DNA of 64,000 nt from Azolla caroliniana (lineage: Eukaryota > Plantae > Polypodiophyta): contig JBHGNT010000022.1 of NCBI GenBank assembly GCA_043228905.1, positions 10,602,001 to 10,666,000 on the forward strand. The letters run 5' to 3'. Numbering within the stretch: the stretch's first letter is position 1; each line of letters starts with the position of its first letter. Positions 1-64,000 of the stretch are shown here, piece after piece. The notes below the pieces were generated by a model. The model worked only from the letters and a program-made list of their open reading frames with translations. It ran no database searches and had not been told where the DNA came from. Position numbers and translations under genes: made by a program.

Positions 1-1296
1 GTTAAACAGAAATTTTTTCATGAATGTCATGATGCACCATCTGTTGGTCATCCTGGAATACAACGCACACTCGTTCTCATCTCGTGTACTTTTTTCTGGC
101 CTAAGATGCGCTCTGATGTGCATAAATACGTAACTCAATGCTTACAATGTCAGATTAATAAGTCGGAACGACTTAAAGCTGCTGGTCTTTTACATCCCTT
201 AGATATTCCCAACAATAAATGGGAAAGTATCTCGATGGATTTTATTGTTAGTTTACCTCGTACACAGAGGGGTCATGATGCCATATGGGTTGTCGTTGAC
301 AGGCTAACAAAATTAGCTAGATTTATTCCTACAAAAACCACGGTAACCGCTCAACAGTTGGCTTATCAATTTATTGATGAGTTATTTCGTTTTTATGGAT
401 TACCGATGGATATTGTTAGTGATCGAGATTCCAAGTTTACTAGTGACTTTTGGACTCAGGTCTTTAAGAAACTAGAAACTACGTTGAGCATGAGTTCCGC
501 AGATCATCCTCAGTCTGATGGACAAACTGAACGAGTTAATCAAATTATTGAGGACATGCTTCGAGCTTATGTAGCAAAAACCCCTTCTAAGTGGGAGCAA
601 TACCTTCCTATCTTAGAATTTGCCTATAATAGCTCTAAACATACATCCACTGGATATAGTCCTTTTATGTTGATGTATGGTTTTCAGCCACGTGCCCCAG
701 TTGATGTCACGATTCATCGTGATACATTAGACAGTACACGCAATTTTTTGCAAGACATGAACCAAATGTTGCATATTGCCAAAGAAAATGTCAAGACAAC
801 TCAAGATCGTGCTCGATTTTATGCTGATCAGGATAGACGTCCTCGTGCATTTACTATTGGTCAAAAAGTTTTTTTGCGTGTCCCGACTGATTCTACGTCA
901 TTATCTACGGGCAAGTGCGCTAAGTTAGCCCCACGATATTGTGGCCCATTTGAAATCCTTAAGCGAGTTGGGTCATCTGCTTATCACCTTGCCTTACCTC
1001 GTAACGTTGGTATTCATCCTGTTTTTCACGTCAGTCGTCTAAAACCATTTTTAGGCTCCGGTGATAACACCATCACAATCCAAGATCTTGTAACATTAGA
1101 GGATTTTTCTTACAAACCTCATGTTCCTGAACGAATTCTTGATTCTCGTACTAAACGTTTACGTTCTAAAGAGATTCGGCTATTCAAGATCAAATGGATG
1201 GATAAACCTATTGATGATGCCACATGGGAACGCGAGCATTCGCTTAAGGCACAATTTCCTCACTTTATATTGCAAGAGTGCAATCTTTTGAAGTAG
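1..1296 (+). CDS. Ty3/Gypsy chromovirus pol 3' part: integrase (HHCC zinc finger, DDE core) plus C-terminal chromodomain; 5'-truncated by window edge
   Basis: HECHDAPSVGHPG..CLQC zinc finger; SMDF, IVSDRD, QSDGQTER core; GPF and HPVFHVS motifs; PERILDSR..FKIKW...DDATWE chromodomain. Confidence 0.95.
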   Translation, partial: VKQKFFHECHDAPSVGHPGIQRTLVLISCTFFWPKMRSDVHKYVTQCLQCQINKSERLKAAGLLHPLDIPNNKWESISMDFIVSLPRTQRGHDAIWVVVDRLTKLARFIPTKTTVTAQQLAYQFIDELFRFYGLPMDIVSDRDSKFTSDFWTQVFKKLETTLSMSSADHPQSDGQTERVNQIIEDMLRAYVAKTPSKWEQYLPILEFAYNSSKHTSTGYSPFMLMYGFQPRAPVDVTIHRDTLDSTRNFLQDMNQMLHIAKENVKTTQDRARFYADQDRRPRAFTIGQKVFLRVPTDSTSLSTGKCAKLAPRYCGPFEILKRVGSSAYHLALPRNVGIHPVFHVSRLKPFLGSGDNTITIQDLVTLEDFSYKPHVPERILDSRTKRLRSKEIRLFKIKWMDKPIDDATWEREHSLKAQFPHFILQECNLLK

Positions 1297-1303
1297 GGGA
1301 GTA

Positions 1304-1774
1304 TGTTATGTACACATAATGTTGGTGAGGGTAGGTCACTAATATTTACATTAGTGAAGGGTATGTTCACTATTATTAAAAAGGGGACTAATGATTGGAT
1401 AGAATGAATGATATGTGCATGCACTATCATGATTTAGACAACCAATGAATAGAGAGCCTTTTAGAAAGGCACATCTATTCAAGGGGCCTAGGAAAAGGTA
1501 TAAATATGAGGCTTAGCTACCCTCATAGGAATCACGTCGGAAGGCTGCTGTCGTAGACACCGGTGGTGCGGGCTAGGCTTTCGTCTCGACGATCGTGTTT
1601 ATCTCTTCCAAGGTATTAGTCATCCTAATATCCGGCGGTATGGGACGTCGGTGGTAGGTTGGCTATGTCTAGATCATAGCTCGGGGGTGGTCGGGTGGAA
1701 CGGGTTCTTCTATCCAATCTATTTTCTTCCTTTTTACTTGATTTGGTCTATTGATTAGTAATAGACTCTTAACA
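1304..1774 (+). repeat. 3' LTR of chromovirus element A
   Basis: Follows PPT AAGTAGGGGAG (1291-1301); TGTTA...TAACA ends; TATAAAT near 1500; unrelated integrase sequence resumes at 1775. Confidence 0.8.
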
Positions 1775-2703
1775 GGATCTGGCAACGCGGGATATGCTAG
1801 GATGAAAAGGAAGCCCTTCTGCGTGAAGCTCATTGCGGTACGACCGGGGGACATTACGCGGGTGATGTTACGGCCCGAAAAATATGGCAAGAAGGGCTAT
1901 GGTGGTGAACTACGCAGAAAGACGCATATCAATACTATAGACAGTGTGATCTATGTCAACAGTTGGGGCAACCTACGAAGCTCGCACTGATGCCGCACCA
2001 ACCGGTTCTTCCATTGGATCCATTCTAGAAATGGGGTATGGAATTTTCCGTTCCCTTTACACCGGCAACGACGCGGACGAGCAATAAGTACATTCTCGTA
2101 CCAATGGATTACAACACGAAGTGGGTAGAAGCAAAAGCGTTATGGGATAGTATGGCGACATCCATGGCAAAATTTCTTTACGAATACATTTGGTGTCGTT
2201 TTGGTTGCCCAATGGAGCTCATCAGTGATCAAGGGAGCTACTTTCTAAATGTAGTCATTTTCGAGCTAACACAACATTACGCCGTAGTGCATAAGAAGAG
2301 CACACCATATTACCCACAGGCGAATGGGTTATTGGAGTCCACAAACAAGACCTTACAGACCATAATGAAAAAGATCATGAATGAAAATAGGACAGACTAG
2401 GATACGAAGTTGCACAGTGCCTTGTGGGCATATTGGACGAGTTACAAAACTAGCGTATAGTCCACACCCTTCCTGCTCACGTTTGGGTTAGAAGCCATAA
2501 TGCCCATCGAATTCTAGGTGCCCAGTTTGAGAATTCAAGTACGAGACCGACTATCAGAAGGCAAGTCCGAGAAAATACGGCTACAACTTCTCAAATTAGG
2601 CGAGTAGTATGGTTGTGCTCGAGCAAGATCAGCGACGGTGTAAAGCGTTCATGGATTGACATCGGGGCACAAAGGAGAAATACTTTGCTATTGGGAAGGT
2701 CGA

Positions 2704-3748
2704 TGTCGTGAAAATTTTCGGTAATGGTGTGAAAATTGCATAAAACATACGAAATCGAGTATAAATCATATAAAACAATAATAGTAAAAATACTATTTTA
2801 AATAAGTTTAATATCTTAGTACAAAAAGATGGAGGTCTTCAAGAGCTTTTGAATGCAATTTACTACATAAGAAACGAACATCTAAGTCTCAAGTTATGTG
2901 GGTAGGAAGTTTGCAAAGGAAAAAAGAGAAAGATAAAACTGTGAGATATCCCACATAGACAGGACAAAAAAGGATCTCACCATATATAAGGTAGAGCAAA
3001 AGCTATTATCTTTGTATTTATGTGTGGAGCATAGAAAGTTCAGGGCGACTTGAACTAAACTAATTGGATAAGTGGGTGTGGCCTAGCTACTTGTAAAGGT
3101 TTTGGCCAACCACCAGCGACGGAGCCGGCGACCAACAAGCAGTGACCGACTGGTGACTGCCAAGCGACTCGGGATGCGGACCTAACCGGATCGGTCGGGT
3201 CGGTTGATCGCGGTGCATGGTGTCTTAAAGATATTTGGTCCAAAAGCCTAATAGTATTTTGTGCATAAAAGAAAAGATATAAGCAAGACTCGAACTTTGC
3301 ACCTCCAAGATAGGAAGCAATAGGCTTACCATTAAACCAAATCATCTCTTCAGGGATTTACATTTTAATCATTATAGTTTTAGATGTAAATTCTCATATT
3401 AGAGCTTGATTGAGTGACATATGATTGATGAGCGCCAAATGGCAAACATGCATCACATGCATTCCATGCATTGTATGAATGTCTTGACCCTCACATGCAT
3501 CATATGCATGGGAGCATCTATAAAAGGGTGGATGAAAAAGATTAAGGGGAGCGATGTATTAATCAAGAAATTAAAAGTAAAAAATTCGTTATCTAATTGA
3601 TGTATCAATCTTGTTCTTCAAATCTAAAGTCAAGAGTTCAATCTTAATCTCTCTCAATCTAAAGCTAATGCAAACTTCGAGTCCTTCCGGTCCAGAACCC
3701 CGGTGGTTCCACCTCACGATCTACGCGTAGTGATGGATCTTCGCGACA
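2704..3748 (+). mobile_element. Solo LTR related to the LTRs of Gypsy element G, inserted in the integrase of B
   Basis: TGTCGTGAA...TTCGCGACA ends; integrase reading FAIGK|VLVF is split; shares AAAACTGTGRGATATCCCACATAGAYAGGACAA and GTCCAGAACCC..GGTTC..CTCACGATC with the reverse complement of 60805-62058; TSD not clean. Confidence 0.75.
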
Positions 3749-4325
3749 CCGTATTGGTCTTTCCAACACGCATGTGTCAAGTGCCAGGCAAGTTACGGTT
3801 CCGGTGGACAGGGCCGTATTGGATAGTTGGAGCGGAAAATGGCACCTTCCAATTGGGTACCCTCGCTGGAGTTATACTTCGGCAAAAAGTGAATGGGTTT
3901 TGATTAAAACCTTATCTGGGACCTACGCCCCCGAACCTGTTCCACGTTGTAACTGACACGACAGAGAGGTCCCTACACTAATCCGTAGATGGGACCCACG
4001 TGTAATAAAAAGTAACAGTAATATTGTACATTACCATTAAAAAAAAAAGAAAAAAAGAGAGGATAGTCACGACTATTAAAAGGTGTTTGTGCATGCGCAA
4101 ACTTCAAGATCAAGCACACGCGGCACCACGATGTCACACAACCCTATGAACCCTAGAGCACAAAAAGAGGGAAAAAGATGGTTTTTTGCACACTACAGAA
4201 AACACAATAACTCTCCTAACCCTTCTCGCTTCACTCGCTCTCCTCACTCCCCAACATACAACAGAGTCCACAATCACCGTGGCTTGAGAACTTCACCTAT
4301 TCCACACGAGCCTCTTCCACCCACG

Positions 4326-6843
4326 ATGTCGGTCTCCATCTCTACAACGTTACGCAAGTGGCTCTTGGAAAAGGGTTTTGAGGAGTACATCAGGGTCGCA
4401 GAGGCACCATTACAACCTGATGCTCTCGACATCGCCAAAAAGCTCAATGTGGACACGGTGACAAACACCAATATTCGAAAAAAATTAGACCTATCTACGA
4501 CTAGGGAGAAACACTTCGATATTCCTTCTACAGAAACCCTAGAAGAATATTTTGGGGAATACTCTATATCAACCAAGGCATACCAAACGAAAGACATCCT
4601 GAACCTATTCTTTCAAGAAATAGCCACGTTCCTACTTGAGGTCAGTTGCGTGCACGTCAACACGTACGGGATGCTGAAAGAAAAGGCAGGCATTATCATT
4701 GATACATTCGAAGGGCGCGCAGTAGATTGGGGAGTGATTATGGTACCAACGCTAAAAGAGGGCATGCACGCATACCAGGCTAGCAAAAGGCTACGACCGA
4801 TTATACAACAGTACCTTACAATACTGTTTCCGCCTCGCGGTCTGCCCACCCCACCACCCAGTAAACCTACGCCTCCACCAAGATCCGTGAAATGATGGTT
4901 ATCGGAATTGGCAACCACGGAATGGGAAGAGGAACCACAACCTCCCCACCCTGTAGTGCAATCATTGCAGCCAGAACAACCAACAAGGCCGGTCGAAGCA
5001 CCAACAACAACGATTGAACACGAAACTGAACAAAATCAAGAAAGCCGAGGCCAAAACGGCGAAGATTAGATCGGAAGGATGGCTGCGGACTAGTCAAAGA
5101 TACAACCGCACGAGTCGACACTTCTGCCCCTACGGAGCACATCACTACATTTGAGATCATCCGGGAACCCTAGCCGATCATTACGGCTCAGTCGCAACGT
5201 GGCAAAGGAGTGCTCACAGCGGAAAGCGAAGTCCTCTAGTATCCAGACATCCCGGATACGGCCCATGAGTTCGGCGCGCTATTACAGTTTGGGACGACTT
5301 ACGAACTCATGGATTTTTTGGCAACACAACAGATCAAGGTGTTGCAGAGAATGGCCGAGGAGCACGCAGAACAACAAATGATTGAGCGTGTGTTGACGAG
5401 AATGGCGCAAAGTGACGATGAGAGACCCCTCGCCAAGATAGGTAGACAGCGGAACGCAGGGATTCGCCACATGGGCATTGAATTACCCCCATTGAATACG
5501 ACCCTCGTCAAAGTACATAGGGAGTTGGCCACAGTCAAAATTGGGATCCAAAGATATGGCTATCAAAAATAAGAATGTCTGGAAAATAGTCAAGCTCTGT
5601 CTCAAACCCAACTATAGAAGGCCCAAGAGCACATTGCGGAATTAGAACGCAGCACAACTACGGCGTAGCAAAACCCGAGACTGGCATCCAGCGATGACAC
5701 ATCAATGACTTTACGAGAGGAAGTCGAAGCACAAACCGCCATTGCGCCAAAGAAAAAAGAGTTACGCAATTAGCTGAGTCCGAGATTGACCGCCTTCGCG
5801 CGGAACTGCGGCAATCATCAGACAGAGAAAAGGATGTCCGGGCAAAAGGATGTAGGGTGGTGAAAGCACTAGAGGATAAGCTCGAGGCAGAGAGAGTGGC
5901 GCATACCCACACAAAAGAAGAAAACAAGAAGTTGCGTGAGGAAGCCCAAAAGACAGAAGCCATTATCACGGGGCTTCAAGAGTTATTGGAATGAAAGAAG
6001 GCATGGTACGATGAGCAGCTCGTGCAGGAACAGGAACTAAAGCATCAGGTAGATGTCCGCCTGAACAATGAAATGGGCCTACTCGAGGAAATACACTTGA
6101 AAGAATCCTAGATATGGACGAAAATGAAGAGCCTCTATGAGGAATAGGCTACGGCCAATAAACGTAAAGTCGAAAACCTCAAGAAAGCCCTGGACGACGT
6201 GCACACCTGCCCCCAAACAATAACGGACAATGTACGCGTCCTTCTTCAAAAAAATTGTGAGTGGTTTACGACACAGTTGAAAGCGGCATTGGACAAAGGA
6301 TGGATGGCATGGGCAATGCAAGCAGCAGATTTGCACACCTACCGGGTGAACTGGGAGAACCGATGAAAAGAAGGCAGAGGCGTCCACAAGCTCAATGAGG
6401 AAAGCATTGCGGTAGTACGCGAAGACCTCACGTAGAACTATCACACGTTAGCAGACTAGCACTCTAAAGCACTCACGCAACTATTGGAAGATTTCAGGGA
6501 AAGTCAGGAAGACATTTTCCACCGGCTAATGGAGGTTAGTAGCGAACAATAGAGGACGGAGACAATTGCAGTACCAAACAGTGATTCCGCTGAACAAGCT
6601 GAGCCTTAGCCCAATTCAAACAACCCTTCAGAGGTGACCACTATGCCTGTCAATGCTATGGAAGAAACGGACAGGGAAGAGCTCCGTCCGACCCCTTGCC
6701 CACAGACTAAAGAGCCCACCCTAGAACCGTGGACGAATGATTCGGACATCAAACCAAAGGAGCTGGCCCTGATCATGCGGAGTACAGATGACAACATGGA
6801 AACTCACACACCGGCCGAACATGGTGAAATGGACGACACGTAG
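4326..6843 (+). pseudogene. Accessory ORF downstream of pol in element B (conserved N-terminal domain, Pro-rich linker, coiled coil), disrupted
   Basis: EEYFGEYSISTKAYQT..FQEIA..AGIIIDTFEGRAVDWGVI matches element E IKYFGEYSLASKGYRT..FREIA..ASLIIATYEGVKVDWLVL. Confidence 0.75.
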
Positions 6844-7743
6844 TTTGAGGAGCCGGTCGAGCAGAATAACGAAGCACCTGCGGACGTCACACCGTTTCCA
6901 GACCAAGCCGTACGGACAGAGTGAAACATCGTGGACATTTCGAACGATGAGTAGAGGGACAGGTTCGACGTGCCAGGGCACTGTCCCACAAGCGTGCCAA
7001 GTGTTGTCCGTCGGACCTAATACTTAGACAAATAGAATATATTATTAGAAGCATTAAAGAAATGCATGTAACAGTTCATGCTAGGTGTGTAACGGACTAA
7101 AAGTCCTATGTATATAAACGGTGGAAATCCTTTGTAAAGAGCTAGCGTGTAATTTGGGAACTACCCTTTTGGTAATAGAGTACTATCTTCTCTGATTTAT
7201 GTGGAAAAATGCCAAATCAAGGATAAAACCACGAGCTATACCATAATGTTTATCGAAACTATATTATAATAACCTCATTTATAGGCACGATAAAAAACAA
7301 TAATGATGTATAGTAGACGTAGTAGATCTCACTACATGCAAACAAAAAATCGTATCAATAAAACTTCAGATATGGGGTTTTGGTAACTCATCAAGGCTCA
7401 ATTTAGAACAAAATAGAACAGTAGAAGAATGCATTTGTATTGCAAACTGTAATCAATGAAAACAAAGTTCAAAGATTCAAGATGATTGAAAATTAGGGAG
7501 TTGGGATGTGATACGTTATGTAGATAACCACAGAATAAGCTTCTTATCCGGTCAATAAAACAACACTAGCTATATACACGACATGTTGTCTGCTATTGTT
7601 TCAAAATGTTCATGCAAAACCAATAGGGCAAATGAACCAATTTTTGAAGACTAAGAACACTAAGAACTTAATCAAAAGTGAAGATACAAAGTGAAGACAA
7701 TTAAAATAAATTTTCCATTAACGCATAAAACCATTACATAACA

Positions 7744-7972
7744 CGAAGATATAATATTTGAGTTTGAGTATTTACAAGAGTTGAAACTGAAGATACAATA
7801 TTCAAGTTTGAATATTTACAGAAGTTGAAACTGAAGATACAATATGGGAGAATGTATATTTACAAGTAAAAACTGAAGATACAATATGGGAGATTGTGTA
7901 TTTACAAGTTCAAACTAAAGATACAATATTTGAGTTTGTGTATTTACAGAAGTTGAAACTTAAGAGACAATA
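7744..7972. repeat. Minisatellite, ~42-bp unit, 5-6 copies
   Basis: Recurrent ACTGAAGATACAATAT...TATTTACA(G)AAGTTGAA. Confidence 0.85.
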
Positions 7973-8643
7973 ATCGAGTCAACCTCCCTACTTGCAAAAA
8001 GGCATCAACATCATCTCATGTCCATGGACCCTATAAAAGAAGCCAAACAAGGTTACCATTCAACAATGTACAAATATGAATATGCAAATGAATAAAAATA
8101 TAAATTTAAGAATGGAATCAAACTTGGCAAAACTGAATCACACCAAAGTCCGAACAAATATGTTTAAACAACAAATCTATGTAGCAAGAATTCAAACTTT
8201 GAAGCATAAATATTAGTGAGAGATACTCCATTGCAATTTGTTATTGTGAACCAGTGTTCTCCCACACCATTTGAGTAGTGAATAGCAACAATTGTAGCAC
8301 TTGTTATGCACCCTACCCCATCATCAATCCATATACGTTGGCCCTTCAAAGCTTTCACAACAATTGAATATATCACCATGATTATGATTTAAAGGCAACG
8401 TGCTATCACAATGATTGCAATGTGATGTTTGGTTTTTACCGAATATTAGCACCAAAGAATTACAATGCATACATTTAACCTTGATACATCTCGGTAGACG
8501 AACCCACTTTCGATCCTTGTATGCCCCACCCAGGGCCTAAATTTGACGGGTTAGTATCAAAGTTTTTTGACTGGCATTTTTTAAAGATGTATGTCATATG
8601 CCATAAGATTACAAAAACTAACATGTCATTTGATATACAAATT

Positions 8644-9700
8644 TTAAAAGCGAAAAGCTCTTTCCATGCCTTGTACTTTTGGAAATAGATGGTCAACCCA
8701 ATCCTTCTTCACATGGAACGAACATAGCAAAATCAAGCAAGTTGTTTGTTGTCGTTTACGGTCATTCACCATCTCCCAACAACCTGAATGAGCTTCAATA
8801 ACTTTTTTCAATGAGTTGTATTCAGTCCAAGACTTATCTATTACCAAGGCTTTAGGTATTACACCTTCCATTCTTTCAAATACGATCTTTAATGTCATTT
8901 CTAGCGCGAGTTCTTCATGTTGAGATCCCGCATCATTGGTGCAAAGCATGTACCACAATGGGATGCCGACACCATGCTCATTTGGTGCAATCCGCAACAT
9001 ATAAAGGCGAATACACATGTTTGACATCCACTTATATTGCATTATCAAAACAAATGGTTGCTTCATAGGAATATATGGTTGAACATAAGCTACTTTACCT
9101 TGTACCTTCAATGCATATGCTTCTTGCATCATTGTAACCCAATCATCTACTGGTATAACTTTTTTAACAATAAACTTTCTAGCCATGTTATGAAGCTCCT
9201 TTGTGAGCATAAAGAACTTAAACACAACTCTCTCAACAGGAGTCACTTTGGTCTTATGGATAATAGCTTTTCTCACGCTTATCCTTGCTACGTGCCTCAC
9301 ACCCAATGTCAAAAAGATCATCCATACAACATCTAATGAAATTTGGATGCATCGTCAAATGATATACCTCACCTGGTGCAATTTGGATCATGGCGACTGT
9401 GTTGATCATATATATTCATGGACAATAGTTTTCTATCTCCAATTGACTTGCGAACATCCACATGAAAAGCGCATCTACATTGTTTGGTAGTCTTACATCT
9501 ACAAATGCATTTGCTACCCTTTCTTGATTTTCCCCCACAATGACAAATATAACTTTCTAGATATTTGGCATTGGTATAACACTTCTTTAAGTATGTAGAG
9601 TATTTAACTTGAACGTCATCTAATACCATCCTCAACGTGGATTCTTCTACTACAAACTTCATTTGGAGCACTACTAGTATGATGTTGTGTGTCTAAAGAT
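8644..9700 (-). pseudogene. Mutator-like (MULE) transposase relic
   Basis: PKALVIDKSWTEYNSL and ILLCSFHVKKDW (D...CxxH pattern); upstream YICHCGG..CRCAFHV WRKY/FAR1-like zinc motif. Confidence 0.65.
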
Positions 9701-10965
9701 GTCATTTTTAGTATACATTTTGACATCCATAGGCATCAATGCAAGCTTTCACATACACCTTGGATAACTAGTGATATCGTCTGTCTACAAACCAACCTTT
9801 TTAAATTTTGTGCAATTTATCTTTTAGCCCGAAATGGCTAGTTTTAACATGAGCATTTGCCACTATTTCTCCCCATTGATCAATATAGCATATCCTTAAA
9901 TTAGGAGAATCCTTTAAATATATTTAATCCCCCATTAAAAATATTCCTTGTTTTATTCTTTTCCATAATCTAAGATCCACTATTAGTCCGATATTGGCAT
10001 CTCTCAATACCTCAAGTGATATTTTACATGTTGTAGGCTTTAGGGTTAGGGTAAAGGCATGGGATGGAAACACTATTATAGCTAATTAGCTGCTAAAATG
10101 GCCATAGCTATTTAAGTATTTGTTTAGCTAATTTTTCATGGGTAAATCATAAGGATCATTTACAATTTGTTTTTGCTTTATTACTTTAATACATGTCATT
10201 TATTATGGTCAATAGGTAATTTATGAGAATACTCAAAAATTTGAACTTTGGTTTCTGACATGGTGGAACTTGGGGAACAATGCCCACATCTAAACTTGAC
10301 TTGAATGTCAACAAAGTCCTAGTAATGCCGAGTTGGAGTTCGAGATCCAAACAGATGGAGTACTCTGAGCACGAGCATAGACAAAGCTCCCGCAACACCA
10401 GAAAACTCTGATATCAACATTGCACCTTTAGAGTACCACAACACCACTAGTTATCCTAGTCTAGGTATGCATCAATTACACATTACATGCATTCAAAAAT
10501 CTTATTTTTTTTTGTTTCTGATAACTGTCTTGCCTGTTCATCTTTTATAAAAAAAGATTAGGGCGAAGTCGTTGCAGTCCCAAACAAGGATGTCGTGAAA
10601 ATTGGGGTGTAGCAGCAGGTGTGTTTCTGATTGCCAATAATTTTGATTAGGGTTGATTTCAAACATATTTTAAATTAAGGTTTTTGATTTCTTTAAGCAG
10701 TTGATTTTTTATTAGGGTTTCTAATTTCTTTAAGCGGTTGATTTTTTTTTATGGTTGAAATTTTTTGATTTAGGGTTGAAATTTTGCATCAATACACATT
10801 TCTAATTACAATGTTTGTATGTCTACAAATTTCCTCCAAACTTGATTTATGATTTTGATGCATGTGCATGGTGTTTATTTTTTTGATTCTTCCCTACTAA
10901 TTATGATTTTAAATAGACATGTCCCAGTAGAGCAAAGGTAACATGTATTGATTTTTTATTTCAGG

Positions 10966-13579
10966 TGGCATGTTCCTCCATATCCTAGGGTGCTGAACTT
11001 TGCCAAGTTTTGCGAGACAAAGGAGGAATTCAACCACATATATGGTCTGTGAGTGGAGGGTAATGACCTTGTTGTGTTAACAGATAAATCGATTAGTGAT
11101 ATAGAATGGTTGTCAGTCTATAAAGCACCCACAGTGAAAGGCAAGGTGAAGTTGAAGCATGTACGACTAGAGTTGTATGAAGTCTGCATGAGGCTCCACC
11201 AAAAAGTACGTCAAGAGATCACCGTCAACATCGAAGTGTCTGTTGCATTGGCTAGAGCTTTTGCCTACGAGTATTGCAAAATAACAAAGTAAGCAACTAA
11301 CCTTGAAATGTACATGGTAGCTTGGGCTCTTGCAGATGAGGCGTTAGTGGAACGATGCCGGAAGATGGGGAGCTTGCAACAAAAGATGGCATGATTCTAG
11401 AGCATTGCAGTTGATGATGCAACTGCCGACTCTCAACAAACCCAGAAGGAGACACCACACATAAAAAAAATGAAAGCAAACGTGAATGATACAGATGAGA
11501 CATTGATTAGCTATATGCTAAAAAATGTCCATGAAGCCTGTGAAACATTAGAGACAACAAAGTCTGTTGTAGAGAAAGCAACTTTGGCTGCTGCAATGGA
11601 AAGCAAGGTCATTTTGGCAGTGACAACAATTAGAAACAAGATTCAGGTAGCTATTTTTTTGCTAGTGTGTTATAAATAGCTTGTACATGAAAATCTACTT
11701 AGTGAGGCATTATCTAGAACAAGTTGCTCAACATGAGCTCGAAACTGAAGGGCCGCTAGATCACCAGCGGAAAATATAGCTACAAACAGAGATTCAAGTT
11801 CTTTCAATGAACCTGGATCTTCTAGGGCTTAATCCTGTCGTTGATAAAAATTTGGAGAACCTCGAAGTAAGTTAATGATTCTTGTTTCTTGTTGTTCAGT
11901 CTTCCTCGTTAAGGAATGATAAATCGGTAAAATTGTTGGCTGTGTTGTAGGAACAATACACAAATCAAGAACACGTAGTTAGTTGCCTTAAGAAGCAGCT
12001 AAAATTTGTGGAGGGGATGGTAAGGTATAGACAAGAATTGGACCTCTACATTCTTGCTCCCTTCCCAAAAGTAGGAGAACCAGGCAACAATATATTGACT
12101 GTTCAAGTATGTTGCATCGCTTGCGGCTTAGCCCCAAACGACAGAACTACTACCCTGTTGGTACACCTACGAGCATGCTAGCATACATACCATATCGCTT
12201 GTTTTACATATGCCTATTACACTTGTACAGTATGTTAGGGGGATTGCAATACAACTCTCCCTGATGAGTAGAGAAAACATATAGGTAAATTTGTTGCTTG
12301 TCTCTATAGTGTAATAGTTAATTAGTTACAACTTAGCTAATTAGCTAAGCAATATAATGTGTGGTATCTAATTACTATTGTGGCTCTGTAGTATAGTAGC
12401 TAATTAGCTAAGTAGTATAAAGTGTGTTAGCTAATTACCTATTGCCAATCTATAGTATAGTAGCAAGTTAACTAAAAGAGTATCAAGAGTGGTAGCTTAT
12501 TAGCTATTACCAATCTATAGTGTAGTAGCTAATTAGCGAAGTAGTATCATGAGTGTAGCCAATTAGCTACTACCAAACTAAAGTATAGTAGCTAATTAGC
12601 TAAGTAGTATCAAGAGTGATAGCTTATTAACTACTGCCAATCTATAGTGTAGTAGCTAATTAGCTAAGTTGTAGCTAATTAGTTGAGCAATATTGTGAGT
12701 GTAGCTAATTAGCTACTTCCAAACTATAGTTGCTAATCAACTAAGTTGTAGTTAATTACCTAAGCAGTATCAAGAGTGGTAGCTTATTAACTACTGTCAA
12801 TCTATATAGTAGTAGCTAATTAGCTAAGTTGTAGCTAATTAGCTAAGCAATATCAACACTGATACCTAATTAGCTACTACCAAACTAGAGTATAATAGCT
12901 AATTAGCGAAGTTGTAAATGATTGGCAAAGAAGTATCGAGAGTGTAGGTAAGGTGGTAAAAAAGCACAATAGTGTAGTGGATAAATAGCTTCATAAAAGT
13001 AGCTACACCTATCTTGAAAAAGTAGTAGCTAAAGGGAAGCCGCTAATTAGCTGACATGTTGTTGTAGAATCTCGTGGATTAAGGAGGTTGCATGAGGTGT
13101 CTGGTGCCGATGACGTCACAAAGGATGAGGAGATAACTAGCAATGTGGCTGAAAGTAAGAGTCCTGCTATCACATTTCCTTTAGATCAACTTCACCCTAT
13201 TCTTTTGGAAGATTGTACTAAATTAGGCAATGTTGTGAAAAGCCATGAAATACTCGACCCAACATGTAAATCTGAGCTTCATAACAATAGTATTTTTGAA
13301 CAGTTGATGCAACATTTCTTCGAATCTCAGAACCTTGATTCAACCCCACCGAGCCCAACTGTTGATGATGTCCCACCATATCCCACTCTACTTGAACAGC
13401 TAGTGCAAGTCCCGGTTGACGTGCAAGCCGCTACTGAGGCGATGGAAAGGTTGTCCGAGGAGGACACGTTTGTGCAATGGGTGAAAGAAGCGCGGTTAAA
13501 TGGGAAACCTTCTAGAAAAAGGTGGAAGACGGGGCCGCAATCGGGGACAAGACCAGTTACTCGGCGAAGGTGCTCTTGA
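10966..13579 (+). pseudogene. Multi-exon gene relic with coiled coil and RING-H2 finger
   Basis: Exon 11951-12284 translates CIAC-x17-C*H-x2-H-x2-C-x7-CTVC with three TAG stops; GT donor 12285 and AG acceptor 13067 join in phase to ORF 13088-13579; upstream exon boundaries approximate. Confidence 0.6.
12300..13052. repeat. Degenerate tandem array built on palindrome TAGCTAATTAGCTA, inside intron 12285-13067
   Basis: More than 15 exact or near-exact AGCTAATTAGCT cores with recurring AGTATCAAGAGTG / CAATCTATAGTGTAG linkers. Confidence 0.9.
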
Positions 13580-13738
13580 ATTACTAATTAGTGGGATAAT
13601 ATGACTATTAACTATTTTCCTAGAAAATTATGAAGTTTTCTTATGATCTATTTGGATAAGTTAAACCTCAAATTGGTTGTTGCTTGATTCGTATTATGTA
13701 ATGGAACTCAATATTATTTTTCTGTTGTAGAATATTTC

Positions 13739-14827
13739 ATGTTCATAATGTTGTTTTGTAAGAGTGCTAGATACTTTGTGAGTGTGAATATGTTGGTGTT
13801 TTCTGATGTTGCAGAGTCTAAAGGGTTTGAAACTATTGCTCCTAAGGCCGACAACAATGTAGAAATTGTTGATGTTGTTGCGTGTTTAGCGGGCCCCATC
13901 TTGAAAGTAGATGTAGGTATTGACACAAATGATTTGGTCACGCAAGTAGATCAAGCATGTTGCAATGATGATCTGGTCACGCAAGTAGTTCAAGCATGTT
14001 GCACAGATGATCTAATTTTGCAGGTAGATGTAGCATGTGATACCAGTGGGATGATATGGAAAGCAGAAGTATCTACATGGACAAAGCCACACCCAACGAC
14101 TACACAATACGAAAACAATGTAAAACTAGACCCAACGACTGCACAATACGAAAACAATATAAAACTAGACCCAACGACATAGTCAACCAGGGGTTTGAAG
14201 AGGAAAAGAACACCAATTGTATTAACAGAACCTAAGTTTATTAAAATTGATCGTGTGCTACCAAAACTTGGTGTAATAGAGGCTCAGTTGCAAGAATGGA
14301 AACCTAAACCATTAGAAGACGAAAGAAGAGGCTTGATCTTGGAGCTTGATAAAGCCCTGATGAATGTGTGATATATGCAGCCAAGGAGGGATGTGAATCA
14401 ATTTCTAGAGTGGGTTGTGCAATACTTTGATTTGTTTATTTGGAGTGAAAAACCACGTACAGATGTGTGGAAGTGTGTAGAAAGATTCTTCCCAAAGTGC
14501 CAACAACATTTCAAAGGTCAATGGACACGAGAAAAATGTGAGTAGAAGGATACTGCATGGTTCAAAAGACTTTCTAATTTTTGGGATACCTGGCTAAAAT
14601 ATAATGAAGACAATATGTTGATTGTCGATACGAAACATTTCTGGCATTACTTCAACCTTCGCAGATGTTGTCTCATTGTGCCCAAAGAAATGCCTAATAA
14701 ATACATGGTGAACACTTTTAGCTGCCAACTAAATGCATGGTTGTGGACTCCATACCGAGTTTGGTATGCATATCACATATGTAGAGAAGTTCCATTGACT
14801 GGCAAGACCTTAGTTGTTTATAGGTGA
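13739..14827 (+). pseudogene. FCP1/NIF-like HAD phosphatase-fold relic with repetitive N-terminal linker
   Basis: One frame through stops: LILELDKAL, PRRDVNQFLEWVVQYFDLFIWS, QWTREKC, WFKRLS, NMLIVDT; canonical DxDxT not retained. Confidence 0.55.
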
Positions 14828-15339
14828 TTTGTAGACATTGCCAATGGTGTATTATAAATATGTAATTTGATGACAAATTAATCAATGAAGAATTAAATCC
14901 CTTGTTTTGAGTAAATTTTCTAGTGTAATTTTTAAATAGGTCCTTGATTTCTAATTTCTTGTTGTTACTTGTTCTCAAAATAGTGTTTGAACTTGTACAT
15001 GTTTCAGTTGAGAGTAAAAAATTCATTGCCAACATGTATTCGAGACAGTAAATACACAATTAACAGACACTAAAAATGAAAGATGCATTTAATAGACTAC
15101 AAAACAGGTTTATTAAGAAACAAGAACAAAAAGAAGACTAAATATAAAAAAGAAGACTCCCAAATGATTTTATTAAACTATTTTTTTGTAATACAACTAC
15201 TTTGTCCACTTTACAAGAAAACTGGTATGATCTCACAGTAGCTACAAATTCCACGGCATACTATTGTAAATACATTCATACATATTAGCACTAATAGTGT
15301 ATAAATCTGAGCAGCTATTGTATTGCAACATCGAGATGT

Positions 15340-16946
15340 TGATGCGCCTGACCAAATGGGAGTACATGTACGCTACTGGTTAGTCTTCTAAAAGCCTATA
15401 CACATAATCGTAATCATCTAGTCTTCCATAAAAAATACCTTTGATGTAGAATGTCTCGACCGATTCAAAATTTTCCCAAGCATCTACAATATTTTGCGTT
15501 GCACATTGTTTACAAACCGTGCACTTCAATGGATAGAAACCAACACCCTCTGAATTATCTTCTTCTGCATTTATAGAGAAATTATCCCCAACATTTATGA
15601 CGTCACTTAGAGTATCTCGACGTCCATGATATGTGAAGTCAGCATTGTTTTTTGTTTCTCCATCAATCGCTTCCTTATCATTCAATGTATGGTGCTCCCA
15701 ATTCTAAATATATGCTTTGTTTAAACAATGCCTCCAATTTGCCCACACACAATGGAAGCAAAAACTAGTTAATTCTCTAACCACAATACAATGATCATCC
15801 AACCTAGAATAACCCCAAACAACATGGAGAGATCACAAATTGGGAATTCCTTGCCACTCCCATGTATTCTCCCTATTTACTTCATCTATCCTCACTTCCC
15901 AAAATACGCGTTTGATATCTTAGACCTACAAGGAATAAACACCAGTTGCACTCGTTGACATATTAGTTCCATCTCATCTCCAAACTTGTTACAGAAGGAT
16001 ACCTTCCAACAAAATAAACTGGACTTCTAGCCTTGAATTGTGATGCACCTCCGTTAGGCCAGACCCAATGTTCAGTAAGCTCCAAATGTTGACATAATAA
16101 CCATTGCCAATGTAACTTAAAACAATGTTGGATAAATAAGGTATAATACTTCTTATCATCAGAAATAAAAAAATGAATTACTTTCTTAACATCACCTGAA
16201 ACTCGAAAATATGTTATGTGCCTAAAAATGGTTACTTGCATTAAACACCAATGCATGGATTGAATTTCCTTCTACTATATGAAGGTATAGTTCTCTGCAA
16301 AATCTACTATTGAGACTACTATATCATTTAGAAAATCAGATATGCAAGTCTTAAAATGATGGGCCTGCCATGAATAAATGAAGTTGTGTTTAATGAACTT
16401 TCCTAGAGATACAACTAGAGACGCCAAATCCCTTTTGTTTAAGCGACTTCCTAACTAGGTCCTTTCTTTTACACACCTTTCCTTTGAAATTGGTGTCCAC
16501 AAACTTAAATAGCTTCATAGAGATTAATATTTCACTACTCAACTCTTTTGGACACCACCTAAATTGGCTAGGTCCACAATCTTGACATAAACCCATGACA
16601 CATTTATAATTGTGGAAGATAGCCTCAGATTCTCTCGGACACAATAGTGAATCTAAAGTACCACTCATGGAAAAGATAACATACTCTGATGATTTACAAT
16701 GATTTTGGAGTCTAGATCAACAAATTGGGCACTCACAAGTGCAGACTGCATCGTTTAGGCAAGAGTTATGGTGACGTAGTAGATTAACAGAATCCTTGAG
16801 AAAACCCATTTGTACATGGTAAATGCAACATCATGTGTATCTATCCTTTAAGCATCTCACAAAGTGTGGCTTAAGATACTCGAATGTTCGTAGTTGAACT
16901 TTGATATTTGGATGCATTCGCTTAAACCTAATAAATAAATCTACCT
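15340..16946 (-). pseudogene. Sola2-like DDD transposase relic
   Basis: FKRMHPNIKVQLRTFEYLKP..CCIYH; CVMGLCQDCG; IVDFAENYTF..EIQSMHW; HFFISDD; VWPNGGASQFK; third catalytic segment apparently deleted; many stops. Confidence 0.65.
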
Positions 16947-16984
16947 ACATAATAAGAAGAGAATCCAGTGAGTATTCTAATGCT

Positions 16985-17325
16985 ATCTGATGTAGCTAGT
17001 TAGGTATTACCAATAGCTATTGGCTATTCCTAGTGAGTTAGTTATTACTAATAGCTAGTTAGTTATGATCATATTCTGATGTAGCTAATTAGCTATTGTG
17101 GTAGCTAATTAGCTGATAATAGCTAGTCAGCTATTGCTAGTTAGCTATTTTGAGTAGCTAATTAGCTATGATGATATTTTGATGTAGCTAATTAGCTATT
17201 GTGGTAGCTAATTAGTTGATAATAGCTAGTCAGCTATTGCTAGTACCTAGCTAGCTATTTCAAGTAGCTAATTAGCTATGGTCATATTCTAATGCTAATT
17301 AGCAATAGTGGTAGCTAATTAGCTT
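16985..17325. repeat. Second TAGCTAATTAGCTA array, upstream of the Sola2-like exon (probably intronic)
   Basis: Repeated GTAGCTAATTAGCTAT; ~104-bp higher-order duplication (17078-17180 vs 17180-17290); minus-strand AG acceptor near 16947. Confidence 0.85.
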
Positions 17326-17959
17326 ATAAGGTTTGTCCAACACTAGACACAAATAAGGATTGTCATGCTAAGCAACCCTCCATCAGTATCATGTCTTCTT
17401 GGTGAACGTTCCAAATTGTCGCGCTTAAGTAGCACACATATGAGTGATCACGCAATGTCAACATATTTGTGTGGCAATGTTTGGGAATTTAGCGAAACAA
17501 TTTATCCAAATGGTTCCGCTTTAGGACTAGCTTTTCTGTGACAATTGCAACTTGGTTAGTGCCTATATTTCTTTGTTAGAGCACATCACATTAAGTTTTT
17601 ATCACAATTCTAAAGCATGCATTGCAAGCAAAGCATTCTTGTCTGGGCTAAAAAAGGTTCCAACGAAAAAATATAGTACCCAATTTTGCTAATAAGTAAG
17701 CATATTTCCTCACACATATATATACATAACTTCGGTTATTTCACATTAGGAAAACCCATTATAGTTCCTCCATTTAAGGGTACACACATGAAATTTTCCC
17801 ATATCTTGCAAAAGGGAAATTTATTAAACGAATAAATAAAACAATACAATAAGATAATAATAATTTGTCATTATGACTTTAAATTAGATCATCAAGCTCG
17901 CAGTTGTATTGAAGAGAAAAATTCTCTTGTTGTGGCAGGTGAAACTCCAACATAACCAA

Positions 17960-18741
17960 ATTCTAATCTTATGGCGTCCATCATTCGATGCAAATAATAT
18001 TCATTGCCGGTCATGTGCTCCCCTCATATTGGACACATGCCATTGCTATCTCAGCCACTTTCCATATAGATGATACGTTGTACTCATTCCTATGTCTTTT
18101 GTCGACAATTTTTTCTATTTCACCTTGGTCGTAAAGCATTTGAAACCTAAATTACTTTTGTAATCAATCTAAAAGAGATGTTCCCTAAGCTCAAATATAT
18201 TGGCATAAATGATGATTACCCTTTGAGATATCTGAATGTTAGTATTTCCGGTTTTTGTGTCTCTTATTGAAGGTTGTTGACCCCACATAACTTCGAAGAG
18301 AACTACCCCAAACTATATACATCAACTCTTTCTGTCAATATCAACGTCAATGCATACCTAGATTAAAAGGACATTGAAAGAAATCATGATTTGGAGTAAA
18401 CAATTTGTGATTTCACAAATTACATTCACGAGATAAACATCAAATTTTACTCCTCACACAAAAGCTACTACAAATAGTTGTGTTAATTAACTTTAGATGA
18501 TTTAAAATGTTAACTTCTGAAACATTCTAAGAATAAATGGATTATATGAAAACGTACTCAGGATCCAGATATTCCATGCTACCAATCAACCTTGTTGTGA
18601 AGTCGTCCCCATTGGCTTGTAGCGTTGATATACCAAAATCAGATATTTTTCCTTCTAAATCTTTGGTCAACAAAATGTTACTACTCTTGACATCCCTATG
18701 GATGATCAAAGAGTTGCATCCAGTGTGTCGTTAAGCAAGCC
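17960..18741 (-). pseudogene. Receptor-like protein kinase pseudogene, C-terminal exons (subdomains VIa-XI)
   Basis: GLA*RHTGCNSLIIHRDVKSSNILL..KISDFGIS..YLDPE, intron, Y..LTERVDVYS(F)GVVLFEV, then SSIWKVAEIAMACVQ; stops and frameshift. Confidence 0.85.
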
Positions 18742-18785
18742 CTACAAGCAATGCCCTTTAAGATGAGAGTAGATTTTTCAAAAGC

Positions 18786-20195
18786 TTTTTTTCTTTTTCT
18801 TTTTTTTTCCAAAAAAAAACTCCTTCCATTAGTTATAAAAATTTACAAATGAGACTATTATGTACAAATCCCTGTAGGGATGCGATAGTTCCATCTTATG
18901 TGGATGCCCACTAACTCAAGAAAGGGAGAGGACAACCATTGTTGGATGAAGGCTATTCGTTGTCTTTCAACTCCATCAGAGTCGCCCTTGAGGCCATCAT
19001 ATTGGCTCTTTAGAGTGGCTACAATTTCACTCCATATCTCTTGTAGTAACCTTGTTGGATGCGCGGTTTGGTTGGAGAAGACCCCATATTCAATGGGACA
19101 TTAGGCAATCCCATAGAGCGTGTCATATTGATTCTACTGCATTTGGGCACTCTACACAATTAGGAGAGCTAAGGTTGCCATGTTGCCATGCTCCCACCAT
19201 GTATTAATAGCCATTGGAACGTGGTAATTCACGTCACGTGTTGGCGTTTCTAGATTTTCTACCAAAACTTGGTGATAATTGTGTGAGGAACTTGAAATGT
19301 GTGCCAAACCTTTGTAGTAGCCGGCTCTCGGGCAGTTTGAGGAGCTAGAATGTGGTGACCCAATCTAGTTATGAATTGGAAGAAAGGGATGGGTTTGGTT
19401 CCTTGCACCACATAAGGATCACGCCATGTCCATTGCAAAGGGTCCCAACTGACCTTACGTAGCCATGTGTTTTCATGAGTACATATGTGCCAATCGGGTT
19501 CTACTTTGATCGGATCATGATCTACAATCCATTTATGACCAATATATGCAACTACTCGAATTGTGGTATTCTATGTTTGTGTCTCAGTGTCTCGCAATTC
19601 AAAGCCTTCAATCTTGTCTGGTGTTCCCCTACCTCTCGAGATCAAAGATCCCTCCTCCTCGTAGCCTATCCATTTCTCCATTGTCGTCCTTTGAGTAATA
19701 ACTTCCCTAATCAGAGAGTGTTAATGATTTCTGGTCTCATAGTCCATCCATCCCTGATTCAATGGAGTATGTTGGCTTGATCTTGTAGTGGCAGTGACAT
19801 AAACCATCTCCAACATTCTATACTTTTTCCTAGACCTTCTGCAATGTATCCCCATGAGAACCCCTTATGTGATCCCCGTAGTTGATTAGATTCATCCTTG
19901 ATACATGGGCTCCACAGGATACATTGACTGAGCCAAGTAGGTTCGGACCTCGGTTGATCGCACGTGAGCCCTCGTCTAATGTGACACCATGCTTTCCACA
20001 TGGATGCACTGAATCTATCCTCCAATTGGCAGGAGAAACTAGGTTTGAGATCCATGTTTAGAATCCATCCCATTTGGGGGGCCCAATTGACCCCTTTTCG
20101 TGGCCTAAAGTAAGCAAAACGTAACTGCAGTAGCATTTTCCAATAGTCATTTCCTGGTTGGAATCCTCGCACCACAAATTTGGCAAGTAAGGCTC
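18786..20195 (-). mobile_element. LINE (L1-like) 3' part, degenerate, with poly(A) tail
   Basis: ALLAKFVVRG..WKMLL post-RT region; T-rich tract 18786-18808 corresponds to a minus-strand poly(A). Confidence 0.65.
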
Positions 20196-20451
20196 ATGGT
20201 TGTTTACGTACCCATATTTAATGTTTAAATACGTATAGTACCTCGTCATTTGTATAGTACATACTATACCTCAATGTTGTTCAGTCCAATATCATGTAGA
20301 TTCGTCTAATACGGTATTTAACGTATTTATAAAAAAACAGGTATAATATGTATTTATAAAAAAAATGCATGTAAAACCCCAACAAAAAGCAAAAGAAAAA
20401 AAAGATTTTAGTTAAAAAGAAGCCAAAGGAAGGAAGAAAGAAGAATAGAAG

Positions 20452-20937
20452 TGTTGGGAAATCGGTCTCTCCGGATGGGATCCGGTGATGAATAAAGAGG
20501 ACCCGGTGAGAACTGGAAGAGAAGACATATCTATAAATATGTTTTGAGTAAGCCTATTGAGGCTATATTTGTAAATAACCCTAAGTTCATATAAGTATAA
20601 ATATGACTTAGGGCAATCACTTTATGAGTTGTTGTTGGAACTGTTGTACAAAAGAGAGCGACAGAGAGGGAGAGAGAGATACAGAGCGATACTCTGTTGT
20701 AACCGCCGCCTAGCGAAGAAAACGAGCTCGAAGTCGTTGCCTATGAGTCTCTGATTGTACCCCTTCTCTTCATAGTGATTGTTCGGAGTCTATGGGCTCT
20801 CGTGGTTTTTCCCTATTAGGGTTTTCCACGTAAACATCTTGAGTTCATTCTTTAGTTTTCATTTCTGTGTTCTCCATTCTCATCAAAGTGTTCAAGACTT
20901 GGTTGTGGCTGAGCAATATTCCATGCTATTCTCGTCA
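20452..20937 (+). repeat. 5' LTR of Copia C
   Basis: Direct repeat of 47639-48134. Confidence 0.92.
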
Positions 20938-23900
20938 ATCTGGTATTCGAGCGAACAACACAGAAAATGGAAGAATCGTTCGGCGGCATATTCAAGCTTA
21001 CTAGCTCCAACTACTCAGTGTGGAAGTCAAAGATGAGGGATATGTTGGTGTTTAAAGATCTTTGGTTGCCAGTTCAATTCGGGGACAAGAGACTGGATAA
21101 GATTGACGCCACTGTGTGGGAGGTGATGCACATGAAGACGGTGGCATACATTCAATGCTTCATCGACATGAGCCTGTACAACAACTTCAATGAAAGGAGC
21201 AAGGCTCATGAACACTGGGAGATGATCTGCATCATGTTCTAGAAACATGAATGTTGTTAATCGGGTTTCGATATTCCGGAAGCTAGTGAGGCTCCGATAC
21301 GAAGATGGCTCCAGTATGGTGGAGCACATCAAGGCCTTCCAGGGACTGATCCACCAGGCAACCTCGTTGGAAGTACCTCTTGCTAATGAGGTACTTGCAT
21401 TGCTCCTACTCGGTTCCCTCCCTGATAGCTAGGAGACGTTAGTTGTCACGTTGGGCAACACCGGGCCGGAAGTAAAATAGCTATCCCTAACAAGAGTCAA
21501 CTCGAGCTTGCTAGATGAGGATGTGTGTCGGAAAGACAAGGAGGTGATCTCTGACGCCAAAGCCCTCCTTACCAAATCGGAAAGCGGAAGACAAAGGAAT
21601 CGGAGTCCCCAAAACTGGGAAAAGTCGGGGACACGGTCAAAGTCTAGGGGGAGACCCACTTGCTTCTATTGCGGCAAGCCGGGGCACTTCCAGAAGAACT
21701 GTCGGCATTTCCGAAAAGACAAGAGAACTTACAGTACCGATTCGAAGAAGTCACCGGACCGAAACGGTTCGGATCGGCGAGGCTCGGACTGGAAGGGAAT
21801 GAAGGCGATCGCGGTAAGTGAAGAGGAACTAATGCTCATCACCGAGGAGAGTGGGTTGTCGATTCCGGACCGGAAATGCTTCTCATCCTACACAACCGAT
21901 GAGCATGGTTGTGTCCGGATGGGGAATGAAGGCACATGTCGAATTGTCGGCATAGGAGATGTGTTGTTGACAACATCAACCAGATGCAAGTTGCTACTGA
22001 AGGATGTCCAACATGTTCCAGAGGTTCGACTGAACCTAATATCAACAGGTCGGCTAGATGATGAAAGCTACATGGGTAGCATGGGGAACAGAGTCATGAA
22101 GTTCAGCAAAGGGAGTCTAATAGTGGCTCGAGCCCAGAAGATCAACACACTATACTTGATGAATACTCGGATATGCCAGGAAGAAGTAAACGTAGCATCT
22201 GACACTGCCTGTGAGCTGTGGCACAAAAGACTGTGTCACATGAGTGATTCCCGAAGACAACCTCATTCCAGTGAAGGACGTGCAACTTGAGAAGTGCATC
22301 GATTGCTTGGCCGACAAACAAAAACAAACCTCCTTCCGGTGAGGACCATAGATGAGACGGAATGCCCCACTAGAGCTGGTGCATACTGATGTGTGTCAAG
22401 TGGACACGAAGTCACATGCCGGATCGCAGTACTTCGTGACGTTCATAGATGACCACAACCGGAAGTTGTGGGTCTCAACAATGAAGATGAAGGATCAGGT
22501 GCTCTCCATCTTCAAGGAGCTCCATGCGAGAGTGGAAAAAGAAACTGGCCGGAAGCTGAAGGCGGTTCGAGCAGATAATGGAGGATAATACCGGGGGCAA
22601 TTCGAGGAGTACTGCCGGTCGAAGGGAATCCGGCTCGAATTTACCGTGCCGAAGACACCAGAACTAAACGGGTTGGCCGAAAGAATGAACCAGGCCATAA
22701 TGGAGAGAGTCTGGAGCATGCTTGCACATGCCAAGTTACCCAAGATGTTTTGGGTTGAGACGTTGACGACGGCGACCTACGTGATAAACAGATCACCCTC
22801 AGTACCCTTGGAAGGAGACTCACCTTAGAAAGTATGGACCGGCAAAGATGTATCTTACCGGCATCTGAAGGTGTTCAGGTGTCTCGCATACGTGCATGCG
22901 GCAAAGGACAAGAGAGCAAAGCTGGATCCGACGTCCAGGCCATGCATATTCCTTGGATACGGCGATGATGAGTTCAGTTACCGGGTGTGGGATCTGGTCG
23001 AGAAGAAGGTGTTCCGGAGTCGGGACATAGTCTTCATGGAAGACATGACCATTGCCGACAGGGAGTCGGAGAAGTAGGTGATGAATGTCGGATCATTCAA
23101 TGAAAACCGGCTCGAGGACAAAAGGAATTACCCGGTTGAAAACTGGACGCTAGCCGATAACCGGATGACACTCGACGAACCGGCCAGATACGGACAGGAA
23201 TCCAAACCGACCGAAGAAGACGACGAACAAGAAGAAGAAGACACTGAAACTGGACAAGATCCCGAATCGGATGAGGATGAGGAACAAATGAAGGTACCGA
23301 CAATCAGAAACCATGGACAGAGATATCCTCTCTGAGAGAGAAGAGCCTCTCGGAGATTTCCGGATGCAAAGAATGTGTTGCTAACCGATGAGGGGGAGCC
23401 GGAAAGCTTCGAAGAAGCAAAGAGAGACACCCACAGCCGCAAGTGGTTGAGTGCCATGCAGGATGAGATGGATTCCCTGCATGAGTACCGCACGTATGAA
23501 CTGATAAAGTTGTTGAAAGGAAAGAGGGCACTCTGGAACAAGTGGGTGTACAAGTTGAAACCGGGAGATGCCGGAAATCCACCAAGGTATAAGGCCCGAA
23601 TCGTGGTGAGGGGCTTCCAATAGAAGAAAGTAGTGGACTTCGATGAGATCTTTGCCCTGGTAGTAAAGATGACATCCATCCAGACGGTATTGGGCATAGC
23701 GGCAAGCATGGACCTCGAGGTAGAGCAGTTGGACGAGAAGACGACATTCCTCCATGGTGACCTCGAACAGGAGATCTACAAACACGTTCGCGTTCACAAG
23801 TGGAAGGATTGCACATTCTACTTGTAGAATCTTCTTAAAACGAAGCAAATACACCCTCTCTACAAAAATTGGATGCACTAGTATCACATGTTCCTCAACT

Positions 23901-24159
23901 TGATGAGAATTTGCAAATATAAAAATACATGATAGATCTACGACTGGAGATCATTAGAAATCATGCAAGTTTAGACATGTTGATAAGTTAATGTAGGCAT
24001 AATAAAGTTCAACTATGGCTCAATATGTCACTACTGTGCGACAAGGGAAACACTAACTTAAAGACTTATATTAATTAGGTAAGTTTTACAAAAATATCAG
24101 GTGTACTTGTATCCATACTAATAAAATGAGATATAATTTATACTTTGACCCATACGTGC

Positions 24160-24433
24160 ATGTATGTAATTGTGGAAAATGTAGGATAGTGCACATTAGG
24201 ATAAGTGATTGGAATAACTAACTTATTAAAGTATTCAATACTTGTATTTAAAGTTGATCTAATCTATTCCTCAGTTTGTTCATATGGGATCAAACCATAT
24301 GTTTATAATTGTGGACAATGTAAGGCAATGAACTTTACGATAATGTCGTGGAAATAACAAACCTATTAGGCTTTCATACCTGTATTTAAAATTGATCTAC
24401 TCTATTGCTTAGGTGATTCACACAAGATCAAAC
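24160..24433. repeat. Diverged ~138-bp tandem duplication in the left subterminal region
   Basis: Two copies of TAATTGTGGAMAATGTA...TGTATTTAAARTTGATCTA.TCTATT...GATCAAAC. Confidence 0.6.
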
Positions 24434-24826
24434 TCCGAACGATAACGCAACTGGAACCATTATCAACACACTACACAATCTAAGCAGCAATGGAATAGAA
24501 ACATAATAGTTTTAACAATAGAAGACAAAGATCCATAATAACAACATGGACAGTCATGGCAACAATTATAGGGCCATGTTCTGTTAAGGTTAGCTTGGAC
24601 CAAAATCAGCCTCCATTTAAACTAGTTCATGTTTCTCCATAAGTTTGGTAGTCAGCTATGCACGCGGTGAAACCAATGTCATAAATCTACTAATCAAGTA
24701 TATAAAAATAAAATTGAAACATATAGAAGATTATAAAGAATAGAATCCACTAGGTAAAACCCAAAATTTGTATTAATAATGTGAAATCTTAACAAATCGT
24801 CAGTGTCATATTCTTCATAGAGTCTA

Positions 24827-27800
24827 TTACATAGCAATCAATTCATCAACGTCATTTTCTTCATCATCTTGTGTAGAACTATCTTCGGCTATACGTGCAT
24901 TGGTTTCCCCTGTTAGCCGAGCCAACGAAATATCTTCTATAAGCTCATCATCAAGCTCTATTAGCTCCCCCGGTTCGCCGGCTAACGGAGGAATAGGCTC
25001 TCGCGAAGCAGGTTGAAACCTTTCTGTATTGGCGAGGTTCTTTGCACCGACCTCCTCATCTTGGTCTGGGCACTCCCACAAAGCCTTAATCTGCATATTA
25101 ATAAATATAACTTGGTCCTCGTCCTTCTCCAATGCAACTGTATTTCTAAACAGCTTCAATGCACATGCAGACGTAGTTCCTGTGATGTAAGTAACAATAA
25201 GATTTAGTTGTCAAACGAAAAAAAAGGGATTGGTTATCTCAAGATTGTTACCCTAGTTCGAGGAATACCTGTGCCAGAAAAGAGATCTAATATCCAGTCT
25301 CCTTCGACAGAAAACATCTCGATCAAGCGCATCATAAGTCGTTGAGGTTTTTGGTATGGGTTGACAAGTCCTCGTTCTGTCGTGGTGACATGTCGCAATT
25401 TCCGTGTCACTGCTGGATATACCAACAGATTTGAACCTCCCACTTCATTAGAATGCTCTTTGATTCTCTGTTTCTTAATTTCATCGAAGTAGCCAACCGT
25501 TATGTATTCAATGGCATTAACGAACCGAAAAGTTGGCCCTCTATTTACATTGGTCTTGATCCTATAAAAAATAATTCATCGAGTTAAGAATAGATTCAAC
25601 AACCTTAAGAAATGCAATATAGTGAAAGACACCTATAAATAATCCTTACCATGCAAGGTTCTCGATGCCATGGCAACGAGATCTCAAAGCTTGAGCTACC
25701 AAGTACCCTTGGTCCATACTATGAAAGACAACTATTCGCCACAAGGATGCGGTTGTTAGCTCAGCGAAATCCTTGACCATCTTCTCCAATTGTTTAAACC
25801 TAAATGGTTCATCGTCGTATGATGACCCAGCCATTCGAAATCCGTAAGGAATATCCGCAATCATTAGCATATATTCCTTCTTTGGCACCTTCTGGATCAA
25901 GTCGATGACATCACCGCAAACCACATTGTAGTAAAGATCTCTCGTAATATCTTTTTTGTGGCTAAATTTTTTAAAGGAGCCATCTTCCTCCATTTCGTAC
26001 GCCTTGACTAAGCGACGATCCTTTTCTTTTCTGGCTCGCTCGAGATGTGCAAGGAAGGATGTAGGGAAATCGTGTATATCCTTAACTTCTCCTTGTTTCT
26101 TGCCTCGACACGGTTTCTAATAGAAGCAATAGGACATCAGGTATTATTATACAAGCTCTACATATGATGAAAGGGTAATGAAAAACCATGAATACTAACC
26201 CAATCCTTGAATGCAATAAAATACTCTGCTAACGCCTTATACGAAGACGTTAGAGGATAATCCTCGGTCACTTGTTCCCAAGTTATACATCCAAGTTGTT
26301 TCATCATAACTTCTTGAATCTTCATGTACACCTTATGACTGTAAAATTAGAAATCAAGATTAGAACTTTGAATTACACCAGATAGACTACAATTTCAGTA
26401 TTTGAAAGACTTACTTATTGAACTCAATGACCATTTCTTCAAGGCTTAAATCTTTCACCACAACCCTTGACAAAACCGACACAAGAAGCTGCTCGTCCTT
26501 AATACCTTGCATCGCTCTCCATAGAGACAGCTTCATGTCGTCTGCCGCTTCTTCAATTGTCAAGTCAATTTTCTTGGCGGCTTGTGACTTTAAGTCTAGT
26601 TGAGGGTCAACCCTACATTTCTTTTGTCGTTGACCCTTTACCTCCTTATTCTCCCACATTGAGAAGATTTGATCTTGTAGGTCCCATACTTCTCCATCTC
26701 TAAACGCCAATTGAAACCAAGACTCATACTTTCGAAGACCATCGGACCTAACATTATCATCTACCACAATGCCGACTTCATGCAGACATTGACGTCGAAG
26801 GCCTGGATGTAACTTCACACCAAACTTTTGTTTCACGTCTAAATACTCATGGTGGAAGAACCGTATACGCTCAATGGACGACATTTTCTGCCTATAGTCA
26901 TTATCATTATTATGGTCCCATGCCAACAGCTTAGCCTCTTCGGTTGTGAGCCTAACATAAATTTTGCACTCGGCATACTTAAAGAAGAAAGTTGTTGGAT
27001 GTTCTCTCACAAGTTGCCGACGTGCATCTGCTGAATGCGATCCACCAATGACAAAATAATTATATTGATCATGCTTTCTAATATCAAAATCTTCAATGGT
27101 TTCACATTCTTCAGGATCTACCATAACAATAAAAGGCACCACAGTGGCATGAGGATTAATTTTCATTTTTTTCTTGAGATTTTGAACATGCATGCGGTGT
27201 GGTTCTCTAATCTCAAGTGGTCGTCGACCTGTTTTTTCATCAATAGGGGGCCGATGGATGTGTGTTATAGGCAAATTAAACACTTGCCCTTTCCTGACCA
27301 GTTTCCGTTGCATTAACTCTCTCCTTATCTTATTCTGCTCAGATGACAAAACACCCGAGGCCAGCTCAGCTCCTGGCGTCCCCTTATTATCCTCCTCTTC
27401 GTTTTCACTTGTTGAATCCGTATCCGACATTTTGGTTGTCTTCTTCTTTGGTGGTCTTGACTGGACTTTGGATACCCTTTTTGTGGCCTTCAATGGGGAG
27501 GGCATTTCATCTCTTAGAGTTACATGGCCTTGTATATAAGGCCTCAAGGTAACAATAAGGTTTTGTGAGCTATCAAGTGCTTTTTTGAATGCTTCTGGCC
27601 CACAAGATTCCTTTACTAAAAGATCTTCTGAAAGGAACACTTTACGTACCCCCTTGGAGCACTCTATCATTACCAGTATGTTGGCCGAATCTACATCTTC
27701 GTAGTCAAATCGTAGAATACGGCCATACATAAATGGGGTTTCCTTTCCAAGCTACCCCTCACCCTTCTTCTTTGCTGTATACAATACGAATTTTTTCTTT

Positions 27801-29268
27801 GAGTTGACATATTGCATACGCCATTCCTTGTCCGTTAGATCTCGGTCAGGAAGGTCTTCACCTCCAGTAGCGGCGACAAGTTTCTTTTGGCTAACATCAC
27901 TATGTGGCTGAGATTTTGTCTCTTCGTTAAAGAGAAGCTTTTTTCCTCTCTTCATGGTCTCTGGAGCTACCTTGGTCTGGGCTTCGATTGGAGAACCTTG
28001 TATGCGAAGCTTTATTTTCTTCACGGGTCGGTCCGACTGGTTCTCAAACGACCTATTTATGAAAGTATATGCAAAAACATAAGTTAGGTAGTCACGTAGA
28101 TTAAGGTTGTATATTAACATGAAGAACAGTTCCCACTAGCAGTCCTATATTCAAAAATCTATTATAGGCAGGGCTATTCAACCTAGAAAATATATATCGT
28201 AATAAGTAAACAGGGTTATATATTCTTTTAAATAGTAGGTATGACTTATATAGATTCCAAACCTGTATTGAGGAGAATTTGCTATCGTAAAGGCAATTTG
28301 TGGATCATTTTCTACTATTTTAAGCTAAAGTAGGTCATAAAACACCTATAATTAGAGCATGTTTTTTTTTAAAAGTAAGGAAAGTCAACATAAAAAAGAC
28401 TGATTTTGCTAGACAATTTGATATCTTTTCCACCCCATAATTATTTGTTACCCCAAAAACACAATTTTTCTCTCTCACAACCTTCTTTTATACAGGAACT
28501 CGATACGGCGTATCGAGTTCTTGTTTAATTCCTAAACTTTAAACGGGAACTCGATACGCCGTATCGAGTTCCTCTGCTTTCTTTGCTTTTTAAACGGGAA
28601 CTCGATACAGCGTATCGAGTTCATGTTTAAAACCTAAACTTTAAACACGAACTCGATACGGCATATCGAGTTCCTGTTTAAAATCCAAACTTTAAACACG
28701 AACTCGATACGCCGTATCGAGTTCCCGTTTAAAGTGTAGGTTTTAAACGGGAACTCGATACGGCGTAACGAGTTTCTGTTTAAAACCTACACTTTAAATA
28801 CGAACTCGATACGCCGTATCGAGTTCGTGTTTAAAGTTTGGATTTTAAACACGAACTCGATACGCCGTATCGAGTTCGTGTTTAGAGTTTAGGTTTTAAA
28901 CACGAACTCGATACGGCGTATCGAGTTCGTGTTTAAAGTTTAGGTTTTAAACGGGAACTCGATATGGTGTATCGAGTTCCTGTTTAATGTTTAGGTTTTA
29001 AACAGGAACTCGATATGCCGTATCGAGTTCCTATTTAAAGTGTAGCTTTTAAACAGGAACTCGATACACCGTATCGAGTTCCCGTTTAAAAAGCAAAAAC
29101 AAATTATGAACTCGATACGCCGTATCGAGTTCATGTATAAAGTTTGTATTGTATACATGAACTCGATATGGCGTATCGAGTTCTTGAGCGACGAAACATA
29201 TTTACAAAAATGTTCACAGTGTCAGAGGCCTACTTGGAGTCCTCGCGCTCGATTCTCTTTGAAGACAT
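24827..29268 (-). pseudogene. Six-exon ParB/Srx-like + beta-class N6A/N4C DNA methyltransferase gene (~974 codons, one in-frame TAG at 27752-27754)
   Basis: Exons 29268-29234, 28052-26415, 26338-26200, 26116-25650, 25561-25269, 25179-24827 total 2925 nt; all introns GT-AG and phase-compatible; CGDVIDLI, IADIPYG, LAWIK, EYI, NPYQKP..LI..FS.EGDWILDLFSGTGTTSACALKLFRNTVALEKD. Confidence 0.88.
28496..29183. repeat. Array of 14 palindromes GAACTCGATACG-S-CGTATCGAGTTC at exact 51-bp period, in intron 1 of the methyltransferase gene
   Basis: Unit starts 28496, 28547, 28598 ... 29108, 29159; 26-bp AT-rich spacers mostly bounded by TTTAAA. Confidence 0.97.
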
Positions 29269-29304
29269 GGTTGATCGTGTGGAAGTGGAGGCGGAGATCG
29301 CGCT

Positions 29305-29377
29305 TTCGTGCTTTGTGCTCTGTGTGCTCTGTGTGCTTTGTGTGCTCTCTACGTTCTGTGTGCTCTGTACGCTCTTG
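29305..29377. repeat. Short (CTGTGTGCT)-type repeat in the predicted 5' UTR of the methyltransferase gene
   Basis: About 6 imperfect 9-mers between TATA box and ATG. Confidence 0.7.
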
Positions 29378-29402
29378 TGAGTGAAATATGACGAGGTCTT
29401 CC

Positions 29403-29410
29403 TATTTATA
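29403..29410 (-). promoter_or_regulatory. Putative TATA box of the methyltransferase gene
   Basis: CCCTATAAATAGG on minus strand, ~135 bp upstream of ATG 29268. Confidence 0.6.
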
Positions 29411-30111
29411 GGGATTGACAACATTGGTTAAAGTAACCATAGTCACCTTAACCAAGGTTGGTAACTTTGAGGATAGTTAGTTGGTAACCATAGTCACATT
29501 AACTAGAGTAACTTATGATTGTATTAATGATTACAAAGTCAAACTAACATATTGATCAATCTTTTATAGTCATAACAACCTACAATGACTTCAAAGGTTA
29601 TAAAGGAGACAATGATAGAGGTTCATGAATGTACCAATGATTGATTACTAAAAGCAACAATTTTTATGACTCTCAAATGCTATGTATTAAAGATAATGGC
29701 ATGAATTAACCAATGATTGATAAGTCTAATATTTAAAATGGTGAGCATTAAAGAACCAATGAGTGAGACGTTCTATATCAAAATGGGTGCCATTAATTAG
29801 CCAATGATTTTAACATTAATCCAACATATTCATGGCTTGTTAATGATTAGTTTTATATTTTACTTCATTTAACTTCATATAGATCTAGTTTATATAATAA
29901 TTGATATTTTAAGTACAATTACTTTATTAAAAATAATTTTTTGATGTATTGTATTAATAGAATATTACATAATATAGACATTCTATTGATTTGGCTTTTG
30001 TTTAGAGAGAAGTTTATGTTTAGAGAGGAGTATATGTTTAGAGAGGAGCTTATTAGTTTTTTTCCTTACCCTAAGAACATAACTTAGAGAGCCCTATCTA
30101 GACCTTAAGCC

Positions 30112-32892
30112 ATGAGTGAAGATTCACCATTCTCGATTGAAGAATATTGTTTGTCATCAGACCCATCGTTTTCTACTGAAGAGTATTGTTTGTCAACAGA
30201 GTCACCATATTCGATTGAAGAATATTGTCTGTCGACCGACTCACCATATTCTATCGAAGAATATTGTCTGAGCTCATCTACAGGGAATGTAAATAATGAC
30301 ACATGTGAAGAGTTCTCTATTGAAGAATACGATATTAATAAAGATACCGAGAATGAAGGAAGTGCCCAGGAAACATTGAATAACATTGGCGATGGTCACA
30401 ACAGAGAATTAGACTGTAACAAGGTTACACCAACCTCTATGCAGGAAGAGAAATCTGGGAGCCCTATGCATATTAGAAGAATCCCACGAAGAATTCGTCT
30501 GGCTAGATTTAGCTTGGTGACATCAGATAAACAGATTGGATTTGATGTCAAAAAAATATGTTGTGCCCGTGGTTGTATGTCTATGATTGGAAAATCAAAG
30601 TTGCGAGAATTAAGGCGATACTATTTTTCGATGACCGGTGATGACCAAGACACTTACCTCGGGTCACATATGCAACTAGTATCTGACAAATGTACGGGGA
30701 TCAAAGTATCATTCGAGTATTATATCTTCCATGCGCAACAGATATGTAGAGTTGCATTCAAAATTGCGTTATGTGTTAGTAACATGCGGCTACATAGAGT
30801 ACAACAACGTCTACTTAGCGGGGATCAGATGCTCAATTGTAAAGAGGTTCCAAGTATGAAAGGTGCAATTGGAAGACATGCTATTGGCTGGATGAAAACT
30901 TACTTTCAGTTAAATTGTGAAGTAATGCCCACTACAGGTAGGATGCATCTTTCTGATAATTATACACGTCGGGAAGTTTATGATGTCTATCGATCTGATA
31001 TGCTGGGCTCACGTAATAAGTCTATCACCTATAGCCAATTCACAAGATTATGGAGAGCTCAGTTTTCAAATGCTATTATTCCTCGTAAAGTACGTATGGG
31101 GTATTGCTCCATTTGTGCAAATCTTAAAAGTTTGGCTAAAGGTGCAAAGACATCAATGGAAAAGGATACGAGTAAGAAGTTACTACAAGAGCATCGTGAG
31201 GCACAATCCTTAGAATGAAGGAAGGCGATGCATCATAGAGAGAAGTGTTTGAAGAGGCCCGAACAATACATGTGCTTAATGATAGATGGCATGGACCAGA
31301 AGAAGACATGCTTGCCGCATATGCGGAGGCTCCCCAAAGATGTCAATGATGAGTGCCTTGTTCAAATGCACTTGGTGGGATGCTTGGCTTATAATAGGTA
31401 TGTTCGACCTCACGTCTTCATTACTTACCCCAATGTTCACAATGACCCTAACCTAACAGTTACAGTGATTCACCGAGTTTTGATGTCTTGGGGACAACCT
31501 TTCCCCCCTGTTCTATACATTCAATTGGACAATACTGCTAGAGAGAACAAAAATTCAACTGTATTTGGCTATCTAAGTATGTTGGTCAACCTAGAATTGT
31601 TTAGGAAAGTGAAAGTCAATTTCCTTTTGGTTGGCCATACACATGACCATATAGATAAGATGTTTAGCACATTCTCCAGACAGTTGTCTCGGCATGATGC
31701 TTTCACTTTACCTAAACTATTTGATGTCATTTGTGATGCTTATACACCACGCCCAAAAGTGTTACACTTGAAGGAGGTATATGACTTTAAGAGATATATA
31801 TTAGATGGGGGTGGTGGGAATGTTAAAGTGCTTGCTCAGTTAAATAATATAAGTTTCAATCACATTTTTATGATAAAGAAAAATGGAATAAGTGGTTCTA
31901 CACTTTTGTATGCTAAACAATATTCATCTTCTACAACATGGGAACCTGAAGGTGGTTGCCAGTTATTACTTTGTATGCCGAGTACAATTGTCCATGGAGC
32001 TAAACAAATGCCAATTGAGAAGAAAGGACAGTTGCAGAGCGACTTGGTATCAGAACAAAAACGTTCATGGCTCCAAGCCTTAGAAGAAAAAAGAAAGCAG
32101 ATTGAGGCCGCCAAGAAATATGCCGCACAACAAGACACGTCATGATGGGATGTATTTTATAGTGATGAGAAAGAAATTATAGACAATTGTGTATCTGTTG
32201 ATAATTGGAATTTGGAAACGCCATTCACATGGTCGCTGCAACATGATCGCGTAAATAGAAGTCCGGAGCAACTAGTAAATGCGATTAATGACAGCTTGGT
32301 CCATCCACAACAAAGAGACATTTATGTGGGACCAAGGATGACCAAAGCAGCCGAAGCTAGATGGCAAGGAAATTTGCAAGAGCTCACCGCGGGGATGTTG
32401 ATTGCAACGCCGGCTGATGAGAACTCACATGGCCACCAATTTTGGGTTGGTAAAATTCTAGAAGTGCTAATGCATGAAATAGAAAACACGATCAAGTCTA
32501 TAAATGTTCATTGGTACAACACTAGAAGTGCAAATGCTTTTACAAGTAAGTATACATTGGAGATGATTGAATGCCAAACAAGAAGGGGAGGTAGGAAGAG
32601 GAAGCGAAACATTCGTAACACCTCGACCCTTGATATCTCTGATGTGGATATCATCGTGTACAACTTCACACTTACAAAAGCCGAACGATTAAGGAAGTCA
32701 ACAATAGATATAATAAAAGAAAAATTACCAGGTCTACAAGGTGGCTCGAGTCAAAGGCAAACGAGATCTGCTACATATAATCTAGAGTCAAACCATTTGG
32801 TTTATGACGAAGATAATGCACTGACTGGTACATCCGAGGATGATGAGGAGGAATCGTCATTGTATATTAGTTATAGTAGTGATTCTCCGTAA
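30112..32892 (+). pseudogene. Sola/DUF7869-type DDD transposase, ~926 codons, two in-frame TGA stops (31216-31218, 32143-32145)
   Basis: Three ORFs in one frame; CCARGC, ICRVAF, YSQFTRLW, CSICA; catalytic-type motifs MIDGMDQ, IQLDNTARENKN, FLLVGHTHDHIDKMFS; lies between TIRs. Confidence 0.85.
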
Positions 32893-35540
32893 AGGAGTGA
32901 TCATGAATGTATATTTGGCTATTAAGTGTAACGACATTCCGCTTGTAACAAATCGAGTAATATAAAATCATGTGTTTTGAATTCTTATGATTTCTAAAAA
33001 ATCGTTTCTTATAAAATAACATTGGTTGTAAAGTTTGTGATATAAATTGAGAATGTATCTTTTTGAAATTCGTCTTTTTTTAGTTACTTCTAAATCACGA
33101 AAATAGTGGATTTTTAACCTTTTTCATAGTATGTTTGAACATGTATGATACTGGTATCAATGTGTTTTGTAAAATCATTGAAAAACCCCTAAAATTTCCC
33201 TTATCCTTCCATTTATGCGCGATCCTTCCACTTGTGAACGCGAACGTGTTTACATGCATCAACCGGAAGGATTTGAGAAGAAAGGGAAGGAGCACTTGGT
33301 GTGCTAGCTGAAAAAGAGCCTATACGGACTGAAGCAAACTCCCCGGCAATGGTACCGGAAGTTTGACTCCTTCATGACCGACCAAGGGTACCACAAGACG
33401 CAGGCCGATCACTACGTGTTTGTGAAAAAATTTGATGGAGGAGATTTCCTGATACTCCTCCTGTATGTGTGGATGATATGTTGATCGTCGAACGAAACCA
33501 AGGCAATATTCGGATGCTGAAGAAGGCTCTGAACCAGACCTTCTCAATGAAAGACTTAGGGCCGGCAAGACAGATCTTGGGAATGCACATCATCCAGGAT
33601 CGATCGAAGAAGTTGGTGTGGCTGTCAGAAGAGAAGTATGTGACAAAGGTGCTTCAACGATTTAGGGTTTCATAGGCAAAACCGGTCAGATCAACATTTC
33701 CAGCAAACATCAAGCTATCCTGAAAACAAAGCCCGAGGACAAAGGCAGAGAAGACGGATATGATGTGTTGTGCGGGTGTCGATATTTATGCGGAAGTGTT
33801 TGTTCGGATCATTCGGCTATGAACAACAAACAACGTAAACAGAAAGTAGAGAGGGCAAATTGAGACTTACACAGATACGAGCTTTAATGGAAAGCTTCTT
33901 ATTTTCTGCACAGAGCGTTTTCTCTCCGAATTACACTCGTCCTCCTCATCGTCATCTCATTACAATGTTAGGTATTCGCTTATATACTAAGCCCTAACTT
34001 ATTAACGAGTTCACACTCGGACAAATACAACTTGGAAGGAGTCGGCCTTTTATGCCAACAAACTCCCCCATAAAAGGAATACTCTCTTTTTTCCATGTAC
34101 AAATGCTTACAGTTATCTCACCCGTAAACCTAGATTACATATTTAACTAGATCTTATGTTACAAGTCTGTCAGCAAGTAGCCAAGTCGGCAGAGGTATAG
34201 TATAAGTGTCAGTCAGCTCTTACCTTCAGCTCCTCGTTCAACTTTCTTTTGCTCGGTCGATTGTCGTAGCCCTATCTTCTTCCTTAGTGTTCCAAACCGT
34301 TGATCTGGGAGTGGCTTCGTCAAGCAATCGGCGATGTTCACCTCGGTGTCGATCTTCCGAACTTCAATCTCTCGGATATGATGATACTGCACCTCAATGT
34401 GCTTCATCTTCGCATGGTAGACGGGATCATTAATGAGGTGTATTACACTTTGTGAGTCGCAATAGATGGTCGGCGCTAGTTGGTTTATTCGGTTTGCAGT
34501 TCCGAAATCAGCAGACAATCGATGCAGCTAGATCGCTTCCTTCGCTGCTTCCGACGTTGTTATGTACTCGGCTTGTGTGGTAGACAAAGTCGTGCACTCT
34601 TGAAGTTTCGACCTCCATGATATTGCACCACCAGCATAGGTGAAGGTGTAACCTAATGTCAATTTTCGATTGTTTGTATTTGCAACGTAGTCGGAATCGG
34701 TATAGCCTTCGACTTCGGCTAAGTTTATCAGTCCGAAAGTCAGTTGTGCATCCGTGGTTCCTTTCAGATATCTAAGGATGTGCTTGACGGCCTCCCAATG
34801 CTTCTTCCCTAGGTTTGACATGTACTGGCTGACCACCCCTACGACATAGGCTAGGTCGGGCCGGGTCACCACCATTGCGTACATGATACTTCGTACTGCT
34901 GATGCGTAGGGTATCTTTCCATTAAGCTCTCTCTCCTTGTCGTTTGCAGGAGGGTCTCTGTCCGATAGTCTGATCAACATCGGAAGCCATATTGATGTTG
35001 GCTTCGCATTCTCTACGTTGAAGCGCTTTAGCACCTTGTGGATGTAGTCAGATTAGGAGAGTCGGAGAGTCCTGGTCGTCCGATTTTGCTCTATCCTCAT
35101 GCCTAGTATGTGTCGGGCTTGTCCTAGTTCCTTCATCGCGAATTTTGCATGAAGGCTCCGCTTCAGCTTACCGATCTTTTCCGTCGACATATAGGATCAG
35201 ATAGATCCTAGACTCGTCGGCCAGTTGCCGAACATACATGCATGGGTCACAGTCTGATCTGTTGTATCCAAGCTGCCTTATGTGGGAGTCGAACTTCTGG
35301 TACCACATTCTTGGCGCTTGTTTGAGGCCATATAGACTTTTCTTTAGTCTGCATACGAGGTGATTGTCCTCCCCCGTCGCCGTGAAGCCTGCCGGTTGAG
35401 ACATGTATATGTCTTCTTCCAGATCTCCATGCAGGAATGTCGTCTTTATGTCCATCTGCTTGAGCTCTAGATCTTCTGTCACCACGACTCCTAATAAGAA
35501 TCGGAGGGTGATCATCTTGACTACTGGTGAGAATATCTCT

Positions 35541-38500
35541 TGTTAATCCTAGGGCTGGACAACAGCCTAACACAGGGTGTCCACTTAAGACACTTCACCA
35601 AAGGGTGTTACGACAGGATGACTTACAACACAACGCTTAATTAGACCTTAATTAGTTACTTAGCAATACATCATTAACATGCGTAAGATATAGAATAAGC
35701 ACAGAACGGTAATCAGTACTGAAGGATTAAGGCAATAAGTTCTATTAATTATCCGTTGTCAATTACATTGTAACCGGGCCTTTATATAGGTCTCCAGTGC
35801 GAAGTACAAAATGGTGCCAACTGGCACCTATTCGGAATCAGTCCAGATCCGGATCGACATACCGATTCCGGTCCGTCCGTTCATATTAATAAAATAATTA
35901 CAACAGTTCCCGAGTAAACTATTCCTTTCACACTCTGGTCTGGACATCCTTAAGCCTTCTTGCCGGCCGGGTAACACATGGCACGCCCATGGGACAGTAC
36001 GTTGTACGTCGAACCCATTATACGGCCCTGCTACTCTTCGTCCAAAATGTCTAGAATGCTTTGCTCCTGAATTTCCAATGGCTCGTCGGGAATCTGTTGT
36101 TGCTGCTGTGGCTGCTGTTCCGTTTGTGGCTGTTGTGGTGGTTGCTCCGTTAGTGCCTTCTCCGTTTGGGGCTGCTGCTCCGTTTGTCGCTCTAGCACCA
36201 GCGTTTCCTTCGTTGTTTCCTCCGTCGGAGTTGTTGTTGGCTGACTGACCCCGGCCTGGTCCCCATCTGGTCCTTGTATCGGCGACGGTTCCTCATCACT
36301 AAGGTTGATCGTTGCCGCCTTCCTTGCTTTTTCTTCCCGGAGCCGAGACCGCTCATAGCTCTCAAACTGGATTTGAGCCTCCAGCCAATCGTCATCCAGT
36401 TGAGCTATGAGCTGCTAGACCTGCACCAATTGTTCATCCACCAGGGCTGTGAGATCTTCGGCTAGCTCATCCCTTATGGCGGTCAAGTCCTCCGATGTCA
36501 GCATATAACAGTCGTCACCTTCCTTCCGCCGGTTTTCCACGTCCGCCCTGAGCAATTGGAGTTCCGCCGTATTCTACGCCCATTTCGTCCACCATTGCAT
36601 AGAGCTCTCGTCAATCAAGCGTTTGGTCTTGGTGAGCCATGCCCGGAAGATACACTGGATCCGTTCGGTTCCCATCCGTGATTTGTTCTCCGCGGCATGT
36701 CGCTCCTCTTTCAATTGCTTGATGATTCTGACCGTGTTCGCCTCTTGCTCCCTATAATGTGACAATTGACTTTGATAGGTTGTTTGCAACCTCTGTAACA
36801 CCATTGTCGCCGTTTCCTTTTCTTCATGGATCTGCTTGTGGAGCTCCATCTGGTCCATCGCCGCTTCCTCCAATAGCTTTGAATTCTCAGCACGTTCGTC
36901 GGTGAGTGCCGTTGTGGCCCTATCAACTTCTTGCCGGAGCTCGGCAGCCTTTCCTGCTGTTGCTTATACTCTGTCTCTAGCTGCTTGTAGTCCCGGTGCA
37001 GATGATCAAAATCATCGGTCTTCTACTTCAGCCACTGTTTGATCTGCCGGCGCGCGCGGTCCTCCCGGTCCTTCTGTTGACGGAGTTCTTCCTTCAGCCG
37101 TTCGATTTCCGTCTCCGCCATCCGTCGCAGCTTGTCTTTCTCCTCCAGCAATTTCTCTTTTTCCTCCTTTAGCCGGTCGTAAGCTTGATGTCCTTTACGC
37201 AGGTTTTCCTCTGCTCGGTGGAGGTTCTCAGTAGTCTTCTTTAATTCTTCTTCAGCCGCCTTCTTCAAGTCGCGTTCGCGGCTCCGTAATGCTTCTTGTG
37301 CGGCAAGTTCGTCTCTTAAGTCGGCAAGCTCTTGGGCTTGCACCGCATCTTTCTCCGGAACAGTTTCCGTCTCCGGGGTCTTATTCGTTTGTACATCCAC
37401 CGGAGTCACCGGTGCTTGGATCTATGTTGTTGTTAAGGTCATTTTGGCCAGGTCTTCTATGACCCGATCCAAGTCTTGTTCGAGGCACCGGATTCTGAAC
37501 CGGGCCATCTCCAGGTGGCGCCAATAGGGTGAGCCATTGTGTCACCGCATGCCATATTTTTTGGCCTTCTTTGCCTTCCTTACCTCTTATGGTATCAATA
37601 GCCGCTTACAATCCGTCAGCGATCAACACCAGCCAATCCACCTTGACCCCTTCGTACGTTGCGATAATCAAGCTTGCTTGGTTCTGAGGCATAACGGGGA
37701 GGGTATACGTGGCACATGGGCAATGGAGTACATGGGCAATTTCGCGGAATAACATATCTTCGACACCCTGTGTCCTGTAGCCCTTGCTTGCGAGAGAATA
37801 CTCACCGAAATATTTGATGAACTGCTCAGAGGAAGGATTGTTGATCGTGTAGATGGCCCCCTCTGGAAGGCCTGTTAACGCACGGATCGCTTCCTCCGTG
37901 ATCAGGTCGGTGTCAATGTCTTTGATAATCTTTTCAGCCTCCTTGTGTGGCGCCGCCTCCATGATCGTATAGAAACCCTCCAATCCGTGTTGCCGTAGCC
38001 ATCTCTTGGCGGCTTCAGACAGTATTTGGCATGTGCAGGTCGTGTACTATAATAGTATTACGTACCATGTGGTGGTGGTTTAATGTCCTATTCATAGCTT
38101 CCTCGTACCTTTTCGAAGTGCCTCTTTACTCCTCATTTGCATGGCCGTTCCCACCACTCCTTTCCATGATTTCTTTGATTCCATTCGATTTTTATTTTAT
38201 TTTATTTTTTTAAATATGTGATTATTAGGTTACTTCGCCTCTGGTCCTACCGGACCGTTACCCAAAATGCGCATCTTGCCGGCCTCTTGACGGTTTGCCG
38301 TTGTTTTGCTCTCCCTAGTTGCCGACTCGTGCTCCTCCTTACTGGCTTGGTGGTAGTCGTTTTCCTCACAGGTTGCCGTCTTGGTTGGTCTGTCGGCGTC
38401 CGATCCGGTGTCGGTCCTTCATTCAAATGGGTTCTTGGGCATAGGTCCTTTGTATGGCTTTAGTCTAAATCCATTGACCCATTTACCCAGCACCTCGCCG

Positions 38501-41500
38501 GCAAGTGTCCCTAACTGGTAAGACCCATTGAACCCGCGTGTGATCCAGTACGGTCCGGTCCATCTAAACCGTAGTTTGCCTGGCATTTTACTCATCCGGG
38601 TCTGGAACACTAGTACCGGCTTGCCGATTTCAAACATCTTTTCGTTTCCCTTCCGGTGCCGATCTACAAACGCTTTCCGTTGCCGTTGTTCCAATTCCAG
38701 GTGCATGATGCTCGCCAGTCGATGTTCTTCTAGTTCACACAGAGCCTTTAACCGAATTGCCTCTGATTCTTTTTCATTAAGTCGTTCCCGAATCTGGATC
38801 CGTAAGCTCGGTACCTGGAACTCGACCGGCATGGTGTGGTTTGAATGCTTGTTTTGTAGGCTGTCTGGTAAGCCCAAAGCGCACTGTGCAGCTTCGTGTC
38901 CCAATCTGTCCGATTCTCATTGACGATCTTGCGTAGGATATTCTGTAGCGTTTTGTTTGTTGACTCGGCTAATCCATTGGCTTGTGGGTAGTATGGGGTG
39001 CTCCATTTATGTACTACCGCATAGAATGACGTCAAGCTGTCCACTACCTGTCCAAGAAAGTGCCCTCCTTGGTCGCTTATCAGCTCTATGGGGCATCTGT
39101 ACCGGCACCAAATGTAATCATATAAGAATTTTGCCGTTGACGCCGCGGTGTTGTCTCGTAGGGCTTTGGCTTCCACCCATTTAGTGTAGTAGTCCATCAC
39201 GACGATCACATACCGGTTGCCAGTTCTCATTGTCGGTGGTTTACATGGTCCAACAAAATCCAGTCCCCATTTCTGAAATGGTTCTAGCGCTAGTACTGGC
39301 TGGTGCGGCATCCTAGCTTGTTCCGTTGGCTGGCCCATTCGCTGGCATAGATCACACACTTTCGCGTACCGGACTGTGTCTTTCAATGTAGTCGGCCACC
39401 ATAGGCCACTTTGCCATATCTTCCTTGCCGTAGCATCCCCGGAATAATGGCCTCCGACGACTCAACAGTGTGCTTCCCGTAGTTTTACCTCTTTCTCGTC
39501 GTTGCGCACCGCTCGTCGCCATATACCGTCCGCACCTTTGTGGTATAGCGTGTCCTGTAATAAACAGAAGTGTTGGCTTTGTACCGCCAGGAGTTTCCTC
39601 TCGTCTCGGTTCATCTCCTCTGGAGGCAATCCGGTGCTCAGAAATTGGTGCATATTTGTTAGCCACTTATCTTCTGGTGCCACCATTTCATCTGTTGCCG
39701 TTTCCATAATGACTTGAAATAGCTCAGCATCCAGAAACTCGTCCGGTACTCCGCCGCCGGTTTCGCCAGAATCCAACCAGCTTAAATAATCTGCTACTGC
39801 ATGCTGTATGCCGGGTCGGTGGAATATCTCGAATTCGAATTCCTGTAATAGCAAAGTCCACCGGGCCAACTTACCGGTAAGTGACGCTTTGGACACTAGG
39901 TAGAGGAGTGCCGAATGATCTACATGAAAGGAAAACTTTCTTCCCAATAAATAATGTTTGAATTTTGTTACGCTGTAGATCATGCCTAAAGCTTCCCTTT
40001 TCGTGGTGGAATAATTTCGTTCGGCTTGGGATAACTTCCGGCTTGCGTAATATACGGGCCGGTACCATCTTGGCTCCGTAAGTTGCATCAACGCACTTCC
40101 GATTGCAATGTCGGACGCATCCACGAACACATGAAATTCCTTCGCCCAATCCGGGGGTTGCACTATCGGTGCTTGCGACAATAGAACTTTGAGTGCCCGG
40201 TACGCCTTGTCTTCGGTGTCGGTCCACTGCAACCGTGTTTAGTGTACCGCAGCATGCAGTGGTGTAGCTAGGTCCGCCAAATACCTGAGCATTCGGCTAT
40301 GCTAACGAATTTGGCCTAAGAAACGGCTCAATGCATTTGCCGTTGTTGGTGCCGGTACCTCCAGGATTGCTTTTACTTTGTCCGGATCCACGGCGATGCC
40401 CTCCTTGCTCACAATGTGCACCAGTAGCGTTCCGCTGGACAAGCCGAATACACACTTTGTCAGATTCAGGCTTAGCCGGTAAGCCCTACACTTTTCTAGA
40501 CAGAGTCGGAGGTGCCTACGGTGGTCTCCTTCCCGACTATAAACGGCGAAGTCGTCGAGGAACACTTGCATGAATGCCGGTATGAATTCTCCGAATATTT
40601 CCATGATGATCCTCTAGAACGTTGTCGACGCCGTTTTTAGTCCGAACATCATCACTACGGCAACAAACACTCCCCATTCAGTGACGAAAGCCGTTTTCTC
40701 CTAGTCATCGGGGTGCATCCGGATCTGGTTGTATCCGCTAAATCCTTCTAAAAAACTATATACCTCATGGTCGGCGAATGTGTCCAAAACTCCATCCGTA
40801 AATGGAAGTGGACATGCATCAGTTACTGTCGCCGCATTAAGCTTCTGGTAGTCGACACATACTCTGATTTTGCCATTTTTCTTTGGTACGACTACTATCG
40901 GGCTCAGCCATGTAGATTTCTTTATAGGACGGATAAAGCCAACCCTCAGCAACTTGTCAATTTCCTCCTTGACTTTGGCGGCGTAGTTTGGATTCATCCG
41001 GTACCGTCGATGTGCTACCGGTTTGGCGTCTTTGCTCAAATGTATCTAATGCTGATATAGTTGAGGATCGAGCCCTCTCATATCCTCGTAGGACCAGGCA
41101 AACATGTCCTAAAACTCTTTGAGAAGTGTAATCATCATTGTTCTGTTCTCTGTAGTCATTTCCTTTGCTATCTGCATCGGTCTAGCCTCTTCCGTAGTTC
41201 CTAGATTTACCCCGTCTAGTTGGGATGCTTTAACCCGTTGTGATACGGCCATTTCTCTTTCCAGCGCTTCTTGTGCTTGCCGTAGCTCCCGGATCACTTC
41301 TTTATTTGGTTCTTCGTCCGCTTCGTCCGGTGGCAGTATGTATGGTGATACGGCTTCAGCTACGTCGATTTCGAACAGAGGTACTATCTTCGGATTCTCT
41401 TGCAAGTATTGATCCACCTCTTCGTCTACTAATCCGTCCAGCATATTGACACATTCGGCATATAGGGGTGTTAATTCCTTCCCGGTATCTGTCCGTGGTT

Positions 41501-44054
41501 GTGTCGGTACCCGTACTTTTGCTTTTCCCCGCCGGAAGGTGATTATATTCTTCCTCCAGTTTTGTTTAATGTGCGCCGTTTTTAGCCACGGCCGCCCCAA
41601 ATATAGCGGGTAAGCTCCTTGTGCCTGTAATTGTAGCACTACTGCCAAGATGCGAAATATGTGGCCGCCGATTGTTACTTCCAAATCTCATATCAAGCCG
41701 GTCGGTCGCACTGAGCTTGTATTCGCCATCCGTAGCCAGAACGGGCATGGTTCCCACTCTTGGATTCCTAAGGTTGTGCATGTTCAGAGGCTAATCACAT
41801 TGATGCCGGATCCTCCATCTATTAATGTTCCGGGTAACTCCTTTCCCTTCACGATGGCTATGATCGCCGGACTGTTTGTGTCTACCACCGCTGGTCCCTC
41901 CTCTGGATTTGAGAAGAATGTTGGTGCCAGCGGTGTTTCTCCTACCGTCATGCCTGTTTTGAGTCCTTCTGTGAATCTGGGCACTAGTTGCAGGAGCCAT
42001 CCTAATGGTAGCGTGATTTGGCACTCCTGCAATACCTGTCGTGTTGCATTTTCAGTCTGACTGCCGTTGGCGAGCTCTTCGGTGTTCTCCTTTTGTTGCA
42101 CAAGTTCTGCTACGTTTCGCTCATTTTCCTTCTTCACCCATTCTGTTGCCTGCTTCTGGATGGCCTCTTATGTCTCCCATTCCGTCGGCTTGCCCTTCGA
42201 CCTTGTGGTAACCTGCTACAGGTCTGCGACTTCAGCGACTACCATGTTTACTGTCGGTCGCTTGTCATAGCTCTTTGACGGACATTGATTACTATAATGT
42301 CCTTCTTGCTGGCAATAATAGCAATATGCTTTCTGAGTATTGCTGGATTCGGCATTGTTTCCTGTACCCGGTGGAGGACCTGTGGTAACCGCGGGGCTTT
42401 GATCGGGTTGGCTACTTGAGGCGCCTTTTTCCGGTTCACGTGGGTGGCTCCCTTTTTTTAAATGCCATTTTTTATTAAAGTTCTTTTTGTTGCGGTACCC
42501 TTGACGGGGTTGGTCGTCATATCTCCCGTAGTCTTCCCGTCGTTGGTGATACCCGGGGGAGTGATCCCGGTTGTAATGCTCATACCATCCATTGTAATCT
42601 CGGGACCTGTCATATCTCTCGTACCGGTCATAGTTGTCTCGCCGATCGCCGTGTCGGACATCCTGTGCCGGTCGATATCGCTCCTCCCGCCGCCAACATT
42701 CGTCTCCTTTGTCACGACTACTACGTGGCTTGATTTGCCGGACTGGTGGTGCTTGCTGATTCAATAAGTTATATTCGCACCGGTCCATCGTGTGGCTTGT
42801 AGATTGGCTGAGTAAGCAGTGCGTCCACATAGTGCACTCCAGTGCCGAGTATCCGGAATTCAAGCAAGTCCTGCATTGGATTGCTTGCCGAAACCGAAGA
42901 TCCTCATTGGTTGGTAACGCTCGTTGGAGGGCTCCCATTGTTAGCCAAGAGCTCTTTTTCTCCATTTCTCTAACCCGGTCGATGACCTGGTCGACGGTGC
43001 TTGTGCGAAAGTCCATGACCGTGCATACCGTTCATAGAGGTTCCCGGAGCGCGGATAAGAATATAGCCTGTGTTTCTTCCTCCGGAAGTGCACGGGTAAG
43101 CTGATTGTGCATCCGTTGAAAACGGACGACAAACTGCGGAATGCTCTCCTCGGGGTCCTGCCGGATGCTATAAAATAGGCCCATCATTTCTCTCTAGTCC
43201 ACCTCCTTCTGAAAGAAGTGCAAGAATTTATCTTTCAGGTTCGCAAAGGTGGTGATGGTGCTGGGGTCTTGCATCCGGTGCCATCTGGCAGCCGGTCCTA
43301 CCAATGTCACACCGAATTCGGCTATCTTAGATCGTTCCTCTTCAGCCGTGGTTAACCGTTGTGACACATGGTTCGCCTCCCATGTTTGTTGAAACACGTG
43401 AACATGAGCCTCCGCGTCCGGGTCATCCCTATACTTGGAGTACTGGAACGACATGTCGTCGTCCGGGGTCGGTACACGGGCTGGCGGTGTCGGTGGTCTT
43501 TCTTGTTGTTCCGTCCGCGTCGGAGGTCTTTGCCGGTCTTCCTTTGGTGTTTCCGGCTCAACTTCCGGTGTCGGAGGTCTTTCTTTGTCTTCTTCCATCT
43601 CCGGAGGTTGCTCCACGTCTAGTGCCGGGGGTTCCCGATCTAACAACTCTGGTTCCGGTGTCAGTAATGTATTCAACTCCTCGTCCTCTGGTCCTCCTGG
43701 GGTGTTGTTACTGCTGGGATAGTTCGTGTGCGCGCTGTAACCCCCTTCCAAATCCGATTCCAGCGCTGAAAATGCTTCGTATTCGCCGTCTCTTCTGGCC
43801 AAGGCCTGGAGAAGGGATTCCGCTTCTTGGAGACTACTTAAGCTGCTTCCTTCGTCCGGGTAGGCGTTTTGTTGCAGACAGAGTGACTCCTCCGCCACTT
43901 TCCGAATCAATTTGGAAAATGATCGATCCGATCGGCATACCAATTCCGGTCTGTCCGTTCCTATTAATAAAATAATTACAACAGTTCCCTAATAAACTAT
44001 TCCTTTCACACTCTGGTGTGGACATCCTTAAGCCTTCTTGCCGTCCAGGTAACA
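35541..44054 (-). mobile_element. Degenerate Ty3/Gypsy element E nested in the RT of D
   Basis: TGTTA..TAACA ends; TSD TCTCT/TCTCG; 3' LTR 35541-35976; partial 5' LTR ~43925-44054; gag CCHC CYYCQQEGHYSNQC, protease LIDGGSG, RT VFLDD, RNase H FVDASD, integrase GLDFVGP. Confidence 0.9.
36000..38043 (-). pseudogene. Accessory ORF downstream of pol in element E (homolog of 4326-6843)
   Basis: RWLRQHG..YFGEYSLASKGY..YEGVKVDW followed by long E/K/R-rich coiled coil. Confidence 0.75.
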
Positions 44055-47000
44055 TCTCGTCATAGTTGACCCCATATTCCTGTTTGAATCCTTTCCTGAC
44101 AGGTCGAGCTTTGAACTTGGGTTTCTCTTATTCGGATACGTACTTGTATCAGAACACCCATTTGCAAGGTAGCGGCTTTCTTCCTGCTGGTAGTTCGACC
44201 AACTCCCATGTCTGATTCTAATGAATCAAGTCCATTTCAGATTTCATGGCTTGCAGCCATATTTTGGCGTCCGGTGCGACCATAGCTTCGTCATACGTGC
44301 TTGGTTCGCCTGCATTTGTGTAGTTGACATAGTCGAGGCCCGGTTGATAAAAATTTGTTTGCCTTCGAGCTCGTCCAGATCTCCTGGGTGCCGTAATGTC
44401 TAGTTCGGATCCTTCGATCGGTTCCAATCGGCGATCGATATTTCTTGAATCAGTTGTGTCACAAGTCTTGTTCGGTATTCCACCCCCGGTTTAGGATTTT
44501 GGCGGTGTTGTTCTCCCCTATGGTTGTTGTCGACTCTTTTCTGACTTGTCCTTTGTTGACTCTACCTTGATCGACCTTCGTCGATTCGGCTCTGTCTTTG
44601 ATGACTTTGTCTTTGAGTTCGACGTTCAGACTTATTGCCGATTCGGTGTTGGTTGGTTGGAGTTCAACTGTCTGTTGACTCTCTGATTCGGCCCGATGGG
44701 TCGATCTTTCTACGATGACGTTGTCATCTTCAAAGGATACCTTCTTGCCCATTGTCTTCTACTGGTTCTGTTGAGAGAAGGTAGAGTCTTCATTGAAGAC
44801 TACGTCGCTGCTCCGGATCAATTTCCGATTCTCAGGGTCCCATAGCCGGTAGCCGAAATCCCATATGCACTTCGTTGCATGGGGCGACAACTTCGTCCTT
44901 TTGTCCTTGGGGATGAACGCGTAGGCTTCGCATCCGAATATACGAAGCCTATTGTAGGTCGGTTGTTTGCCTGACCATAGTGCTTGTGGAACTTCGAGCC
45001 TGATGGCTCTTGACAACGACAAATTTATCAGTTACACTGCCGTCTGCAATGCCTTGGCCTAGAATTCCAGCTTTAGTCCGGCTTGCTGGAGCATTGCCGT
45101 CACCCTCTCTTGGATCGTTCGGTTGATCCGTTCAGCCACCCCATTCTGCATGGGTGTGTATGGCACGGTCTTTTGATGCCAGATCCCTTTTCCGGACAGG
45201 TATTGTTTAAAGGCTCTAGAGGTGTACTCACCTCCGTTGTCAGATCGGAGTGTCTTCACTTTGTGGCCTGACCGATTCTCCACTTCAGTTATCCATCGAA
45301 GGAAGACCTCAACCACTTCGTCTTTGGACTTGATGGAGTATGCCCAAAATTTTCGTGTACAATCATCTACGTATGTGATGAAGTACCGAGAGCCTCCTAG
45401 TGATCGCTCTGGCATAGGCCCACATATATCTATGTGCACGAGCTCTAGGGGCTATTGTACCATCTTGTAATGGAGAGAATGCGGACTTCAGGTCTATTTC
45501 CCGTATCGACAATGCTCACAGAAGTCCTTCTTTGCTTGGAGTTTCGAAATGTAGCCGACTCACATCAGCCGATCAAGTCCGGCTTGTGACATATGGCCGA
45601 GTCGGCCATGCCATAGGTTCGGTTCGGTCTTTTCGGCTTGTTCATGGCCCCTTCAGGGTTGATCGCCATCAATGGGTACAGATTGTTGTACTTGTACCCA
45701 CTCCCGATTTTTAGGTTTCCCCATCTGATCACCCATGTCGACTCATGTCGAGTCGTTCAATACCTGTCTTCGGCTAACATGCCGATGGAGACCAAACTCC
45801 TCTTTAGATCGGGTACGTGCCGAACTCGGTGCAGGGTTATTGTGTTGCCATTTGCCTCCTCGGTTCGGGCTATCTGGCACTCATGCCCGTTTCCCAGCCG
45901 GATTGTGTTGCTAGCGTCAGCTGAATAGTTCGAAAACCACTCGATGTTGGGGGTCACGTGAAATGTGGCATCTTGTGCTCTATAGAGGACTTCTCCGATC
46001 ATCGAATCCTCTAGGGAGAGGATTTCTCCGGATCGGGTGTCAGCAACATCGATCTGATTGTCGACTAGAGAGTTGTCCGAATCAGAATGTTCCTGATTCC
46101 ACTCGGATCGCTGACCACTCTCTTTTCTTTTTATCGATCAGCAATCGGAAATGTTGTGGCCAACTTTCCTGCAATGTGTGCAGTACTCACCTGTTCGGTC
46201 CATTTTCAACTTCGATCGTTGTCGGTTCCCTCTTGTTTTCGATCGGCTATATCGTCGACCGGTTCTGTCGGCTTGTTCTTTCGTTCGACTCTGTCGATCA
46301 AACGACTCGGTCGAGTGATGGGCTTCTGCCGACTCGTCGATGGATAGTCCCATCGATTTTCGCCTGATATCCTCTGTGAGGACTTGGCCGGTTGTTTCGT
46401 ACAAATTCAGGATCGGTCAGCTATTGGCGTATGTCGTACAGAATACCTCCCAACTCTCTGGCAAGCTCGAAAGGAGGGCAAGGGCTTTTGCTTCTTCTTC
46501 GAAGTTGATCCCTTGGGACGAGAGCTCTGACAACACCCGACTGAAGGTGTTGATGTGGGAGGTTGCCGGATCGGTCTCTTTCATCTTCATGTTGAACAAT
46601 TGTTTGATCAATATCAGTTTTGAAGATGAGGACTTCTTCTCATTTACAGCCTGTAATTTCTCCCACAATGAGAACAATGTCGTCTCTCTTACCATGCTGA
46701 AATAGACTTTTTCAGCTAGATGCATTCAGATGATGGAGCGCGCTATTTCGTCCAATGATCTCCACTCTTCTGTTGTCATCGAAGCAGGTTTCTCATTGTG
46801 TCAAATGGCTTCGACCTGCCTTCGGATGATCAGCACATCCTATATCATCTCTTTCCACAAGGCAAAGTTTTTGCCGTCGAACTTTCTGATTTCAACTCCT
46901 GTTCCGGATGTTAAAGCCATATTCTATTTGTAGATTTGAGATTTCTGACCTGGTCTTTTCTTTCAACTTTCCTTCTGTTGTCTGTTGCCACCGCATAACG

Positions 47001-47638
47001 AAATTGCTCTAATACCACTTGTTGTGCGGGTGTCAATGTTTATGCGGAAGTGTTTGTTCAGATCATTCGGCTATGAACAACAAACAGCGTAAACCGAAAG
47101 TAGAGAGGCACTTCGAGTATGTGCCTTCGGTTTGGCTCCGGTAATCCTCAACTTGACGGATTCACTGATTCAGATATGTCGACTGGTTCGGATACCAGCC
47201 GGTCTACATCCGGATATGTCATGACTTATGCAGGGGGACCTATATCATGGCAGTCGAGGCTGTAGAAGACGGTTGCATTGGCAACCACGGAGGCAGAGTA
47301 CATCACAACTGTAGAAGCCAGCAAGGAGATAATTTGGATGAAGGATTTCATCGGAGAGGTAGGGATCCAACATGAGGAATACCGGCTCTACTACGATAGT
47401 CAAAGTGCCATCCACCTTGCAAAGAATGCAGCCTACCATTCCCAGAAGAAACATATCCAGCGGAGGTACCACTGGCTCCGAGAGAGAGTAGAAGATCAAG
47501 AGTTCATGGTGACGAAGATCTACATAGAGGAGAACGGGTCGGATATGCTGACCAAGGTGTTGACGACCAACAAGCTGGACGCATACCGAAAGTGAATCGG
47601 GCTGACAAGACATCCCATGCCGTAGTGAAGGGGGAGAT

Positions 47639-48134
47639 TGTTGGGAAATCGGTCTCTTCGGATGGGATTCGATAATGTATAAAGAGGACCCGGTGAGAAG
47701 TGGAAGAGAGCCAGTGAGAACCAAAAGAGAAGACATATCTATAAATATGTTTTGAGTAAGCCTATTGAGGCTAAATAGCCCTAAGTTCAGATAAGTATAA
47801 ATATGACTTAGGGCAATCAATTTATGAGTTGTTGTTGTTGTTGTATAGAAGAGAGCGATAGAGAGGGTGAGAGAGATACAGAGTGAGACTCTGTTGTAAC
47901 CGCCGCCTGGTGAAGAAACCGAGGTCGATGTCATTGCCTACAAGTCTCTAATTGTACCCCTTCTCTTCACAGTAATAGTTCAGAGTCTGTGGGCTCCCGT
48001 GGTTTTTCCCTATTAGGGTTTTCCACGTAAACATCTTGTGTTCATTCTATAGTTCTCATTTCTATGTTCTCCATTCTCATCAAAGTGTTCAAGACTCGGT
48101 TGTGGGCAAGCAATATTCCGCGCTATTCTCATCA
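47639..48134 (+). repeat. 3' LTR of Copia C
   Basis: Direct repeat of 20452-20937, preceded by PPT AAGGGGGAGA. Confidence 0.92.
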
Positions 48135-48366
48135 AGAAGAGACAATGATGAAGAAGATGACGAAGAAGAAGAAAACAGTGAAAATACGTCACTATGTGCG
48201 GATCGTGAGACGGAACCGCGGGGGTTCTGGACTAGAAGGATTTAGAGCAACATATACAACACAAGCAAGTTTTAAGCATAAGACAAGTGGGAGAGACAAA
48301 TCATTAGTTTATTGCAAAAGAAAATCGATTCTTTATCATTTCAGAATCGTATTACAATGGGTTGGG

Positions 48367-51300
48367 TGATGGAAATAATCGATCCTTTCCGATCTTCACC
48401 TCTCGGCCACAACCAAGGAACCACACGAATCGTTGTTGCAGAAAATGGGAAACGCAGAAATAATAGATGGACACACGATTTAACGTGGAAAACCCTGTAC
48501 GGGAAAAACCACGGGAGTACAAGACTCCAAACCAAAACTATGCACAGAGAAATATACAATGACGAGCTGCAAGGAGGCGACCTTGAGCTCGCTGTCCTGG
48601 CCACAGGCGGCGGAAATACACAGAGGCGTCTACCTCTTCCTCTCTCGCGCTCTATCTCTCTCTCTCTCACGGCTGCTCTCTCTTCACTCCTCTTGAGTGA
48701 AAAAAACAGAAAAATGAGTAGCAACATAAAACTGTTTGCCCTAAGTCATATTTATACACATATGACTTTCGGGTTATTTACAAATATAGCCACAAGGGCT
48801 CTTGGCAAACATATTCACAAATATGTCCCCGCATCCGGATCTCGCTCCGGGTACATTCATCATCCGGCTCCGTAGCCGGGGTCTTCATCATCCGGCTCCG
48901 TAGCCGGGACCGTAACCGTAACCGTAACCGTAACCGTAACCGTAACTGGACATCCCATTCGGAGGGACCGAAATCCCAACAAACTCCCCCTTCACTTCGG
49001 CATGGGATGTCTCTCCAATCCGATCCTCTTCCGGCATGCTTCTAGCTTGTCGGGTGTGAGCACCTTGGTCAGCATATCCGACCCGTTCTCGTCCGTGTGG
49101 ACCTTCGTCAGCACGAACTCCTTGTCTTCTATCCTTTCCCGGATCCAGTGATATCTTCGCTGGATGTGCTTCGTCCGGGAGTGATAGGCCGCGTTCTTCG
49201 CAAGGTGGATTGCACTCTGACTGTCGCAGTAGAGTCGGTACTCCTCCTGCCGGATACCGAGCTCTCTAATGAAGTCCTTCATCCATATTATTTCCTTGCC
49301 GGCTTCAACAGCCGCCATGTACTCCGCCTTCGTGGTTGACAGCGCAACCGTCTTCTGCAGCCTCGACTGCCATGAAACAGCTCCCCCTGCATACGTCATC
49401 ACATACCCTGATGTGGACCGGCTGGTATCAGCATCAGCCGACATATCCGAATCGGTGAAACCGTCGAGTTCGGGCTTACCGGAACCGAATCGGAGGCACA
49501 CGTTTGTCGTGCCCTTCAGGTATCGGAGTATCCACTTGACCGCGTTCCAGTGCTCTTTGCCGGGATTGCTCATGTACCGGCTCACCACTCCGACTGCATA
49601 TCCTATGTCCGGTCTTGTACACACCATTGCGTACATCAAGCTTCCGACGGCAGAGGCATATGGTACTTTCATCATGTCCTCCTTCTCAGCCTTTGTCTTG
49701 GGGCTTTGCTTGCTGGACAGCTTGCAGTTTGCCGGGAGGGTTGACCCGACCGGTCTCGCTTCCGACATGTTGAACCGGTGAAGCACCTTTGTCACGTACT
49801 TCTCCTGTGACAGCCACAACTGCTTCTTCTTCCGGTCCCGGATGATGTGCATCCCTAGTATTTGCCTCGCCGGACCCAAGTCCTTCATTGAGAAGGTTCG
49901 GTGAAGAGCCTTCTTCAGCATCCGTATCTTGACCTGGTCCCGTCCGACGATCAACATGTCGTCCACGTACAGGAGGAGTATTAGAAAGTCTCCTCCTTCG
50001 AACTTCTTCACAAACACGCAGTGGTCGGACTGCGTTTTGAGGTACCCTTCGTCGGTCATGAAGGAGTCGAACTTCCGGTACCATTGCCGGGGAGCCTGCT
50101 TCAGTCCGTAAAGGCTCTTCTTCAACCGGCATACCAGGTGCTCCTTCCCTTTCTTCTCGAATCCTTCCGGTTGCTGCATGTAGATCTCTTCTTCGAGGTC
50201 ACCGTGAAGGAATGCCGTCTTCACGTCCATCTGTTCTATCTCGAGGTCCATGCTTGCCGCTATGCTCAGCACCGTCCGGATGGAGGTCATCTTCACTACC
50301 GGGGCAAATATCTCGTCGAAGTCGACGCCCTTCTTCTGCTGAAACCCCTTCACCACGATCCTGGCTTTGTATCTCGGGGGGTTTCCGGCATCTCCCGGTT
50401 TCAGCTTGAACACCCACTTGTTTCGAAGTGCCCGCTTTCCTTTTGGCAACTCCACAAGTTCATATGTGTGGTTCTCATGCAGGGAATCCATCTCGTCCTG
50501 CATGGCACTCAACCACCTGCGGCTCTGGGTGTCATTCTTTGCTTCTTCAAAGCTCTCCGGCTCCCCTTCATCGGTTAGCAGCACGTGCTCTGGTTCCGGA
50601 AATCTCCGGGGGGCCCTTCTCTCTCTTAGAGGATATCTCCGTTCCGGAGCTTCGGTAACCGGTTCTTCCAATTCTTCTTCATCCGAATCCATTTCGGGAT
50701 CGGGGCCGGTTCCGGTATCATTTTCATCTTCTTCGGCCGGTTCTGTTTCTTTACCGTCTTCGGCCGGATCCTCGAGTGCTAACCGGTCCCTTGCCGGTCG
50801 GGACTGCTCCTCGTAGAGTTGATCCTCACCGGTCGACTTGGAGCTCTTCATCTTCTTCTCCGACTCCCAGTCGGCGAGTGTCTTGTTCTCCATGAAGATG
50901 ATATCACGACTCCGGAATATCTTCTTGTCGACCGGGTCCCATACTCGGTAGCCGAACTCGTCATCGCCGTAACCGAGGAATATGCATGGCCAGGTCTTTG
51001 GATCTAGCTTTCCTCTCCGGTCCTTAGCCACATGCACATATGCGAGACACCCGAACACCTTCAGATGCCGGTAGGATACTTCCCTACCGGTCCACACTCT
51101 CTGCGGTGTGTCTCCGTCCAAAGGTACTGAGGGTGATCTGTTTATCACGTATGTCGCCGTCGACATTGCCTCAACCCAAAACCCCTTGGGTAATTTCGCA
51201 TGCGCCAGCATACTCCGGACCCTCTCCATTATGGTCCGGTTCATCCTCTCGGCCAACCCGTTCAGTTCCGGCGTCTTCGGCACAGTAAACTCGAGCCGGA

Positions 51301-53704
51301 TTCCCTTCGAGCGACAGTACTCCGCGAACTGCCCCCGGTATTCCCCTCCGTTATCCGCTCGTATCGCTTTCAGCTTCTTGCCGGATTCCCTTTCCACTCT
51401 CGCGTGGAGTTCTTTGAAGACGCACAACACTTGGTCCTTTGTCTTCAACGGTGCCGTCCACAGCTTCCGGCTGTGATCATCAATGAATGTCACGAAGTAC
51501 TGGGCTCCGCCATGTGACTTCGTTTCTACTTGACACACGTCAGTGTGCACCAACTCCAATGGTGCGCTTCGTCTCGTCGGTGGCCTTGAGTGGAAGGAGG
51601 TTCGGTTCTGTTTACCGGCCAGGCAATCGGTGCACTTCTCCAGGTGCACATGCTTCACTGGAATAAGGTTGTCTTCTGCAAGCCTCTTCATCCCCTTCTC
51701 ACTCATGTGACACAGTCTCTTGTGCCACAACTCGCCGGCAGTATCGGCTGCCACGTTCAGCTCCTCCGGACATAGCCGGGAATTCATGAGGTACAGTGTG
51801 TTGATCTTCCGGGCCCGAGCCACTATCAGGCTCCCTTTGCTGAACTTCATGACGCCGTTCCGGATGCTACCCGTGTAGCCTTCATCGTCTAGCCTCCCGG
51901 CCGAAATCAGGTTCAATCGAACCTCCGGAACGTGTCGGACATCCTTCAGCAGCATCTTGCATCCGGTTGATGTCATCAGCCACACGTCTCCCATGCCGGC
52001 AATCCGGCATGTACCTTCATTTCCCATCCGGACACAGCCGTGCTCACCGGCTGTGTAGGATGAGAAGTATTTCTTCTCCGGGGTCAGGTGGAACGACGCT
52101 CCGGAATCGACCACCCAAGTCATCTCTTCACCGGCAAGGTTCAGCTCCGTCTCTTCGGTAATGAGCATTATCTCTTCTTCACTTGCCGCGAGTGCCATCG
52201 TTCCTTTCCGGTCCTGCCCTCGCCGATCCGGACCTCTCCGGTCCGTGGCTCCCCGGTATGCACCGCTTCTCTCCGGTGACTTCTTCGAATCGGTGTCGTC
52301 GGCTCCGTTGTCCTTTCGGTAATGCCGACAATTCTTCCGGAAGTGCCCCGACTTCCCACAGTGGAAGCATGTGGGTCTTCCTCTTGACTGCGACCGGGTC
52401 CCCGACTTCTCCCGTCTTTGCGGACTCCGGTTCCAGTGTCTTCCCCGTTCCGATTCGGTAAGCAGCGCCTTCGAGTCGGAGGCCGGTTCTTTATCTCTCC
52501 GACACGCTTCTTCGTTCAAAATACTTGTCTTTACCGTTTGTAGGGACAAGTTATCTTTCGTGCAGGAGGTGCTGAGAGTCACCACCAGGTTCTCCCAGCT
52601 TTCCGGCAATGTACACATCAGGATGATGGCTTGCATTGCATCCTCCAACGGGAACTTGATCGCCGCAAGCTGGTTCACGAATCCCATGAACGTGCTTACG
52701 TGTTCCACCATACTCTCGCCGTCCCGGTACTTGAGGTTCACTATCTTCCTCATCAGGGAGGTCCGGTTCAACGCATTCTTCCTCTCGTAGAGGCCCGACA
52801 GCTTCCGCCACATCTCATATGCGTTGGTGTCGTTCGCCACATGTTGTAGAACGCTCACGTCGACGTATTGCCGAATGGTTGCAACGGCTTTCCGGTTCAG
52901 AAGCCTCCATTCCGACTCAAGTACCCCCTTCGGTATTTCCGACCTGTCAATCGGTTCGTACAGGTCCCGAACAATCAGAAGATCCTCCATCTTGATCTTC
53001 CAGTCGGCGTAATTCTGCGCATTCAGCACCATCATCCCCGGCTGCCCGCTGCCGCCGCCATCCATTTTCTGCAGCAGTTCGCTCTGATACCAAATTGATG
53101 GAAATAATCGATCCTTTCCGATCTTCACCTCTCGTCCACAACCAAGGAACCACACGAATCGTTGTTGCAGAAAATGGGAAACGCAGAAATAATAGATGGA
53201 CACACGATTTAACGTGGAAAACCCTGTACGGGAAAAACCACGGGAGTACAAGACTCCAAACCAAAACTATGCACAGAGAAATATACAATGACGAGCTGCA
53301 AGGCGACGACCTTGAGCTCGCTGTCCTGGCCACAGGCGGCGGAAATACACAGAGGCGTCTACCTCTTCCTCTCTCGCGCTCTATCTCTCTCTCTCTCACG
53401 GCTGCTCTCTCTTCACTCCTCTTGAGTGAAAAAAACAGAAAAATGAGTAGCAACATAAAACTGTTTGCCCTAAGTCATATTTATACACATATGACTTTCG
53501 GGTTATTTACAAATATAGCCACAAGGGCCCTTGGCAAACATATTCACAAATATGTCCCCGCATCCGGATCTCGCTCCGGGTACATTCATCATCCGGCTCC
53601 GTAGCCGGGGTCTTCATCATCCGGCTCCGTAGCCGGGACCGTAACCGTAACTGTAACCGTAACCGTAACCGGACATCCCATTCGGAGGGACCGAAATCCC
53701 AACA
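48367..53704 (-). mobile_element. Intact young Ty1/Copia element F inserted in the 3' LTR of G
   Basis: LTRs 48367-48981 and 53096-53704, about 99% identical; TTGGG TSD; PBS TGGTATCAGAGC (tRNA-iMet) at 53081-53092; PPT at 48982-48992. Confidence 0.97.
48992..53065 (-). CDS. Copia gag-pol polyprotein (1357 aa from ATG 53065)
   Basis: Uninterrupted ORF: CFHCGKSGHFRKNC, WVVDSGAS, LVHTD..RADNGGEY..NGLAERMN, LLYVDD, FTDSD, NGSDMLTK. Confidence 0.95.
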   Translation of the reverse strand: MDGGGSGQPGMMVLNAQNYADWKIKMEDLLIVRDLYEPIDRSEIPKGVLESEWRLLNRKAVATIRQYVDVSVLQHVANDTNAYEMWRKLSGLYERKNALNRTSLMRKIVNLKYRDGESMVEHVSTFMGFVNQLAAIKFPLEDAMQAIILMCTLPESWENLVVTLSTSCTKDNLSLQTVKTSILNEEACRRDKEPASDSKALLTESERGRHWNRSPQRREKSGTRSQSRGRPTCFHCGKSGHFRKNCRHYRKDNGADDTDSKKSPERSGAYRGATDRRGPDRRGQDRKGTMALAASEEEIMLITEETELNLAGEEMTWVVDSGASFHLTPEKKYFSSYTAGEHGCVRMGNEGTCRIAGMGDVWLMTSTGCKMLLKDVRHVPEVRLNLISAGRLDDEGYTGSIRNGVMKFSKGSLIVARARKINTLYLMNSRLCPEELNVAADTAGELWHKRLCHMSEKGMKRLAEDNLIPVKHVHLEKCTDCLAGKQNRTSFHSRPPTRRSAPLELVHTDVCQVETKSHGGAQYFVTFIDDHSRKLWTAPLKTKDQVLCVFKELHARVERESGKKLKAIRADNGGEYRGQFAEYCRSKGIRLEFTVPKTPELNGLAERMNRTIMERVRSMLAHAKLPKGFWVEAMSTATYVINRSPSVPLDGDTPQRVWTGREVSYRHLKVFGCLAYVHVAKDRRGKLDPKTWPCIFLGYGDDEFGYRVWDPVDKKIFRSRDIIFMENKTLADWESEKKMKSSKSTGEDQLYEEQSRPARDRLALEDPAEDGKETEPAEEDENDTGTGPDPEMDSDEEELEEPVTEAPERRYPLRERRAPRRFPEPEHVLLTDEGEPESFEEAKNDTQSRRWLSAMQDEMDSLHENHTYELVELPKGKRALRNKWVFKLKPGDAGNPPRYKARIVVKGFQQKKGVDFDEIFAPVVKMTSIRTVLSIAASMDLEIEQMDVKTAFLHGDLEEEIYMQQPEGFEKKGKEHLVCRLKKSLYGLKQAPRQWYRKFDSFMTDEGYLKTQSDHCVFVKKFEGGDFLILLLYVDDMLIVGRDQVKIRMLKKALHRTFSMKDLGPARQILGMHIIRDRKKKQLWLSQEKYVTKVLHRFNMSEARPVGSTLPANCKLSSKQSPKTKAEKEDMMKVPYASAVGSLMYAMVCTRPDIGYAVGVVSRYMSNPGKEHWNAVKWILRYLKGTTNVCLRFGSGKPELDGFTDSDMSADADTSRSTSGYVMTYAGGAVSWQSRLQKTVALSTTKAEYMAAVEAGKEIIWMKDFIRELGIRQEEYRLYCDSQSAIHLAKNAAYHSRTKHIQRRYHWIRERIEDKEFVLTKVHTDENGSDMLTKVLTPDKLEACRKRIGLERHPMPK

Positions 53705-53969
53705 TTGGGTATGGAAATGAGAGATTAATTTTTCAAAGAAAGGAGCCAACAACCATGCAAAGAGTGGTCTGATATGAATACCACAGATAATTTTTGACAA
53801 GAAAGATCAAGTAAACAAAGCTAAGAGTTTGATATCAATATGTGAGATAATTTGTTTCTTGAATCCGAGAGGGAAGAAGAAGGAAGGAAAAAAAAAAACT
53901 AGGAGGGAAAAAATGGGACATATATCGAGCTCCTCGTTGCACCTCCTCCCCAATGTTACTTTGCATGCC

Positions 53970-54745
53970 CACTTTTAGTTGGATGGCCTCTACTTTTAGT
54001 TGCATGGCCTCTGCTTTTAGTTGCATGGCGTCTGCTTTTAGTTGCATGCTTCCATTTTTAGATGCATGCCTTTTACTTTTAGTTGCATGACCTTGGCTTT
54101 TGGTTGCATGCGATTGTCTGTATAATTTGGCCAAATGACACAATCATCCATAAAGTTTAGCCCGTGCGCAATCCGTACGTGCGTCGCAACCAAACCGTAG
54201 ACTCGTCCGCGCGCAAAAGTCTCGACCTCATAGTAGTGTACGCATCCACGCATGCGCATGTCCCGACCACGCCGTAGTGTATGCATCCATGCGCGCGCGC
54301 TTCCAACCTGCACCATATACGCATCCGCGCGCAAAAGTCTCAACCGCATTGTAGTGTACGCATCCACGCATGCGCACACACGCGTCCGCGCGCTCGTTCG
54401 CACATACACATCCATCTAAAACGTCCACACGTATGCCCGCCGTAGTGTATGCATCCATGCGCGAGCGCTTCCAACCTGCACCATATACGCATCCGCGCGC
54501 AAACATCTCAACCGCACTGTAGTGTACGCATCCACGCATGCGCACACACGCGTCCGCGCGCTCGTCCGCACATACACATCTGTCTGAAACGTCCACACGT
54601 ACGCCCAAAAACGTCCACACGTACATCCGAAGACGTCCATGCGCGCGTACGTCCGAAAACGTCCATGCGGCCATGCACACGCGTGTACGCTCGAAGTGTT
54701 TCGTGCATACACGCGTATGCCCGAAGTGTGCACACCACATAGTAT
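53970..54745. repeat. Internal repeats of G 3' LTR: ~21-bp TTTTAGTTGCATG units and CpG-rich GTAGTGTACGCATCCACGCATGCGC blocks
   Basis: Also present, in fewer copies, at 61255-61745. Confidence 0.85.
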
Positions 54746-57700
54746 AGCCCAAGTCACCTTGAACATTCTATGCTCCACACATTGATAAAATGAATATGTT
54801 TTGGTTTCCTATATATATTCTAGGTTCCAATGTTGTCCTATCTATGTGGGATATCCCACAGTTTTGTCTTGTCTTTTCTTTTTCTTCAAACTTCACACTC
54901 ACATAGCTTGATACTTGTTTATCCGTTTTATGCGTAGTAAAATACGCTATGAAACTCTTGAAGACATCTATCTATATGAATACATTAAGCTAATCTTAAA
55001 TAAATTTTTTACAAGTTTTCATATCGTGTGTGAAAAACCACATGACATTCACCCCCACCAAACCTACACATCCACCGGTATGTGCCAATTGTGGTGAGGT
55101 TCCCTGTTTTTTTTAATTACTCTTCTTCAACCTCGATGTTCGAGGATACATCATCTAGATCTTCGATCTCAAGATTTGGCTTCTCTTCTCATAAAGATCT
55201 TGATCCTCTTCCCTACTATTGGCAAAGCAAGTCGAGTTCCATCTAACTCTGCTAAAAAATAGGTTGCATTGCTTTCTATTTTCTTGACCATATACGGGCC
55301 AAACCATCGTTTTGCGAACTTTCGAGTAGTGCTATATTGATTATCGAAACTACTATCATAGACAAGAACCCAATCTCCTTCTTCAATTTTTCTTTGTCGA
55401 AGACGATGCTTTCTATCAAAATTCTCCTTGTTCTTCAATCGAGCTTGACGCAACCGTTCTACTACCAACTCGACATCTTCGAACCTCCGTTCTAATTGTT
55501 GAATCCTCGTGGCTAGCAAGGCTTCCCGACTCATTTCCTCTTACCATGGCAAAGATGTCCACGAAGCAACACTTTGCTTAATAGGCATTATTGGTTTTTG
55601 TCCTAATATGAGTTCGGCGGGCATATATCCCGTAGTCGTGCTATGTGTAGTTCTATTTGCCCACAATGCATAAGGTAGTAATCGTGGCCAATTTCCCATT
55701 TTGCCGTCGCAAGCCTTTGCTAGAGCTTTTACAATTGGACTATGTCCTCGTTCTACCTTCCCATTTGCGTCCGGGTTGTATGCCATGGTGAGCGATAATT
55801 TGACGCCTATTCTTGAAAAGAACTCTTTACCTTCATTCGCATCTAATTCTCCTGTATCGGCCACTATTTTGCCGACACATCCGTATCGACAAATAACATC
55901 TTCAAGGAGAAATCTACAAACCGCCGAAGTTGTTTTATTCCTTAGCGCCTGTCCTTCTACTTGGTTGGTGAGATCCTCTCTTGCTAGCACGAGATACTTC
56001 ATTTGCCCCAATCCCATCGACATAACCACTATGTCTACCAACCACTTATAGTGCATTGATAATGGATATGTCGGATGAAGTTCATCCCTATGTTGAATAT
56101 TCGAGTATAAATGGCATTGCTCACATGTTTCAACATAGCTTGCTACATCTTTGTAAACACCCGACCACCAATACTTCTCTTTGAGCTTTGCAATGTTGCC
56201 CATATACCACGATGACCTGCCCACACACTATCATGAGATTCAGCAGTTAGTGTTTGTTGATCCAGTTTCTTGCACACCACTCAAAGTGGAGTTCCATTCT
56301 TCTTCTTCGGAAACTTCCATATATGTCCTTCTTTGAGGAAGAACTTGTTGTCCTTCTTCCTAATTCGGTAGAAGTCTTCCTTTGACCATGATTCATCTTT
56401 TGTAAGAGAGCTTAAGTATTTGCCAATTTCAATGAATTCACTCTCATAATCTTCTACTTTGAACATTGCTAGCACCCGAGCACAAGAAACCGTAAAGAAG
56501 TTTAGGCCAACATCCTCTTCGTCGGAGTGCAAATCTTCTTCACCCTCATACCTCGCCCTTGACAACATATCGGCGACCACATTATGCCTCCCATTTATAT
56601 GCCGAATCTCGGGGTTGAGGGACTTGATATAGGCAATCCATCGCCGCATAGCAATATCCGGTGTAGCACAACCGGATATCATTCCAAGAATAGGTAGACA
56701 ATTGGTTTCGATTATGACCTCTGTTCCTATAAGGTAGTCACGGTTGGTTTTAACCGCGGATACTATTCCCCATAGCTCTCTCTTTACTTGAGCATACTTC
56801 CTTTGTCTTTCGGTTAACACCTTCGCACCGAATCGGATTGCATACCGATTCTTTTCTTTGTCTTCTAGGTTTATCACCCATCCAATTCCGGTTGGGCTCG
56901 TATCCACCGTCACATATATCGGGGTACCATCAGTGTAGTCGGCTTTGCGCAATGTTGGAGCTTCCAATAATAGTTTCTTTAGCTTTTGAATCGCGTAGGT
57001 ATGCTCATCTTCCCATTCGAACTTCTTCCTTTTCTTTAATAGTCCATACAATGGTTCAACGACATGGGCATAATGTGGAATCCATATGTGATAGAATGCA
57101 CATGCTCCCAAGAATCTTCGCACCTCCGTTTGAGACACACATTCTTCTTTCATCTCTTGAATAGCGTTCACCTTGGATGGAGATGGCTTCCGGCCATAAG
57201 ACCCACATAAGTGTCCTACTACCAATATTTCTAGTTGACCAAATGCAGACTTCTCTCCCGAAAATGTGAGATTCGCATCCTCAAGCTTTTGCAACACCTT
57301 CTCGCTATCCTTTATATGATCGATGACGAATCTTCGGCAACCATTGTCATCTTTTGATTCATCTTTTTCTTCCATCAAGCATCCTTTGATTGGAATGTCG
57401 TCTAAGAAGGGCATTGTGATATCAGGGATACAATCCCTCAACACTTTGTTCATGGCATTCACCGTGTGGGCTACGGAATTTGTCGCACCTTGGGGTAAGG
57501 TGCACATCCTTACCAACCCGATCAGTGTCCTCATTGTCATTATGTCTCTACTATCGATGGCCAATTGAAACTAATCATAGCCCGAGTAGAGATCACCAAC
57601 GGAATAGATCGATCTTCCCGTGAAGGCTTTGGCAAATTCATCCACGCTTGGACCAATTCCGGCATTTCGGATCGTCACCTTGTTGACGGGTTGGAGATCT

Positions 57701-60700
57701 TGTATAAAGTGTAAGGACCCATTCTTCTTCGGCACCGTAAACCATCTATTAGAGTAGGGAGCATTGGATGGCTCAAGAATTCCCATCCTAACCTTTTCCT
57801 TTAGAAGCTCAATCAACTTTGGAATTTGAGCTCTTGGAGCCGGTATCGGCTTGAGGTTCAAAGGTACATGCGGCACCATAAAAATCACCATCGGCTCTAT
57901 CATCTTCAGGTCGACACATCCGATCTCTTATGGAGAGAAGGAAAAGGCTTTCCCATGTCTCTCAAGCATTCCACGGAACATTCTCTCCTCTTCGGGGAGA
58001 AGGAAATCTTCCCTTCCAACTTGGAGCTTTCCTTTCATCTCTTTGGTGAAGACATGACCTATTGCCTTTGGATCCCTTAAGCTCGGATCATTGGCAACTT
58101 CCTTCATCTTTTGCCAGCTATCTTCCGGTAGCGGAACCGCAACTAGCTTGATCTTCTTATCCACCGTTTTATATTTTGTGTTGACTTCAGCTTCCTCCAT
58201 CAAGATACCTCGATGATATTCATCGATGATAGCGTACATGTTGACGGAGTTAACCGAAATCACATTTTGATCGTGAGGGTAGCTCAAGTCCACGACTTCC
58301 TCGATTTCATCGATGGTGTCGTTAAATGAGGCTTCCTCTATAATATGAGACAAGAATTCTTCTTCTTCGATTATGCTTTCTTCTTTCAGCATCTTCTCGA
58401 AGTCTTGTATCTTACGCTTGTCCTTCTTGTTGAGTAGTGTTAGTTTACATGCGTCACTAGGTGTCACACATGTTGCTTCTCCTTGTGATCCACTTATTTC
58501 GCTTCCTTGTGGGGACTTATGATTGCTCGGACTATTTGTGCCCCACACTTCAATAGTCCGCTCTAAAAATCCAAGGATTCGCCTCCAAGGCTATCTCGGT
58601 TCCTTTCGTGATTAGCCCGCACCGTAAGGAATTGAACAGATCTTTGATTGTCAAGGCTCTTGACTTGCACGAAGGCCGCTCCATTATTGAACACCTTAGT
58701 CTCCATACGGGAAGATGTGATATATGGTTGTCCTAGGATGACGGAATGTGAAGCCGAGTCTTGCACGAAGAAGTGTTGATCCATCTCCACATCTCCGATC
58801 GTCACTTTAACATTGGGGCAAGCTCCGTATAGGTCTTCTGTGGCCTTCGTTGCCGCTCATATCTTCCATCCGTGGTTTGTGTTGATCGGCCATCTTCCTT
58901 TCTTGTAGAATTCGGTTGACATGAGGTTAATCTCCGAACCATGGTCAATCAAGGCTACCACGGTCTCATTCTTCTCTCCGATCTTCACCGGCGTCTCCGT
59001 TGTCGCTCTTGCCCAATGAGGCCGAGAGTAATGGTTGTCCGCCATCACTTCTTCTTCCTCCTCCTCTTCGGATCTTGCCATGGTTATGGAACTTGTTTTC
59101 ACCTCTTCTTCATCCGATTGTTGCCGCTTCCGCTTAATCAAGTCCACGATAGTATCGTGGAACTCCTTCTTAGCGATCCCAAGTAGCTCTCTCAAAGTAA
59201 GGTCAACATGACTGTCTAAAACCTTCTCCTCAAGGACCTTCCGCAAGTTGGTTGTTTGTTCTATGTCCGACCTTAGCTTGTAAGTCGGCGCCACTCGTTC
59301 CTTTCCTTTCTTCAAAGATTCATCAACTTCCATCTGAGAAGGTTGGCTCGATCCACCGGGCTTCATGCTTGTCTCTCCTATCTCTTTTCATGGCGTAGGT
59401 TGGGCTTGTCCTTCTTTCCCTGCATTCCTTGTATTGTGACGCTTTGAGGTGCCATCTTCTTCACTGGTTCTTTTCCTCTTCTCTTCGAGAAGAGCCTCAT
59501 AGTTGTCGCACACAACCTCCGCAAAACTTGTGTTATCGTCGACTGGATCCGACCATCCGGTAACTCGTCGCACATTCCGATCATCATGCTTTAGATCTTC
59601 TAAATCTATTTTTCCTTTCTTTTCACACTCGAATACCGTTGGCCAAAACCCAACTCCTAGCTTGATCGTCTTTAGATTCTCTCTTCCGACTCGTATCCCG
59701 GCCGATGCGGCATAGTACATGGCTTCCACATGCCTCGCATCTTCCTCTTCCATGATCTTATTCAGCTCGCCTCTTCCGAAGTTCACTCATAGTGGCTTTC
59801 GGGTCTCACTCGAGTGGATCATGTTGCCGTCCAAATAGACGACATTCTTGCGAATCACGTCTTGCAAGTCAATGCACTCCCTTCGCGAGTGCTCGAAACT
59901 GTCGCACCACACACATCTATACGCTTCTTTTCCCTTCAGCCCGCGTCAACCTAAGTTGTCCAGCGATGCCGCTTCAAACTTCTTGGAGAGCTCTTCGATT
60001 ATAGATTCCTAACATCGCTTTCTTGTCCAAATTGTTGATCTGCTTGTTAGACTCAATCATCACAGGTGCCTTCCTCCTCCACGATTGTGGATTCTCCATA
60101 TCAGTTTCCTCTTGCCATTGTCGACGCTTGTCAAAACGGCTACAAGCCTTCTTCACCATCGCCCAGTCCGCTACCAAGCCATTCGGTTGTGTTTCGTCCT
60201 CCAAAAAGTTTCCCAGTTCTCGCCGATCTTTTGCATCCACTGCCTTCAGGAATAGTAGGACTTTATCTCCATCGAGAACTCGTTGATCAACACTCGGAAG
60301 TCGGTTGTACTTTTGGTCGAATTTTGCATATACTCCCGACGCACACATATTCTTCCCTTTCATCTCGATCCATGTCATTAGCATATGTCGAGTCATCTGT
60401 GATGCGTCTTCAAGCATGTATTCAGCGAGAAGCGCCTTTTCGAACTTTGCCCAAGTTGCATGCTCGTTTAGGATCTCCATGACGCGCTCAAGGATCCCTG
60501 GTTCCACCACACGTTTGAAGCTAGAAATTTGTTTGAGATCATTGACATCCCTTTGTTGCATCTCGTTCCGATAGATAGCAAGAAAATCCGTGATGTTCTT
60601 GCCACCAAATCGTCCAGCTATCTCGATCGTATGATAAACAGCTTTGTCGATTAAAGCTTCTCAATCTCTCACCTTCAGCATGTATTCCACTACGGACACC

Positions 60701-60804
60701 ATGCCTTTCGTTAATTCCTCTCCTTGAGTTCCGCTTGTGGAAGCCATCGTTGCACTTGCTATCCTCCCTACCGCCTCTTTCATGTCAGGTTCACCACTTA
60801 ACTA

Positions 60805-62058
60805 TGTCGTGAAAATCTGACACTATTTGCGGATCGTGAGACAGAACCGCGAGGGTTCTGGACTAGAAGGATTTAGAGCAACATGTACAACACAAGCAAG
60901 TTTTAAGCATAAGACAAGTGGGAGAGACAAATCATTAGTTTATTGCAAAAGAAAATCGATACTTTATCATTTCAGAATCGTGTTACAATGGGTTGGGTAT
61001 GGAAATGAGAGATTAATTTTTCAAAGAAAGGAGCCCACAACAATGCAAGGAGTGGTCCGATATGAATACCATAGATAATTTTTTACAAGAAAGATCAAGT
61101 AAACAAAGCTAAGAGTTTGATATCAATATGTGAGATAATTTGTTTCTTGAATCCGAGAGGGAAGAAGAAGGAAAAAAAAAAACTACGAGGGAAAAAATGG
61201 GACATATATTGAGCTCCTCGTTGCTACTCCTCCCCAATGTTACTTTGCATGCCCACTTTTAGTTGGATGGCCTCTATTTTTAGTTGCATGGCCTCTGCTT
61301 TTAGTTGCATGCCTTTTACTTTTAGTTGCATGGCCTTGGCTTTTGGTGGCATGCGATTGTCCGTATAATTTGGTCAAATGACACAATCATCCATAAAGTT
61401 TAGCTCGTGCACAATCCGTACGTGCGTCGCAACCAAACCGTAGACGCGTTCGCACGCAAAAGTCTCGACCGCGTAGTAGTGTACGCATCCACGCATGCGC
61501 ATGTCCCGACCGCGCCGTAGTGTATGCATCCACACGCACGCGTGTCCAACCTGCACCGTGTATGCATCCGCGCGCAAAAGTCTCAACCACACTGTAGTGT
61601 ACGCATCCACGCATGCGCGCGTGCGCACACACGCGTCCGCGCGCTCGTCCGCACATACACGCGTACGCCCAAAAATTGCACACGCACATACGTCCAAGAA
61701 CGTCCACGCGACCATCCACACGCATGTACACTCGAAGTGTGCACACCACATAGTATAGCCCAAGTCACCTTGAACATTCTATGCTCCACACATTGATAGA
61801 ATGAATATGTTTTGGTTTTCCTTATATATTCTAGGTTCCAATGTTGTCCTATCTATGTGGGATATCCCACAGTTTTTTCTTGTCTTTTCTTTTTCTTCAA
61901 ACTTCACACTCACATAGCTTGATACTTGTTTATCCGTTTCATGCGTAGTAAAATACGCTATGAAACTCTTGAAGACATCTATATATATAAATACATTAAG
62001 ATAATCTTAAATAAATTTTTTATAAGTTTTCATATCGTGTGTGAAAAACCACACATCA
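60805..62058 (-). repeat. 5' LTR of Gypsy G
   Basis: Direct repeat of 48178-48366 plus 53710-55047. Confidence 0.9.
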
Positions 62059-64000
62059 AAGCCACCTTGGCGCAAGTTACATGATCTTCCTTACCAAACC
62101 AAATGTAATTGTGTACCAGTCCTTGAATCTGATGTATACTTTCCTTGGAGATTGTCCAACATGATAGACTGTATCATGTTGTTGCAAGTAGTACCTGGTT
62201 TGCCACTATGATGCGACCTGCTAGCGACAGTTTTTTCAAACTCCAATGTATCAACTTTTGTCGAATGGAATGGATAACGGGTGCAATCATAGACTCGGAC
62301 GGTATGTTGAAACCAATTTGGAAACCCAAATATTTGGTGCTCGCTCCTTGATTGATCCATTTGAAGGCGGGATGTGGGTGCCACGCATGATGCGTTTCAT
62401 GAGAAAACCATATTGCACACGATTTGTGCCAATTGATCATGGCATTGGATCTCTTGCAAAATATGGCTAACCCACTTTCTAGCTTTTGGAGGTTTTCCAA
62501 GTGCCCTTGTAGGTAGACCACAATTTATCATCAACAAATTCTATATCCAGTATGCTTTGGTGAAAATGAGGTACGTGAAGACCACATAGGCTGAGATGTC
62601 GCGAGTTGAGAAAGCAAGAGAGTGCTTCGGCGTATAATAGAAATCAGGATTGAGCTAGTGGGCATTCCTATCATACAAATTGGGATATTCTGAAAAAGGG
62701 GCCCCTTTCACCTGCCAGTGAAATGCAACTGTTGTCGTTCCTATAAAGTCCTGCAATGAGTTTGATCCATGTCTCTTGAAAGCCGAGTTTCCCCATCACA
62801 CTTTCTAGAAAGTTCCAGCATACCCTGTCATATGCTTTCTCAAAATCTAGTAGCACCACCACTACCTTGTTGTTGGTACTCTTCGCAAGGGCTACTACCT
62901 CCCAGAATGAGAATAGGTTGTCTAGGATGCTTCGATTTCTAATGAAACTTGTTTGGGACGGATGAAAGAGTTGAGGGAGAAGTGGTGTTAAACGGCGTGC
63001 CACGATTTTTGCGAGCAACTTATAGATGGTATTGAAAATAGTTATGGGCCGCCACTTACTAATGTCGTTGGCACTCCCACCCACCACTTTCAGGAATGAG
63101 ATGTATCATCCCCTGTCCAAATTCCTCCGGCATGTTTTCAGAGGTGATGATCTCCTCATATGCCTGGAGGAGGTCTTCTTTAATAGTGTCCTAAAGGCAT
63201 GTGAAAAAGTGAGGGGGGAGGCCGTCGATTCCGGGACAACTATCTGCATCCAAATCAGAGAGGGCCTCCCATATCTCGATGATTGATAGGGGACACACGA
63301 GCCATGTATTCATTTCCATCGTGACTTTCTCGGGTATGCTTTGGAGGATAATATCTTCTCTTATGTCTTCCCCTATGGCCATAGTATCTTCGGTAAGTAG
63401 GCGTTTATAGTAACTTGTGGCAATATTCCTCATTTCGTCGCCATCCCCAGTGGTCGTTCCATCCTCTCGGTTGAGGCTGCGCATCATCGTTCTAGCATGC
63501 CTTGGGCCTTTGGAGCGGAAGAATTTCTTTGTGGTTTTGTCCCCTACTCGAATCCATCGCACCATGCTTCCATGAAACTCCATCTCATATATTTCCTTTT
63601 CCGCCATGCTGAGTTCATGTTTAGCCATGGCAACTTGTCTTGCAATCCAACTACATGACGGGTATCTCTGTTGGAGTCATTGTAAGGCTATTAGTTCCCG
63701 TTTTGTCTTCTATCGCTTTTCCTGAGCCTCCTTGCTTCTGGTCTTGACAATCTCATGTAGGAGAGTTGAGGCTCTTGTTAATTTAGCTAGAAGTTTGCCA
63801 GATAGTGATGAATCATTGATGGGTAATGACCATTTGTTGGAGAGTTGTTCCTTCACTTCTATCACTGTGTAAATAGTGTGTGGGATGCGATGCTGGAATG
63901 GCCCCCATTTTGAGTGCAATTGAAAATAACCAACTATCGGGTAATGGTTAGAGAAAGTCATGCCCGGAGTTATGTGACACCACCCTCCCTTCGCTTCTAG
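62059..64000 (-). mobile_element. LINE (L1-like) ORF2 reverse transcriptase region, degenerate
   Basis: WIRVGDKTTKKFF, CPGIDGLP, WRPITIFNTIYKLLAK, LDFEKAYDRV, EFVDD, KYLGF, LSLAGRIIVANQVL. Confidence 0.92.

Follow-up and report, generated by a model that had tools for sequence, protein, structure and literature searches.

The idea of a transposon-borne ParB-methyltransferase is not new, because Sola1-1_Ec32, a 21.5-kb element of the brown alga Ectocarpus published in 2025, carries on the strand opposite its transposase a gene for a ParB-like and DNA methyltransferase protein of 1104 aa, and similar proteins are cited from green and red algal transposons (PMC12477816). Its authors propose that the protein binds and modifies its own element, and they leave undecided whether the mark is 4mC or 6mA (PMC12477816). 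For all three algal groups the published record consists of short annotations, and in the literature we found no eukaryotic transposon-encoded DNA amino-methyltransferase with demonstrated activity. The 64,000-nucleotide stretch of the fern Azolla caroliniana analysed here (the window) contains a 9.5-kb element that also has its accessory gene, for a protein of about 974 aa, opposite the transposase; its likeness to Sola1-1_Ec32 is one of layout and described domains.

In domain order, and in having a permuted beta-class methyltransferase, the plant family resembles the prokaryotic and phage ParB(PF02195)-N6_N4_Mtase(PF01555) fusions known as methylases of ParB-terminase loci (PMC4738411). The latter are intronless proteins of about 390 aa with a canonical DPPY that Pfam ParBc detects, whereas the plant family resides in a eukaryotic transposon and has introns, a long N-terminal extension, a larger helical domain, a D-hydrophobic-P-Y motif and an acidic tail. 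The Plavaka element of Bostrychia (PAG3/PAG2; bioRxiv 10.1101/2025.02.11.637652) likewise combines a transposon ParB-like domain with inverted-repeat arrays adjoining the gene and bears an N6-adenine methylase, but it belongs to the Plavaka/CACTA-like superfamily, its ParB domain is fused to a 2OG oxygenase, and its methylase forms a protein of its own, joined to SET. MpDN4MT1a/b and bdelloid N4CMT are, like the window protein, PF01555-type beta-class enzymes of bacterial origin in a eukaryotic setting. They are, however, encoded by host genes, show (T)SPPY where the window has DIPY, and contain no ParB domain, DN4MT1 having no extra domains at all and N4CMT a chromodomain.

We consider it probable that the window holds a decayed two-gene transposon with a divergent six-exon ParB-like/beta-class methyltransferase gene, the product of which, we infer, would target the element itself. 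What is added here is the presence of the cassette in streptophytes, purifying selection on it, a conserved non-canonical motif IV and a phased palindrome array in intron 1. Together these four additions give a concrete model of a self-marking transposon and pinpoint intact natural copies.

The host element and its transposase

The element and the parts that define it are as follows.

23781-33250, no strand: complete DNA transposon of 9470 bp, inserted in an older copia fragment
23777-23780, no strand: left copy of the target-site duplication TACA (right copy 33251-33254)
23781-23816, plus strand: left terminal inverted repeat, 36 bp, matching the right end at 34/36 positions, the first 29 perfectly
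33215-33250, minus strand: right terminal inverted repeat, 36 bp, partner of the left repeat
30112-32892, plus strand: transposase gene, single frame, with DUF7869 at about 31339-31923 and TGA stops at 31216-31218 and 32143-32145

The copia homology (21517-23780 and 33251-33765) is broken exactly by the element, and at about 50179-50182, where a copia site is uninterrupted, TACA is present once. For comparison we used three diverged copies found in public assemblies (L008, L009 and L010). Similarity to L010 begins exactly at 33250, and the left terminal repeat is 94-96% conserved in all three. The transposase matches PF25273 (DUF7869, widely distributed in animals) at 1.6e-51 and is collinear, at 68% identity, with an intact 915-aa ORF of L010, where Gln and Trp are encoded in place of the two TGA codons. 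It stands head-to-head with the methyltransferase gene (29268-24827, minus strand), both genes lying inside the terminal repeats. In layout the element matches a two-gene cut-and-paste DNA transposon of the Sola1 type, with PF25273 DUF7869 as the matched transposase. Sola1 elements have a 4-bp target duplication. For Sola2 elements one of this length is on record (PMC3627910). The terminal repeats, the TACA duplication and the neighbouring transposase gene thus bear out the original prediction that the methyltransferase gene is transposon-borne.

The same head-to-head pairing is seen in a metagenomic sequence (L001), Riccia (L002), Adiantum (L004), L008 and L010, which shows that synteny with the transposase is conserved across distant plant lineages. 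Streptophyte occurrences comprise Azolla caroliniana, Ceratopteris, Adiantum, Ginkgo, Riccia and Chara; a DUF7869 gene was not found within the examined flanks of the Chara homologue. The window element is a decayed but full-length copy, and one TAG in its methyltransferase gene and two TGA codons in its transposase gene show that this copy is dead. It has no functional importance in itself.

A split gene under purifying selection

The methyltransferase gene is divided as follows.

29234-29268, minus strand: exon 1, 35 nt, starting at ATG (peptide MSSKRIEREDS)
28053-29233, minus strand: intron 1, 1181 nt, GT..AG, containing the palindrome array
26415-28052, minus strand: exon 2, 1638 nt, coding by ORFs and homologues for the N-terminal region, the ParB-like domain and the helical domain
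27752-27754, minus strand: premature stop TAG, the sole internal stop or lesion of the gene
26200-26338, minus strand: exon 3, 139 nt, linker
25650-26116, minus strand: exon 4, 467 nt, methyltransferase catalytic half with motif IV DIPY at 25855-25844
25269-25561, minus strand: exon 5, 293 nt, with NPYQKP at 25362-25345 and the start of motif I (DLFSGT G)
24827-25179, minus strand: exon 6, 353 nt including the stop TAA at 24829-24827, with the rest of motif I (GTTSACA..VALEKD) and the acidic tail

It had been proposed that five GT-AG introns of 1181, 76, 83, 88 and 89 nt join these pieces into 2925 nt, and all of the coordinates and numbers were reproduced; the six exons amount to 975 codons including the stop. 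None of the five intron lengths is divisible by 3, and each intron, if retained, brings in-frame stops. GC content is 30% in introns 2-5 vs 42.5% in exons 2-6. Splicing restores the motifs that were said to be split, LAW/IK at intron 4 and SGT/GTT at intron 5, where DLFSGTG/TT is rejoined from 25287-25269 and 25179-25172 (slashes mark junctions). The spliced gene is collinear with an intronless 789-aa homologue (P0017) and with other homologues, among which P0019 and P0060 pass unbroken from exon 2 into exon 3 and P0006 and P0033 run unbroken across intron 5.

Comparison with the diverged copies points the same way. Every GT and AG dinucleotide of introns 2-5 (8/8) is retained in L008, L009 and L010 where covered. 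Exons are 66-82% identical to these copies and gain or lose only 3 or 6 nt at a time, whereas introns are 39-64% identical, with indels of any length from 1 to 18 nt. Because the splice sites and this indel pattern are kept, the model lies far beyond chance, and judging from these alignments the six-exon minus-strand gene is real. Exon 1 is its weakest part. L010 has a counterpart, a 35-nt exon that starts at ATG (MSSKK...) and has the same GTAGG donor; the L010 intron 1 is 674 nt long and shares the palindrome motif and the TAG/GTCG acceptor with the window. In the copy comparison, conservation of exon 2 sets in directly at the acceptor, and no ATG within the exon is conserved.

Across the gene pN/pS was 0.03-0.25 in the copy comparisons, with synonymous sites saturated in that between the window and L009, and the three copies were free of stops. 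The ratio was 0.16-0.20 in the part of exon 2 downstream of the premature stop, 0.05-0.10 in exon 3 and 0.03-0.12 in exon 5, and constraint is strongest in exons 3-5 (0.03-0.12). This shows strong purifying selection on every exon within the family. At the position of the TAG the three copies have sense codons (CAA, AAA, ATA), and the residue in relatives is mostly Gln, also Lys or Ile.

The ParB-like module and the palindrome array

Three further features bear on how the protein might find its DNA.

26885-27289, minus strand: ParB/Srx-type N-terminal domain (model residues 10-144), with VIGGSHSADARR at 27052-27017
26414-26884, minus strand: helical domain resembling the ParB DNA-binding (HTH) domain, from structure alignments
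28486-29186, no strand: array of 14 palindromes (AACTCGATACG-N-CGTATCGAGTT core) at an exact spacing of 51 bp, inside intron 1

The claim that the gene is ParB-like was borne out by predicted structure, and by sequence neither exon 2 nor a 26-sequence family profile gave a ParB match in Pfam or the PDB. An AF2 model of the exon-2 region (pLDDT 85) supports a predicted ParB/Srx domain followed by a ParB-like helical domain. The top 46 Foldseek matches were all ParB, Noc, KorB, PadC, Srx or SbnI (best E 1.2e-5), and the structure matches of the N-terminal domain include sulfiredoxin, PadC, KorB and Noc besides ParB of C. crescentus (residues 42-141; VIA, Z 11.2, rmsd 2.3 A over 99 residues). A whole-chain ParB alignment spans both domains (model residues 11-301; 7bnr_A, Z 11.4), and the helical part alone is a weak match to Spo0J 128-223 (Z 5.4). 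In hhalign the family is a weak match to the ParB part of prokaryotic ParB-methyltransferase fusions (probability 18.6%), VIGGxHS being aligned with VLGGNMR. The family counterpart of the CTP-binding motif GERRxR(A) is GGxH[S/G/C]xxA[R/K], in which the Gly and Ala positions and a downstream Asn (HNxD) are kept and the Arg pair is not. Since these arginines are not kept, ParB-style clamping and spreading are not implied.

The array (TRF period 51, 13.7 copies; 14 matches to the motif vs 0 expected) recurs in L009 with the same motif and period despite the saturated synonymous sites, and L008 and L010 have degenerate copies of the palindrome. This shows, by motif comparison, that the array in intron 1 is conserved. 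In Riccia and the metagenomic L001, lineage-specific repeats of inverted motifs lie upstream of the methyltransferase gene.

We suggest the following model. The predicted protein would comprise a short N-terminal module, the ParB/Srx fold, the helical domain, a linker, the methyltransferase and the acidic tail, and the fusion probably descends in one piece from a prokaryotic or phage ParB-methyltransferase. Dimers of the ParB-like module may, in live copies, bind the element's own 51-bp-spaced palindromes and so bring the methyltransferase to the element's DNA, where the mark would more likely be N6-methyladenine than N4-methylcytosine. Such a mark would benefit the transposon, perhaps by shielding the activity of the divergent promoter from host silencing or by tying transposition to replication, the role that Dam has with IS10 and Tn5. 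That live copies in ferns, Ginkgo, liverworts and Chara do write 6mA or 4mC on their own palindrome array through a ParB-like tether is a tentative proposal, to which we give a low probability. If true, these elements would have an epigenetic state of their own with which to oppose 5mC silencing by the host or to set the timing of transposition, and plant genomes would hold transposon-borne amino-methylation systems that hosts could occasionally domesticate. In logic alone there is an analogy with VANC of Arabidopsis VANDAL transposons, an unrelated protein without an enzymatic domain that is said to be an element-encoded, sequence-specific DNA binder targeting the element's own tandem short motifs; VANC and its target motifs reportedly diverge together between lineages.

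It is also conceivable, though rather unlikely, that the array has nothing to do with the ParB-like domain and consists of transposase sites or small-RNA hairpins, the methyltransferase acting on RNA, protein or the host genome. The array lies in an intron and its transcripts would form long hairpins, and its copies differ mainly by CG to TG or CA, changes of the kind that host cytosine methylation leaves. However, a motif search found the palindrome in neither the terminal nor the subterminal regions of the element, where transposase sites are expected, and lineage-specific arrays of inverted motifs adjoin the ParB-methyltransferase gene in three lineages very distant from one another. ParB proteins act as dimers in binding palindromes. 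In red algae, moreover, an array is reported in association with a different ParB-domain accessory protein (bioRxiv 10.1101/2025.02.11.637652).

The methyltransferase domain and its target base

The ORF of exon 5 matches PF01555 at 33.8 bits (E 4.3e-8), above the curated cut-off of 26.7 bits, and the Ginkgo homologue does so at 7.6e-18; an amino-methyltransferase profile match, the lack of which would have counted against the original prediction, was therefore found. With hhalign, the domain aligns with PF02195+PF01555 fusions at 99% probability (E 2.8e-18) from motif IV through motif I and into exon 6. DIPY (25855-25844) lies 5' of DLFSGTG (25287-25269) on the coding strand, the permuted beta-class order, at the positions first reported. 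The SAM loop (motif I, FxGxG) reads FSGTG/TT and aligns with FAGSGTT of prokaryotic enzymes. Together these matches support the small exons as coding for a putative beta-class PF01555 DNA amino-methyltransferase. The nearest prokaryotic relatives found are ParB-methyltransferase fusions, and PF02195+PF01555 fusions make up 9 of the 24 matches in the profile search with this domain.

The warning that sequence does not reveal the target base proved right. PF01555 covers both N6A and N4C enzymes with repeated switches of specificity (PMC8885841), and the Ectocarpus authors leave the choice between 4mC and 6mA undecided (PMC12477816). That the enzyme is an N4-cytosine methyltransferase, so that transposons carry 4mC writers related to Marchantia DN4MT1 and bdelloid N4CMT, nevertheless seems improbable to us. 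Motif IV begins with D, as opposed to the S of SPPY/TSPPY in N4CMT and DN4MT1. The best solved matches to the family domain, over the HPTQKP-like and FxGSGT SAM loops, are the N6A enzymes M.RsrI, CcrM and M.MboIIA (4e-7 to 1e-6 for the Ginkgo homologue), which differ in their canonical DPPY, their restriction-modification or cell-cycle roles and their lack of a ParB domain; the N4CMT structure 8s9m (E 0.13) and M.PvuII (0.24) are weak matches by comparison. DPPY is present in the nearest prokaryotic relatives found, among which the ones bearing a source name are labelled adenine-specific or DNA modification methylase. On these scores the family appears not close to known 4mC writers. The further proposal that such transposons were a source of these enzymes in plants went unsupported, because nothing ties the family specifically to DN4MT1 (TSPPY, no extra domains) or N4CMT (SPPY, chromodomain).

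Catalysis is not guaranteed, because the first proline of the canonical (D/N/S)PP(Y/F/W/H) is missing from motif IV and is replaced across the whole family. The protein could then be a ParB-type DNA-binding or regulatory factor with a dead methyltransferase domain, like the inactive domains of DIRS1 retrotransposons; inactive transposon-borne methyltransferase domains have been described by Iyer et al. (PMC4738411). We think this quite improbable, however, as the catalytic exons are the most constrained, and members from Chara to Ginkgo share D, P and G in motif IV together with both the NPYQKP loop and the FSGTGT SAM loop. In beta-class enzymes the first proline of motif IV supplies a backbone carbonyl, and a hydrophobic residue can do likewise. 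The family alignment gives D-[IFLA]-P-[YHC]-G with invariant D, P and G, and DIPY itself is kept in L008, L009 and L010; the D-hydrophobic-P-Y motif is a conserved variant and not decay.

A host gene or bacterial contamination, which the prokaryotic type of the domains might suggest, is refuted by spliceosomal-type introns conserved among copies, by the position of the gene in a unit that is bounded by terminal repeats and a target duplication and sits in copia sequence, by the nonsense mutations in both genes of the window copy, and by the many diverged copies known, with sequence clusters of up to 40 members.

Splicing and selection among the copies

Six ORF fragments in the window are joinable into one ParB-methyltransferase gene.

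Gene structure of the ParB-methyltransferase gene (minus strand; all introns GT-AG; exons total 2925 nt)
27752-28120, 26411-27730, 26158-26331, 25646-25993, 25234-25443, 24827-25159, minus strand: ORF fragments, joinable via five GT-AG introns
29268-29234, minus strand: exon 1, then intron 1 of 1181 nt
28052-26415, minus strand: exon 2, then intron 2 of 76 nt
26338-26200, minus strand: exon 3, then intron 3 of 83 nt
26116-25650, minus strand: exon 4, then intron 4 of 88 nt
25561-25269, minus strand: exon 5, then intron 5 of 89 nt
25179-24827, minus strand: exon 6

We worked out the exon boundaries anew from the DNA sequence and verified the arithmetic; the five introns, the 2925-nt join and the motifs LAW|IK and SGT|GTT of the original prediction were all reproduced. 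The single lesion that it proposed also stands, a TAG at 27754-27752 being the sole internal stop of the gene, and the DIPY motif lies at 25855-25844. None of the five intron lengths is divisible by three and retention of any intron leads to stops, while GC content is 30% in introns 2-5 versus 42.5% in the exons.

All searches and folds used single exons or natural homologues rather than the joined product, and the reality of splicing was judged by comparison with homologues and copies. Two sequencing runs of the same species, consulted for RNA support, gave no alignments at 24800-29300, a result that does not indicate silence of the gene. Exhaustive HMMER searching from the 439-aa exon returned 414 relatives, and homologues placed on the window are collinear over the exon junctions. 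At intron 4 the Ginkgo homologue passes from residue 446 to 448, and at intron 5 from 547 to 546; a further homologue (P0019) and that of Adiantum (P0060) continue across the exon 2/exon 3 junction, and a metagenomic contig carries one intronless 789-aa ORF that is contiguous (632 to 633) at intron 4. Exon 2 of the closer copies in public assemblies has 73-88% amino-acid identity. Alignment of the window with three diverged copies of the element (L008, L009 and L010) gives 66-82% identity in the exons, where every indel is 3 or 6 nt long. Across introns 2-5 identity is 39-64% and indel length ranges from 1 to 18 nt, and the GT and AG dinucleotides are all retained wherever the copies extend over them. 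These conserved splice sites and the triplet-only indels of the exons rule out chance splicing.

Exon 1 was speculative at first look. Protein conservation in exon 2 begins immediately past the acceptor, and a conserved in-exon ATG is absent. L010 has a 35-nt exon with an initial ATG (MSSKK...) and the GTAGG donor of the window; its intron 1, of 674 nt, contains the same palindromes as the window and ends in an identical acceptor, TAG|GTCG. These observations support exon 1.

Substitutions among the copies, including an independent short copy (L007), are concentrated at third codon positions, and pN/pS is 0.03-0.25 from exon 2 (3' of the stop) to exon 6. These ratios are rough because synonymous sites are saturated, but the purifying direction that they suggest is not in doubt. 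L008, L009 and L010 are free of stops in the model frame and retain DIPY. The codon that is TAG in the window is CAA, AAA or ATA in the copies and mostly one for Gln in the closer fragments. With Gln in most relatives, the TAG at 27754 would fit host cytosine methylation followed by deamination.

A dead transposon and its accessory gene

A copia fragment at 21517-23780 resumes at 33251-33765, and the transposon sits between the two parts. TACA is found on each side of the insertion, and a single TACA in an intact copia element near 50180. The older copia is the target of the insertion and so allows a clean empty-site comparison; it is ~76-82% identical to the intact element, on the opposite strand. 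The terminal inverted repeats are 36 bp long, with 34 of 36 positions paired, conservation of the element termini is 94-96% among L008, L009 and L010, and similarity to L010 begins precisely at window position 33250. The element also carries the following gene.

30112-32892, plus strand: DUF7869 gene (PF25273)

This transposase gene is collinear with an intact 915-aa ORF of L010 (68% identity) and has two premature TGA codons in the window. With three nonsense mutations, the window copy is full-length but dead. Conserved introns, terminal repeats with a target duplication within copia, and the nonsense mutations rule out both a host gene and bacterial contamination.

The head-to-head pair of DUF7869 and ParB-methyltransferase genes recurs in Riccia sorocarpa, Adiantum nelumboides, a metagenomic contig (L001), L008 and L010; at the Chara locus, no DUF7869 gene was found in the fetched flanks. 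Among named sources, Chara braunii (many paralogues), Ginkgo, Riccia, Adiantum and Ceratopteris have homologues, that of Ceratopteris being the nearest at 62%; the window is thus probably of fern origin. The annotated 1825-aa Chara protein GBG86584.1 (P0002; locus L003, BFEA01000570.1 10001-39538) is a prediction that fuses two ParB-methyltransferase copies ~26 kb apart. The 843-bp divergent region from exon 1 to the transposase ATG is likely a bidirectional promoter. Between exon 1 and that ATG, a 9-bp microsatellite, TGTGCTCTG, is present in 7.4 copies (29314-29379), and the start of the transposase ORF has 3.9 copies of a 39-bp tandem repeat (30120-30270) encoding a repeated SIEEYCLS-like peptide.

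Overall, the original observation is confirmed and its interpretation supported: the gene is the pseudogenised accessory gene of a transposon, and accessory genes of this kind were reported from algae in 2025. Sola1-1_Ec32, of 21.5 kb, appears in a survey of Ectocarpus transposons with a ParB-like plus DNA methyltransferase gene on the strand opposite its transposase gene (PMC12477816), and in the Bostrychia genome paper a Plavaka ParB-domain accessory protein adjoins tandem inverted-repeat arrays (bioRxiv 10.1101/2025.02.11.637652). What is new is that the ParB-methyltransferase gene occurs across streptophytes and is strongly constrained, that its D-hydrophobic-P-Y motif is conserved, and that the palindromes are intronic with conserved phasing.

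The methyltransferase and ParB-like parts

The methyltransferase assignment was borne out by profile searches: the exon-5 ORF exceeds the PF01555 cut-off, and this family is likewise matched by the full-length Ginkgo, Chara, Riccia and metagenome homologues. In the alignment, the family motif IV reads D-[IFLA]-P-[YHC]-G, and WxKPN, PYQKP, FSGSGT and VExD come after it. For the Ginkgo domain, E values are 4e-7 to 1e-6 against the N6-adenine enzymes M.RsrI, CcrM and M.MboIIA, versus 0.13-0.24 against the N4-cytosine enzymes N4CMT and M.PvuII. A relationship to Marchantia DN4MT1 or bdelloid N4CMT found no support; the former has TSPPY without extra domains, the latter SPPY and a chromodomain, and neither is close to the window family. 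We favour 6mA as the predicted product because motif IV has an aspartate and the relatives are adenine-specific. The original prediction held that the target base is unreadable from sequence, in agreement with a report that base specificity in PF01555-type families cannot be inferred in this way (PMC8885841).

A profile search with the methyltransferase domain found 24 proteins, nine of them (~390 aa) with PF02195 ParBc plus PF01555, and against these nine hhalign aligned the stretch between motif IV and a point past motif I with 99% probability (E 2.8e-18). The simplest history would be that a prokaryotic or phage ParB-methyltransferase was captured ready-made. Iyer et al. placed the origin of several adenine methylases of eukaryotes in phage ParB-terminase loci (PMC4738411).

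The ParB-like claim was upheld by the predicted fold and not by sequence profiles. Pfam searches with the exon and 26 family members, and phmmer and hmmsearch against the PDB, found no ParB; a 26-sequence profile still had no match to this part in Pfam or the PDB, and DUF6551 gave a faint match in one family member. An AlphaFold model from the 26-sequence alignment has a pLDDT of 85, and its Foldseek ranks 1-46 are all ParB, Noc, KorB, PadC, sulfiredoxin or SbnI (best E 1.2e-5). VIA-align against Caulobacter ParB 42-141 gave Z 11.2 (2.3 A over 99 residues), and a whole-chain alignment over model residues 11-301 gave Z 11.4; the helical half by itself matched the Spo0J DNA-binding domain weakly (Z 5.4). 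On these Foldseek and VIA-align matches, we consider the modelled ParB fold a solid assignment. The family motif VIGGxHSxxA(R/K) ... GLTxxEAxxLAxxHNxD pairs with VLGGNMRLKA ... DLTExQ ... DN of prokaryotic ParB-methyltransferase fusions, at a weak profile-profile probability of 18.6%. Because the family lacks the arginine pair of the ParB CTP motif, clamping in the manner of ParB cannot be taken for granted.

A conserved N-terminal module, YGRILRFDYED...LRPYIQGH, covers 27730-27506 (439-aa ORF, residues 1-75) and reaches upstream as far as ~28052. AF2 models residues 1-75 as three strands and one helix (pLDDT ~80), and Foldseek against the PDB gave no match below E 0.2 for this model, which is incomplete because the stop codon probably cuts the domain. 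The module may serve as a reader or in dimerisation.

Intronic palindromes and neighbouring repeats

In intron 1 a 23-bp palindrome is repeated 14 times with an exact period of 51 bp, zero copies being expected by chance; there are none near the element ends. L009 shares this motif and the 51-bp period despite synonymous sites that are saturated relative to the window, and L008 and L010 have degenerate copies at the equivalent position. In Riccia and L001, other, lineage-specific direct and inverted repeats with a period of ~50 bp lie upstream of the ParB-methyltransferase gene. The arrays fit putative binding sites co-evolving with an element-encoded dimeric DNA-binding protein, and we infer that the ParB-like module may be the protein that binds the palindromes. 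Differences between the 14 copies (28497-29182) are mostly CG to TG or CA, as would be expected if the host had methylated cytosines in the array and these had then deaminated.

Nested transposons make up nearly the whole window. A young, apparently intact Ty1/copia element occupies 48367-53704, with LTRs (48367-48981 and 53096-53704) that are 98.2% identical.

48992-53251, minus strand: gag-pol ORF, 1419 aa (gag, protease-like barrel, integrase, RVT_2)

At 106-1296 lies an integrase fragment of a Ty3/gypsy chromovirus (rve, SH3_Tf2-1, chromodomain), RT/RNase H fragments are found at 39462-40232 and 56281-57564, and the tandem repeat blocks at 12303-12950 and 16977-17329, with units of roughly 60-110 bp, are mutually related.
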